This document shows, piece after piece, positions 1 through 64,000 of a stretch of DNA of 64,000 bases. The notes beneath the pieces were generated by a model, which made no database searches, had not been told where the DNA came from, and was given only the letters and a program-made list of their open reading frames with translations. Source of the DNA: Octopus sinensis (taxonomy: Eukaryota); the NCBI RefSeq assembly GCF_006345805.1, contig NC_043006.1:68386001-68450000 (forward strand), read 5' to 3'. Every line of letters starts with the position of its first letter. Positions within the stretch are counted from its first letter, which is position 1. The position numbers and the translations under genes were made by a program.

Positions 1-312
1 AGAATTGCAGAAACATGAAATAAACTACCCACATCAGCTGTTAGCTGTCGAGACACTTCATCCTCCAAAACTTCCATGTTTCCTGAAATTCACCAACAGT
101 ACATCTAATGCGCCCCCACCCACTTCTGTATTTTTTAAACAATTCATTGTTCACTTCCTGTGCATATTCTATGTACTGTTCATGCACTTTTGACTACTTT
201 TCCTGATGAGCTGTAGTACACCTGAGCACTGCATACGATAAGTTTATTATTATTATTATAAACAGTTGAAGATATTGAGAATAACAACACTAACAAAAAA
301 AGATATACTCAC

Positions 313-2026
313 AATTATTCACAGTTGCATTAATACTGGTGATATAGGATGGTTTTGTGGTAGGTTTAAAATCCTTTCCTTCTGATCGGGTGATACAGGG
401 ACCATCTGTGACGTAACACTCTGAAGAGCAATTGTTCATGCTTGGTGTGGAATCATAGCGTGAATATGTATCCAATAACTTCTTCTCTAATTGAACAGGT
501 GTTGTGTCCTGGTTTGGGGACACGGGAGTACTTAAACTTTTGGTCAGTGCTGCTTTATAGGTGGTTGTTCGTTCAGCAGGTGACTGTACTGGTGTACAGG
601 TGTAGGTTTTATAATTATCCTGTGATAGCAGTCTCTCTGTGGTGCGGTGTTGTTTATAGTTCAATGGGATTACAGGTGAGGGCAAACTCACTTCACTGGG
701 TTTGCTTTCAAACTGGGCAGCTCGAGTAGCAACACTTTCAAATTTAGTCCTAGAAGTAATTTTTTCTATTTCAGTTTTATACCTGTTGGAAGGTGAAAGA
801 GGCACAGAAGATGGAGACTGTGTGTCTCTTTTGGAGGAGACCACACAGATAGTCCGCACTGGTGTAACACCAATGCTGTTCTGGTTATTAAGGGTGTTAG
901 TGGTGGTAGTAATATTGTTACTACTACTGCTACCAACTGCACAAGGGGTAAACTCCATCTGTGATTTACGCTGAATAAGAACAGGTCTTTGGTTATATGA
1001 AACTGGAAGCACAGGGGCAGTGGAAGGAGCATTAAGGGATGTTTTATTTAAAACTGGTGTCCCACCCATTGTCTTGTAGATGACATGGCGGGACTGTGGG
1101 CTGGGTTCTTCTCGAGAATTGAGGGAGCGATTAAAAACACCATTAGAACTGTTTGAAGACTGATAAATAGAATGAGAGTTAGGTCGGTTCAGAGGAGATA
1201 TTTGTAAAGGAGGATGTACCACTGAAGCCACTGCTGAATGTATTGGGGTACTGTGGGTCGTAGTAGCTTTGCTAGCTTCCACAGTTGAACTGTGGTCATT
1301 AGTAAGAAAATCAGTCTTTGCAGACAGCCCAGGTGAGAAAGTATTTGCAAAGGAGGATAAAGATGAAGTGGTCTGAGAACGAGGTAACATTTTGTTCTCA
1401 GAAGAGATGGTACGTAATGTAGTTGAGAAGGTCTGCCGTGAATCCTTGGCATTGTACAATGGGCTTTGGAAATAGGACTCAGACCGACTGACATTCTCAA
1501 ATGATTCCCGTGATTGCAACACATTTTCACGAGATGTTCGCCTGCGACTGTTGCTGCCACTGCTTGACATATAGATATTATCAATACTATTAGATTTTTG
1601 CTGATCTTTCTTTGGTGGAAAATACAACCCAAAAGAGTATGAATCGATTTTTTGATCGGAAGTTTGAGCAGCACGTTGCTCAAACTCCCGCTTCCGATCC
1701 AAAAATGCAGCTTTATTCATGTTATCAGGTACAAGTGGCTCCCTCTGGAGGCTAATTCCTGATGAGAAAGATGTTGACGTCACTAGTGGAGATGGATTGA
1801 TTTCCTTGATGGTCGTTGTTGAGAAAATAGGATCAGAATGTTGATTCTCTCCAAATGTAAAGGAAACTTTTCTTTCTTTGACACGATCAGGGAGATAAAC
1901 AGTTGTTTCCTTCAGAGCAGACTGTGAATGAACGGCGGGTTTCACACTTATAACAGGAGTTGAGGTGGAGTGACTGCTTATAAACGTATCTGCTGATGTT
2001 TGGTTATAAGCAGTATTCTTATATGC
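313..2026 (-). CDS. ARHGAP21: Large coding exon of an ARHGAP21/23-like RhoGAP (Ser/Thr/Pro-rich linker after the PDZ domain)
   Basis: Lies within the 585-aa ORF 290..2047. The acceptor ...ttttcttcgtggccag|GCATAT opens at 2026 in phase 0 (AYKNTAY...), matching the ILQx|AYS junction of ARHGAP21/23. Strong donor AATT|gtgagtat at 313/312; 1714 nt, ends in phase 1. Orthology to ARHGAP21 versus ARHGAP23 cannot be resolved; probably the single invertebrate co-ortholog. Confidence 0.88.
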
Positions 2027-2324
2027 CTGGCCACGAAGAAAAATCAAAAATTAATTTCAGATAAGCATGGAGATTTATTTGAAGAAATTAAGAAAATATT
2101 TCGACATTAATTTTGTGTTTTAATTCTTTAGAATCAAAACTTAATTCTTGTTTTGCTCAATTTTTGCATCAATACATGATAAATGATTGAGGTTTTGGTG
2201 GTTTTGATATGCAAGTGGGGTTCATATTTAAGTTTATTTCAAACAGTAATGGAACAGAACAATCGATTCTTTGTAGTGAAGACTTAAGAACAAATGAATG
2301 AATATAAAATTAGATTTTTTGTGA

Positions 2325-3025
2325 GCGAGGAGAGAGAGAAGAGAGGAGAGGGAGAGATGGGGAGAGGAGAGAGAGGGAAGAGGAGAGTAAAGGGAGAGAT
2401 GGGGAGAGGAGAGAGAGAAGGGGAGAGGAGAGAGAGGAGAGAGAGAAGGGGAGAGGAGAGAGAGAAGGGGAGAGGAGAGAGAAGGGGAGAGGAGAGAGAA
2501 GGGGAGAGGAGAGAGAGAGAGGAGAGAGAGAAGGGGAGAGGAGAGGAGAGAGAGGAGAGAGAGAAGGGGAGAAAAGAGAGAGAAGGGGAGAAAAGAGAGA
2601 GAGAAGGGGAGAGAAGAGAGAGAAGGGGAGAGGAGAGAGATAGAGATGAGGAGAGAAGGGGAGAGGAGAGGGAGAGATGGGGAGAGGAGAGTAAAGGGAG
2701 AGATGGGGAGAGGAGAGAGAGATGGGGAGAGGAGAGAGAGAAGGGGAGAGGAGAGAGAGAAGGGGAGAGGAGAGAGAGAGAGAGGAGAGAGGAGAGAGAG
2801 GAGAGAGAGAAGGGGAGAGGAGAGAGAAGGGGAGAGGAGAGGAGAGAGAGAAGGGGAGAGGAGAGAGAGATGGGGAGAGGAGAGAGGAGAGAGAGAGGGG
2901 AGAGGAGAGGGAGAGAAGGGGAGAGGAGAGAGAGGAGAGAGAAAGAGAGAGAAGGGGAGAGGAGAGAGATAGAGATGAGGAGAGAAGGGGAGAGGAGAGA
3001 GAGGAGAGGGGAGGGGAGAGAAGGG

Positions 3026-3056
<31 letters not shown>

Positions 3057-3190
3057 AGAGAAAGAAAGGGAGAGAAGGGGAGAGGAGAGAGAAGGGGAGA
3101 GGAGAGTGAAAAGGTGAGAGAGAGAGAGAGAGAGAGGAGGGCAAAAGAGAGAGAGAAGAGGGGACAGAGAGAAGGGAAGGGAGAGAGAGG
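2325..3190. repeat. Polypurine (GA-rich) satellite of about 0.87 kb
   Basis: Almost pure G/A, built from variants of gagagaaggggagaggagag with occasional gatgggg. Source of the spurious E/R/G-rich and S/L/P-rich ORFs at 2284-3308. Confidence 0.97.
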
Positions 3191-3215
3191 TTGTTAAGTG
3201 AATGTCGTAACTTAC

Positions 3216-3270
3216 CATCTGCAGGATATCTTCATTTTTAGGGACAACAAGTAACTTGAGCGATGAATCA
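3216..3270 (-). CDS. ARHGAP21: Coding exon, end of PDZ domain (DSSLKLLVVPKNEDILQM)
   Basis: ttttctttcag|T GAT TCA...CAG ATG|gtaag; 55 nt, phase 2 to 0. The peptide matches the ARHGAP21 DTTLELSVMPKDEDILQ motif and joins both neighbouring exons in frame. Confidence 0.93.
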
Positions 3271-3866
3271 CTGAAAGAAAAAGGTTTAAATAGAGAGTTA
3301 AATGACAACTTTTGGAGACTGAGGATTCACTGTATGTTTAGGGTCCACTGTCAAGAACTCATTGTCCATTATGGGTTCATAGTTCATTTAAGGATTCATA
3401 CAAGGAGGACCTTTCTCCACCTTCAACTAACCTTTATTTCAGATGACCTCTGACCCCAATTATAGGTTGTATATGAAATAAGGACCTTGAAAATACAAAC
3501 TGGCTTCAGTTCTGTTGAGAACATGTATGGCATTAATGTCTTCAAGAAAGGCATGCATAACACCACACCTCCATTACACTTGCTCTAACAACAGAGTTTT
3601 GTTCTTCATTGAAAGAAACCAGTATTTTTTCATGTGATTAAGGTCAAATATTAGAAGAAATACATGAGTAGGAAGGATGGGTAATCTTAGTGTAGGATGA
3701 GTAGTTATAGTCCCTGGCAGGTAAAGAGGCTCTAGGAGATGAAGTAGAAGGAAAAATGGACATGAAAGAATAGAATGGTTAAGATGAGAGAGGGGAAGGG
3801 AGAGAGAGAGGAAGAAAGATAAAGAGATGACCAAGGTGGAGAGAAATGCAGACTAGCTGCAATATC

Positions 3867-4378
3867 GTGGAGGCGCAATGGCCCAGTGGTTAGGGCAGCG
3901 GACTCGCAGTCATAGGATCATGGTTTCAATTACCAGACCAGGCATTGTGAGTGTTTATTGAGCGAAAACACCTAAAGCAGCATGAGGCTCCGACAGAGGG
4001 TGGTGGTGAACCCTGCTGTACTCTTTCACCACAGCTTTCTCTCACTCTTCCTTCCTGTTTCTGTTGTACCTGTATTTCAAAGGGCCAGCCTTGTCACACT
4101 CTGTGTCACGCTGAATCTCCCCGACAACTACGTTAAGGGTACATGTGTCTGTGGAGTGTTCAGCCACTTGCATGTTAATAAATGAGCTGTGACATCAATG
4201 GTGCCAAGCTGTATCGGCCTTTGCCTTTCCCTTGGATAACATCGGTGGCATGGAGAGGGGAGGCAGGTATGCATGGGCAACTGCTGGTCTTCCATAAACA
4301 ACCTTGCCCAGACTTGTGCCTCGGTGGGTAACTTTCTAGGTGCAATCCCATGCTCATTCATAACCGAAGGTGGTCACA
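3867..4378 (+). mobile_element. tRNA-derived SINE (family B) with 12-bp target-site duplication
   Basis: A-box-like TGGCCCAGTGG at 3879-3889 and B-box-like GGTTTCAATTACC at 3922-3934. Flanking direct repeat AGCTGCAATATC at 3855-3866 and 4379-4390. Confidence 0.85.
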
Positions 4379-4508
4379 AGCTGCAATATCAGGTTACTAA
4401 GAAAGCAATCAGCAATTACCATTAAGAGGACTGATGAGGTTCTGACACCCACAAATTGATAGACTGTTGTTAGTAGTTTCTAAAATGAATGAAAAGCATC
4501 AACTTTAC

Positions 4509-4695
4509 CTGGACTGTATGAGAGAGATAACTTGAGAGTAAGTTTTTCCTGTAACAGGCTCTCCGTTGACGGAGACAATTCTGTCTCCAGTATTTAAACC
4601 AGCAAGTTCTGCAGGACTGTCTTCTTTCACATGCTTCACAAAAATAGTGTCCATCGGCTCCAAGTCACTAAGCTTGGTGCGTTTGTGTCGTCGTA
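4509..4695 (-). CDS. ARHGAP21: Coding exon, PDZ domain core ([61 protein letters not shown])
   Basis: ctcatttctttccag|TA...TCC AG|gtaaag; 187 nt, phase 1 to 2. [10 protein letters not shown]...[24 protein letters not shown] is diagnostic of the ARHGAP21/23 PDZ. Confidence 0.96.
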
Positions 4696-5324
4696 CTGGA
4701 AAGAAATGAGGAAATATATATAACAAAAGATCTGAAATGATGACGCAATCTTAATTACATTTTAATCATCATATTTTTAATGAAATACTATTTAGCCCCA
4801 GGTCAAGCCTGAATGAGGTGGTGGAATAGTGAAGTGCTCACAGAATACTGTATTTTTGGTATACATATCAGCATAACATGAAGTGTAAACATTCAGACAT
4901 AGTAATATCTTTTCAAATCCTGCTGCATTTCACACAAAATTTTTCGTTTTGACAATCATCCTGGTGTATAAGTCAACCTACCATTTTTGAGTGAAAAATT
5001 TTGGTTTTAAAAATTTTACTTGTATGTTAGAAAATACAATAAATTTAATTAAACAATACTAAAGTTGAATTGGGACCAAGTAGATATTGTTGGACAATGA
5101 TAAACTAAAGGCAAGGGAAATAATCCAAGACTGAAAAGAATTTGAATCGAGTTCCAATTTACTAAGATTGAAAATTGGTTGGTGAAAGTGGGAGAGAATG
5201 CAGGGTGGAAATGTTGTGTTCCTATGTTTTTTAACTTCATTAGGTAAATGGATAATATGGTAGGGAGAAATGATAGCGTTATGTTAAATAGATATAATGG
5301 TAACTCCTGTCATAAAATATGTTA

Positions 5325-5730
5325 TACTCTTTACTCTTTTACTTGTTTCAGTCATTTGACTGCGGCCATGCTGGAGCACCGCCTTTAGTCGAGCAAATCG
5401 ACCCCGGGACTCATTCTTTTTGTAAGCCCAGTACTTATTCTATCGGTCTCTTTTTGCTGAACCGCTAAGTGACGGGGACGTAAACACACCAGCATCGGTT
5501 GTCAAGCAATGCTAGAGGAACAAACACAGACACACAAACACACACACATACATATATATATATACATATATACGACAGGCTTCTTTCAGTTTCCGTCTAC
5601 CAAATCCACTCACAAGGCATTGGTCGGCCCGAGGCTATAGTAGAAGACACTTGCCCAAGGTGCCACGCAGTGGGACTGAACCCAGAACCATGTGGTTGGT
5701 TAGCAAGCTACTTACCACACAGCCACTCCT
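5325..5730 (-). mobile_element. tRNA-derived SINE family A, full length, young
   Basis: On the minus strand reads aggagtggctgtgtggtaagtagcttgc...ggttctgggttcagtcccactgcgtggcacc...(TA/TG)n...gactgaaacaagtaaaagagtaaa. Near-identical to the 41499-41894 copy. Confidence 0.88.
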
Positions 5731-7465
5731 GTGTTATGTTTTAATTAATTTTGAAAATATTTAACAATTGGAAGGAATTAAGAAACTAATAAATTTTCTT
5801 CATCAGTGTCTGGAACGTCATCAAAAGTTCTGACAGTAATCTTTTAATATATGAACAATTGAAAATGGATATCACAGAATCAGTGACAACAGTCTCAACT
5901 AGTTTGGTATCAAGTTAAGCATTATTGATCTCAAGGCAAAGGAAGTGGGTTCAATACTAGCTGAAATCTCATGATCTTAGATATTGCATTTTGTAAACAT
6001 TCAGATGAGTACATAAATCTCAGCAGTGACTGTCTTACTATAAAAGCTGGCAGTTATCCTACAGTATACACTGAGTTATTTCCCCTTGTCTAGAAAGATT
6101 TGTCTTTTTCGAAACAATCTGTAACAACTTGTTCTTTCTGTGTGAATCATTATCAACAGTTAGTTGTATTCTACATTGTCATAGTGAGGTCGGGGGACCC
6201 CAGTAACCACCTTGTCTTGATGGGGGTGATTCAATGAACAATATACCGAAAATATGGTTTCCTGTCTTTCCCAACCACAGAGAGGTTTTAAACATTGCAA
6301 GCTAATGAAGCACACTTGCTAGTTATATAAATAGTAAAACTGTACCTCTCATGGAAATTGTTTTCAACAAGGTGGACTTATTCATTAATAGCTAAATCTT
6401 TTGTTAACAGTGACACACTGGTGATAGGTGGAGTGAGATTGAAACAGTTGACTTGCCAGTGCTCTAAACAACTTCGTTGTATTTCTGCTCTGACTCACAG
6501 AACATAACACAAACACTTTGATGGTGGTGGTGGTGGTGATGATGATGATGAACATGGTGACACTTATTTTTATGTCTGTTTCCCATGCTTGGATTGGTAT
6601 CAGTCAGTTCTTATTTGGTGGGTAAAGCTTTCCTACAAAGGTCAGAAAGCCATGTCTCTCCTTGGTATCTCTGTTTTTGGCTTGCTTCCTACAACTGGAT
6701 ACCCTTCTTAACACCAACCACTTAACAATTCATACAGAATGTATTTTATCATAGCACCAGCACCAGAGAGGGTTTCATGTCCTCAGCAAGGCTACAAAGT
6801 TACCTTGATTTTACATTGCCTCAACTTGATTCATCAACCATTTTACAGGTACTATAAAGATGAATTAACTCTTTCAGGTCCATATTTCTAATTGAGAATT
6901 ACTACCTTTGTGGCCTGTTCTGAGTATAATCAAGGATTTGGTGAGATTTAGTAAAATTTTTATCTACAAGTTGGTCAGTAGGACATAAATGTTCATAAAA
7001 TTTTGATAGAAAGTTTTAACTTCAATGTGAACACTTTAAAATGGGAAGTTTTGTATCATAGAATCAGAGGTGGTAGTCATAGGTGGATTGGTATCTAAAC
7101 TTACAATGACCTCAGATTAAATACAAACAGTCAAACTCATAACTGTAAGAATATTTAATCCTTTTTCTGTTAGTTTATCTCTAAAGACAATATAAATTGA
7201 CTTTGATAGGTAACATTAATTTGAATTCACCTGTCAGCTATCCAGGAGAGATTTACATTGTTTCATAGAAAAACCCATCAAAAGACTGAAGCTAAGCATG
7301 AGCCTGATGAACACACACAGAAAATGAGATGAAAATATTATCTTAGAAAGAATGGATCTGATATGGCTAACCATATTCCTTGAGATTCTCAACTCCAACT
7401 TTATGTATCAAGTGTTGTAACAGATAGGGTCACTCCAGCTGGACTTTGGCCTTTGTAGTTACAGT

Positions 7466-7694
7466 TTAACCCTTTAACATTTAAACCGGCCATATCCGGC
7501 CAAAAGTATTCTGCCTGTTTTATGTTCAAACTGGCCAGATCTGGTCTCTTACACCAACCCTACAATATTGATTTAGAAATTAACAGCTACCCCATCAAAA
7601 TCTCATAGCTACGAGATAATGCATGATTAGTTCAAAACAATGTGGATGAAGAAGCATTAATTTTGGCAGAATAATGAGAACACTAAAGGGTTAA
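7466..7694. mobile_element. piggyBac-like MITE (TTAA target duplication)
   Basis: TTAA-CCCTTTA at 7466-7476 and TAAAGGG-TTAA at 7684-7694; no coding capacity. Confidence 0.8.
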
Positions 7695-8048
7695 TATATA
7701 TTACAGTACATCATGATAGCTTTAATCAGATTTAGAAAGGGAAACTGTCAGTGAGAAAAAAAGTGATATTGTACAGATAGAGGAGGGAAGGAGTATCTTT
7801 TCTATTTTCTTCCTCTTCATTCCCCTCCAACACACTCACAAACACATGCATATATATACAGGTATGTTTTTAAAATGTTACAGGTCAAGAAAAGTCAGCT
7901 TCTAATAAAATATACACATTAACTTGTGTACTGGCTACTTTTTACTCTGATTGTTAAAAAACATTCACTAAACAATAACGACACACATACAGGCACTAAT
8001 CTTTATAGTGGTTTATGCATATGTGCTACTACATGGTTGACCGCCTAT

Positions 8049-8080
<32 letters not shown>

Positions 8081-9029
8081 ACGTGTGCATAACTGTGCTT
8101 AAGGAGTATGTAGATTTGAGTGTCTACAGCTTTAAGTTTGTAGGTATGGTTGTATGGATGTGTGTATTTGACAGCATACTAGTGTGTGTGTGAACTTATA
8201 TATACATGATAATGTGAGGAAGAGAAGTGCTGACAACCATTGATGCTGTTACTGTTTAAGACAAGAGACATAAAATAAAGTGTATTTTCATTGAATGTAG
8301 ATGTAAAGCAGGGCCACTGACTGGCTCCCATGCTGGTGGTATGCAAAAAAAAAGCACCATTCAAGTGTGGTCATTACCAGTGCTGCTGGACTGGCTCCTG
8401 TGCATGCAGGTGGCACGTAAAAAGCACCATTTGAGTGTGGCCGATGCCAGTACCGCCTGACTGACCCTTATGCTGGTGACATGTAAAAGCATCAACTACA
8501 CTCTTGGAGTGGTTGGCATTAGGAAGGGTATCCAGCTGTAGAAACTTTGCCAGATCATGATTGGAGACTGGTGCAGCCTTCTGGCTTGCCAGCTCTTAGT
8601 CAAACCTTCCAACCTATGCCAGCATGGAAACCAGATGTATGATGACGATGATACAATGGTCCATAGTTTGCAAGCTCCACCACCGACCCCCTGCACAGTC
8701 ACTATGTTGTCATCAATCTCCCATCTTAGTATCCTCCACCTCCTCTGTCCTCATCCTGCAAAATGTCCACTGAACAACAACAACCAAATATATCTTCTCA
8801 GTCATGGGTGAAGAGATTAATTCTTATTCTCTACCTTGTCTTTTCTAATTAACTAACTAATAGATGAGCTTTTGTAGGTGAAGTAGATTATATTATTCCA
8901 TATTTGACCACTATTATCCATGTTAGTTGAGCTCAATCAACCCCTGTAATAAGGTTGATTAAATCAGATACTAGTAACATTACTGTTCCATAACATCACT
9001 CCACATAAATAACACCATATAGAACAGCG

Positions 9030-11360
9030 ATATTGGTTTCAAATTTTGGCACAAGGCCAGCAATTTCGGGGGAGGGGGTAAGTCGATTATATCAACCCCA
9101 GTTGATATAATCAACTGGTACTTATTTTATCAAATGCCAAATGGACGAAAGGTAAAGCTGACCTCAGCAGAATTTGAACACAGAACTTAAAGACGGATGA
9201 AATGTCACTAAGCATTTTACCCACTGTGCAAATGTTTCAGCCAGCTCACAACCCTCATATAGAACAGCAATATTATGCTGTTCCATGTGGCATTATACAT
9301 AAACCATGATATGACAGCCATGTGATATAATATATGAGCCATGTTAAAGGTCCTTGTGGTGTTATCCTGTTCCCAAGCATACAAGTTAACATTGTATATG
9401 GTATGGACATGAAATATAAACATTCAAACACCATCACTATCGTTTTGATGTATAAATGGACCTACCGTTTTTTGGCTGTAAATTTTGGTTACAAAATATG
9501 GTATATATTATATATTCATATATACTAGCTGGCACCACGCTGTCAAAAGTGACGGCTAATTGTAGTATTTTATATGCAAATATAGATGGTAAATCAAATT
9601 AATACACTTGTCAATGTTCACATACATTCACATACTTCCCTTGTCCATGCACATACATACACACATATAGTCAGATTTTATTTTTTCAGTGTTGAATGTT
9701 CACCACCCCACCCCACCAGTTTGCCATCACCCCTTCCTTCTTTATTCATCTATCACACCTTCCTTTCTCATTCATATGTTGTGATGTAGAAAAACACAAG
9801 AACATTATTATAGTAGATATATATATATATGCACATATCAGCAATGATATATCAACACCCACAGGCATTTATTCCCTTACCAGTGATCAGTTTTAGTATA
9901 ACAATAATTGTTTGAAGCATAGGTAGAGGACCAGAAATTCAACAACAGGGAGTCAGAGTTGATTACATTGACCCTCCCCCAGTACATGACAAGTATTTTA
10001 CTTTATCAACCTGGTGGGATAAAAGATAAAGCAGTAGTTGATTTCAGAATGAAAAGAGCTGGAATAACTACCACTAGGTATTTGTTTTTTATGACATTTT
10101 CATGATTCTGACAATACATCATCATCATCATAAGGATCCTTTCTATTACAGGCACAAGGCCTGACATTTCATGGATGGGGGTTAGTCAATTATATTGTCC
10201 CCAGTGCTCAACTGGTACCTTTTTTTAAGCAATTGTGATAGGATCAAAAGTAAAGTTGGCCTAGGTCAATTACATTGACTTGTGATCAACTGGTACATAT
10301 TTATCAACTCCAAAATGATGAAAGGCAAAATCAGCCTCAGCAGAATTTGAACTCAGAATGTAAAGGCAGACAAAATGCCTTATTGGTTTCAAATTTTGAC
10401 ACATGATAAGCAATTTCAACAGACAGAGTAAGTTGATTACACTGACCCCAATGCTCAGCTCATACTTATTTTGTTGAACCCACCAAAAAGACGAAAGGTA
10501 AAGCTGACTTTAGTGGAATTTGAACTCGGAACGTAAAAACAGACATAATGCCAGTAAGCATTTTGTCTGCTGCTGCTGCAATAATAATAATGATGATGGT
10601 GATGAGAAGAAGATGAAGAAGAATAGTTTTCTGGAATAATCACTAAGGGTCTATAAAAAACATCAGGGATGGTACAGGATGATAGAATGTTGGATTACAT
10701 AAAAAAAAAACATGCAAAAGGAGAGACTAACAGTAAGAAGGAAACAATAAATTGCAAACGATGCATAATTCTGCAAATGAGAATCTACTGACGTTTGGCT
10801 ACTCATTGAAATCTCACAAAATAAGTCTCCCTGGCCACTAAAGCAAAGGCTTTCTCTCTGTTGTCTGCATACTCAGAATAGGCCTATTCATTTTGCTGTG
10901 GCAAGAGTCATTGACACCCCTGTGGGATTGGAAGAATGGACTAGCCGGGCTCTTATAAAAAGTAGCATATTGGTTGAGATGAGAGAAGAGGTTGTAGGAG
11001 TCGTTGAGACTGTTGAGAGTTTGTATTTGTTAGAGTATCATGTTTATTGGAGGATTTTAAAGACCTTCGTTGTGTGAAGATAGTTGTGTGTATCCCTGCT
11101 TTGTGAAATCTGTATATCCAATGTATAGAAGGATATAAAACATTCAGACCATGACCACCACTCTCATCTACCAGGAACAGCAGTTTCGAGGGAAGTAGGG
11201 AAGATGATTACATCAACCCCAGTGCCCAACTGGTGCCTATTTTATAAACTTTGAAAGGATGAAAGGCAATGTCTACCTTGGCACAATTTGAACTCAGAGT
11301 GTAAAACCACAAGAAATTCCATTTAGCATTATGTTTGGTAAGCAAATGACTATGCTGCCT
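9030..11360 (-). mobile_element. Cluster of about 5 short SINE-like family C copies (about 9030-9250, 9920-10100, 10140-10400, 10400-10570, 11180-11360)
   Basis: Recurrent aattt...gattacattgaccccag...caactggtacttattttatc...gaaagg.aaag.tgacct..gcagaatttgaactcaga. Confidence 0.75.
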
Positions 11361-12299
11361 TAGCAATAATGGATGATGGTGATGATGATATATTCTTTTA
11401 TTTCCCATTGGGGCATTAGATGAAGGGAACATTACAAAGACAGGTTACACTACGATATCAGCAATTATGTTATTATTATTATTATTTTTTTTTTATGCAT
11501 CATGGTTAAGTTCCCATAACCCTCCCTACCTATTTCCAAACAATAACTGAGTCAGACCAGGTCGTTGCCACAGAAATATTGCTGCTGCTGCTGTTGCTTG
11601 TTTGGTGTAAACACAGAGAAAACAAGAGGTAATAGGTCAGATTTGGTCCATCATATGTATGATGACATTTACTGAGTGAACACATATACACATACTAAGT
11701 TATAGGTTGGCAATAAGTGTACACACACACCACACACACACACAATAAAACCTTTGGCAGAGAGTAATTCATAGATATTTGATCTGAAAAAAAAAAATGA
11801 GATCAAAAGTAAACAGTGAGTTGGTGGTGATTGTTGTTGTTGTTGTGATGGTGGTAGAGTTTTCCGGAGGTGGGTAGAGGGGGAAATCAGCAAAGTTAAG
11901 TAAACAAAAACCAGGTCAACATTTGAGACTTCATAGTGAAGATGGGTTTGACAGGTTTACGCATACACAAAAAAACAGAAAAGAAGGTTGTCAGATCTAG
12001 AGACTGGTTGATATAATATAAAAGGTGGGGAGAGGGGAATTACCAGAGATAACCAGTCATTTCTGGTTATAACAAAGACTGGAATATATCTACAAAGAGG
12101 CCACTTAGGAGGTTGCTCAATGCATTAAAAATAGGAGCCAAATCTCCCTACCATCTTCAAAAATATATGACCATCAGATAATTTAATTTTATAACAAAGT
12201 GTGTTTGAAGATGGTCATGGCTGAAACACCTTTGGTTATAGATCTGCTGGACCAGGAAGGAGTTAACTACAACTAGAACCACAACTGGGATGGATGCCA

Positions 12300-12545
12300 A
12301 TAGAGGAAGATTAACTGTTATGTATTACCAAGATCATGCTAGCTGTAGTGGCACTAGTACACATTGATTGACTAAAACCACTTTAGATGTATATTGAACA
12401 AGAGCATATTAACTGTGTTGGCACAGGGAATATATTGACCAAGGCCACTATCTGTGGTGACTAGCAGGAATGTATTGATCAAAGCCATTTAGCTGTGGTA
12501 ACTGCCAGACTTAGAAGCACACTGACCAAGGCCACTTTCACTCTA
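12300..12545. repeat. Diverged minisatellite, unit about 40 bp
   Basis: Recurrent attgaccaaggccact...(a/g)ctgtggt motifs. Confidence 0.6.
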
Positions 12546-13824
12546 GAGACTAACACTGAAGGAGATCCCTTTGTTAAAAAATTCAGTTAAATCTCAAAAT
12601 GTGCTTGAGCTACATGCTTCCACAAAAGACAAAGTGTTCTAGGATCATTTCTAGAAGGTTACCATTATTTAAGTATTCTAGAGTTATTTCAGTTATTTAT
12701 GTTATAAAGGGCTACAATTATTTAAATATTCATATTTTTTTGCAAGGGTCAATATAAAGGGTGCTATTATCTAAGGTTATTTAATTTGACCAGATTTTAT
12801 GTGGAAGAAGAAACTAAAAAGAAGATTATTCTTCAGATCTTGAAACCATGTGAGTTAAAGGAACAGAAACCGGAATCAAATCCTCTGCACATATTGGGTG
12901 GCTGGAGACATATACACATAAGTGTCTCCATGTAATGTTAAAGAGATATTACACTTAGTGAGTACCTGGTGGCTAGGAGACAATCACTTCTAGATTATAG
13001 GTGAAACAATCACTTCTATATTAATTTGAGGCTGATTTGAAAATTTGGAATTTCCAACAAGGAGTAAAGAAAGCTTACAGAATATACATATTTAATATTA
13101 TTTTACCAACAATTTATAAAATTCCAAAAGATTCTAGTCTTTGGTAGTTATGAACAGCACTATTTCATCCTTTTTTGAATCATCAGCATACATTACATTT
13201 ATAGTTTTAACATGTATTGGTTATAGACAGTTGATATTAGAGAATACAGTGTATGAAGGAAAGGCAACCCTAATCAACTTTGTAATGACCACCTGATAGC
13301 AGGACTTGTGAGATTGGTGTAACTGAGCAATGTAATCAAATGAAAATTAACAACAGGGGACAGTGTGAGGACAAATTTACAATATATCTACTGGTTGAGT
13401 TTCTGACAAAGGTGAGAAGAATGGGAAGAAGTTATCCACAAGTCCAGACACCTGGTTTTCTGCTTGTTGCAGAGTGGACTTGGCTAAAGGCACCCAAGGA
13501 CCAGGTGGAGCTGGTGGTGTAAAAAGGAGAGAGAGGGGGAGAAAGAATGAGAGAGAGAGAACAAAATTTAAAATTTCAAGAATGTATGTTTAAACTAACA
13601 TAATACAGAAATATTGAATTCCCTCACCTCCACACTCTAGCATCATTATTTTGAAAACACTGCAGCATTGTGGAGAACAGAAGAAACCATTATACCTCTG
13701 ATCCCTACCATCACCAACCTTTAGAAACAACAAGATGGTCTCTATATGGCTGACTGACTTGATAGAGATAGTAGCCAAGCCTTTCTCCAATCACACCTTG
13801 CCACCTTGAAAAAAAATAAAATAG

Positions 13825-14090
13825 GCACAGGAGTGGCTATGTGGTAAGTAGCTTGTTTACCAACCACATGGTTCCGGGTTCAGTCCCACTGCATGGCACC
13901 TTCAGCAAGTGTCTTCTACTATAGCCTCAGTCCAACCAAAGCCTTGTGAGTGGATTTGGTAGATGGAAATTGAAAGAAGCCCATTGTAAATATGTATATG
14001 TGTGTGTTTGTGTGTATGTATGTAGCTGTGTTTGTCCTCCCACCATCACTTGACAACCAATGCTGGCATGTTTACATCCCCGTAACTTAG
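13825..14090 (+). mobile_element. SINE family A, 3'-truncated
   Basis: ggcacaggagtggctatgtggtaagtagcttg...ggttccgggttcagtcccactg...cccgtaacttag. Confidence 0.8.
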
Positions 14091-14702
14091 AATAACAGAT
14101 GGGAAGGTCATGGTCGGAACACCTAATTATTGATCTGCTGGACTGGGATTGATCTGAGACTATAAACAACATTAGTTATAGCCATCAGTACTAACTACTA
14201 CACTACACATTATTACGTTAGATGATGTAGTCCTTGATACATTAGGTTTGAATAAAAGATGGGATGGTCAGATCCGGAAGAGCTTTAATCATAGGTCTGC
14301 TGCATTAATTTGACCTAGGGACCAAACAGTAAGTTCCTATGATGGTATTTACTGTATTTTCAAAGACATTATTAGATGGAGACAAAAGAAGTGTGAAACA
14401 TCTAGGGAAGAGAAACACAAATTGACATTAATGAGCAGAAAATTCATTTTTAAATACTGAAAGGAAACAGAAGGTTAAAAGCAGCAGAAAGTGGTAAAGT
14501 TCAAAGTACAGCAACAGCAAAAATAACAACAACATTGTTTGGTAGTGAAATAATCGACCACAAAAAAAAAAACAAAAAAAACTTAAGTCTGCATAGATCA
14601 GCTAAAATTACTGAAAGTTGATGGATTATTAACAACATCAGACAGTGCCAAACTTTGGTGACAAAATAATTCTTCCCTGGTAGGAAGTCACTTTACACTT
14701 AC

Positions 14703-14737
14703 CGTGTGTCACTAGTCTGTGAAATATCACTTCTGTC
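14703..14737 (-). CDS. Candidate 35-nt alternative exon (TEVIFHRLVTH), or a 9-nt variant at 14703-14711
   Basis: ccttttgtccctgtaaatag|GACAGAAG...GACACACG|gtaagtg. Perfect donor consensus; open only as phase 2 to 1, which fits the phase-1 PDZ core exon. Confidence 0.3.
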
Positions 14738-15299
14738 CTATTTACAGGGACAAAAGGTTGGTCTGTGTCTATAAGTAGGTGATTTAGCTGTACAGTATAT
14801 TAATAATAAGATGGTGAATGATGTATTTATGGGTGATTTAGCTGTACAGCATATAAACGACAGTAAGGATAGATGGTGTGTATATGATTGATTTAACTGT
14901 ACAGTATCTTGGTTTTGAATTTGGCAACGGCAAGAACAGCAATTTCAGGTGATGGGGTAAGTTCATTACATTTGACCCCAGTGCCCAACCGATGCTTATT
15001 TTATTGACCTTGAAAGGATGAAAGACAAGGTTGACCGTGGCAGAATTTGAACTCTGAACACAAAAAGATGGATGAAATACCACCAAGCATTTTGCCTGGT
15101 GTGCAAACAATTCTGTCAGCTTACTGCCATCACTTATAGTATATTAATGACAACAGGGAGCGGTGTATAGCTGGGTAATTAACTGCACAGTATATTAACG
15201 ACACATCAATTCAAACCCACCAATGTTGAGGTAATTGGGATTTCAGTGTTTTGTGAATAACATTTACAGTTGTCTACCCTGTTTTGGGGATTACCTCTC

Positions 15300-15465
15300 C
15301 TCAATTAAAGGTAAAGTGGTGATTAATTAAAAGGTAGAGTCTTGATTATTAAAGGTAAAGACTTCATTAATTAAAGGTAGAGTGTTAACTAATTAAATGT
15401 AAGAGACACGATTAATTAAAAGTGTTGATTAATTAAAGGTAAAGTGCTGATTAATTAAAGTCTCA
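15300..15465. repeat. About 22-bp minisatellite (ttaattaaaggtaaagtg.tga)
   Basis: About 8 diverged units, each containing taattaa or attaaa. Confidence 0.85.
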
Positions 15466-17744
15466 CTGGTGTGTTAAATATTTACTAAGTGAAGGCTCTA
15501 GTTTGGTTCAGAACCTTGTTGTCTCAACAGATATACATCAATACATAAAGCTGTTGGGTTTAATGCTTGATGGAAGTGAGGGGTGGCGATGGCAGTATTG
15601 ATGATGGTGATGATGATGATGACAGTGGTAGTGATGATGGTGGTAGTAGTGATGACTGCAATGTTTGGTGGTGACTACGATAATGGTGGTGATGGTGATG
15701 ATGATAGAGATTGGTAGTAGTAGTAGTGTTGGTTGAGACTAATAGTGATGATGGTGGTTGTTGTTGTTTAGCCCTAGGCTTACCATAATAGAGCACACAG
15801 AACTACGTAAAAAGGCATCCCAGTCAGGCGAGAGTGGTGGTATTAATAAGGATGGTGGTTCGTGGTGGTAATGATGGTGATATTAATGTAGTTTGTAATG
15901 GTGGTGATGATTGTTGCTGTTGAGCCCCAGGTCAGTGTTTATCAAGCAGACCTATGATCAAAAGTATTCAAGCCATGACCATCCCAGATTTTTACAAAAA
16001 TCTTCACTTACATTTATTAAATGTCATATGAGATTAATGAATTACTGGTGCATTAATAGATTAATAAATTATTAGAGTTTTGTTTCAGTCCTGTGGTGGG
16101 ATTTCACCAGGGGCAAGCAATCCATTTTAACTGTCCTCTTAAAGTATCTATGGATAATTAAAATAAGAACTCAGTCACTGGTGACAGCTCAACACAGGAC
16201 TGAAAGTGGTCCAGCAGCTAAACCCACATTTCCTGTCCACAAACCTATTTTATATAAAGGCAAGGTATTTTCATCATCTTTATACATGCAACATGGGTTA
16301 AAATCTATAGATTCTGTAGTGTAACATCATATAAGATTGAAGGGTCTCATTTGAGGGCAATTTGGGTGCTATTTCTAACAGGTCAAGCATCCATGTAGAA
16401 GCTCCCTTGTAGAGTTATAACAGTATCAGTTATTTGTAATACTGTTGACCTTAATCTTATTGGATGGGGAGGCACTAACATTTGTAGAAAAACGATTAAA
16501 TAACTCAATGTATTTAATATATAGAGCATCAGAAAGCTCTGTAGAAATAATCAATATCAGTCTTGACTAATATATTTTAATTATTTCAGAAAATATGGGT
16601 GACAACTCTGGGCATGTTCCAGTGTTATTGCAACCTTCTCAGTGAAACAGACTTGCCAAAGTATCGTCTGAAGAATCTCAAAGTATACAAGACTATTTAA
16701 TGGTTGATCTTGGAAACTAGCAAGAAACTCGAGAGACACTGCTGACAAGACTAACCCTGATGAATATGTTCTGTGGAAAAGAGAGAACACTTTGTGGGAA
16801 GAAACTGTCTTCCCAAAAGTAGAAACATGTGTGATATATTTATTGTTATCACATCAGAAGTTTAAAAATGTCTGGTGGAGGGTGGGTGGGGCGGATGGAG
16901 TAACATTTAGCAATACATAATCCTAATAAACCACCACTGCCACCACCACCAGTTATATCACTGACCTATATTGCCGTCAGCATCATAACTACCACCATTT
17001 TTATGCAAGTGACACATGTGTACCCACACACTAACCACAGCTGTTACCACTACTGAAGATGTTGGATGTATGGGAAATAGTAGAGCTGTATCAGTTTAGA
17101 TAACAGAGGGAGGAGGTAATGGGTGTTTGGTGTTTTAAGATTGTTTGATGGAATTTTAGGTAAATATCTGTTGTCATTGCTAGTATGCTCTGTTGCTGTG
17201 TGAAGATGAGGCAATAATTACATGCCTGTTAGTCTATATTGTAAACAGAAGGATCAAGATTGGAGCCTGGTGAAGCGATCTGGTTCGCCAGTCCTCAGCC
17301 AAATCGTCCAACCCATGCTAGCATGGAAAGTGGACGTTAAACGATGATGATGATGATGAAATCAGTAACAGGTTGGGGGGTGGATATTATCTGAATATAC
17401 GTGTTGTTGTTGAAAGACTGATGGACATAGAACATGGTGATTGAGAAAGATTGGAGTATTGGTTTATGTAGTAAGGAGAGAGATGACTATGTCAGGATGG
17501 GGATGGGTATCTAATTGGGGGAATACAGAAGATAAGCAAGCAGAGAAGCAGGTAGATAGGAAAAGCCAGTTAAACCTTGAAATAAATGTTTATATTAGGT
17601 ATGTGCCCACTGTGTGATGGAGATGTGACAGAAACAGTGATAGGGACCAGTTACAACAAAAGAAATATTGTCTTAACAGAACCAGAGAAAATTGATGTTG
17701 CTGTTTTAGATAAACGGTGACAAACTTAGCAAGAACTAATGCAC

Positions 17745-18040
17745 CTGGGTTAGTAGTTAAGGTATTTGGCTCATGATCATAAAGTCATGAGTTCGATTTC
17801 TGACAGGGTGTTGATTCCTTGAGCAAGACACTTTATTTCACATTGCTCCTGTTCACTCAGCTAGTAAAAATGAGTTGTACCTGTATTTCAAAGGGCCAAT
17901 CTTGTCACAGTGTATCTCTCTGAGAACTATATGTCTGTGGAGAGCTCAGCCACTTGCACATTAATTTCACAAGCAGGCTGCTCTGTTGGCCGAATCAACT
18001 GGAACCCTCATTGTCGTAACTGACTGAGAGTCAGGCCATA
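17745..18040 (+). mobile_element. Diverged copy of SINE family B
   Basis: Shares tgtacctgtatttcaaagggcca...cttgtcac...gagaacta...tgtctgtggag...ctcagccacttgca with the 3867 copy. Confidence 0.7.
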
Positions 18041-18149
18041 GCAAGAACTTCCAGTCATGCCACTCTTGTTTGACATCAACATTTGACACAACTAACAAGA
18101 CATTCTTGCTATGACAATCTTATTATTAATTGGCTTTTTTTTATATCTA

Positions 18150-18340
18150 AGACAACTGCATTTTCCAGCATACAAGTTGAATATTTTTCAGACCAAGATT
18201 TATAGTTAAAAAAAAAAAAGTAGGCCGACTTATACACCAAGACAACTTTGGAGGACCAAAAATTCCATATGAAATGCAGCAGGATTTGGAAAGGATTGAA
18301 TGTTTACACTTCAGGCCTGCCGTAATGGCATGTAACAAAA
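18150..18340. repeat. Dispersed repeat, possible DNA-transposon end; second copy at about 21860-21990
   Basis: tttcagacca..attt...gacttatacaccaaga.aactttggagg.ccaaaa..tccat.t.aaatgcagca.gatttggaaagg in both copies, same orientation. Confidence 0.6.
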
Positions 18341-20789
18341 ATTCTAGTTACCTGTTAATCCTCTTTATACTTACTTAGTGTTTATATTGAAGTGCAATTA
18401 GAATCATAAATAAAGGTAAATATTAAAAGTCAAATTTGAAATAATTAAACATAATTTCAAGTGAAAACTTATTTATTTTGACTTATTCATCCTGTGGTGA
18501 AATCTTCCATTTCCCTCTGTTGTCTGTGTATGCTCTGGTGATCAGATCCATTCAAACCCTGATGATGTCCCAACTTTCTCAATAAAAGCTTGTGACCGGA
18601 AAAGGCAGGTTGACTTGCATGATGAGTATAGATTACCTCAACTTATACACAATATGTCAACTTGTATGCTTGAAAATATGGCACATTATGCAATGTGTTT
18701 TTAACATGGTGAAGTGTGATTTGAGAGAGATTTGGCTGCTACTTCTAGAAAGCTGACAGACCACATTGGCTCAAGAAAACAAATGTTATGATGTGCTCAA
18801 ACTGATTTTATGTTTAATTAAAGAAAAAAAAAATTAGTGTTATATTTTTTATTAAGAACATCATCCCCATAATCATTATTTGAACAGTGTCTGTGTGTCA
18901 CTATCACATGGACAACAATCCAGTGTCTAGGGCAGGGCTTAACCAATCATGGCTGTAAGTTGTCACAAAATGTTCCATGGTAGGACTATTACCATCACCA
19001 CCACTACCACCACCACCAATACCACAATTGTTGACGATTTCAGGAGAGATGGCCTTTCCACACTCAACCATCATTATCATCATCAGCAGCATTACTGTTA
19101 TTAGCATCATCATCATCATCATCATCACTTACCTTAGCTTTGCAATTAACCTTATAACTCAGATTATCGTCATTATTATCGTTGTTGTTATTATCATTAT
19201 TATTACAATTTATTTTTCTACTACCACTGCCACCACCACCACCACCATCATCATCATTGCCCTATTATATCTGTTGTCCCACTTCCAGATGACAGGATGT
19301 AATTTTCTTCAGTAGAGTTGTGTAAGTCAATCGTTGCCATCACAGAATCTGTATACCACCACCACCACCACCACCACCATCACACAACAACATCAGTGCC
19401 CCACCACCACCACCTCTTCCTGCACCATCAACCAGACTTATCTGAAACATTTCAACTTCCTGCAAATGGAACATACCATAAATACACACACACACACACA
19501 CCACTGCATATGTAAATATATATACACAGGCAACACTTAACAGACATGCACACCATGCTTTTTATACACACAAACTGCACTTCATACATACACCATATTT
19601 TATGCAAACACACACACATCAGGCTTTATATGTGCGCAAACCACATATTATATACATAAACCTTGCAATATATACACATACCACATGTTACATTTCATAT
19701 ACACAGTCTAATCAAACAATCTACCATAGATACCCACCAATTCTACACCCCCACCTCTATAGGCATCCTCATTCTTCTCCCCTTCCACACACATTAATGT
19801 AGACAGGCATATATATATGCATACATACAGAAACATATGTTGACAAACACACAAACACATACATACATACAGATATTCATGTACACAGAGAAACATATAT
19901 ATACACCTATACATGTTGTTCAGGGAAGCATAGTTGTACATATATACACAGACAAATGTAGTCACCTACATGTTATACATGTACACAGACAAACAGAGTT
20001 ACATACATGTAGGCAGATTGACATTCTCAAAATAATTCAACAGAAAATATGTACTGGAAAATAATGGGTTTTGAAATCAATGGTGGGTGAGATGTAGTGG
20101 TGGTAGGGGTACTGTGGTGGTGGAGAGACGCAGTGGCAGCACTGTGGTGTGATAGTTGTGCTGTTGCTGTTGTTAGTGTCTAAGTGAAATACGTGTTTCA
20201 ATGAAGTAACAGTTGAAACATTTCCGTTTTTCTCAAGGCTTAGTACAAAATTTACTGAGTTTATAAGAAAAACTACAGCCCCCACAGCAGCAGAATCTCC
20301 AGTCTCCAGCTGTCATGACATCACAGCCTCTAGTCTCCACACCACTGCAAACTTCAACCTTCAGCCTATAGCCTCTATGACACCTCAACCTCTAGCTCCA
20401 CAACACATCAATATTATTAGAAATAGTAGTAATCGTTTTGTTTATTTCCTGGTCATAAGTTGGAATAACAAACCAAGGAACCACATCAGATTGGTTTTCT
20501 TCCCCACCACACCTATTTCTTACTTTAATTAACCTTGACATCACCTTCACTTCCCCTAACAACAAAAATAAAAATATTCCCAAATTCCATAAATTACCTT
20601 TATATTTTACTTGCTGAGGTCTCTACATTATTGAGTAACTTTTGCCCTTGCTCTATTCTGTTGAGAATGAGTGCTGTATCATCAAGGAAGTCAAGGTCAG
20701 TTATGATGACAGTTGGTACTTGGTATGATCTGTGTCAGTCAGTAGCGAATCCCAAGCTTCATTGCCTGTTACTTGGCACATTGCATAGT

Positions 20790-21360
20790 CCAGGACAAGG
20801 ACAAACAGATGTGAAGCTAGAAGAAAATGGTGTACATATCTTTCAACCAAAACAAAGATCTCAATCTCTGAGCAATGAATGGATCAAAATTGAATGCAGT
20901 TGAGAATTTCAGATATCTTGGTAGTTGGGCAAACAGCTCCAATGTTGACATCAAAGTCAGAAAAGCATAAGCTTCGACATTGTGTCACAAACTCAAAAGA
21001 GTATGGCAGTCAAGACAGTTCCTTGCTACTGTTGAGTTAGCGCTCCTGTATGGCAGCAAAACATGGACACTTACCAAACAAGCAAAGTGGTTAGATGGCT
21101 ACTACATGTGGATGCTACAAATGCCCCTGGATGAAAATAGCAGAACATGACTGATGTGCATCTCTATGGAAGCCTTCCAAAAGTGATCAACAAGATCAGA
21201 GAATGATGTCTCTGCATACCAAGTCATTGCATGCAGTACCAAGAAGAACAAGCATAAAAACTTTTATTCTGGGATCCCTAGCATGGTACTAGCAGAGGAT
21301 TGAATACTATCAATGAACTGAAGGTGCTGATGATAGATCGAGATGCTTGGTGAAATGGCT
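20790..21360 (+). mobile_element. Decayed RTE-clade LINE, RT C-terminal region
   Basis: Translates to VENFRYLGSW (from 20899) and LLYGSKTWTL (21043-21072) followed by WLDGYYMWML, typical post-RT motifs of RTE-type non-LTR elements. Contains stops and frameshifts. Confidence 0.75.
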
Positions 21361-22734
21361 TTGTTTTTGAGGCCTGGGTGTGGGCCTGGCTAAAGTAAAG
21401 TAAATTATCTTTAAAGGGCTGGGTATGAGCCTGACCAAAATTAAGTAGATTATCTAACAGGGTTTTATTAATCAATTGTGGTACTAGAAAACATGTAGAC
21501 TTTTTCCTGGAATTTCAAACATTATCGAATATTTATAAGCAGAAGTCATTAGTGTTAATGAAAATATTTTGTCAGAAGAGGTGGGGGAGATAACTAAGTC
21601 ACCCTTACAGAATTTTTCATTGTCATTATTGGTATAGTAACCTTGACATGGTCACTTAAGTCTCTATTGTATTAAAAAAGACACATTGGTTAGTGTAGTC
21701 TGAGATACACTATGTCTGTAATAAATGATGTAATGCTCATGATTGGAATGTCTAATCATAGGCCAGTAAAAGCATGACTGAATAAGTGTTAAACAAAATA
21801 TATTAATCAGTGTGAATTTGCCTGGGCTTAGTCATATTTCTATTCTATCTTCCAACATACAGATCAAATATTTCAGACCAAAATTTTACATCCAATAAAA
21901 TATAGGTTGATTTATACACCAAGATGACTTTGGAGGGCCAAAAGCTCCATGTTAAATGCAGCATGATTTGGAAAGGTCATGGCAATGTTTGAATGTTAAC
22001 ACATGTTTACACTATTTACTACATTAACTTGTGTGCCAGCAAATATGGTATATCTTACAAAAACCATCTCACTTATATTGGTGCTGCTGCTTCCTTTAAT
22101 CAGCTGCAAATTATTAATTTATTACATCAACTTTTAACTCTTTGACTGTAATGATGTTAATTATTCACAAAAAAAAATTAAAAAAACCCAAAAAGTAAAA
22201 GGATTGATATTTTCTACAATGCCCTTTCAGTATTTCCTCTAGGTGCAGTTTTCATATCTTTCTTCATGAAGAAGTATTTGATGAAATATGTGAAAAAAAT
22301 TAAGAAAATCTGTAAAAATTATCTTTTCTAAAAAAAGTACACCAAGGAGTGTCTCTGCTTCTTGCATCATAAGGAGATGTTTTTTTTCAAAGCCATCTGA
22401 CAAAATCGCATTTCACATTAATAGTAATATAATTTTGAGCAGATATATCTGCTTTCCATGTTCAAAGGGTTATGCTGTGACAATGGTTAAACTGTGACCA
22501 AATGTTATTTATAACTTTACATACAATACATACATTTCACAGTAAAGTAATAAAGTTAATAATAACATCTACACTTTTTCCTTCCAATGAAAATATTTCC
22601 CACACTATATATAGATTTGTTTATCTCATTCTTCTTCCATCTTTTATATCAAGAATACGGATTTGAAAACTTTCTTGTGACAGTTTTAAACATTCTGAAT
22701 AGAAGCAGGAAATATAATGTTGTGGCATCCTGTA

Positions 22735-23240
22735 TATTGCTGTTGGCACACTTGTGTCACTGCTCACGGGGCCCTTGTGTATTACTGGTAGTACACTTGT
22801 GTGATTGTGATGCCTCTGTGAATTGTTGGTGGCACATACTTGTGTCATCATTTGTATCACCTCTGTGTCACTGCTTGTGGGGCCCCTGTGTAAAACTGGT
22901 GGCACACTCATACCATCATTTGTGGTACCTTTATGTATTGTTAGTGGAACACTTGTGCAAGTGTTTGTGGCACCTCTATGTATTGTTGGTGGCACACACT
23001 TATTTGTGGGATCTCTGTGTCACTGCTTGTGAGACACCTGTGTGTTACTGGTGACACACCTGTGCCATCATTTTTGGCACCTTTATGTATTGTTGGTGGT
23101 ACACACTTGTGTCATCATTTGTGACACCTCTGTGTATTGCTGGTGGCACACTTGTGCCACTGTCTTTGGTATCCTTATATATATATATTGCTGGTGACAT
23201 ATTTACGCCATCGTTTGTAGTACCCCTGTGTATAGTTTAT
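22735..23240. repeat. Diverged minisatellite, unit about 43-45 bp
   Basis: Recurrent tgtattgttggtggcacacttgtg.catcatttgtg.cacctct; source of ORFs 22587-23279. Confidence 0.85.
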
Positions 23241-23639
23241 GGTACTCGTACATCTGTGGGTAAACGTGAACCTAAATAAATAATTTCAGTAAAGAAAGGA
23301 TTACTTCATACAGCAGTCTCAACAGAGTTGGTTGGAATATCTTTATGTTAATGAGATAAACAGACCCAGTAATGAGTGGCGCATTATTGGAACCTAAATA
23401 ACAACAACAACATTCACCAGAAATAGGTGTCTCGCTTCCAGCAAATAATGGATTACATTGTTTAGTCAAGTCAGATGTTGAAGGAGTTAAACTTTTAACG
23501 GATTACAGCAGAATTTTAATTCTTTTCTTTATTTCAAAGCTGATACTAATTGACTTGGTTTTGTGACAAATTAATTAATTAAAGAAGATTTCCAGAAAGT
23601 GTGGATAATGTTATGGCGTAACTAGTTCTGATTTGATAC

Positions 23640-23860
23640 ATGTACTGATCTGCTGTTATGACACATGTAGCATTATATTGAGACACATGAGGTGTTCCAT
23701 TATGACACATGGGGCATTTGATTGTGTCACATGCTGCATTCAACTGTAACACATGTAGTGACTTGTGATACATCCAGTGATCTGTTGTGGCATATGTAGT
23801 GACTTGTGACATGTCCAGTGACCAGTTGTGACAATTTTAGCAACCTGTTGTGACAACTCT
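23640..23860. repeat. Diverged short-unit minisatellite (about 20-22 bp; gacacatg / gtgacttgtga)
   Basis: Periodic acacatg and tagtgacttgtga motifs. Confidence 0.65.
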
Positions 23861-24564
23861 AAGCATTCACTTGACCTTCAAGAAGTAGAATCTATATCTC
23901 CCTCAAATCACATCTTACAAGAAAAGAAAGATACATTGACCAGTATAGTCCTAGATAAACAAAAAGTTGGGTGGTCATAGATGGAATCTCTTTGATCACA
24001 CAACTTCTCAATCAGGGCAGAGCTTTTGTTTAATGTCTAACCTAGAGGATGGAAGGCAGCCCCCATGACTGTTTTCAGGATCTTCATGAATAGTGGTGGA
24101 AGGGGAGAAGAGGTTACTTTTCTATAACTTTTCATCAATATTATGCTACCATATATATGCCTGAAACATTTACAGAACTAAATCTGAGCCAAAAGAAGTG
24201 CCTCAATGTGCTAAAAATAGTAGCCAAATCTCCATTGAATCAGACTTCACTGTTTTAAAAATCAAGAACATATGAGATAATGTAGTCTTAGAAGCACTTG
24301 TCTAAATAAAAGACGAGATGGTCAGGGGTAGAATGTCTTTGATCATAGGTCTGTTCACTCGGGGATGAACTGGCAGTAAACATCAGTAGCAACACAATCC
24401 ATTTTTTATCACAAAAATTTTTTTTTACAGATGAGATTTCTTTTTCATTTCCTTCTACATCTTGTATCAGTGGACAAACCCATAGCCTATATCTTTAGCA
24501 CTTCACAATAGTTGAAAGATAGAAAAGGAAATGGAAAGAGTCTACAGTATGTAAAAATAATTAC

Positions 24565-24601
24565 CTTCCGGATCATTTTCATCTGCTATGCTTGCTCCAT
24601 C
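24565..24601 (-). CDS. ARHGAP21: Short coding exon in the PDZ loop (DGASIADENDPE)
   Basis: tgatttctatttgcag|GATGGAGCAAGCATAGCAGATGAAAATGATCCGGAAG|gtaatt; 37 nt, phase 0 to 1, open in frame 0. G+TA gives Val with the next exon. Same position and phases as the short acidic (DEEN..) exon of vertebrate ARHGAP21, recalled from family knowledge. Confidence 0.75.
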
Positions 24602-26072
24602 CTGCAAATAGAAATCAGTAATTAATAATTAAATACAACTCATTAATTAATAATTATAATAATTACATAATAAATAAATATAAACATATAGGCACATACA
24701 TGGCTGCATGGTAAAAAAAAGTTTGCATTCCAACCACATGGTTTTCATTTTAGTCCCTATGCAGGAACTAAAAGCCTGTTGTCTAGACAGTGTGTCTTTT
24801 TGTTTTGACAGCAATCAATAGTTGTAAGTGAGCAACACTAACTGACAAGTGGTGGTGTTCATTTTCAATGAACATGAAAACATGTCAAGCCATGGAGAAA
24901 TATTGCTTGGAGTGACAAGAAATACATCTAACCATAGAGAATCTCAGCTTCAATGAAATTTATCTGACCCATGCAAGCATGGAAAAGTGAGTATTAAAAA
25001 ATGATAACAAAGATTGTAAACTTTGTAAATTATTCAACAGGTGCAATATGAAAGCCACTTTCTGAACTGTAGGAAAAATCGTTCAGTTTTATAACCATAG
25101 AATCCTTTTAAACAATACACATTAAAGAGGAAATAAAAGTTAACATAAAAACACTGTGAATCTGGCTGTTACAACTGAAGAAAAAATAAGAGACAGAACT
25201 GTGTGTTACATTGGTAAAAGAAAACTGATTTAAAAACTGACAATACCAACATATGACATCTTTCAGACACTATCACAAAGAAAACTCCATTTCATTCTCA
25301 AAGCAAATTTGGAAAAAGAAAGATAATGGTGACTGTCCCAAGACAGCACTCCTCTCTCTCTTTTATAATGTGAGTTGATGTGTAGCTCCCTTAAGCAAAA
25401 AAAACCTGTTCTGTTCTGGCACCTTCCCTCTCACTTGAACCCCTCATTCACAGCATAAAGTCACCTTCCTCCCTACTGTAGACACTCAATCCTTCCTCTC
25501 TACTGTAGACACTCAATCAAAAGGGGTCACAGTCTTGCAGGATGTACAGTGACCTCACTGGAGGTGGTGTTATAAAAAAAAAAAAAACAACCCTTAGAGC
25601 ATGCAGTAAAGTGGTTGGCATTAGGAAGGGCATCCAGCTATAAATACCAGACCGAAGGAGACACTGGAGGGCAATGCTGTCTTCAAACCTGTCAGATCTG
25701 GTCAAACCATTTGGCTCATGCCAGCATGGAACATGGGCATTAAATTATGATGTATGTGTGTCAAGTATGCATGCATGCATGTATGTATGTATGTATGTAT
25801 AGCGTATTGAAGCTAACCAAGATCAGCATGTTTAAACAGTTATATTTTATGGTATTGAGTACTTTTTCTCTTCTTAGTTAAAACACACATACATATACAT
25901 ACACACACATGTAGGGTTATATAATACAATTCACAAGGGTGTAGGGCTACATAACCTGTTGTAATAGGGTGGAGGGTTGGGGTGGGAATGGTGAAGGGAA
26001 ATAGCGTGTAAATAAAATGGTGGTAGTGAGTGGGGTGGAGGACAGGAAACAGGTCAAAGGAACATTTAATAG

Positions 26073-26109
<37 letters not shown>

Positions 26110-26374
26110 GTGTGCTATAATCAACAGTCAGGCTGTCTGGAGAACACAGCAAATGGTAATCTCCATTTACATGTAGATTGCCATTTGAGTTAGTGTGTGT
26201 GTGTATGTATGTTTCCAACATACAAAAGAAAAATATTATGTGTATAAATATATATATATATTCATAGAAAATGTACTGAAATGGTAAACTACATTTACGT
26301 ATTTGTGTATAACCACTACCACCACTAAATACACATACAACAATAAAAATGGGGATGTGTACCTGAATATTTTT

Positions 26375-26714
26375 TTATTCTTTTACTTGTTTCTGTCATT
26401 AGACTGTGGCCATACTGGGGCACTGCCTTGGAGAATTTTAGTCTAACGAATCGATACCAGTACCTATTTTAAAATCTTGGTACTTATTCTAATGGCGTAT
26501 TTTGCCGAACTGCTAAGTTATGGGGATGTAAACACACCAACACTGGTTGGCAAGTGATGGTGATGAACAGACACACACACACACATGCATACGACAGGCT
26601 TCTTAAAGTTTTTGTGTACCAAATCCACTCAAGGAACTGACTTCACTTGCACAAGATGCCACACAGTGGGATTGAACCTGGAACCAAGTGGTTGGGAATC
26701 AAACTTCTTACCAC
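26375..26714 (-). mobile_element. SINE family A, diverged copy
   Basis: Same body as the other family A copies, reverse orientation. Confidence 0.75.
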
Positions 26715-26732
26715 CTATATATACATACATAT

Positions 26733-26889
26733 AGGAGTGGCTGTGTGATAAGTAGCTTGCTTACCAACCTTATGGTTCTGGGTTCAGTCCCACTGCATGG
26801 CACCTTGGGCAAGTGTCTTCTACTATAGCCTCAGGTCGACCAAAGCCCTGTGAATGGATTTGGTAGACGGAAACTGAAAGAAGCCTGTC

Positions 26890-26947
<58 letters not shown>

Positions 26948-27185
26948 GTGTGTATGTATATATATGTGTATATGTTTGTGCATCTGTGTTTGTCCCCCCA
27001 CCATCGCTTGACAACCAATGTTGGTGTGTTCAGGCACCCGTAAACTTAGCTGTTCGGCAAAAGAGACCAATAGAATAAGTACAAGGCTAACAAATAATAA
27101 GTCCTGAGGTTGATTTGTTCGACTAAAGGCGGTGCTCCAGCATGGCTGCAGTCAAATGACTGAAACAAATAAAAGAATAAAAGAA
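26733..27185 (+). mobile_element. SINE family A, full length, with long internal (TA)n
   Basis: aggagtggctgtgtgataagtagc...ggcggtgctccagcatggctgcagtcaaatgactgaaac...aaagaataaaagaata. Confidence 0.88.
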
Positions 27186-27619
27186 TACACACACACACAC
27201 ACGCACACACACACACGCACACACACACACACATAGATACATATATACACAATACATACACATACGTGCATACATGTGTGTTAAGATATATGGCTTAGTG
27301 ATAAGGGTGTTGGCCTGACTGGCCTGATGATCAAAAAGTTATAGGTTCAATTTCTGGGCCAGGCAATATGTTGTCATCTTTGAGAAATGCACTTCATTTC
27401 AGATTATTCCAGTCTACTCAGCTGATATTGAATATCAGCCAAGTATTGCATGTGCCTATGAAATTTTAAGTCATATGGAGTTGAGTCAAACTCTTATTAA
27501 ATATGTGTAAATTCCAGCCAAATATGATGAGTGCCACGTTTTTTGTTTTTTTTTGCTATTTACTCGTTTGTTTGTATGTGTGTATATATATATAAGATGC
27601 AAATACACAACTATATATA

Positions 27620-27815
27620 GTTAATCTAAACATGAAAACACAAAGAGAAAATATAACAACGCGAGGACGTAGAACAAGTATAGTATTATTGGACACTCAG
27701 GAAAGAAGGAGCTCTTCATCAGAAACATAGGAAAAGGAAAGATCCAAAGAAGGGAAGATGGAGGAAAAAAATTGCCAACGGTACACACGCAGTCACATTT
27801 TGAACGTATACATAC
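27620..27815. repeat. TA-flanked dispersed repeat; shorter copy at about 41190-41265
   Basis: Shared catgaaaacaca...acaacgcgaggacgt.gaacaagtatagt.ttatt..acactcaggaaag. Confidence 0.6.
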
Positions 27816-27896
27816 ACACACTTATACATATGTATACACAAACACATGCATGCACAGGAACACACATCATCTTTTTCTTGTTTGCATGAGTTAGAT

Positions 27897-28232
27897 CAGG
27901 GGCTCTCAACCTTTTTGTATCTATGGACCCCTTTGATTACTATTTTATTCTGGTGGACCCCAACAGCTATTCAATTTTTGAAAACTAGTTTTATAGAAAT
28001 TAAAAAATTCCTATTTTGCTTTTCTCTCATTAACTTTTTTAAGGTTGATCTATGTAAAAGAGAAAGATCTATGTTAGAGAAAGAAACCTAGTTGTTTCTT
28101 GCAACATATACCAATACATACATCAGAAGCAAAATTTTTTCAGGGTCCCTTAAAATACTATTGTGCTGTTTGGACCTCCAAAATCTTACATGAATCCTCA
28201 GGGGCCATATGGATCCAGGTTGAGAACCACTG
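27897..28232. mobile_element. hAT (Charlie-like) MITE
   Basis: TIRs CAGGGGCTCTCAACCT / AGGTTGAGAACCACTG; 8-bp TSD AGTTAGAT / GGTTAGAT (7 of 8 match). Confidence 0.82.
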
Positions 28233-28389
28233 GGTTAGATGGGGTTCATTGGAGCAGATTTTCTATAGCTGGATGCCCTTCATGATGCCAACCCTAACCA
28301 ATTTTCATGGAAGATTGGAAATGAACACTCCCACTTGTATGCCAGAGACACTTGTTTACAGACTGCCATTGCAATGTCAAGATGTATAT

Positions 28390-28990
28390 CTGCTTTTATT
28401 CTTTTACGTGTTTCAGTCAGTTGACTGTGGCCATGCTGGAGTACTGTCTTCAAAGCTTTTAGTCAAACAAATCGACCCCAGGACATTTTTTAAAGTCTAG
28501 AACTTATTCTATCTTTTGCTGAACTGCTAAATTATGGGGGACTTAAACACATCAACATCAGTTGTCAAGCGGTGATGGTGGTACAAATGCAAACACAAAG
28601 ACACTCACACACATATACATACATACATATATATATATATATATCACTACACTCATGGAGTGGTTGGCGTTAGAAAGGGCATCCAGCCGTAGAAACACTG
28701 CCAGATCTGACTGGGCCTGACGAAGCCTTCCAGCTTCACAGACCCCAGTTGAACCGTCCAACCCATGCTAGCATGGAAAGCGGACGCTAAATGATGATGA
28801 TATATACACACATACATATATATATATTTGACAAGTATCTTTCTTTTTCTGTCTACCAAATCCACTCACAAGGCTTTGATTGGTCCAAGGTTAGAGTAGA
28901 AGACACTTGCCCAAGTTGCCATGCAGTGGGACTGAACCTGGAACCATGCCGTTGGGAAGCAAGCTTCTTACTTCACAGCCACACCTGCGC
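28390..28990 (-). mobile_element. SINE family A interrupted by an (ATC)n-tailed family D element (about 28625-28800)
   Basis: The 3' half of family A is at about 28390-28620 and the 5' half at about 28830-28990. A family D sequence sits inside the central TA/CA microsatellite. Confidence 0.7.
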
Positions 28991-30310
28991 CTATACATAC
29001 ATATATATATACACATATATATCTGTGTGTGCGTGTTTATAAATATATATATATATATATATATATAGCCATCATTGTCTTTTATCATTATTATTGTTTT
29101 AATAACCACATTTCCATGTTTGCATGGGTTTGATGGAGTGTATAAAGGCACATCATCTATAGCCAGAAAAGATAAGTTTGAAGAGAACGATAGTGTTATA
29201 TATATATATATAATGCTGAATTAACTATTAAGCAAAATAAGTACATGCTTAGGACATCAAGGGAAAGTAGGGCACCACTGAAATGGTAAATGGTTTATGG
29301 CACAAAAGAAATCACTTTAAATTTGCTAAAATAATATTTGAAGTGGTTTGTATGATCAGAAATATAATTTCAAAGTGTTCATCGTGTCATAGTGAGGATC
29401 TCCTCAAAGATTTTGCAATAAAAAAACAAAAAGTTATGAGAAAACTTTTCAAATATAAATGAAGTGGAAGCACACAAAAATAAACATTATTTTCCATCTT
29501 ACTGTCAGTTTTATTTCATTTAAAAAAATATAAATCTATTCTATGGGTTAACATTGTTTATATTTTGAATTACATATATATCAGGGCACCAAAATCTTTG
29601 AAGTGCTAAGGGCCTCTAATAGGTCTTAATCTGACCCCGAATACATAAACATACATACTTGCATACATTTAAGGAAAAGAGATACAAATAAATGGATGGA
29701 TAGATAGATAGATATAGATAAACAGATATGGATATAGTGTGTTAAATATGGACAGAAAGACAGATATACATAGATAAGAGATAGATAGATGTAGATAGAT
29801 GTAGATAGATAGGGAAAGCCTGTGTAAAAGTAGAGTAGTTATCTTATCTAAGAAAACATCCTGCCAGTATTTTCAGCAATCTAACTCCCATTGCCATCTT
29901 ACTTTTCCACAAACCATCATCAGCATTATAATCTCCATCTCACTTTAATGTCAACCTAGGGATGGAGTGTGAGGTGAGTAATGATAAGTGAGGACTTTGG
30001 AGGGTGAGGATATAGAACTGAGGATACATGTGTGTGTGAACATCGAAGGAAATATTGATAAACTGCCAGAGAGTATGTGTGTGTCCTAATATTGTTGAAA
30101 TTGACTTAAACTCTACAATACAGCTCCTATTACCATCAACACTATGGCACCCATCCATATATCTTTATGGATATGTGGTAAAGAAGTTCAATTCAAAGCC
30201 ATGTGGTTCCAGATTTGATCCCACTGTGGGACATTTTGGACAACTGTGTTCTATCTACCATAGAGCCCTGAGCTGGGTAAAGCCTTAACGATTAGAATAC
30301 GATAACTGTG

Positions 30311-30344
<34 letters not shown>

Positions 30345-30349
<5 letters not shown>

Positions 30350-30725
30350 TCTTTTCTTTTACTTGTTTCAGACATTTGACTGCAGCCATGCATCTATTCC
30401 ATCTCAATCCTTTAGTCCCAGGATTTATTCTTTGTAAGCCTAGTGCTTATTCTATTGGTCTCTTTTGCCAAACCGCTAAGTTATGGGGACATAAATGCAC
30501 CTGCATTGGTTGTCAAACAATGGTGAGGGGGACAAACACACACACACACACACATATATACGATGGGCTTCTTTTCAGTTTCCGTCTACCAGATCCACTC
30601 ACAAAGCTTTGGTCAACCTGAGGCTATAGTAGAAGACACTTGCCCAAGGCGCCATGCAGTGGGACTGAACCCAGAACCAGGTGGTTGTTAAGCAAGCTAC
30701 TTACCATACAGCCACTCCTGTGCCT
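30345..30725 (-). mobile_element. SINE family A
   Basis: Family A body in reverse, ending cagccactcctgtgcct. Confidence 0.8.
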
Positions 30726-31779
30726 ACACATACACACATCATCATTGTTTAACGTCCGCTTTCCATGCTAGCATGGGTTGGGCGATTTTACTGAGGACTG
30801 GCGAACCAGATGGCTGCACCAGGCTCCAATCTGATCTGGCAGAGTTTCTACAGCTGGATGTACAAAATACTTTTATTTTGGTCAAGTTGGTCTCTTGCTT
30901 CTCTCAGGCAAGTTTATAAATGTGTGTGTGTGTGTTTGTGTGTGTAAACCTTGTGCAGAAAATGAAAAACTGGTGCTTTTAAAATGAAGCCTCTGGTGAC
31001 ATTTGTTCTGCACTTTGTTACAGGGATTCCCTTATCACTTACAGAGAGATTCCCTTATCAATTCAGTGAACCTTTGATTGATTTCTTGGAAACCAATAAA
31101 CCTATTTTCCTTTAATTGTAATATAGAATTTAAAAACAATACCAACTAAAGTTCATAACATTCTATCATTATTGTAATCCTAGAATCACCACTACCATAA
31201 CAACCAATACTACATGGAATCTCTTCTGTAATTTAATTACAGACTTGTAGTTATTACCATCACCACCATTATTATACATATAGAATTCCTCTCTTATGCT
31301 TTACATCTTCCCCACACTCTCTAAAGCTGTATGACCCCTCTCACATTTGCAGTGATGCTGCCCCCACTTCCAGTTTCCTCTACAGGTGGTTTCCCTCCCC
31401 CAACAATCATGAATAAAATGGGCAACCTTTCCATTATATCTTGCCTGTTGCTAAGCCTCAGTTCCCTTCAATCAACCTTTACTTTTAATCAAGTTCCTGA
31501 AAAGAAAAACAACAGCAACAAAGGAAAAAAAAAATCAAAATGTTTGATATGTCCATTTACTCAAACCAACACCCACAGGAAATTGATTAAGAATTAATTA
31601 ATGAAAATGTAAATAGAACAGTATAAGAAGTACCAATGTAAGGCAGGTAACTCATGGATACATGGTTCACAGTCCTACCAGTGGCAGAACTGTGGTTAAC
31701 AATCCCACCTTTTCATTTGCTAACATCTAATAATAACCAATTGCATTAACCATTACTACTACTATTATTACTATTATTA

Positions 31780-32330
31780 TTATTGAGTGAGAGAGCAATG
31801 CATGCCACCTAAGTGATACTGGGGTACAAATATATGAAGCCCATCATGACTACCCATCTGATAAGGGTACACCAGGCTCATGCATCACAACCATATCTGT
31901 GTGACATGGTGACCTCATATCAAGACAAATAGCGTATGACCTTACAGGTGAGCCTAGTTAGAATTTTCTTCAGGCAGAGTAGTCCATCCTGCAAAAAAGG
32001 TCCCGGAAAGAGGTTTGCTTAAGGATGTTGAATGAAACATTCATTTTTCCAGGGGTGAATTATTCAAACCCCAAAGAATCCCTCTCAATACATGGCTATG
32101 ATGCTTCCCAACTACTTCTGCTGGTAATCAGAGATGCACATATTGTCAGCCACTAAGGGACATGCTCAACTGGTTAAGGTCAAACAACGGACAAGAAATT
32201 CCATGGTATTGAGCAGAATATTTGCTGTAGCCCATCTGTTATACCAAGACAAAACAATGTACATGATAACACTTCCAATCAGTTAAGATCAAAAGCCATG
32301 GGAGCCACTGCCAGGTATGGCATCAATTCT
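31780..32330 (-). mobile_element. About 550-bp retroposon-like element with a (TAA)n tail; partial copy at 38225-38640 interrupted by a family C SINE
   Basis: Shared ttattcaaaccccaaagaat..ctctc...catggctatgatgct...agccactaagggacatg.tcaa.tggttaaggtcaa...gagcagaatatttgct; (att)n at the left end. Confidence 0.65.
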
Positions 32331-32584
32331 GAGCATACACCTGTGAAAAAATAAAAGAAGGGCTCTTGCCCTGTTGCTCTAGTACCTGTCGCTTTTGTGG
32401 GTTTTTCCACAAAGAACCTTAAAGCACCTCCTCCTATTGGGAGATTTGTATTGTTTAATTTTTTTATTGTTTTCTAATGTTTGTTTACATGCTGTAAAAT
32501 CCTTTCTATTGGCTTGTGTTGTCTTTTATGTTGCGTCATATCATTTTATGTTGTTTTATGTAAGCCCTTGTGGCTAGTAAAAGA

Positions 32585-32617
<33 letters not shown>

Positions 32618-32639
32618 CATCATCATCATCATTATTATC

Positions 32640-32880
32640 AAGGTGGCCAAACTGACAGAAGTGTTAAAGCAGTGAGCTGGCAGAAACGTTAGCATGCTGG
32701 GCGAAAGGCTTAGGAGTATTGAGGTTGACTTTGCCTTTCATCCTTTCGGGGTCGATAAATTAAGAACCAGTTACGCACTGGGGTAGATGTAATCGACTTA
32801 ATCACTTTGTCTGTCCTTGTTTGTCCCCTCTATGTTTAAAGCCCCTTCTGGGCAATGAAGAAATAAGAACTATTAGCAAA
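32640..32880 (+). mobile_element. SINE-like family C, well-preserved copy
   Basis: gagctggcagaaacgttagc...gaggttgactttgcctttcatcctttcggggtcgataaattaag...cactggg...aatcgacttaatc...gaaataag. Further copies at about 14915-15125, 38310-38548, 44115-44260, 46900-47080, 48180-48400, 54690-55110 and 59020-59150. Confidence 0.8.
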
Positions 32881-33558
32881 CTGGACAAAATACTACCAAG
32901 GTCAACTTTACCTTCCATCCTTTTTGTTGGGTACAGTGAAGGAGCGGGGTTGGGTGGTGCAGGGGGAAGGTGTAAGGACTGGAGTACCTCAGCAGAAAAG
33001 GGTGGTGGGGAGGGTGGTGTTAGAAGTATTAACAGACACAACTCTACTTTAAATTCTCCAGTAACACTAAATTCAGTCAAAAGTCACAAGACTGAACCAG
33101 AAACTTTTTATGTTTCCATTGCTGTAGTTTCTTTGAAGTGAACAGCTGAGTAAGAGAAGTCAGTCAAACAACAACAACAGCAGCAACAACAACATGAACC
33201 ATGCAAGTGTAGAAATGGATATTATGATGATGACGACGATGATGATTAAAATGACGACCATGGTGATTAAGATGATGATGATGATAATGATGATGTAGTT
33301 GAGTAAGAAAGTAGGCCAGAGAGAAGAAACTGAACATTTCTTGGGTCTGGAGATACTTGCTTATTATTTAATCAAGATTTTGTCTTGTTGACATTTGAGA
33401 ATACCCCCTCACCCCCTCTCTTGCCTCAGTGGTGTTGGGATGAGGGTGGCGATGCAGGGAGGGAGAATGGGGGGGGGGAGACGTTCTCTAATGGGTTTCA
33501 AATGCCATAAGTTAGAGAGTATGTGAGGATTAGGTGTGTGTGTGTGTGTGAGAGAGTA

Positions 33559-33604
<46 letters not shown>

Positions 33605-34988
33605 GGGGTTTGGTCAGGGTTATGAATGACTTAATATGCACTTTGAACAGATGTGTGTGTGATAAGCTAGACATGGGGGAGCCAACATAGAGAGTTCTGG
33701 TGAAGAGAAGATAGAACTCCTGGAGGATGGACCAACAGCACCAACACTGCCACCACCACCACCCTTTATAACTGCATGTTTTCTTATATTAAAGGCATTA
33801 GTTTTCTGCTGCCGTGCAGTTAACTAGGACTGACTCTTGTCACTGTTACAGAGTGAGGTAGGACGGGGGTGGTGGTAAGGGGGGGGGGCAAACATCCTCC
33901 CACCTCCTCTAATCCCCACTCGATGTATAAAATGTAGGTGAGGGTGGAGCGATAGCCACTCCCAACAGCTGATTGTAGAGTTGATGTTGTTGACTTACAT
34001 CAACAATCATGGAACTTGGTAGGGTTGGACATCTTGTTAAGGAGATAGAAAGATAGACTACACACACACACACTCACACACAACAAAGTATCTGGTGTAA
34101 ACTGAGGGTAGTCAATGAAAGGCCCCAAGAAGCAGGAGAGAATTCAATGGATAAGAATAGAATCCATTATTATGATGCTGGTGTTTAATGTTAGTATCTG
34201 TGGTTGTGATGATGATGATGATGATGATGATGTCCCATAATTCCTGGTGGTGAAGTAAACTTGGAACAGCAGATATCTTTGCTACACCATGTGTCATTGC
34301 TAATCTCATATCTTCAGTACAAGGCAGTTCAGAGTTTGAACAGACTACACACACACACACACACACTCTTTCTCTCTCCATACACAAACATCTGACAAGG
34401 GAACTCTCTTTTCTGATTACGCCAGCGTGTGCAAACACAAATTATGCATGTGATTAGATACACACACACACCCATATATATATATGTGTGCGCACGTGTG
34501 TGTGTGTGGTGTGTGCATGCATGTAAAACATAGCTGAAGAAAAAAGTATTTATGCATGTGTATATATGTATGTATGTTTGTGTGTGTGCGTGTGTATGTG
34601 TGGAGAGTTAAATTTCATTGGTTCTCTTCACAAATTCCGTTTGAATCTGTCAAGGTTGTTTGTGACAGTCAATATTGTGTTTAGTGATGTGACATTGTAA
34701 TAGGAGGTGGGCACAGTGATGTGGAGAGAGAAAGAGAGAGACTGAAAGAGGAGAGGGTGAGAGAAAGAGGAGGGAGAGAGAGAGAGAGAGAGACAAGGAG
34801 AGACAGTGGTAATGACAGCAAATAGAAAAGATTGATTTTTTTCTAAGTTCTAATAGAAAGAACTTCCTATTAGAGATAGAAATAGATGTCTGTTCGCGTA
34901 TATGTTTGTATGGGTCGATATGCATGTGTGTGTGTGTATATATATATATACATACAAACACACATGTATAGATTAATGTGTCTGTATG

Positions 34989-35036
<48 letters not shown>

Positions 35037-35390
35037 TGTATGTGAGTATATATATATATGTGTATGTGTATATACATATATATGCAGCAATGGTTAAGAT
35101 ATTTAGATTATAACCACAAGGTCTTGTGTGAAATTTTGAACAAATGTCATTTTCTCAAGCCATGGGTTGACCACCACCAAACCTTGTGAGTGAAATTGGG
35201 TAATGGAAACTGTATAGAAGCCTGTTTGCTGGATTGTCCCTGTAATCCAAAAAACTGAGTCATGCTAATTCTGCCTTGGAATTACATTAAGGGTGTGTGT
35301 GTCTGCCATCTACATGTTAATTTGAAAGCAGGTTATTAAGCTGATTAAACAACTGGATTGTCATGGTCAAACAACAGAGTATCACTGTAT

Positions 35391-35424
<34 letters not shown>

Positions 35425-35426
<2 letters not shown>

Positions 35427-35700
35427 GGCATGGGCATGGCTGAGTGGTAAGAAGTTTGCTTCCCAACCACATGGTTCTGGGTTCAGTTCCATTGCGTGAC
35501 ACTTTGGTCAGGCAAGTGTCTTCTACTGTAGCCTTGGGCTGACAAAAGCCTTGTGAGTGGATTTGGTAGATGGAAAGTGTTGTGTATATGTAGGCATGTG
35601 TGTGTGTCTTTGTTTCTCTCCCATTGTTGCTTGACAAATGGTGTTGGTGTGTTTATGTTCATGTAACTTCGAAGTTCTGCAAATGACGCAGGTAGAATAA
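35425..35700 (+). mobile_element. SINE family A, diverged and truncated
   Basis: ggcatggctgagtggtaagaagtttgcttcccaaccacatggttctgggttcagttcc... Confidence 0.7.
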
Positions 35701-37426
35701 ATACCTGACTCGATATCATCATCATTATCATCATCGTTTAACGTCTGCTTTCCATGCTAGCATGAGTTGGACGATTTGACTGAGGACTGGTGAACCTGAT
35801 GGCTGCACCAGGCTCCAATCCTGATCTGGCAGAGTTTCTACAGCTGGATGCCCTTCCTAATGCCAACCACGCCGAGAGTATAATATATATATATATATAT
35901 ATATACATACACATACACACATATATATATATATATATAAGTACTGGAAGCAATTCATTTGATCAAAAATTCTTCAAGGTAATGCCCCAGGATGGCAGTC
36001 TAATGACTGAAACAAGTAAAATATAAAAGATACATATATATAATGTGTTTCTCTGTGTGTGTGTGTGTGTGTTGTGTGCTACCATGATATTTAATAAATG
36101 TTTAATTTGCTAAATGGAATATTCCTTCAATATAGGAATAAAATACATTTCCTGTCATTAACTTTCTGGTAAATTCCTTAAGTTTCACAATATTCGTTTT
36201 ACATCCAAAATATATTTGCTTGGCCAGAATTTTCTGCTTTATTGCTTCTTATGGCTGTGTTGAGATTTGTTGATTTGACAGGTCAGCAATGTCTTGTCAT
36301 TCCTCTCCCTACTACAGTTGGTTTACTAAATATAGACATCAGAACAGATACACTATCAGCTGAGGATCTCCATCCACACACAACTGGCTTTACCTAACAT
36401 TTTAAGGGGTGGCTACAGAAATAAGAGGACAGAATTCACATAGATAAACCATCGTTGTTGGATATATCTTAAATCTTTAGCTGGGAGTGGATATAAAGTG
36501 GGTGTATGAATAACATAATTCTAATGTGTTCTGCATCTGGTATAGTAAATCCCTTGAAAGAAAACACTTAGTTCCATTTTCATATAATGAAGTGAATGAG
36601 AGATAAAACTTTGTTGAGATAATATGCTAGTCTCTCACAGGTAACATTCCCAGATGATTTGACATCTATTTCTAACAGTGATATGAACCGAGGTTTGCTC
36701 TGAACAGTCTCAAGATACCTCTTCATTACACATAACATCAAAGGTATTTCTATGCAGTCACCCTGCCTGCTAGAAATGACTGCCAAATTTCTCACACATC
36801 ACACGCTTGTAGCTTAAAAAATAAAGGACCCATTTGATAATCTAGTCCTTGAATATATCGAATAATAACAGGGTCCCAGCTAGAGCACTTTTGATCAAAG
36901 AACTGGTCAATCAGAGCTCAATAGTGGGTAATGCTGTAGGGCCCTACCCATCAGCTCTTATCTACATCCTCTAAGTGTTTGCTACATCTCAATCTCTGGT
37001 GATTAAGAATAATCACATATAACCAAAGCTGCACCACAGATGGTATATTTTCAGAAACCCCCTCAGTCGAAATAGTCGATGGTATTCCACAAGATGCAAC
37101 ACACTTTAATTACCCCCCACACACACAATACCACTCACATATCTGGATAGAGTAGCTGTTACACACACACATTACAGGCTATATATATCATCATCATTTT
37201 AACATTCATTTTTCCATGCTCACACAGGTTGGACAGACTTTGTGAGGCAGATTTCCTAAGGCCAGATGCCCTTCCTGTCACCAACACTCACCTGTTTCCA
37301 AGCAAAGTAATATTTCCCCATAATGGAGAGATTGGGAACAAAGGACATTGTTTGCATGACAGTGACTTTGTTACAACCTCCACATGATGTCAAGGCAAGG
37401 TGACAGTTTAAAACACATACACACAC

Positions 37427-37470
<44 letters not shown>

Positions 37471-39383
37471 AGCTTCTTTTGGCTAGTGTGTTTTCAAATC
37501 TGTTCACAAGACTTTGGTTGGTACTCAGAGCTATAGCAGAAGATGCTTGCCTTAAGCACCACACAGTGGGATTGAATCTGGAGATATCATCAGAAAGCAG
37601 ACTTCAAACTACGCACCCATACCTACACACACACACATTTGTGTGTGTGCACAAGAGTGTGTGTGTGTGTGATTGCAAACTTTACACACTTCAACATACT
37701 GTGTTCTTCAGTTGTCTCTTCTGTTATCACTGGAATAATCTTTCGTTGTCAAAGCCAACAAGTTGTGTCCCACCGCTACAAAAGCCCTTATACCTGCACA
37801 TTTTCCCCATATCCTACTGACTAGAACTGAAACAAATTGGACCCTGTCTTCTGTTCACATGTCCCCCACACACATTATACTGAACTGCAACAGCATAACC
37901 TAGCCTTTATGAATGGTAAGTTAAAAAAACCTTCAGGTAGACATTATACACCTTCCTTGAACCACATAAAATGAAATACTTATAGTAAGATATGAACCCA
38001 CAAATCAGGACTTGGATACTGATAGCTTCACTGCATCTACTAACACATTCTGCCACTATAACAGAGATAACGGGGATAACCATATAATTACTGGTATGCC
38101 CTGTAGTGAAGGAGTTAGTGTTATAGCATTCGCAAATTTTGTCTTTGAGTAGCAACTGTTATTTCCTATTTGCTTGCCCCTAGAAAATTTGAAAAGTGGC
38201 TAATATTTCCTTCAAACTTTGCTTTTGTTACATTTATTCAAACCCCAAAGAATTCCTCTCAGCACATGGCTATGATGCTACCCCCAATACTTCTGCCCAT
38301 GAACTGAGATACATATATTTATTTCTTTACTACCCACAAGGGGCCAAACACAGAGGTAACAAACAAGGACAGACAAAGGAATTAAGTCGATTACATCGAC
38401 CCTAGTGCGTAACTGGTACTTAATTTATCGACCCCCGAAAGGATGAAAGGCAAAGTCGACCTTGGTGGAATTTGAACTCGGAACGCAACAACAGACGAAA
38501 TATGGCTACGCATTTCGCCTGGCATGCTAACGTTTCTGCCAGCTCGATTGTTAGCCACTAAGGGACATGTTCAAGTGGTTAAGGTCAAGCAACTGACAAA
38601 CAGTTCAGTGGTACTGAGCAGAATATTTGCTATAATGATATTTCTGCTTCAGCAACTCAGCACTGAATCTGTCTGAAATGTAATGGGAAATAGGTCAGTT
38701 TCAAAACATTGATGTCCAGGTCACAAAAGCAAAGTTTGAAGGGAATAGTAGTCATTTCCTTTGATTTCCAGATAGAAACAAATAGGAAATAATACTTACT
38801 GACCAAAGACAAAACAAATAAACATTTTGTTACACAATGTAATTACTGTGAGATTTTCTAATGAAGAAATATTATCACACCAATAAATTAAACATATCCC
38901 TTCACATCATTAGGTGTGACTCTCAATATAGGGATTATTTAAGGAGCCAACCATGAGACCCCTGTACACACTGAATAACAAATGTTAACTTAATCCCTAA
39001 CATTCCAGAATAATCTGGGGGTTCCACCCACAACTTGCCCCCAGAAAGAGTTTAATCAGCCATGAACAACAGCAACAACAAGGATAAACGAAGATTAACA
39101 AGGATTAAATTATCCTTTAAGGGATGTTGAAAGTGAGAAATTAATCTTTTCATAGACAAGTACTACAATTAGAGCAGTGGGAGTAGTGTTGGTGGTAGTG
39201 CAATAACAATGGTGGTGGTGCAGAGGTGAAGGTGTGATAGTGGTGGTGTTTTGATACAGTAGTAGTAGTTGCAGTAGTGGTGGTGGTCTGTGCACGTACA
39301 AACAGTATGCAAATTTATCTAGTATATAAACACACATCACCCTTGGAGACATTCATTCAATATACACACATATCACCTGGAAT

Positions 39384-39420
<37 letters not shown>

Positions 39421-39953
39421 AGCTAAAGAGGAAGCTTGTATGTGGTCACTCAAATTTGCTAGACATATTGGACAAACTTCTGTCAAATCATACTATGCTG
39501 TTTAAAAAAATGAAAAGAACACTGGATAATGTAGTCTTGAGATAAAATGAGAAGAAAGATGAAATGGTCATGGCTGGAAGTTTTTTGTCTGTATGTTTGG
39601 TGGATGAAGACTAAGATGGCCTAAACTAGGAAACACACAAAAACTTATTTCAGGTTACAAACTGTAGCTGAAACCAAGTGTGATTAGTAGAAAATATCAG
39701 AGAAAGGAGAGAGAGACATGTAAGAAGAAACAACAACAGGATATATATTGTAACACCAGGGTATATAATAAAGGGTAGCAGTCATTAAGACAGACACACC
39801 CAAAATAGAGTCTAAAACTGGTTTTACAACAATCAACGGTCTCATTTCAGGACAAAATTTTCAAATGTACTGCACCATGTAATAATTGTTTTACAATTCA
39901 ACATTCTTTTCTGTTGCAGACAAGCAGCTTTATATGTTATGTGGATGTATGCA

Positions 39954-39987
<34 letters not shown>

Positions 39988-40096
39988 ATTAATAATATCA
40001 GGGTAATAAAGATTTAAAATTTTTTTATTACAAGTGGCCTAGCTTGTAGAAAAATTAGTCAATAGACAATATATTATAATAACTTTATATATAGGC

Positions 40097-40131
<35 letters not shown>

Positions 40132-40283
40132 TAACAAACGTCTTTCAGTTTCTAACAGCAAAATTCACTCACAAGCCCAAGGCTTTGGTAGAAGAGTAGA
40201 AGACACGAAGTGCCAAGCAGAGGAACTGAACCCAAAACCACACAGTTGGGAAGCAAATTTCTTAGCACAGAGTCATGCTGGCA

Positions 40284-40320
<37 letters not shown>

Positions 40321-40322
<2 letters not shown>

Positions 40323-41162
40323 TCATCATCATCATCATTCATTTAGCGTCCGTTTTCCATGCTAGCATGGGTTGGACGGTTCAACTGGGGTCTGGGGAGC
40401 CCGAAGGCTGCACCAGGCCAGTCAGATCATATATATATACACAAGTGTATATAAATATAAACAAACATCTGTTTTGTCTTTTTATAAGCATTGAAATGTG
40501 TACAGAAAAACAGAAATAAGATGACAATTTAATTTCAAATGCAGAAATGCCATTAGAACAGCAAAGATACTGGGTAAATTAGCTTTAAAAAGCTGTAAAA
40601 AAATTTTTCCACCTTGTAAAGATATATTTCTGCTCTTTCTAATGGCATTTCTGCATTTGAAATTGAAAGTTGAAGAAGCAAGTGAGCATAACTGATGAGG
40701 TAACAGATATTGCTGAACTGATGTGTATGCATATATATATATATATATATATATCATCATCATCATCATTCATTTAGCGTCCGTTTTCCATGCTAGCATG
40801 GGTTGGACGGTTCAACTGGGGTCTGGGGAGCCCGAAGGCTGCACCAGGCCAGTCAGATCATATATATATACACAAGTGTATATAAATATAAACAAACATC
40901 TGTTTTGTCTTTTTATAAGCATTGAAATGTGTACAGAAAAACAGAAATAAGATGACAATTTAATTTCAAATGCAGAAATGCCATTAGAACAGCAAAGATA
41001 CTGGGTAAATTAGCTTTAAAAAGCTGTAAAAAAATTTTTCCACCTTGTAAAGATATATTTCTGCTCTTTCTAATGGCATTTCTGCATTTGAAATTGAAAG
41101 TTGAAGAAGCAAGTGAGCATAACTGATGAGGCAACAGATATTGCTGAAACTGATGTGTATGC
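40321..41162. repeat. Tandem duplication, period about 431 bp, bounded by (TA)n tracts
   Basis: 40321-40730 repeats at 40755-41162; ORFs 40482.. and 40913.. are offset by 431. Differences seen only in the (CAT)n count and near the 3' end. Confidence 0.95.
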
Positions 41163-41498
41163 ATATATATATATATATATATATAAGGTTAATCCAATCA
41201 TGAAAACACAACAACGCGAGGACGTGGAACAAGTATAGTGTTATTGAACACTCAGGAAAGGAAATGTATGTATGTATATATGTGTGTGTACACACACACA
41301 ACAGCATGACTGTTTAGTTAAGAAGAGTGCTTCCTAACCATGTGGTCAGGAGTTCAACCCTGTTGCATAGCACTTTGGGCAAGTATTTTCTACAAAAGCT
41401 CCAGGCCAATCAAAGCTTTGAGGGAGATGGAAACCAGAAGCCCAATGTGAAATTGTGTGTGTGTGTGTGTATATAAACACTGTGGAAGTTGGATCTAT

Positions 41499-41894
41499 TA
41501 CTCTTTTACTTGTTTCAGTCATTTGACTGCGGCCATGCTGGAGCACCGCCTTTAGTCGATCAAATCAACCCCGGGACTTATTCTTTGTAAGCCCAGTACT
41601 TATTCTATCGGTCTCTTTTGCCGAACCGCTAAGTGACGGGGATGTAAACACACCAGCATCGGTTGTCAAGCAATGCTTGGGGGACAAACACAGACACACA
41701 AACACATACATATATATATATACATATATACGACAGGCTTCTTTCAGTTTCCGTCTACCAAATCCACTCACAAGGCATTGGTCGGCCCGGGGCTATAGCA
41801 GAAGACACTTGCCCAAGATGCCATGCAGTGGGACTGAATCCGGAACCATGTGGTTGGTTAGCAAGCTACTTACCACACAGTCACTCCTGCGCCT
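41499..41894 (-). mobile_element. SINE family A, full length, young
   Basis: Near-identical to 5325-5730, including shared variants (acaaggcattggtcggcccg, aagcccagtact, gtgacgggga). Confidence 0.9.
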
Positions 41895-43190
41895 AGTATA
41901 GATATCATTTGGAAGTAGTATATCATTAGTATAGATATCATTTGGAAGTCTCCACACTTTTGGTTGTAGGCTCTTAAATTGTTTCCATTCTCCAGATTGT
42001 CTTTTCTCTCTGCAGACTGTTTAGCTCTGAGTCTGAAGTCATTAATTTACTAATTTATATTGAATTAGAGAAAGACTTAGTATCCACTATCATCTGTCTA
42101 TCTTTTTTTCTTGGTAAGAGGTCTATTTGGTTTCACTGTTCACCTGATTGACATGTGATCAGGTGACTAGCTGGTTTCTTGAAGCTGACATAGTAACGCT
42201 GGAACACTTCTCATTCTATGTATTGTAACCATAACTTCTATGTAAACTAAAGAATGTATTGGGAAACTGACCAACATGTTCATTTAAAATTGCTCATCTC
42301 AATAACAAGATTGTTGTCAGTTGTTCTGGACATGATAAAAAAAATATAAAACTCATAAAAATAGCCCTGTTTGTAAGTCAACCTGGATAAGGGTGCACAG
42401 ACAGTAGTAACTGTTGTCAACATGTTTCCTACAATTAGCTTAATCTTAATTATCAATCACATACATACACTAGCTACTTCAAGTACTTTGTCTATTAATT
42501 TCCCTAACAATATATATACACACATACACACATTGTCAATACATCATTTAACATCCACTTCCATGCTTGCATATTGAATATACATCATTAGGGGCTAGGG
42601 TATGTATGTGTGCACATATATATATATATCATCATCATCATCGTTTAACGTCCGCTTTCCATGCTGGCATGGATTGGACGGTTTGACTGCACCAGGCTCC
42701 AATCTGATCTGGCAAAGTTTCTACAGCTGGATGCCTTTCCAAATGCCAAACACTCCGAGAGTGTAGTGGGTGCTTTTGCGTGCTACCGGCACAAGGGCCA
42801 TAAATCTTTGTAGATAACCATTTAAAAGACTGGGAGAACTACTATATGTAATCAATAACATAGAATAATGTAGATATTTGTTTATTCAGATGATATCAAA
42901 AACTCTCCAATAGGACATTACCATTACTCGAATAACACACACACACCAGTTGTAGTAAGGATTCTCTGTTCCTAGAACTACAAACCTGACAAGTATGAGC
43001 ACATTTTAAGCCCTTTCACACTTGTGCCTGGAGGTGACTCTACTAAGAGATCTCATATTTCATGTCTTCTGTGAAGCAACTGAATTCTTGTTGACAAAAC
43101 AATTGGCAAAGACAACACAGCTTGTATTGACTGTCATACAATACAGCACAATCACACTCATACATATATAAAGAAACCTATCTATCTATC

Positions 43191-43222
<32 letters not shown>

Positions 43223-44750
43223 TGATAGGCCTCTTTCAGTTTCTGTCTATCATATTCACTTAAAATAAAATATATTACTCAACTGTTGAGGATAATTCAG
43301 AAGACAAGTGCTATATATATATATTATATATATATATATATATCTGTGTGTGTGACGTGTGTATAAATACACGCACGCACACACACACACACACACAACC
43401 ATATGAATCTTGTGAGACTGGAGATGTTTAGGAACAGAGTACTGCACCATTGCACCAACACAATTTATGATGCAATGGAGATATTTAATATGGACTACAC
43501 AATTAAAAAAAACATACCATTGCTCTAACCATTTCCAACAACAGGATCTATATCAAATTTCTGCTTGTAAATATGTAGGATGTTGTATGTCACATGTGTT
43601 GGAAGGCATCTCTATTTGATGCTGAGTTTTCCAATACTGCCATGCACAACATCAACACCACCTGAAAATATTCTCTCAAGTTGAATATTTTGTACCATTC
43701 AAAATTGATCAGCTTTAACCATAAATGTCTTAAATTATAAAGTATAACTTTAAACATTTAAAAATTCCATAATTATTCTAACTCTAGAATAAACTAATTA
43801 AGGACATTTTAAGCCTCTAACAGTTTGATTGTATTTTCTAATAAGAGAAACAACTTACATAAAATATCAAATAATAAATATAACCATTTAGGTGAAAATT
43901 AGCATGAAAACCTATGAAGGATTTCCCTAAAAAGGAAGAAGTTAAGGCCATCACAGAAAGTATCAATAGAGACAAGAGTTGAATGTCTAATTGAAAACAA
44001 AGCATTCATATCATTGAACTATCGAAAGGTCAGTTTCATGAATAGGCCAAGTTGTAGGTTAATAAACCTTGTTCGGACTGAGTTACAAAATATTGATATT
44101 AAAATTAAGAAGATTTTGCCAAGGTCGACTTTGCCTTTCATCCTTTTGGGGTTGGTAAAAGAAGTACCAGATGAACACTAGGGTCGGTCAACGCAAGCAA
44201 CTTAACCACTCCCTCAAAAGTGCTGGCCTTGCACTGAAATTTGAAACCAATATCAAAATTAAGGATACCAACCTATGGCAATGGAACAATGGCAACACAG
44301 TTACATCCTGGTTGAGAAGTATTATAAATAAACCTAGCTTTAAGCTCCCCCAAATTTGTACCGTGGATTTTTATTCCCTAATATTCGGGTTCCTGTTAAG
44401 GCTTTAGATTTAGCATGCAAATTCTTCAATGACAAATGACTCAGAAACAGTGATGTTTGAGTATGCTCACAAGACCATGCTTTTTGACAGCCTCTCAATT
44501 TGGATAAAAGAAATATGAATGCAAAATTAATGTATCTGTCGAACAGCTATAAATTGTATTGAAGCTAATATTCCATTTGTTATACAATATCTGATGATTT
44601 GATGATGTAATTTATTGTAAGGTAAAACTTTGCATGACAGACCAATTCCTTAATGAAACAAATATAAGAATGTATTAAATAAATCTTAGAATTTATCTCC
44701 ACTCCTCTCTCTTTTATATATATATATTGTTGACAGAAACTGTGAAGTTT

Positions 44751-44860
44751 TGGCCTGCTTAGTCTACATTGGACAGTCCAATGAAGCTTACACAGACTGA
44801 AGCTGTGGCCTGCTTAGTCTACATTGGACAGTCCAATGAAGCTTACACAGACTGAAGCTG
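44751..44860. repeat. Perfect 55-bp tandem duplication
   Basis: tggcctgcttagtctacattggacagtccaatgaagcttacacagactgaagctg, two copies. Confidence 0.95.
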
Positions 44861-45059
44861 CAAAGTTACTGTCAAACTATTCCTGTAAAAGAATAATGAT
44901 TTGTACTCTGCCGAAAGTATTGACTAATGCTTCAGTTTAACATAAAAGTGAAGATTAATATATGTGTGTGCGTATGTGTAGATAGATATGCTTATTAAAC
45001 TAGATTTTTAAAATAAATTAGCAAGAACTAGAGGGAGAATATCCATGGCCTTTACAGGT

Positions 45060-45330
45060 GTTCAAGCTCCAGACAGGTGAGATTAATGTAGTTGATAAGT
45101 AGAGCTGGCAAGAGAAGTTTGCAGGACATGATGATGAAGTGATGGATTAGGATTACTAGCCATGTGCTTTGAGTACAACAGAAGAGGCATGGTGCCATTG
45201 TGATGGAGTGGATACCAGAAAGAAGAAAAGGACCAAAAGGAAGACCAAGGAAGACATGGTGCAGTATGTTCTGGGATGACATGATAGCAATGAGAGTTGG
45301 CCTGAGTAGAGCCAAGAAGAAGGTGAACAA
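45060..45330 (+). mobile_element. RTE-like LINE 3' ORF remnant
   Basis: Encodes WISHVL...MEWIPERRKGPKGRPRKTW (GRPRKTW at 45239-45259), the conserved C-terminal motif of RTE ORFs. Confidence 0.7.
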
Positions 45331-45696
45331 CTAAGATGTTTAGAGAAGGCTCGTTGCTTTTGTAGAATCTTAGAGCTAAGATATCTATCTATCTACATAT
45401 ATATATATATATATCCTGTTTTTAACTGTTACTGTTTTCAATTTTGTTTTCGTTTCTTGTTTTTATATTCGTCTCTGTTGCGTTTACATTCTTTCCTTCT
45501 ACCAAGAAATCTAATGCCCACAGCTTCGCTTTTTCCTTGGGGCTGGCCGAGTTGGAGCAAATCTCAGAATTAAACAGCCGAAATTTGCCAAGATGATTTG
45601 GTTTCTGACTGAAGATTGAAGGCTTCAAATGACTTGTCTGTTTTCCGTGTTCGTCCCTTCGTGTATTTCACGTTCTTTATATATAAATTTTTATTG

Positions 45697-45740
<44 letters not shown>

Positions 45741-46434
45741 GCATAATTATAATAAGGATTCTGCTAATTGCTTCACCACATACTGAAATTATAAATAGGA
45801 GTTAAAAATTCCTTTTCTGCTACTATAAGAATCTCCATGACGGTAAACATACTTTTTTACGAAGGCCAAGAGAAAAACAATGAATCAACACGACCAGGAT
45901 TAATTATATACGCGTTTTGAGATTAAAGTAATTTAAATTTTACTTACTTATTATTAATATATATATATAAGTGCATGCATATATAGTTAAAGGATATTTT
46001 TACAGACATACAAACTAAACAAGCGATGAAAGGACTCATGTTAAATGTAAAATAATTTTAACAATTCTATTGACAGTGACTTGAAGTTTTGCTGGTTGTC
46101 AGCCTCACTACTCTGGTGAAACTTGGAAATCACTGTCAATAAAATGTGCACGTGTGTATGTGTGTGTGTGAGTGTGTGTGTACGTGCATGTAGTAAATGA
46201 GTATGTGGATAGTATATGTGTGTGTTCTACCAGTAATGTATGTATGTGAGTGAGTATTATAATTTCTGACTGTTTAGTCTGTGTAAACAATTTTAAAACA
46301 ATGTATATTGAAGATAGCTGATTACTCACTTTTACATAATGTAAAATGGTAGTGGTGGTGGAGATAGGCTGTGAAGAAGGCAGCAATGGTGGCAGAGGTG
46401 GTAGTGGTGATGGGTGGAGAAGGTGGTGGTGATT

Positions 46435-46471
<37 letters not shown>

Positions 46472-47120
46472 ATGTGTGTTTGATCTAATTTGAAAATAAT
46501 GATGACGATGAAAGTGTGGTGGTGGTACGTAATGGATGTTGTGTGGTGGTAGAGGTGTGTAATGGTAGTTGTTATTGTTGTGGTGGTTGTGGTAGTGACA
46601 TTACAAAATTAAAACATTTAACACTCATCTCAAGCTGTTTCTGGAAAAAAATTTTAAATGTTCAATATTTTAATAATCCTGGTTTCTTACTTCACTAGAT
46701 GGCTCTGACCGCTTTTTCAAAGTCTCATTTCATTCTACTGGAACGCTGTTGTTTTTCATGCCTTTATATAATTAATTTTTGTAATGTGTGTCTGTAATGT
46801 CACTTCATTAGTGGCTTTTGTGACAAATAAATGAAATTAATATTATTATGCTGGTAAAATCTGGAGATTCTACCAATCTATGACAATAATAACAATGGTC
46901 TCAAATTATGCACAAAGTAGAAATTTCAGGGGAGGGGTTAAGTTAATTACAATGACCCCAGCCCAGAATTCAACTGGTACTTATTTTATCAATGCTGAAA
47001 GGCAAAGTTGACCTCAGCAGAATTTGAACTCAGAATGTAAAGACAGATGAAATGCCAGTGTGCTCAGGATTCTGCCAGCTTGCTGCCTTGATGCCGACGC
47101 CACCACCGCCACCACTACTA

Positions 47121-47460
47121 CTAGTCTCTGAACAGTTTCCAGGAGGTCAATGTTCTGAGCAATATAGGTTTCCAGACTGGTGATGCAAATTCCAAGTGTG
47201 GCCACACCATAGCCATATACAGCCTTAAATAAATAGCTGGAGAGCAGCTGACAAAGGTCTTGCTGACTGATGCCAAGACACCCTCAGCCTTCTTGACAAT
47301 TTTAGAGATGTGCTTTGTCCAGTGTAAATCGCTGCTGGCAGTAATGCCCCGGTCACGTTCACAAGAAGACCTCTTGATATTTAGTTTATAGTTGACAGCT
47401 TCTGCAGTCATGCTCCACTTTCACTGGCCCACCACTGTTCACCTGTTTAAGTATCTTCAT
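47121..47460 (-). mobile_element. CR1/L2-type LINE remnant (RT C-terminus)
   Basis: ORF 47121..47411: ERDRGI..SSDLHWTKHISKIVKKA...LY.AMV.PHLEFASPVW matches the CR1/Jockey-group ERDLG...L.W..HI...KA...LY..LVRPHLEYA..VW signature. Confidence 0.8.
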
Positions 47461-48460
47461 GTCTGGATGGTCAAAGGACCAGTGTTAGCTAAAATATTCT
47501 TTCTCTAGAGACAGACAGATATATAAATGCATGAATAGATGTATATACAGTTCCTACTCACACAAAGACACATACACACAGACTTTACAATCACACACAC
47601 ACACAGACATATATATATATATACATATATATATATATGTATATATACACACACATATACACACATGAATCTACACAAGTCACCCTAGACACAGATGCAC
47701 AAGGCAGAAACTCTTTCTCTCCAATTTGCCCAAATTGTGTAATGTAACTTGCTGTGTAGGGTGGGGACATTGAGGTAGGATGAGTCGAGGTGGAGTGGGG
47801 AATATGGGGTGGGATGAAGGACGGTGAGGTGAGGTGTGAGTTAATCCCAAGTTTGAGATAATAACTAATTAAAGTAGATAAATAAACAGAGGGTGAGGAA
47901 AGGGGAGGAGAATTACCTAAAATAGACAAATGTTATTTTAGGAAGTTGATGGGGTTGTTAGAGAAAATAACAAAAAAGGAAAAGGGTGAAGGGGAGAGGA
48001 GAGAGACAGAGGGGGAGAGAGAAGGACCAAGATTAAATGTCTAGAAATAAGTAGGTTCGTTGTCCTGCTGTTGTGAGCTCAAGTGCTGTCAGGGACAACA
48101 TCAATGTCCCCTCAACTGAAATTTTAAGCTAAATAGTCATAGAAGTATATATAGAAGAGGTAGAAGAGGAGGATAATTGATTCAGTCAACCCCCTCCCCC
48201 AGTAAATGACAAGTGTATCCATTATCTAGTCCTAGTGGTATGGGAAATAAAAGTTGACCCCAACAGGATTTGAACTGATAAAAGTGAAGGGACATGTAAT
48301 AAAAACAACACCTATTGTCCAGTTCGCTACTGTTACGTCCTAGACCACTAATAATTTGTTGAGCAGACAAATACATCCATTCTTCTAAAATAACTGGCCA
48401 CTCTCCAGTGTTCAACTATGAGTTTAAGCACCCAGCATATCCAATTGAGTTTCTCTACGC

Positions 48461-48714
48461 CAGTGCTTCTCAATCAGAGTCAGTATGTCTCATGGGGGTC
48501 CCTATAGGACTTTGTTGTTAAAAATTATGTGCAATAAGTTGCTTATACTTCTACCATACACAAAAGATATTAAAAAAATTTTTTATACAATTCCTAATAA
48601 AATTTAATTGTAAAAAATATGTGATTTCTTGAAACATAGAATGGCTGTGGGCAGGGGATTAAAATAGGAATAAAAGGGGGACCATAATAAGTAAAAAATG
48701 GTTGAGAATCACAG
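48461..48714. mobile_element. hAT-like MITE, older copy
   Basis: CAGTGCTTCTCAA ... GTTGAGAATCACAG; weak TSD (ctctacgc / gtctaccc). Confidence 0.65.
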
Positions 48715-48824
48715 GTCTACCCCCAAAGTGTCCAGTGGTCATGGTGCAGTGTATGGTATCTGTGAGAGTGGACGTGGGTGTGTGAGGATTGTAGAGGTGT
48801 GTGTTGAATGGCCATAATAATTAC

Positions 48825-48846
48825 CTCACAGTGAAGGACATATAAA
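48825..48846 (-). CDS. Candidate 22-nt coding micro-exon (LYVLHCE)
   Basis: ccttatttacag|TTTATATGTCCTTCACTGTGAG|gtaatt; phase 2 to 0, open, and joins the 37-nt exon in frame. Based on splice signals and phase only; no transcript evidence. Confidence 0.45.
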
Positions 48847-49196
48847 CTGTAAATAAGGCTTGAACACTTTGTTTACTTTAGTGTTCACTGTTGTTTAACC
48901 CAAGGTCAGCTCTGTTTGAACAGACCAATAATTAAAGGTATTCCAGTTATGATATGAAGGAGATGTTCTAGCAGGCTAAGCCACAAGCCAAAGCTGGTCT
49001 AATAGGCAAGTGAATACACACTAACACTCAGTCATACACACACATTAATGTGGCTATAGACACATGTGGTTAAACACATGTAGCTATATATGTGGCTATA
49101 CATGCAATAGTATAACTTAGATACAGTTATATAAGTTATCTGCATAACCACATAACTAAATTCTTATATAAGTTATCTGCATAACCACATAACTAA

Positions 49197-50046
49197 ATTT
49201 TACTAAATTCTTTGTTATATCTAAAATTATTGAGAGAAACAGAGCGTCTCAAAATAAATACAGTAACAAAAGCATTAAACATTCACTCTGACACTGCCTG
49301 CAGGCATAGTGTAATTGATAAAGGCACTGGTGAATGCAGTGCAGTCACTTAGAGGTACTGAGTTCAATCCCAGGCAAAACACCTGAAGAAGGCTTTAGCA
49401 TACACAGCCAAAACATAGTGAAAAGCAACAACCAAGATGAAGACACCAGTCCAACTAATGCATTGTAGGAAGTGACTTGAGGGGCATTAGCTGTTATATC
49501 TAGTATGGATAGTAAAGTAGTCTCTGATGGCATTCTTCACTGTTCTATGTTTAGCCTTTACTACTTAGTACTGGTCACGGCTATAAGGAGAGGTACCCCT
49601 CACTGTGTGCAATATCTGCATAACCACATATTGCACACAGTGAGGGGTACCTCTCCTTATAGCCGTGACCAGTACTAAGTAGTAAAGGCTAAACATAGAA
49701 CAGTGAAGAATGCCATCAGAGACTACTTTACTATCCATACTAGATATAACAGCTAATGCCCCTCAAGTCACTTCCTACAATGCATTAGTTGGACTGGTGT
49801 CTTCATCTTGGTTGTTGCTTTTCACTATGTTTTGGCTGTGTATGCTAAAGCCTTCTTCAGGTGTTTTGCCTGGGATTGAACTCAGTACCTCTAAGTGACT
49901 GCACTGCATTCACCAGTGCCTTTATCAATTACACTATGCCTGCAGGCAGTGTCAGAGTGAATGTTTAATGCTTTTGTAACTGTATTTATTTTGAGATGCT
50001 CTGTTTCTCTCAATAATTTTAGATATAACAAAGAATTTAGTAAAAT
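49197..50046. repeat. Near-perfect inverted repeat (palindrome): 419-bp arms, 12-nt spacer
   Basis: Arms 49197-49615 and 49628-50046 are reverse complements (mirror ORFs 49345..49533 minus and 49710..49898 plus are identical). I saw two mismatches, both in the distal part. Spacer CTGCATAACCAC. Confidence 0.97.
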
Positions 50047-50191
50047 AACTTAGTTATCATTAAGCTAGTTTTAGGAACATAATTTATGACTAAGGTTTGG
50101 TGGAAGATTTTAATTCAGAACTTTTGAAAACAAGACATTTGTACTACAGAGCCAGAGCCAGTTTCAGCCGGGTTGGTAACGAAAGGGTTAA
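49965..50191. mobile_element. Second family of piggyBac-like TTAA MITE
   Basis: Right end GTAACGAAAGGG-TTAA; degenerate left end TTAA-TGCTTTTGTAAC. Confidence 0.65.
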
Positions 50192-50550
50192 GGCTTATAA
50201 ACTCAATACCAATTAGAAATTATAATTCTATATTTTTGAGACAAGGAATTTTATATGTAATGTAACGTAGTAAAAGCAACAATCAAGATGAGGACACCAC
50301 TTCAGTTAATACAGAATGTAAAAATTCCTCGTCTCTGAAATATAGAATTGGATCATTTCCTATTGTTTCAGAAAAGAGGACAGTTTGGATAATGTAGCCT
50401 GAGATATGCTGTTAAGAAGGGATGGTGATGGTCAAAGCATCTTTGATCATCAGTTTGCACAATCAGGATGTATCTGGAACTAAACAACATCTATAACAAC
50501 ATGCCATTGTCTATACCAGCTGCCTTCTTTATGTAGATTTGGGAAAAATA

Positions 50551-50772
50551 TTAACCATTTAGCATTTAAACCAGTCATGTTTGGCTGAAATATTTTACAT
50601 AGGCGCAGGAGTGGCTGTGTGGTAAGTAGCTTGCTTACCAACCACATGGTTCTGGGTTCAGTCCCACTGTGTAGCATCTTGGGCAAGTGTCTTCTGCTAT
50701 AGCCTTGGGCCGACCAAAGCCTTGTGAGTGGACTTAGTAGACGGAAACTGAAAGAAGCCTGACGTATATATG

Positions 50773-50833
<61 letters not shown>

Positions 50834-51225
50834 TTGTGTTTGTTCCCCCCCCCCCCCCCAACATCGCTTGACAACCGATGCTGGTGTGTTTACATCCCCG
50901 TTACTTAGCAGTTCGGCAAAAGAGACCGATAGAATAAGTACTAGGCTTACAAAGAATAAGTCCTGGAGTCGATTTTCTTGACTAAAGGCAGTGCTCCAGC
51001 ATGGTAGCAGTCAAATGACTGAAACAAGTAAAAGAGTATGCCTCATCTTCAAACTGGCCAGATCAGGTTTCTCACACCAACCCTACCATACCATTCTAAA
51101 AATTAACAGTTGCCTTATCAAATTCTTGAAGCTACAAGATAATGCATAACAAATTCAAAATAATGTAAATAAAAAAAGCATTACTTTCGACAGAATAGTG
51201 TGAATACTAAATGTTAAAGGGTTAA
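50551..51225. mobile_element. Second copy of the 7466 piggyBac-like MITE, split by a SINE
   Basis: TTAACCATTTAGCATTTAAACC at the left end. The internal ttcaaactggccagatc...caccaaccctac...gataatgcat matches the 7466 copy. Ends TAAAGGGTTAA. Confidence 0.75.
50601..51038 (+). mobile_element. SINE family A, full length, nested in a TTAA MITE
   Basis: aggcgcaggagtggctgtgtgg...gactgaaacaagtaaaagagta; splits the MITE at 50551-51225. Confidence 0.88.
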
Positions 51226-52009
51226 TGAAGATAAAGCTATTTAATAAATTAAACATTAAGGTGCCTAATTAGTGGAGAGAGAGCAGGAGGATGGGTGCAA
51301 AAATGTTTTAATTATTACATTGTAAAATACAATGGATTAATTATGTGTTAATTAATTATGAATAAGGAATAAAATAAAGCGAAATCTCTTTATCAAAGAC
51401 TTAATGTTTCATATACAGCCTTTATCTTGCTTCAGTCATCAGACCTGTGGCCATGCTGGGGTACTACTTTGAAAGGTTTAGCTGAACAAACAGACCCAAC
51501 TATTAAAATAAAACTAGAGCACAAGTTTCCAAGTAGTAGTAGTAGTAGTGTGTGTGTGTGTGCTATGTGAAGGCATGGCTTAGTGGGTAGGGTGTTGACC
51601 TCGTGATCATAAGGTTACACCTGTTACATCATGGATACTCCACTGGATCAAGGGTGGTGACTACCTAGAGGGTGTCCATGTCTACTTGCAAACATACAAG
51701 AATCTAAAACAATTAGTGAAAACAATATGCTACAAAGTCATCCTCAACTCCAAGTGATAGCCATAGGTTTTTTTTTCAACACACACACAGACATACATAC
51801 ACACACAGACATACATACACACACGTGTGTGGGGGTGTTTGTAAAAGAAAGATAGAGAGAAGTTTTCATTCTGGCCACAGAGGGCAAAACCTGTGGTTCA
51901 ACGGCAGTGTCTACTTTTCACTGTGAAGCTAAAAGTAGATGTTTACTAAAAGCATACAAATGTAAGTTTGCCTTCCATCTTAGTCTCTCTCTCGTTCCCT
52001 CTCTCCCTC

Positions 52010-52064
<55 letters not shown>

Positions 52065-52589
52065 TATGTACACATACAAAAATGTAAAACAACTAAATGA
52101 AAGTTTGGTACAAGCTGCCAAGCCATACTCACTTGCGAGTGATGGCTAAGTGAATGTGTGCATGAGTGTGTATGTGTGTGTGTGTGCATATGTATATACA
52201 CATACAAACACATGTATATCATCATTTAATATCCATGTTCCATGTTGGCATGAGTTGAAAACAGCTTGACCGAATCCAATGGTTTCAAGGACTGCATTGT
52301 GCTCCGGTGTCCATTTGGCATGGTTTCTGCAGCTGGATTCCCTTCCTAACAGCAACCACTGTACAGCATGCATTAAATGCTTCTTTTTTTTTTTTTTGTT
52401 TTTTTGTCAGCAACTGTCACTAGCAAAGTTGCTATGCAAGCTCACATGACTACAAAACCCTTCCTGTGCTTTTTTTGTTCTTTTTTTCTTTCCCCGTTTT
52501 GTACTGTTATTTGATTTGTCACTTCAACCTTCACCTGAGGCTGTTAAAAAAATTAAAGGTCCCCTAGTGTCAAAACAGGCTATATATAT

Positions 52590-52825
52590 CAGTAGTTCTC
52601 AATTATGTTTTGCCTATGGACTGCCTTGATTTTTATTTTACTTTACTGGAACCCCATGATGTTTAACAAAATCCTATTATATTTCTATACTTAAATTAAA
52701 TATTATTAGGAATTGTATTAAGAATTCTTAAAATATTCTGTGTCTGATTTAATGCACACAATTTTTAACAGCAAAATCATACATAGACCCTCAAGGGTCA
52801 TATGGGCTCCAATTGAGAACCCCTG
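52590..52825. mobile_element. hAT-like MITE, same family as 27897
   Basis: CAGTAGTTCTCAA ... TTGAGAACCCCTG; internal atggac..cc.ttgatt and ggccatatgg-like blocks shared with the 27897 copy. Confidence 0.65.
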
Positions 52826-52854
52826 CTAAATATATATATATATATATATATCAT

Positions 52855-53210
52855 CATCATCGTTTAATGTTTGTTTTCCATGCTAGCATGGGTTGGACGG
52901 TTCAACCGGGGTCTGGGAAGCCAGGAGGCTACACCAGGCTCTAGTCTGATCTGGCAGTGCTTCCACAGCTCGATGCCCTTCCCAAAGCCAACCACTCCGT
53001 GAGTGTAGAGGATGCATTTTATGTGCCAGCGGCACAGGGGCCAGAGGAGGCTGGCAATGTCCACGATTGGTTGGTGCTTTTTACGTGCCACTGGCATGGA
53101 TGCCAGTCAAGGCGGCGCTTGCACTGGCCATGTTTGGATGGTGTTTTTTACGTGCCACCGGCAACGGGTATCACAACTACAATTTCCATTTGATTTTTAT
53201 TCTGATGTTG
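52855..53210 (+). mobile_element. (ATC)n-associated dispersed repeat, family D (longest copy)
   Basis: catcatcatcgtttaa..ttttccatgctagcatgggttggacgg...ctgatctggcag...gatgcccttcc...gccaaccactccg. Other copies at about 6540-6800, 8290-8655, 17270-17360, 25530-25760, 30740-30865, 35720-35880, 37190-37420, 42625-42800, 52215-52450 and 56980-57150. A (GAT)n tail on the opposite strand suggests retroposition (inference). Confidence 0.75.
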
Positions 53211-53339
53211 ATATATATATATATATATCTTGGCCTGCTTGCTTAGCCAGTGGGGTGGCGTCATTTGAAAGCTAACACAATGCAAAGCGCATTGTGACCA
53301 GCGATGTGTAGCAACATCTGATAGCCTGGTCGGTCACGG

Positions 53340-53389
<50 letters not shown>

Positions 53390-53891
53390 TTAGCAGAAGA
53401 TATGGATCTACATTTATTTGTTCATAACTTTTCTGAAGTCTTCCTGTCACTAACTACCACAACCACCAAATCTGATGCAACCCAAATCCTGTCCCCGCCA
53501 TCCCCATTCCACCCCCACTACCCCCTCCTCTCTTTCCAAACTTGCTGCAACCACCACCCACAGTACTATCACTCCCACCACCACATCATGTTTTTCTTTG
53601 ATCTAACTTTATTGTGAATACAAACACTCCCACCCACTCATTGTAGTTTGTTTAAGCATTGTTCAGTGTTGTGATGGGTCAGACAGGTTTTTTTTAGCAA
53701 CAAACCACCACAGGTTCTGATTTTCAGGTCAGGTGTCTTTGATTTAATCCCCTCTATCCCACAACACACCCACTATATATTTTCTAGACACCCTAACTAA
53801 CTTCCTCACCTTTAACAATTCAACACTCATGGCTTTAATGTGACCAACATTTTCAACAGTTTTCTAATAAATAAAGACCACAGGTATAACA

Positions 53892-53940
<49 letters not shown>

Positions 53941-53964
53941 CATACACACACACACACACATACA

Positions 53965-54290
53965 TAGATGTGGCTGTGTGGTAAGAAATTTGCTTCCCAG
54001 CTACATGGTCCTGGGTTCAGTTCCTAATATAGTCTTGAGCTGACCAAAGCCTTGTGAGTGGGTTTAGTTGACAGAAACTGAAAGAAGCCCATTGTGTATG
54101 TGTGAGTGTGTGTGGGCATGTCTTTGTTTGCGTTTGTCCCCCACCACTGAATGACAACAGAGACCGACAGTTTAAGTAAAAGGCTTAATAAAAAAAAAAT
54201 TAAGTAATGGTGTCCATTCAGTTAGCCAAAAATTAAAGATACTGCTCCACCATGGCCACAGTTTAATGACTGAAACAACTAAAAGATAAA
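53965..54290 (+). mobile_element. SINE family A, diverged
   Basis: gatgtggctgtgtggtaagaaatttgcttccc...gactgaaacaactaaaagataaaaga. Confidence 0.7.
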
Positions 54291-54893
54291 AGATATATTT
54301 ATATACATAATATGTATGTATATACATGTGTGAGTGTGTGTTTACATACATACATGCACACACACATATATATATATACATGATACCATACACTATGCTA
54401 TAAACATCATAGATGATATTCTCAACAAATGTTGTTATAATTATGAACACAAAATAGAACTAAACTATGTTAGACACTGAATACGCTCATCATAATTAAC
54501 ATGTAATTAAACCTAATAATCAGCCTTGATTTGTTACTTTTTACACTATTGCAGGGTCTTTACTTCAAGATGACGTGAAAGACTCTTAATAAGTATTGGG
54601 GTCAATGTAATAGACTAACCCACTACATGAACATTTCAGGCGTTTTGCCTACAGTACAAAGAATTATAATTATTAGTATTTAAGGTGGCAAGGTGGCAGA
54701 ATCATTAGCATGTCAGACAAAATTCTTAGTGGTATTTTGTCCGATTTTTATGTTCTGAGTTCAAATCCTGCTGAGGTTGACTTTGTCTTTTATTCTTTTG
54801 GGGTCCATAAAATAAGTACCAACTGAGCACTGGGGTTGATGTAATTGACTTACCCACTTCCCAGAAATTTCAGGCCGTCTGCCTATAGTAGAA

Positions 54894-54934
<41 letters not shown>

Positions 54935-55149
54935 GTTGGACGAAATGCTTAGCAGTATTTTTCCCGTCATTGCATTTTGAGTTTAAATTCCACTGAGGTT
55001 GACTTTGCCTTTCATCCTTTTGGGGTCGATAAATTAAATACCAGTTGAACCCTGGGATTGATGTAATCGACTCAGCCCCACCTCTCCCAAGCTGCCCTTT
55101 TGGCAAAAATTTGAAATAATAATAATAATTATTATTATTATAGTGCAAC

Positions 55150-56330
55150 TGCACTTTAAGTCAACTTTTGGTCTGCTTGTCTTAGTTTAAAAAATTCTTC
55201 ATTTTATCCATGAATTCACTCAATTCTCAACAGAACCTACTTCCTGTTTGTGAAGAAAAAAGTAGCATAATTTATCACCACACACTGCTTTCTCTGTTTA
55301 TCAAACGATTTCAGTCATAGACAGCATGGTTGGGTGGTAAAAGAGGGTGGACAGGAGAGAAATTAACCCTTTCTGACATGTATTGGCAGTTGATTCTATA
55401 AAACACACCAGTTCTGAACTTTTTAGTAACGAACACTAGTATAGTAAATTTTAACACTAGTATAGTAAATAATAAGTCCAGAGCAGAATCTAGAATGTCC
55501 CCAAATTTCACACTGAATAAACTCATGACCTCTGACCTCTGACATAAATATTTCAATACTACTTCCTGTGAGTCACTTATCTTCACCTAATCTCCCTCTG
55601 AACTCAATCATGTAGGTTCATGCAAAATATATTGCCCAGTTCAATACAATTAATTCACTGTTATTAATCTCTAATCAGTTATTTCTTAGTACCTTATAAT
55701 TAACACCAATAGCAAACCAACAACTTGGTATCATTGTGGTGAACAACCTAACAATTTTACTGACATTTTCCATAGAAAGTATTATGTTATGGATAAACTA
55801 ACACCAACCAATGGTGTCATTTATTCTTGAACAAATAGAGGAATAATTACAAGAGCTATTGGTTTGTTAATTAAGGACACAGCGAGAAGAATAATTACGA
55901 GAGCTACCAATTCCTTTATTAGGAGGAGAGAGGAGTACAACATTTCATCCAGTTTCCTCACCAACAAGTCGAGATGTTAGTTGACATTAAAAAAACAAAA
56001 CAAGAAAGGAGTTAATCATTCAGAGACGCCATGAATAAACAATAGTTAAGTCAACGTTAACATGCTTAATGTGGCGAACTTTAGTTAAACTTAATCAGAA
56101 ATAATTAGACTAATGATTATTATTCAAAATCATTTCAGTATATATGGGAGAAAACTATGGACATGTTTCAGCTTTATTAGACCTTTTCATAAATATGCTA
56201 ACAATTATTTTTGTTTTTCATGCAAATGTCTTCAAAAAATAAGGAACAACATCATCATTTAAAATCCCATTGGACAATTTAATAATAACTATGCAAATTG
56301 TGATGGTCATCGCTAGAGTGGCTTTACTAA
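55150..56330. promoter_or_regulatory. Candidate intronic enhancer (repeat-free island with clustered motifs)
   Basis: DR1 TGACCT-C-TGACCT at 55526-55538; ACTTCCTG-TGAGTCA-CTTATC at 55561-55581; second ACTTCCTG at 55239-55246. Motif matches only. Confidence 0.4.
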
Positions 56331-56649
56331 TAGGTATGTTTAATCATGCTTGGCCATAAGCAACACACCCTGGAACCAAAACTTAACATCCATATTATTA
56401 TCACCAATATTATAATCGCCAACATTATCATCAATACCAACCTTATTGTCACCAACACTATTGCCAGCAACATTATCACCTTCACCATTATCATTACCAT
56501 CATCAACACTAACATCATCAAAGATGGTCGATCTCAAAAGACCAGTAGACATAATTGCTGTATAGTTTATGCAGCTTTATGTTCAAAGTTCAAATCTTGT
56601 CTAATTCAAATTTACCTGTCATCCTTCTGAGGTTGTCAAAATAAAGTAT

Positions 56650-57290
56650 GTATGGTAGACAGTAGAAAGAGTATAACATGTCCAGATTACTAAATTGTAC
56701 TCTATACCAATTACCACTGTCATATATACTGTGAACATGGAAAAGAGTACATGTCTAAATTGTCACACTGTACTCTGCATCAACAACTACGCACAGTAGA
56801 CAGTAGAAAAGAGTACAACATTTCTAGATACCAGTAACCACTATTTTTTTTTATCAGTAGGCATGCAGATTCCTCTGCAGGAACCTGCTCTGCACCCCTT
56901 CCCTCAGAGTAATCCCCTTGTCCCCTAGCATGAAGCTGACCACTCACCATCTACTCCAGGGCTCATAGTCCTGTGAACTGCAAGGTGACACCCAGTCCAT
57001 GTTGTAAAAAGGCTCGTGTTAAGAAGGGCACCTAGCCATATAAAAACAAGCCAAATCTGACACTGGTGCTCAATGTTGTTCTTGGACACAGCAGTTCCTA
57101 TCAAACTGTCCAACCCATGCCAGCAAGGGACACAGATGTTAGATGATGATATGTACAATAGACAGTGAAGAGAATACATGTCCAAACTGCCACACAGTAG
57201 TCTATACCAATAACACAGTAGAAAGAGCACAATATGTCCAAATTGTCATACTGTACTCCATACCATTAACAACTGTAATATGTGAAGTAT
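56650..57290. repeat. Diverged 60-70-bp tandem repeat split by an inserted segment
   Basis: agacagtagaaagagta.aacatgtcca.att....a.tgtactct..acca units at about 56650-56840 and 57160-57290. Confidence 0.65.
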
Positions 57291-59299
57291 AGTCCTTAAG
57301 TAGGAGCAAGTATGGTATATGGAGGGAAGTTTTTTTTTTGGGGGGGGGGGTTCTGTCTAGTTGCTTGGCTACCATAATCATTTGGTGGTGGAGACAGTGG
57401 GTATAAGGATGGTGGGGTTTTGACAGTGATATTCTGGATAATGTGAATGCACAAAAGTCAAAGACACAGCCAGAAGCTTCTCCATTCCTTGACTGAAATC
57501 AGTTCAAGCTGGAGTGACATGTCTGGCCAAGCTGGAGCTGTCTGTCCAACCAAGTCAAAATAATGACTACTTAAGAATGGAGAGAGTCACAGACATCCAG
57601 AGGAGACAGATCATATAAAGAGGTAACAATCTGTATCCTAAAACTGCATGCTTCACTCATTGGAATATTGTTACAAGAAGGTTTAAAGTTCAAACCTGGC
57701 CATTAGCACATCAGTATTTGTTGTTTAATCCCAGGTGAGCACTGATTAAGCACACCTATGATCATAGGCATTCTAGCCATGACCATCATGTTGCAGTTTA
57801 TTCAGATATACTCTACATCTACATCACATCCAATGTGTCAGTCTATCATTAAAGAGAGTAGTGTGTGATCCAAGGGAGATTTCACTGCTATTCTTAGCAG
57901 ATTCAGTGACCATACATAGCAGCTCCCTCATTGTTGGTTGATGTTACATGTCTTTATGTAAGGCATATATTCGTCTCTCTCCTTCTCAATGACGACAATG
58001 ATAAATATACCTACTACAAGGTTCGGTGTACTGTTATGGAGAGGAAAAGGGATCAGTTAGATGAGAAACCCTGATTTAGATGTAAATAGAAACATTTGTA
58101 GAACTCTCACACCTATGTAAAACTCATTTAAAAAACATAACATATCCCTTAAATTGACCCCTTTGCAACATCAATGAAACTGACCCCTATGAAACATCAA
58201 ATATTTAATAAAGGAGTACAGAAACTGACCCTTTCTGTGACATCCACTATTCATCAAAGGGATACTGGATCTGACCCACCCCACCTTCTGTAATCTAGGA
58301 AGAAAGTTCAAATCTAAACTATATACAACATTGACTTGTGATCTTATCACACACGCATACAGAAAGAGAACACCTGTTTACAAGCATACACAGGGAAAGG
58401 AGGTCCAGCTTAACACATGGTACACACACACTAAATCAAGCACACTGCCATACACTTTGATGTATATATATACACACACACACACTCTGTGACTAATACA
58501 TTCCATAAACTTCCACAGCCAACAGTCAGGGTATCTGGATCCTCAGCCAGGGTTTATTATAAAAGAACATCATGAATGCAATAGCAACATTATTATTATT
58601 ATTATTATAGCCAATGAGGGTTATCCGAGGCGTGGTTATTGCTAGTTGAAAATTATTATTATTATTATTATTATTATTAGTAGTAGTAGTAGTAGTAATA
58701 ATTTCTGATTGAGGCACACAAGCCACAGTACTTGGCTGGTACAGTATTTCAGCTACATTCCTACCACCACCCCGGGAAAGATGAAAGGCATGTCAATAGG
58801 GTGGGAATACACAGGATACCTGTAGTTAATTTAAATGTAATACTAGTCAAGAGTTTCATGTGAAATAGCAGGTGAAGGGGAGTAGAAGGGTGAATGTTTG
58901 AAAGGATTGGGAAAATGGAAAAAAGTGTCGGGTTCTTTTCTCTTACTAATTTCTTCACATCCCATGTACTGAAGCAGGATATATAAACTGTGTCTCACTC
59001 CCATACATATATAGATTTCACATTTTGGCACAAGGCCAGCAATTTTGGGAGACGGGCTACTTTGATTACATTGAACCCAGTCAGCAATTGGTACTTATTT
59101 TATCGAATGATGGAAGACAAAGCTGATCTCGGAGGAATTTGAACTAAATCCTCTGGTTAGAACAACTGGTGCATTCCTCATATTCCTCCCGCCCACCCAT
59201 CTGCTGTTATAAGAACAGCATCTTGCTTTAGACCAATAAAAAAAAAATTGCCAATGTTGGTTAAACCCCCACCATCATCACCAGCCCAAAAAACTGTAT

Positions 59300-59560
59300 G
59301 ATTACAAGTTTGGATGGGGTGTGAGGGATGCAGAGAAGAATGTTTTTGCTGTTGTCAAGTATAATGCAGTAGATATATGATTAAAGACCTTCCAGATGTG
59401 ATTCAACAGATGTGATCTGTGAACCAACAGACGTGATAAAAAGCAGTCCAGATTTAATCCAACAGACCTGTGGTCAGAGACAATCCAAATGTGACCGGTT
59501 ATCCAAGACACTCAAAATGTGACCAATGAGTCTCACTTTCAGAGACAATGTAGTTTTCAA
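59300..59560 (+). mobile_element. Tc1-like transposase remnant
   Basis: agtccagatttaatcc...ctgtggtca (SPDL.P...LWS, 59445-59476) lies about 34 codons after a degenerate QDNA (caagtataatgca, 59356-59368), consistent with DD34E spacing. Frameshifted. Confidence 0.55.
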
Positions 59561-60349
59561 GAACAAATTATTCAACATGTCCCTCCTTTTCAAGATATTA
59601 GTGAATAATATGAAGGATAAACCTGCTCCTTTTCCAGCAGGTAGGTCAATCACATAGAGCAAACATGAGTAATCTTTTTTGAGAAGAGGGCCACATGAGA
59701 TGTGGCTCATCATCAGATGGACCACACAGCTAAAAATTCAAAGTAAATTTTCATCATGTGTGCCATTCAGAAACAGTGGGCTGCAGTTTGCCTACAGCTG
59801 ATATGAAGCATCTTTGTTGACTTATGACATAATGCCATGCTGTAGTTTAAAACCCAGGTCAGCCCTGCTTCAGACATACAATCAACCACATTCAAAATGT
59901 GACCATTCTTCCTATTTGTATATTGTTGTCTTGTAGTTCAACATTCTTGGTAGTGGCAATGTACTTGACATGTATAGTGATAGCTGTTCTACAATTATTG
60001 TTTAACCCTAGGTCAGTCCTAGTCGAGCAGGTTTATGGTTAAAATAATTGCATCTGTGACCATCTTGCCCTTTTTAGAGATAAGACTCCATTATCTAATG
60101 TGTTGATTCCTACAGTAGGGAGTGATGTGATTTTAGGGACATTTGGCTGCTATTTCAAACAGAACATCACAAAAAGAAGACATGTTGGATAATGAAGTCC
60201 TAGTTAACCATAAGAAAATATGGAAGTCATGACTGGATTGTCTTTAATCATAGGTCTGCTTAATCAAAACTGAACTAGGATTAAATAACTAGAAAAAAAT
60301 GTAAGTCCTAATATCTAAATTACACAAAATTATAATTAGAATGTGTATA

Positions 60350-61263
60350 ATTGTGTGTGTGTAGTCCAGAACAACACTGCCCCGCCCCCATCACTACTCA
60401 AGTGTCGACATAAAACACACTGAACAGGTGCGACTCGGTGCGTCCCGCTAACAAACAGCAACAGGCTGACCAAACTCCCTGAATAGTAGTTTTTCACAGG
60501 TGAGCACTTCCAAACAAGCAATATTTTCACTTGTCCTAGCTCTGTGGATGCGTGATAATTGCAAATAGCTATAGACACACAAAACACACTCACGGCTATA
60601 TATATTACACCAATAAATTGACTTTATACCTTCCAGTAACTACCCCACCAATATATATATATATGTGTGTGTGTTACACATCTTAATACATTTACAATTT
60701 GTTACGCCTGTACAACTCTAGTGTGTATAGAAGATAAACTAGTTACTGAGTATAGACACATTTATTCAAACAAGACACATAAACATATGTATGTATACAC
60801 AGCTTGATTATTGCTGACACATTACAATACTTTTTTCGCGTATACAATGCACACATACGCGTGTGTATGTGTGTGTGTATACACACATACATCCCACTAA
60901 CAACGGGATTTATCACCAACCGACGAAGAAGCCTCTGTAGGATGATCCGAACTGCTAGAAACAACAATCAAATATCTCTTAAAATAAAACCCAGTAAGGA
61001 CACAACTATGGACATACTTCTATAACAACGGGACGGTCATGACTGGAATGCTTTTGATCAAAGGCCTGCTTGATTACGGCTGACCAGGGACTAAAAAATT
61101 TACCCGCTCAATATATCAGAACAAAAGATTTTGTAAAATGCTTTTGTACATTGATATATTTATTATATAGGTATATTTGTTATACATACATTCGTTACAA
61201 GAGTGTATATACACATAGATAAAACACAAACGCACATGCACACAACAGTATGAGTGTTGTCGT

Positions 61264-61304
<41 letters not shown>

Positions 61305-61610
61305 CCACCACATTCCAACACAGACAGAAAGAGGCGGTATCAGAAATGTTGTCGTCTGGAGGGAGATGACGCGAAGAAACGGTTGTCAAATTCAGGGTGA
61401 GAAAAGCAAAAGACAAACCTACCTTTTAAAACAATAACCACCCGTTAGGGTGGCGCCACACTGGATACCCTTCCCCAGGTAAATATCACACGGGAGTTAT
61501 GTAACCACTGAAATCTTAATAATTCCAAAGGCATGGCATTAGATACGCGAGTTCAATATCCAGTTGTTGTACAGTCGTCCGGACAGTTAATCCTCGTCCT
61601 ATGTGCGTGT
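60350..61610. promoter_or_regulatory. CpG-retaining region, candidate alternative promoter or first exon
   Basis: GC-box GCCCCGCCCCC at 60379-60389; CpG clusters at 60400-60560 and 61330-61610; minus-strand donor AAG|GTAGGT at 61423/61422. Confidence 0.35.
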
Positions 61611-62782
61611 ATGTGTGCGTATGTATATAATGTGTTTGTGTATGTACATAAATATGTGTGTGTATGTGTAGTCTGTAGTACACGTGTGTCTGCTGGTTAC
61701 CCTACAGCACCAGGTACTTGCTGTACAGCTAACCTAGCCAGCAGTCAAACGTGCTATAAAGTATTATAATACTTAATAATAAACTGAGAAAGGGAAGGAG
61801 TTGTGTCTTTGATTTTCGTACAACCCTTCTTTCTCTCTCCCTCTTCTTTCATTAGTTTCTATATGTCTCTGTCTCCTCCTTTACATGTTTACTCTTCTCT
61901 CACTCCACACCACCCTCTCCTCATGTATCCTGTTGCTCTCTTTCTCTCTCACTACTTCTTTCTACGTCCCTGCCGACAATACCTACCACTACTCCTCCGT
62001 CACATATCTCAACATTTCCTCCTCAGTTCACACGGTCGTCACAGACACCACCACCACCTCCTCCTCCCCATCTTTCATACACCACTCACTCCGGCAGCTA
62101 AGAATGTTTTACTCAATGTCTGTGTGTGTGTGTATGTGTATATGTATACATACAGGCATATGTGTGTGCAACTGTGAACAGGAATTTGAGTGCGTGTTGT
62201 GACTATACAGTGGAAATGTGTGACAGTATTTCAACACATACACACATACTGTTGTTACGCCTCCCAGCCCTACCTGATCGCAGTATATTATACAATGTGT
62301 ATGTCTATTTTAGTGTGAGTGTGTGTGCGTGCGTATGTGTCTGTTTGTTTGTGTAGGAATGTTTGTAATGGTGATGTACGTAATAATCCATCTACTTGTA
62401 TAATTATATATGTATGTGACTATATGTGTGTGCCTGTCTTGATCCAAAAAAGCTATGATCAAAGACAGCCCAATTATGACCACCCTTGAAAACTTCATCA
62501 TATGCGCCCTCTCTTTAAAAAGAGATTTGGCTGCTATTTCTAGCACATCGAGCAAATTTGTAGAAAAACCCTCTAGAGCTATGGAGTTGGGTGTGGTATA
62601 TTTTTAACTGAGTGACCCACCTTAGTAATCACGGGGGTCAAAGATCAGGTACATATCCCTTACTTGACTAGTTCTTAATAGAAAATGATTTGCCCTGATA
62701 ATTCCTGCTTATGGGGACATTTCTAAGAATCATGAATAAGAATTAGTGACAGTACCTTCTTTGATGCAATAATTGGTAGCAT

Positions 62783-63610
62783 TCTTTTATTTGTTTCAGT
62801 CATTTGACTGCGACCACGCTGGAGCACTGCCTTTAGTCAAACAAATCAACCCCCAGGACTTATGCTTTGTTAGCCTAGTACTTATTCTATTGATCTCTTT
62901 TGCCGAACCAATACATTGCGGGGATGTAAACACATAAACATCGGTTGTCAAGCAATGGTGGGGGAGACAGACACACAAACATAAACACACACACATATGA
63001 TGGGCTTCTTTCAGTTTCTATCTAGCAAATCCACTCACAAGGCTTTGGTCAGCCTGAGGCTATAGTAGATGACACTTGTCCAAGGTGCCACATAGTGGGA
63101 TTGAACCCGGAACCATGTGGTTGGTAAGCAAGCCACTTACCACATAGATTATACATTCATAGCTAATCATCAATCTGTCTATCTATCCATCCAACCACAC
63201 TCAAAGAATACTCAATACTGGATCTTTTATCTTTTACTTCTTTCAGTCATTAGACTACGGTCATGCTGGGGCACTGCCTTGAAAACTTTTTAGTCAAATG
63301 AATCAGTTCTAATACTTATTTTATTTCTTTTAAAGCCTAGTACTACTGGTCTCTTCTGCAGAACCGTTAAGGTAGGGAGACACAAACATACCAACACAGG
63401 TTGTCAAGTGATAGTGAGGATAAACACAGACACACACACACATATATGATGGGTTTCTTTCAATTTCCATCTACCAAATCCACTCACAAGGCTTTGGTTG
63501 GCTTGAGGCTATAGTAGAAGATACTCGCTCAAGGAGCCACACAGTGAGACTGAACCCAGAACCATGTGGCTGAGAAGCAAGCTTCTTACCACACAGCCAC
63601 GTCTGTGCCT
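62783..63610 (-). mobile_element. Two tandem SINE family A copies (about 62783-63145 and 63230-63610)
   Basis: Both show the reverse family A body (ttgtttcagtcatttgactgc...ccaaatccactcacaaggctttgg...aaccatgtgg...cttaccacac). Confidence 0.82.
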
Positions 63611-63713
63611 ATAGTGAAGATTAGTAATATTTTTATTTTGTTTGAGTCAGTTTCTAGCTACTCTAGAAACTGACTCAAGATACTTTTTAGAATATTAGGT
63701 AATAATAGTTGAA

Positions 63714-63760
<47 letters not shown>

Positions 63761-64000
63761 ATATTATATATATATATATATAAAATAAAATATTAGGGAA
63801 TAAATCCAAACTTACAGGGGAAAATCAGATTTAGGATTGAATCCAATTATATAGTAAAATATATTATATTAAATTAGAGATAAAACCACTATTAGGCAAA
63901 TCATACAATGAAAAACTTAAGCCAATACATAATATTAATTAATTTATATTATTTAAATATATATCAAAATTATTAAAAAAGATAATTAATATAACACTAC

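What the first reader, a model, noticed from the sequence alone, without database searches (positions are those of the whole stretch)
49127..50046. 850-bp near-perfect intronic palindrome whose loop copies an adjacent tandem repeat
Seen: arms 49197-49615 and 49628-50046 (419 bp, two mismatches seen) surround a 12-nt spacer. The spacer plus flanks (TATCTGCATAACCACATA, 49613-49630) is identical to part of a 36-bp unit tandemly duplicated just outside the left arm (49127-49162 and 49164-49199, period 37). The right arm runs on into a TTAA MITE (49965-50191), while the left arm holds only an inverted partial copy of it. So the right arm is the original and the left arm the derived copy. Inference: a double template switch during replication or repair (fold-back, FoSTeS or polymerase-theta-type templated insertion) created it recently. 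Established: near-perfect palindromes with such a short spacer are unstable and rare. Because this one is intronic, the pre-mRNA would fold into about 420 bp of dsRNA, an ideal ADAR or Dicer substrate; coleoids are known for extensive A-to-I editing. On the transcript it ends about 350 nt upstream of the candidate micro-exon acceptor at 48846, so it could influence splicing.
Basis: partly seen in the sequence, partly recalled or inferred. Interest (0 to 1): 0.72.

Follow-up and report, generated by a model that had tools for sequence, protein, structure and literature searches.

The report
Young 850-bp palindrome made by fold-back copying
A stretch of about 430 bases, probably inside a giant intron of an ARHGAP21/23-like gene, was recently copied backwards next to itself by a DNA copying slip, leaving a real, near-perfect 850-base hairpin-forming palindrome of an already known kind, with no evidence yet that it does anything.

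Summary
The 18-mer TATCTGCATAACCACATA occurs three times, twice in a perfect 36-nt tandem pair (period 37) beside the left arm and once as the loop. Nothing else in the 64-kb window comes close.

An ancestral sequence with only the right arm regenerates the observed 1,061 nt through one fold-back with two switches, each at a 3-nt microhomology (ATA, TAT). The only differences left are two substitutions and the tandem/indel scar at the left arm's outer end. That scar looks templated, which suggests an extra abortive round of copying. I therefore support a recent microhomology-mediated fold-back or template switch with the right arm as the original.

- The "TTAA MITE" has non-significant terminal repeats and no other copy.
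- The micro-exon is 22 nt and would shift the reading frame.
- ADAR, Dicer and splicing effects cannot be tested here.

An intronic position is plausible: a minus-strand ARHGAP21/23-like gene has its upstream PDZ exon missing from the window. The organism was not identified. This is a new example of a known kind, of modest interest.

The parts
49127..49162 (+). Tandem unit 1, TTATATAAGTTATCTGCATAACCACATAACTAAATT. It contains the 18-mer at 49137-49154.
49163..49163 (+). Single C between the two units. With its neighbours it forms ACTAAATTCTT (49155-49165), identical to 49202-49212 inside the left arm, so it looks templated rather than a random filler base.
49164..49199 (+). Tandem unit 2, 100% identical to unit 1. 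It contains the 18-mer at 49174-49191, and its last 11 nt (49189-49199, ATAACTAAATT) are already homologous to the outer end of the right arm.
49197..49618 (.). Left arm, inferred to be the derived inverted copy. It differs from the right arm at 49246 (G, part of a CpG) and 49265 (A).
49613..49630 (+). Third copy of the 18-mer TATCTGCATAACCACATA. It forms the loop (unpaired core 49619-49624) plus the innermost pairs TAT/ATA.
49625..50046 (.). Right arm, inferred to be the original. It continues into the right flank without any junction scar.
50047..50057 (.). Extension of the right-arm homology (AACTTAGTTAT). It matches 49189-49196 apart from a 3-nt indel, and its terminal TAT is the inferred first switch point.
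50264..50313 (+). Context only: a 51-nt motif 82% identical to 49412-49462 in the arm. It is the only other similarity to the arm in the window and hints at an old interspersed repeat inside the arm.
290..4697 (-). Context only: three exons of an ARHGAP21/23-like gene with canonical splice sites. They are 4511-4697 (second half of the PDZ domain), about 3219-3275, and the large exon 290-2047. The exon for the first half of the PDZ domain was not found in 4.7-64 kb.

Best explanation
This is a real, evolutionarily recent, local inverted duplication. The ancestral sequence was left flank, then TTATATAAGT, then TATCTGCATAACCACATA, then the right arm, then the right flank.

During replication or break repair, a growing 3' end that had just copied the 18-mer came off its template. 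It folded back through the tiny inverted match TAT/ATA at the two ends of the 18-mer. It then copied about 430 nt of the adjacent sequence in reverse-complement orientation. Finally it re-annealed through a second 3-nt match (TAT of ...TTAGTTAT with ATA at the end of the 18-mer), 18 nt behind its departure point.

This one event creates the left arm, turns the 18-mer into the hairpin loop, and leaves a second direct copy of the 18-mer outside the left arm. The outer junction then went through at least one more short round of copy-and-slip, or a later 37-nt tandem duplication. That produced the two 36-nt units and the 3-nt indel.

Shown here: the anatomy, and the fact that the two-switch model regenerates the sequence. 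Inferred: the polarity, the type of enzyme, the timing, and the intronic location. No function is demonstrated. If the region is transcribed as part of the minus-strand ARHGAP21/23-like pre-mRNA, the RNA would form a stem of about 420 bp, the kind of substrate that ADARs hyper-edit.
For: - The anatomy is confirmed.
- The reconstruction 'flank + a + u + revcomp(right arm, minus 3 nt) + u + right arm + flank' matches the observed 1,061 nt. The exceptions are the tandem/indel block at 49160-49196 and two substitutions.
- Both switch points carry 3-nt microhomology, read directly from the sequence.
- All scars lie at the left arm's outer end, and the right arm runs into its flank without a scar.
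- The only base that breaks the tandem repeat (C at 49163) recreates an 11-mer of the arm, as expected from repeated templated synthesis.
- All three arm differences (the indel and two substitutions) lie within about 70 nt of the outer end, where the switched synthesis would have started. By my arithmetic, two substitutions both falling in the outer 69 of 419 nt has P of about 0.03.
- No other copy of the arm exists in the window or in 21.5 kb from a related species. No clean target-site duplication flanks the structure. Both points argue against a transposon.
- The palindrome sits inside 49 kb and 14 kb of non-palindromic sequence, and its loop is local genomic sequence. Both points argue against a fold-back read artefact.
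- Published mechanisms of the same form exist. They include fold-back priming at short inverted microhomology with capture of the unwound product at 0-5 bp microhomology (PMC11724301), template switching that builds whole hairpins in one event (PMC5453318, PMC10710096), and leading/lagging strand switching at short inverted repeats (PMC10766183).
Against: - There is no outgroup or population data, so the single-arm ancestor is hypothetical.
- A 3-nt microhomology is weak evidence on its own.
- The copied tract of about 430 nt is longer than the documented short events. Yeast fold-back insertions run from 2 to about 150 bp (PMC11724301), and the primate template switches in PMC5453318 and PMC10710096 are described as short events.
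- In the four-point notation the return point lies behind the departure point (order 4-1-3-2). That class was not observed in human/chimp data (PMC5453318).
- The tandem pair and the indel require extra steps.
- Reads were not available, so an artefact is not formally excluded.
Confidence: 0.7

Rival explanations
1. Assembly or library artefact: a chimeric fold-back molecule or read (polymerase strand switching in vitro, or a read that runs from one strand into the other) was built into the consensus.
For: Near-perfect palindromes are a known artefact class. No reads could be examined. The species is absent from every searchable collection, so no independent assembly could be checked.
Against: - The palindrome is small and internal, with 49 kb and 14 kb of unique, non-palindromic flanks. 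A single fold-back read gives one turnaround at a molecule end, not two precise switches.
- From my own knowledge, the loop is not an adapter. It is a local 18-mer.
- The arms differ by two substitutions, one of them a CpG/TpG difference typical of in-vivo decay, and by a 3-nt indel.
- The outer junction carries a complex scar typical of repair.
Confidence: 0.1
2. Mobile element: either a foldback-type or MITE-like transposon with terminal inverted repeats of about 420 bp, or two copies of one young element inserted tail to tail.
For: - Long terminal inverted repeats with sub-terminal tandem repeats occur in foldback elements (my own knowledge).
- A 9-mer, ATAACTTAG, occurs at 49112 and 50045.
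- By eye, the arm contains a B-box-like GAGTTCAATCC and shares a 51-nt motif with 50264-50313, so part of it may be an old SINE-like repeat.
- The 18-mer flanks the left arm on both sides, like a target-site duplication.
Against: - No second copy of the arm was found in 64 kb or in 21.5 kb of a relative.
- The tandem units lie on one side only, so the ends are not symmetrical.
- The 9-mer overlaps the arm end rather than flanking it.
- ARAGORN, even with relaxed thresholds, and Rfam find no tRNA-like element.
- Two independent insertions abutting to the base, at 99.5% identity including flank-like sequence, would be a large coincidence.
Confidence: 0.1
3. A hairpin RNA gene maintained by selection: a precursor of endogenous siRNAs or of a miRNA-like RNA, or a dedicated ADAR target, with arm identity kept by selection or gene conversion rather than by youth.
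For: - The predicted stem is continuous, at -827 kcal/mol.
- Generic sub-threshold matches to miRNA hairpin models occur at the centre.
- Template-switch hairpins in introns have become miRNA genes in primates (PMC10710096).
- Long, nearly perfect dsRNA is where hyper-editing concentrates, and octopus is exceptionally rich in it (PMC5625713).
Against: - All Rfam matches are far below their gathering scores and match both strands equally, which is what any perfect hairpin gives.
- There is no conservation evidence. The only relative found shares exons only.
- The arms show no compensatory changes, only unpaired mismatches.
- The junction scars point to a fresh mutational event.
Confidence: 0.07
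4. Same mechanism with the opposite polarity: the left arm is the original and the right arm is the copy.
For: A palindrome is symmetrical by nature. The MITE argument for polarity failed. The CpG state at 49246 is retained in the left arm.
Against: - This needs three switches, including an 18-nt copy taken from 440 nt upstream, rather than two (reasoning).
- All scars sit at the left arm's outer end, while the junction of the right arm with its flank is clean.
- The CpG/TpG difference only shows which copy mutated later.
Confidence: 0.12

Closest known systems
Fold-back (snap-back) templated inverted insertions at DNA breaks, and MMBIR/FoSTeS-type template switching (PMC11724301, PMC10766183)
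   Same: Synthesis is primed at a very short inverted microhomology next to a 3' end. Adjacent sequence is copied in inverted orientation. The product is unwound and captured at 0-5 bp microhomology. Further rounds of switching can follow. The spacer of the micro-inverted repeat becomes the loop.
   Different: The copied tract is about 430 nt, against 2 to about 150 bp in the yeast assay. An 18-nt direct duplication of the loop sequence accompanies it. The enzymes and the cell context are unknown.
Template-switch mutations of the four-point model, which create hairpins and de novo miRNAs (PMC5453318, PMC10710096)
   Same: One event creates a perfectly paired hairpin from neighbouring sequence. 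Such events are enriched in introns, where the hairpin is transcribed with its host gene.
   Different: The event is much longer than those described as short. The switch-point order 4-1-3-2 (return behind departure) was not observed in the human/chimp or human/human comparisons. No ancestral sequence is available here.
Human palindromic AT-rich repeats (PATRR11, PATRR22, PATRR17) and experimental Alu palindromes in yeast (PMC1851657, PMC4940405, PMC8053094)
   Same: These are near-perfect palindromes several hundred bp long with almost no spacer. Such sequences are expected to form hairpins or cruciforms and to be fragile. In yeast the critical spacer length is about 8 nt, and the loop here is 6-12 nt.
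   Different: The arms here are 39% GC, the same as the surrounding sequence, so they are not AT-rich. No evidence of breakage or rearrangement exists for this locus.
Inverted repeat pairs in pre-mRNAs that are hyper-edited by ADARs (PMC5625713)
   Same: An intramolecular, long, nearly perfect dsRNA would form inside a transcript.
   Different: Those duplexes usually form between two separate copies of an interspersed repeat, tens to thousands of nt apart. Here the two halves come from a local duplication and are 99.5% identical with a 6-12-nt loop. Editing was not tested.

Membership tests
Microhomology-mediated fold-back / template-switch inverted duplication | The new sequence is a reverse-complement copy of immediately adjacent sequence. 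| tested here: met
   The arms are 422 nt and 99% complementary, 6 nt apart.
Microhomology-mediated fold-back / template-switch inverted duplication | The whole structure can be derived from a simpler ancestor by two switches with microhomology at the junctions. | tested here: met
   The reconstruction reproduces the observed 1,061 nt except for the tandem/indel block and 2 substitutions, with ATA and TAT at the junctions. The ancestor itself is hypothetical.
Microhomology-mediated fold-back / template-switch inverted duplication | An ancestral or alternative allele without the inverted copy exists. | not testable with these tools
   The species is absent from the collections. The only relative found shares exons only.
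Four-point-model short template-switch mutation | The switch-point order is one of the observed classes, in which point 4 is not before point 1. | tested here: not met
   The inferred order is 4-1-3-2, because the 18-mer is duplicated directly. PMC5453318 reports that this class was not observed.
Polymerase-theta-type templated insertion (TMEJ/SD-MMEJ) | The inserts are short, copied from flanking DNA, and often show repeated abortive rounds of copying. | tested here: inconclusive
   Repeated templating is suggested by the 11-mer ACTAAATTCTT at 49155 and 49202. However, a 430-nt insert is far longer than, from my own knowledge, such inserts usually are.
Foldback transposon / MITE | Target-site duplications directly flank the inverted termini. 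| tested here: not met
   No direct repeat abuts both arm ends. The 9-mer ATAACTTAG (49112, 50045) overlaps the right arm end and lies 77 nt outside the left arm.
Foldback transposon / MITE | Multiple dispersed copies exist. | tested here: inconclusive
   None was found in the 64-kb window or in L001. The genome itself could not be searched.
   The terminal repeats match at 12 of 16 positions, a score reached by 12% of shuffles. No other copy was found.
tRNA-derived SINE inside the arm | A tRNA-like head is recognisable by tRNA models. | tested here: not met
   ARAGORN, default and relaxed, finds nothing. Rfam finds no tRNA match at E<=10. The resemblance to a B box is visual only.
PATRR-type palindrome | The arms are strongly AT-rich. 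| tested here: not met
   Arm GC is 0.39, equal to the background.
miRNA or hairpin-RNA gene | A match to a curated family, or evidence of small RNAs. | tested here: not met
   The best Rfam scores are 49 bits against gathering scores of 64-92, and they are symmetrical on both strands. Small-RNA data are not available.
Fold-back assembly artefact | The palindrome sits at a contig or read end, has identical arms, and has no loop or an adapter as its loop. | tested here: not met
   The palindrome is internal, has unique flanks, shows 3 differences plus an indel, and has a loop copied from local sequence.

The most novel reading that the evidence does not exclude
The fold-back created, in one step, a newborn intronic hairpin-RNA locus. 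When the host ARHGAP21/23-like gene is transcribed, the 420-bp duplex would be hyper-edited by ADAR or diced into endogenous siRNAs. It could also stall splicing of the giant intron. That would make it a natural, datable example of a mutational event giving birth to a dsRNA regulatory element in an animal lineage with heavy RNA editing.

A further speculative variant is that the template for the inverted copy was the nascent intron RNA itself, in RNA-templated repair, rather than DNA.
Probability: 0.1. Interest if true: 0.55.

Novelty: new member of a known kind. Interest (0 to 1): 0.3.

Why it matters
This is a clean natural example of a long (about 430 nt) microhomology-mediated fold-back duplication, and its junction details are still legible. 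These include a loop that is the spacer of a 3-nt inverted repeat, an 18-nt direct duplication, and signs of repeated templating. Events of this size fall between the short template switches studied in primates and yeast and the kilobase-scale inverted duplications studied in disease.

If the locus is polymorphic in the species, it would allow three tests: fragility of a short-spacer palindrome in an animal germ line, hyper-editing or siRNA production from a new dsRNA, and any effect on the host gene. On present evidence it is a single neutral-looking mutation, not a new system.

Tried and rejected
- **Organism and orthologous locus.** They returned one unnamed relative (P0001, ENA ERZ21867824) and unnamed or distant PDZ fragments. 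The relative's contig L001 shares only the three exons, so it cannot serve as an outgroup.
- **Metagenome scan.** A scan with the 28-nt conserved motif of the arm found nothing.
- **tRNA-derived SINE in the arm.** This is not supported by ARAGORN at any threshold or by Rfam.
- **MITE claim.** Rejected as unsupported.
- **miRNA hits.** The Rfam hits at the centre are generic hairpin matches below threshold on both strands.
- **Upstream PDZ exon.** A 'TLRHF' hit at 24209 is not an exon.
- **Other mechanisms considered and set aside.**
  - ODIRA-type inverted triplication: there is no third copy.
  - LINE twin priming or retroposition with an 18-bp target-site duplication: this would not place an identical copy base-to-base next to its source, and there is no tail.
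  - Hairpin-capped break followed by dicentric formation: the structure is interstitial with both flanks intact.

Full report
**1. The observation**

- The repeat finder reports arms 49197-49618 and 49625-50046, 422 nt, 99% complementary, 6 nt apart.
- A base-by-base comparison finds three mismatches: 49246/49997, 49265/49978 and 49616/49627.
- A gapped alignment extends the homology to 49189 and 50057 across a 3-nt indel: ATAACTAA-ATTTTAC on the left against ATAACTAAGTTATTTTAC on the reverse complement of the right.
- The 36-nt unit TTATATAAGTTATCTGCATAACCACATAACTAAATT is present twice without a mismatch, at 49127-49162 and 49164-49199. The period is 37, and a single C at 49163 separates the copies.
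- The 18-mer TATCTGCATAACCACATA occurs exactly three times, at 49137, 49174 and 49613. There are no further matches even at 3 mismatches. Shuffles gave a mean of 0.14 matches, and none of 100 shuffles reached three.
- No other inverted repeat in the window comes near this one. The next best is 204 nt at 79%, an ordinary pair of old interspersed repeats.

**2. What the arms are made of**

The arm has 39% GC, the same as its surroundings.

Apart from its partner, the only similarity to the arm in the window is a 51-nt stretch (49412-49462) that is 82% identical to 50264-50313. That second site is the centre of a weak 156-nt self-complementary element.

By eye, the arm has a B-box-like GAGTTCAATCC and a layout like a tRNA-derived SINE head. 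ARAGORN at default and relaxed thresholds, and Rfam at E<=10, do not support this. I record it only as a lead.

The proposed terminal repeats match at 12 of 16 positions, a score reached by 12% of shuffles. There is no other copy in the window.

**3. Context**

The minus strand carries an ARHGAP21/23-like gene.
- One exon (about 4511-4697) encodes ...[52 protein letters not shown].
- The next exon (about 3219-3275) encodes DSSLKLLVVPKNEDILQ.
- Both have canonical acceptor and donor sites. Both match PDZ fragments that sources name Rho GTPase-activating protein 21 or 23.
- A 585-codon open exon follows at 290-2047.

The PDZ exon begins at an acceptor, so an upstream exon encoding the first half of the domain must exist. 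A search found no such exon between 4.7 and 64 kb. The simplest reading is a giant intron that runs past the end of the window and contains the palindrome. This is inferred, not shown.

The organism was not identified. The only close relative is an unnamed ENA contig with 48% protein identity in the large exon, and only its exons are alignable.

**4. Mechanism**

I took as the ancestor: left flank, then a (TTATATAAGT), then u (the 18-mer), then R (49631-50057), then the right flank. I then built the product of one fold-back: flank, a, u, reverse complement of R without its first 3 nt, u, R, flank. This product matches the observed 1,061 nt except for the block at 49160-49196 (the second tandem unit and the indel) and the two substitutions.

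Both junctions have 3 nt of microhomology.
- The end of u (ATA) overlaps the start of the inverted copy (ATAACTAA...).
- The inverted copy ends ...GTGTGCAA. The template would continue TAT, which is also the start of u.

In strand terms, a 3' end that had just copied u folded back on the TAT/ATA pair that brackets u. It copied about 430 nt, unwound, and re-annealed 18 nt behind its departure point. This explains three things at once: why the loop equals the sequence just outside the left arm, why that sequence is duplicated in direct orientation, and why the innermost three pairs of the stem belong to the 18-mer.

A model with the left arm as the original needs a third switch. It also puts the scars on the wrong side.

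The outer junction is more complex than a simple tandem duplication. The C at 49163 is the only base that interrupts the tandem pair. Together with its neighbours it spells ACTAAATTCTT, identical to 49202-49212 in the arm. This is what a short abortive round of copying, followed by a return to a, would leave. A plain 37-nt duplication would instead need a specific T-to-C change at exactly that base.

The indel and both substitutions lie within about 70 nt of the outer end, which is where the switched synthesis would have begun. The numbers are small, so this is only suggestive. One substitution is a CpG (left arm) against TpG/CpA (right arm), which looks like ordinary decay after the event.

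**5. Comparison with known processes**

- **Yeast fold-back insertions.** One break end folds back at a short inverted microhomology and is extended. The product is then unwound and captured by the other end at 0-5 bp of microhomology. Tracts run from 2 to about 150 bp (PMC11724301).
- **Four-point model.** This model shows that single template-switch events create complete hairpins in primate genomes (PMC5453318). Some of these, mainly in introns, have become miRNA genes (PMC10710096).
- **Larger events.** Switching between leading and lagging strands at short inverted repeats underlies larger inverted amplifications (PMC10766183).

The present event has the same form but is longer. In four-point notation it is 4-1-3-2, a class not observed in the human data. 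I therefore file it as a fold-back or template-switch duplication in the broad sense, not as a typical short template-switch mutation. I cannot tell a replication-fork process from break repair, or say which polymerase acted.

**6. Rivals**

- **Read or assembly artefact.** This is unlikely. The palindrome is internal and has long unique flanks. It needs two precise switches. Its loop is local sequence. Its arms differ, and its outer junction has a repair-like scar. Only reads can exclude an artefact.
- **Transposon.** This is unlikely. There is no second copy in 64 kb plus 21.5 kb, the ends are asymmetrical, and no target-site duplication abuts the arms. The genome itself could not be searched.
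- **Selected hairpin-RNA gene.** Nothing supports this beyond the fold itself. The Rfam miRNA matches at the centre score 49 bits or less, against gathering scores of 64-92, and appear equally on both strands.

**7. Consequences**

Folded as RNA, the minus strand of 49100-50100 forms one continuous stem at -827 kcal/mol.

Long, nearly perfect dsRNA is where ADAR hyper-editing concentrates across animals. Octopus has an exceptionally high fraction of such loci (PMC5625713). That makes editing of this hairpin plausible if the organism is a cephalopod, but it also makes the locus less unusual.

In yeast, palindromes with spacers up to about 8 nt are the most fragile (PMC8053094). The loop here is 6-12 nt, so some instability is expected.

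At 22 nt it would shift the reading frame between the two halves of the PDZ domain. A role in regulated coding-exon inclusion is therefore unlikely.

**8. Verdict**

The mechanistic inference is largely right, although one of its supporting arguments (the MITE) fails. The functional ideas are untested. This is a well-preserved example of a known mutational process and is of modest interest. It would become more interesting if it proves polymorphic or expressed as dsRNA.

Noticed in passing
window 290-4697 (minus strand): There are three exons of an ARHGAP21/23-like gene with canonical splice sites: the second half of the PDZ domain at about 4511-4697, about 3219-3275, and a 585-codon Ser/Thr-rich exon at 290-2047. 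The exon for the first half of the PDZ domain is not in the window, which implies an intron longer than 59 kb.
   Followed up: partly
window 58601-58724 (+): A U4 spliceosomal snRNA copy scores 61.4 bits against a gathering score of 46. It lies on the strand opposite the host gene, and it is unknown whether it is a gene or a pseudogene.
   Followed up: no
window 2284-3308: A purine-rich (GA-type) low-complexity tract lies in the intron between the large exon and the PDZ exons. It creates long spurious ORFs on both strands and a GC skew of 0.64.
   Followed up: no
window 47121-47411 (minus strand): A 96-codon ORF resembles the C-terminal part of a non-LTR retrotransposon reverse transcriptase. 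Its only database relative is a 78%-identical unnamed fragment, and it has no Pfam hit.
   Followed up: partly
window 50210-50365: A weak 156-nt self-complementary element (67%, with inner arms 50224-50252 and 50321-50349 at 90%) has a centre that is 82% identical to 49412-49462 of the palindrome arm. This may be an old repeat family shared by both.
   Followed up: partly
Its length is not a multiple of 3, and one frame contains TGA, so inclusion would disrupt the PDZ reading frame.
   Followed up: partly
window 49048-49104: Short tandem repeats of ATGTGGCTATA type lie just left of the structure. One copy, ATGTGGTTA at 49064, is the reverse complement of 9 nt of the loop 18-mer. This fits the 18-mer being native to the left flank.
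   Followed up: no
window 49295-49306 and 49937-49948: A perfect 12-nt palindrome, TGCCTGCAGGCA, sits inside each arm.
   Followed up: no
window 26356-40289: Several copies of interspersed repeats lie in both orientations at 75-92% identity, for example 26733-26879 against 30573-30719 at 92%. These are ordinary dispersed repeats and serve as a yardstick for how exceptional the 99% palindrome is.
   Followed up: no
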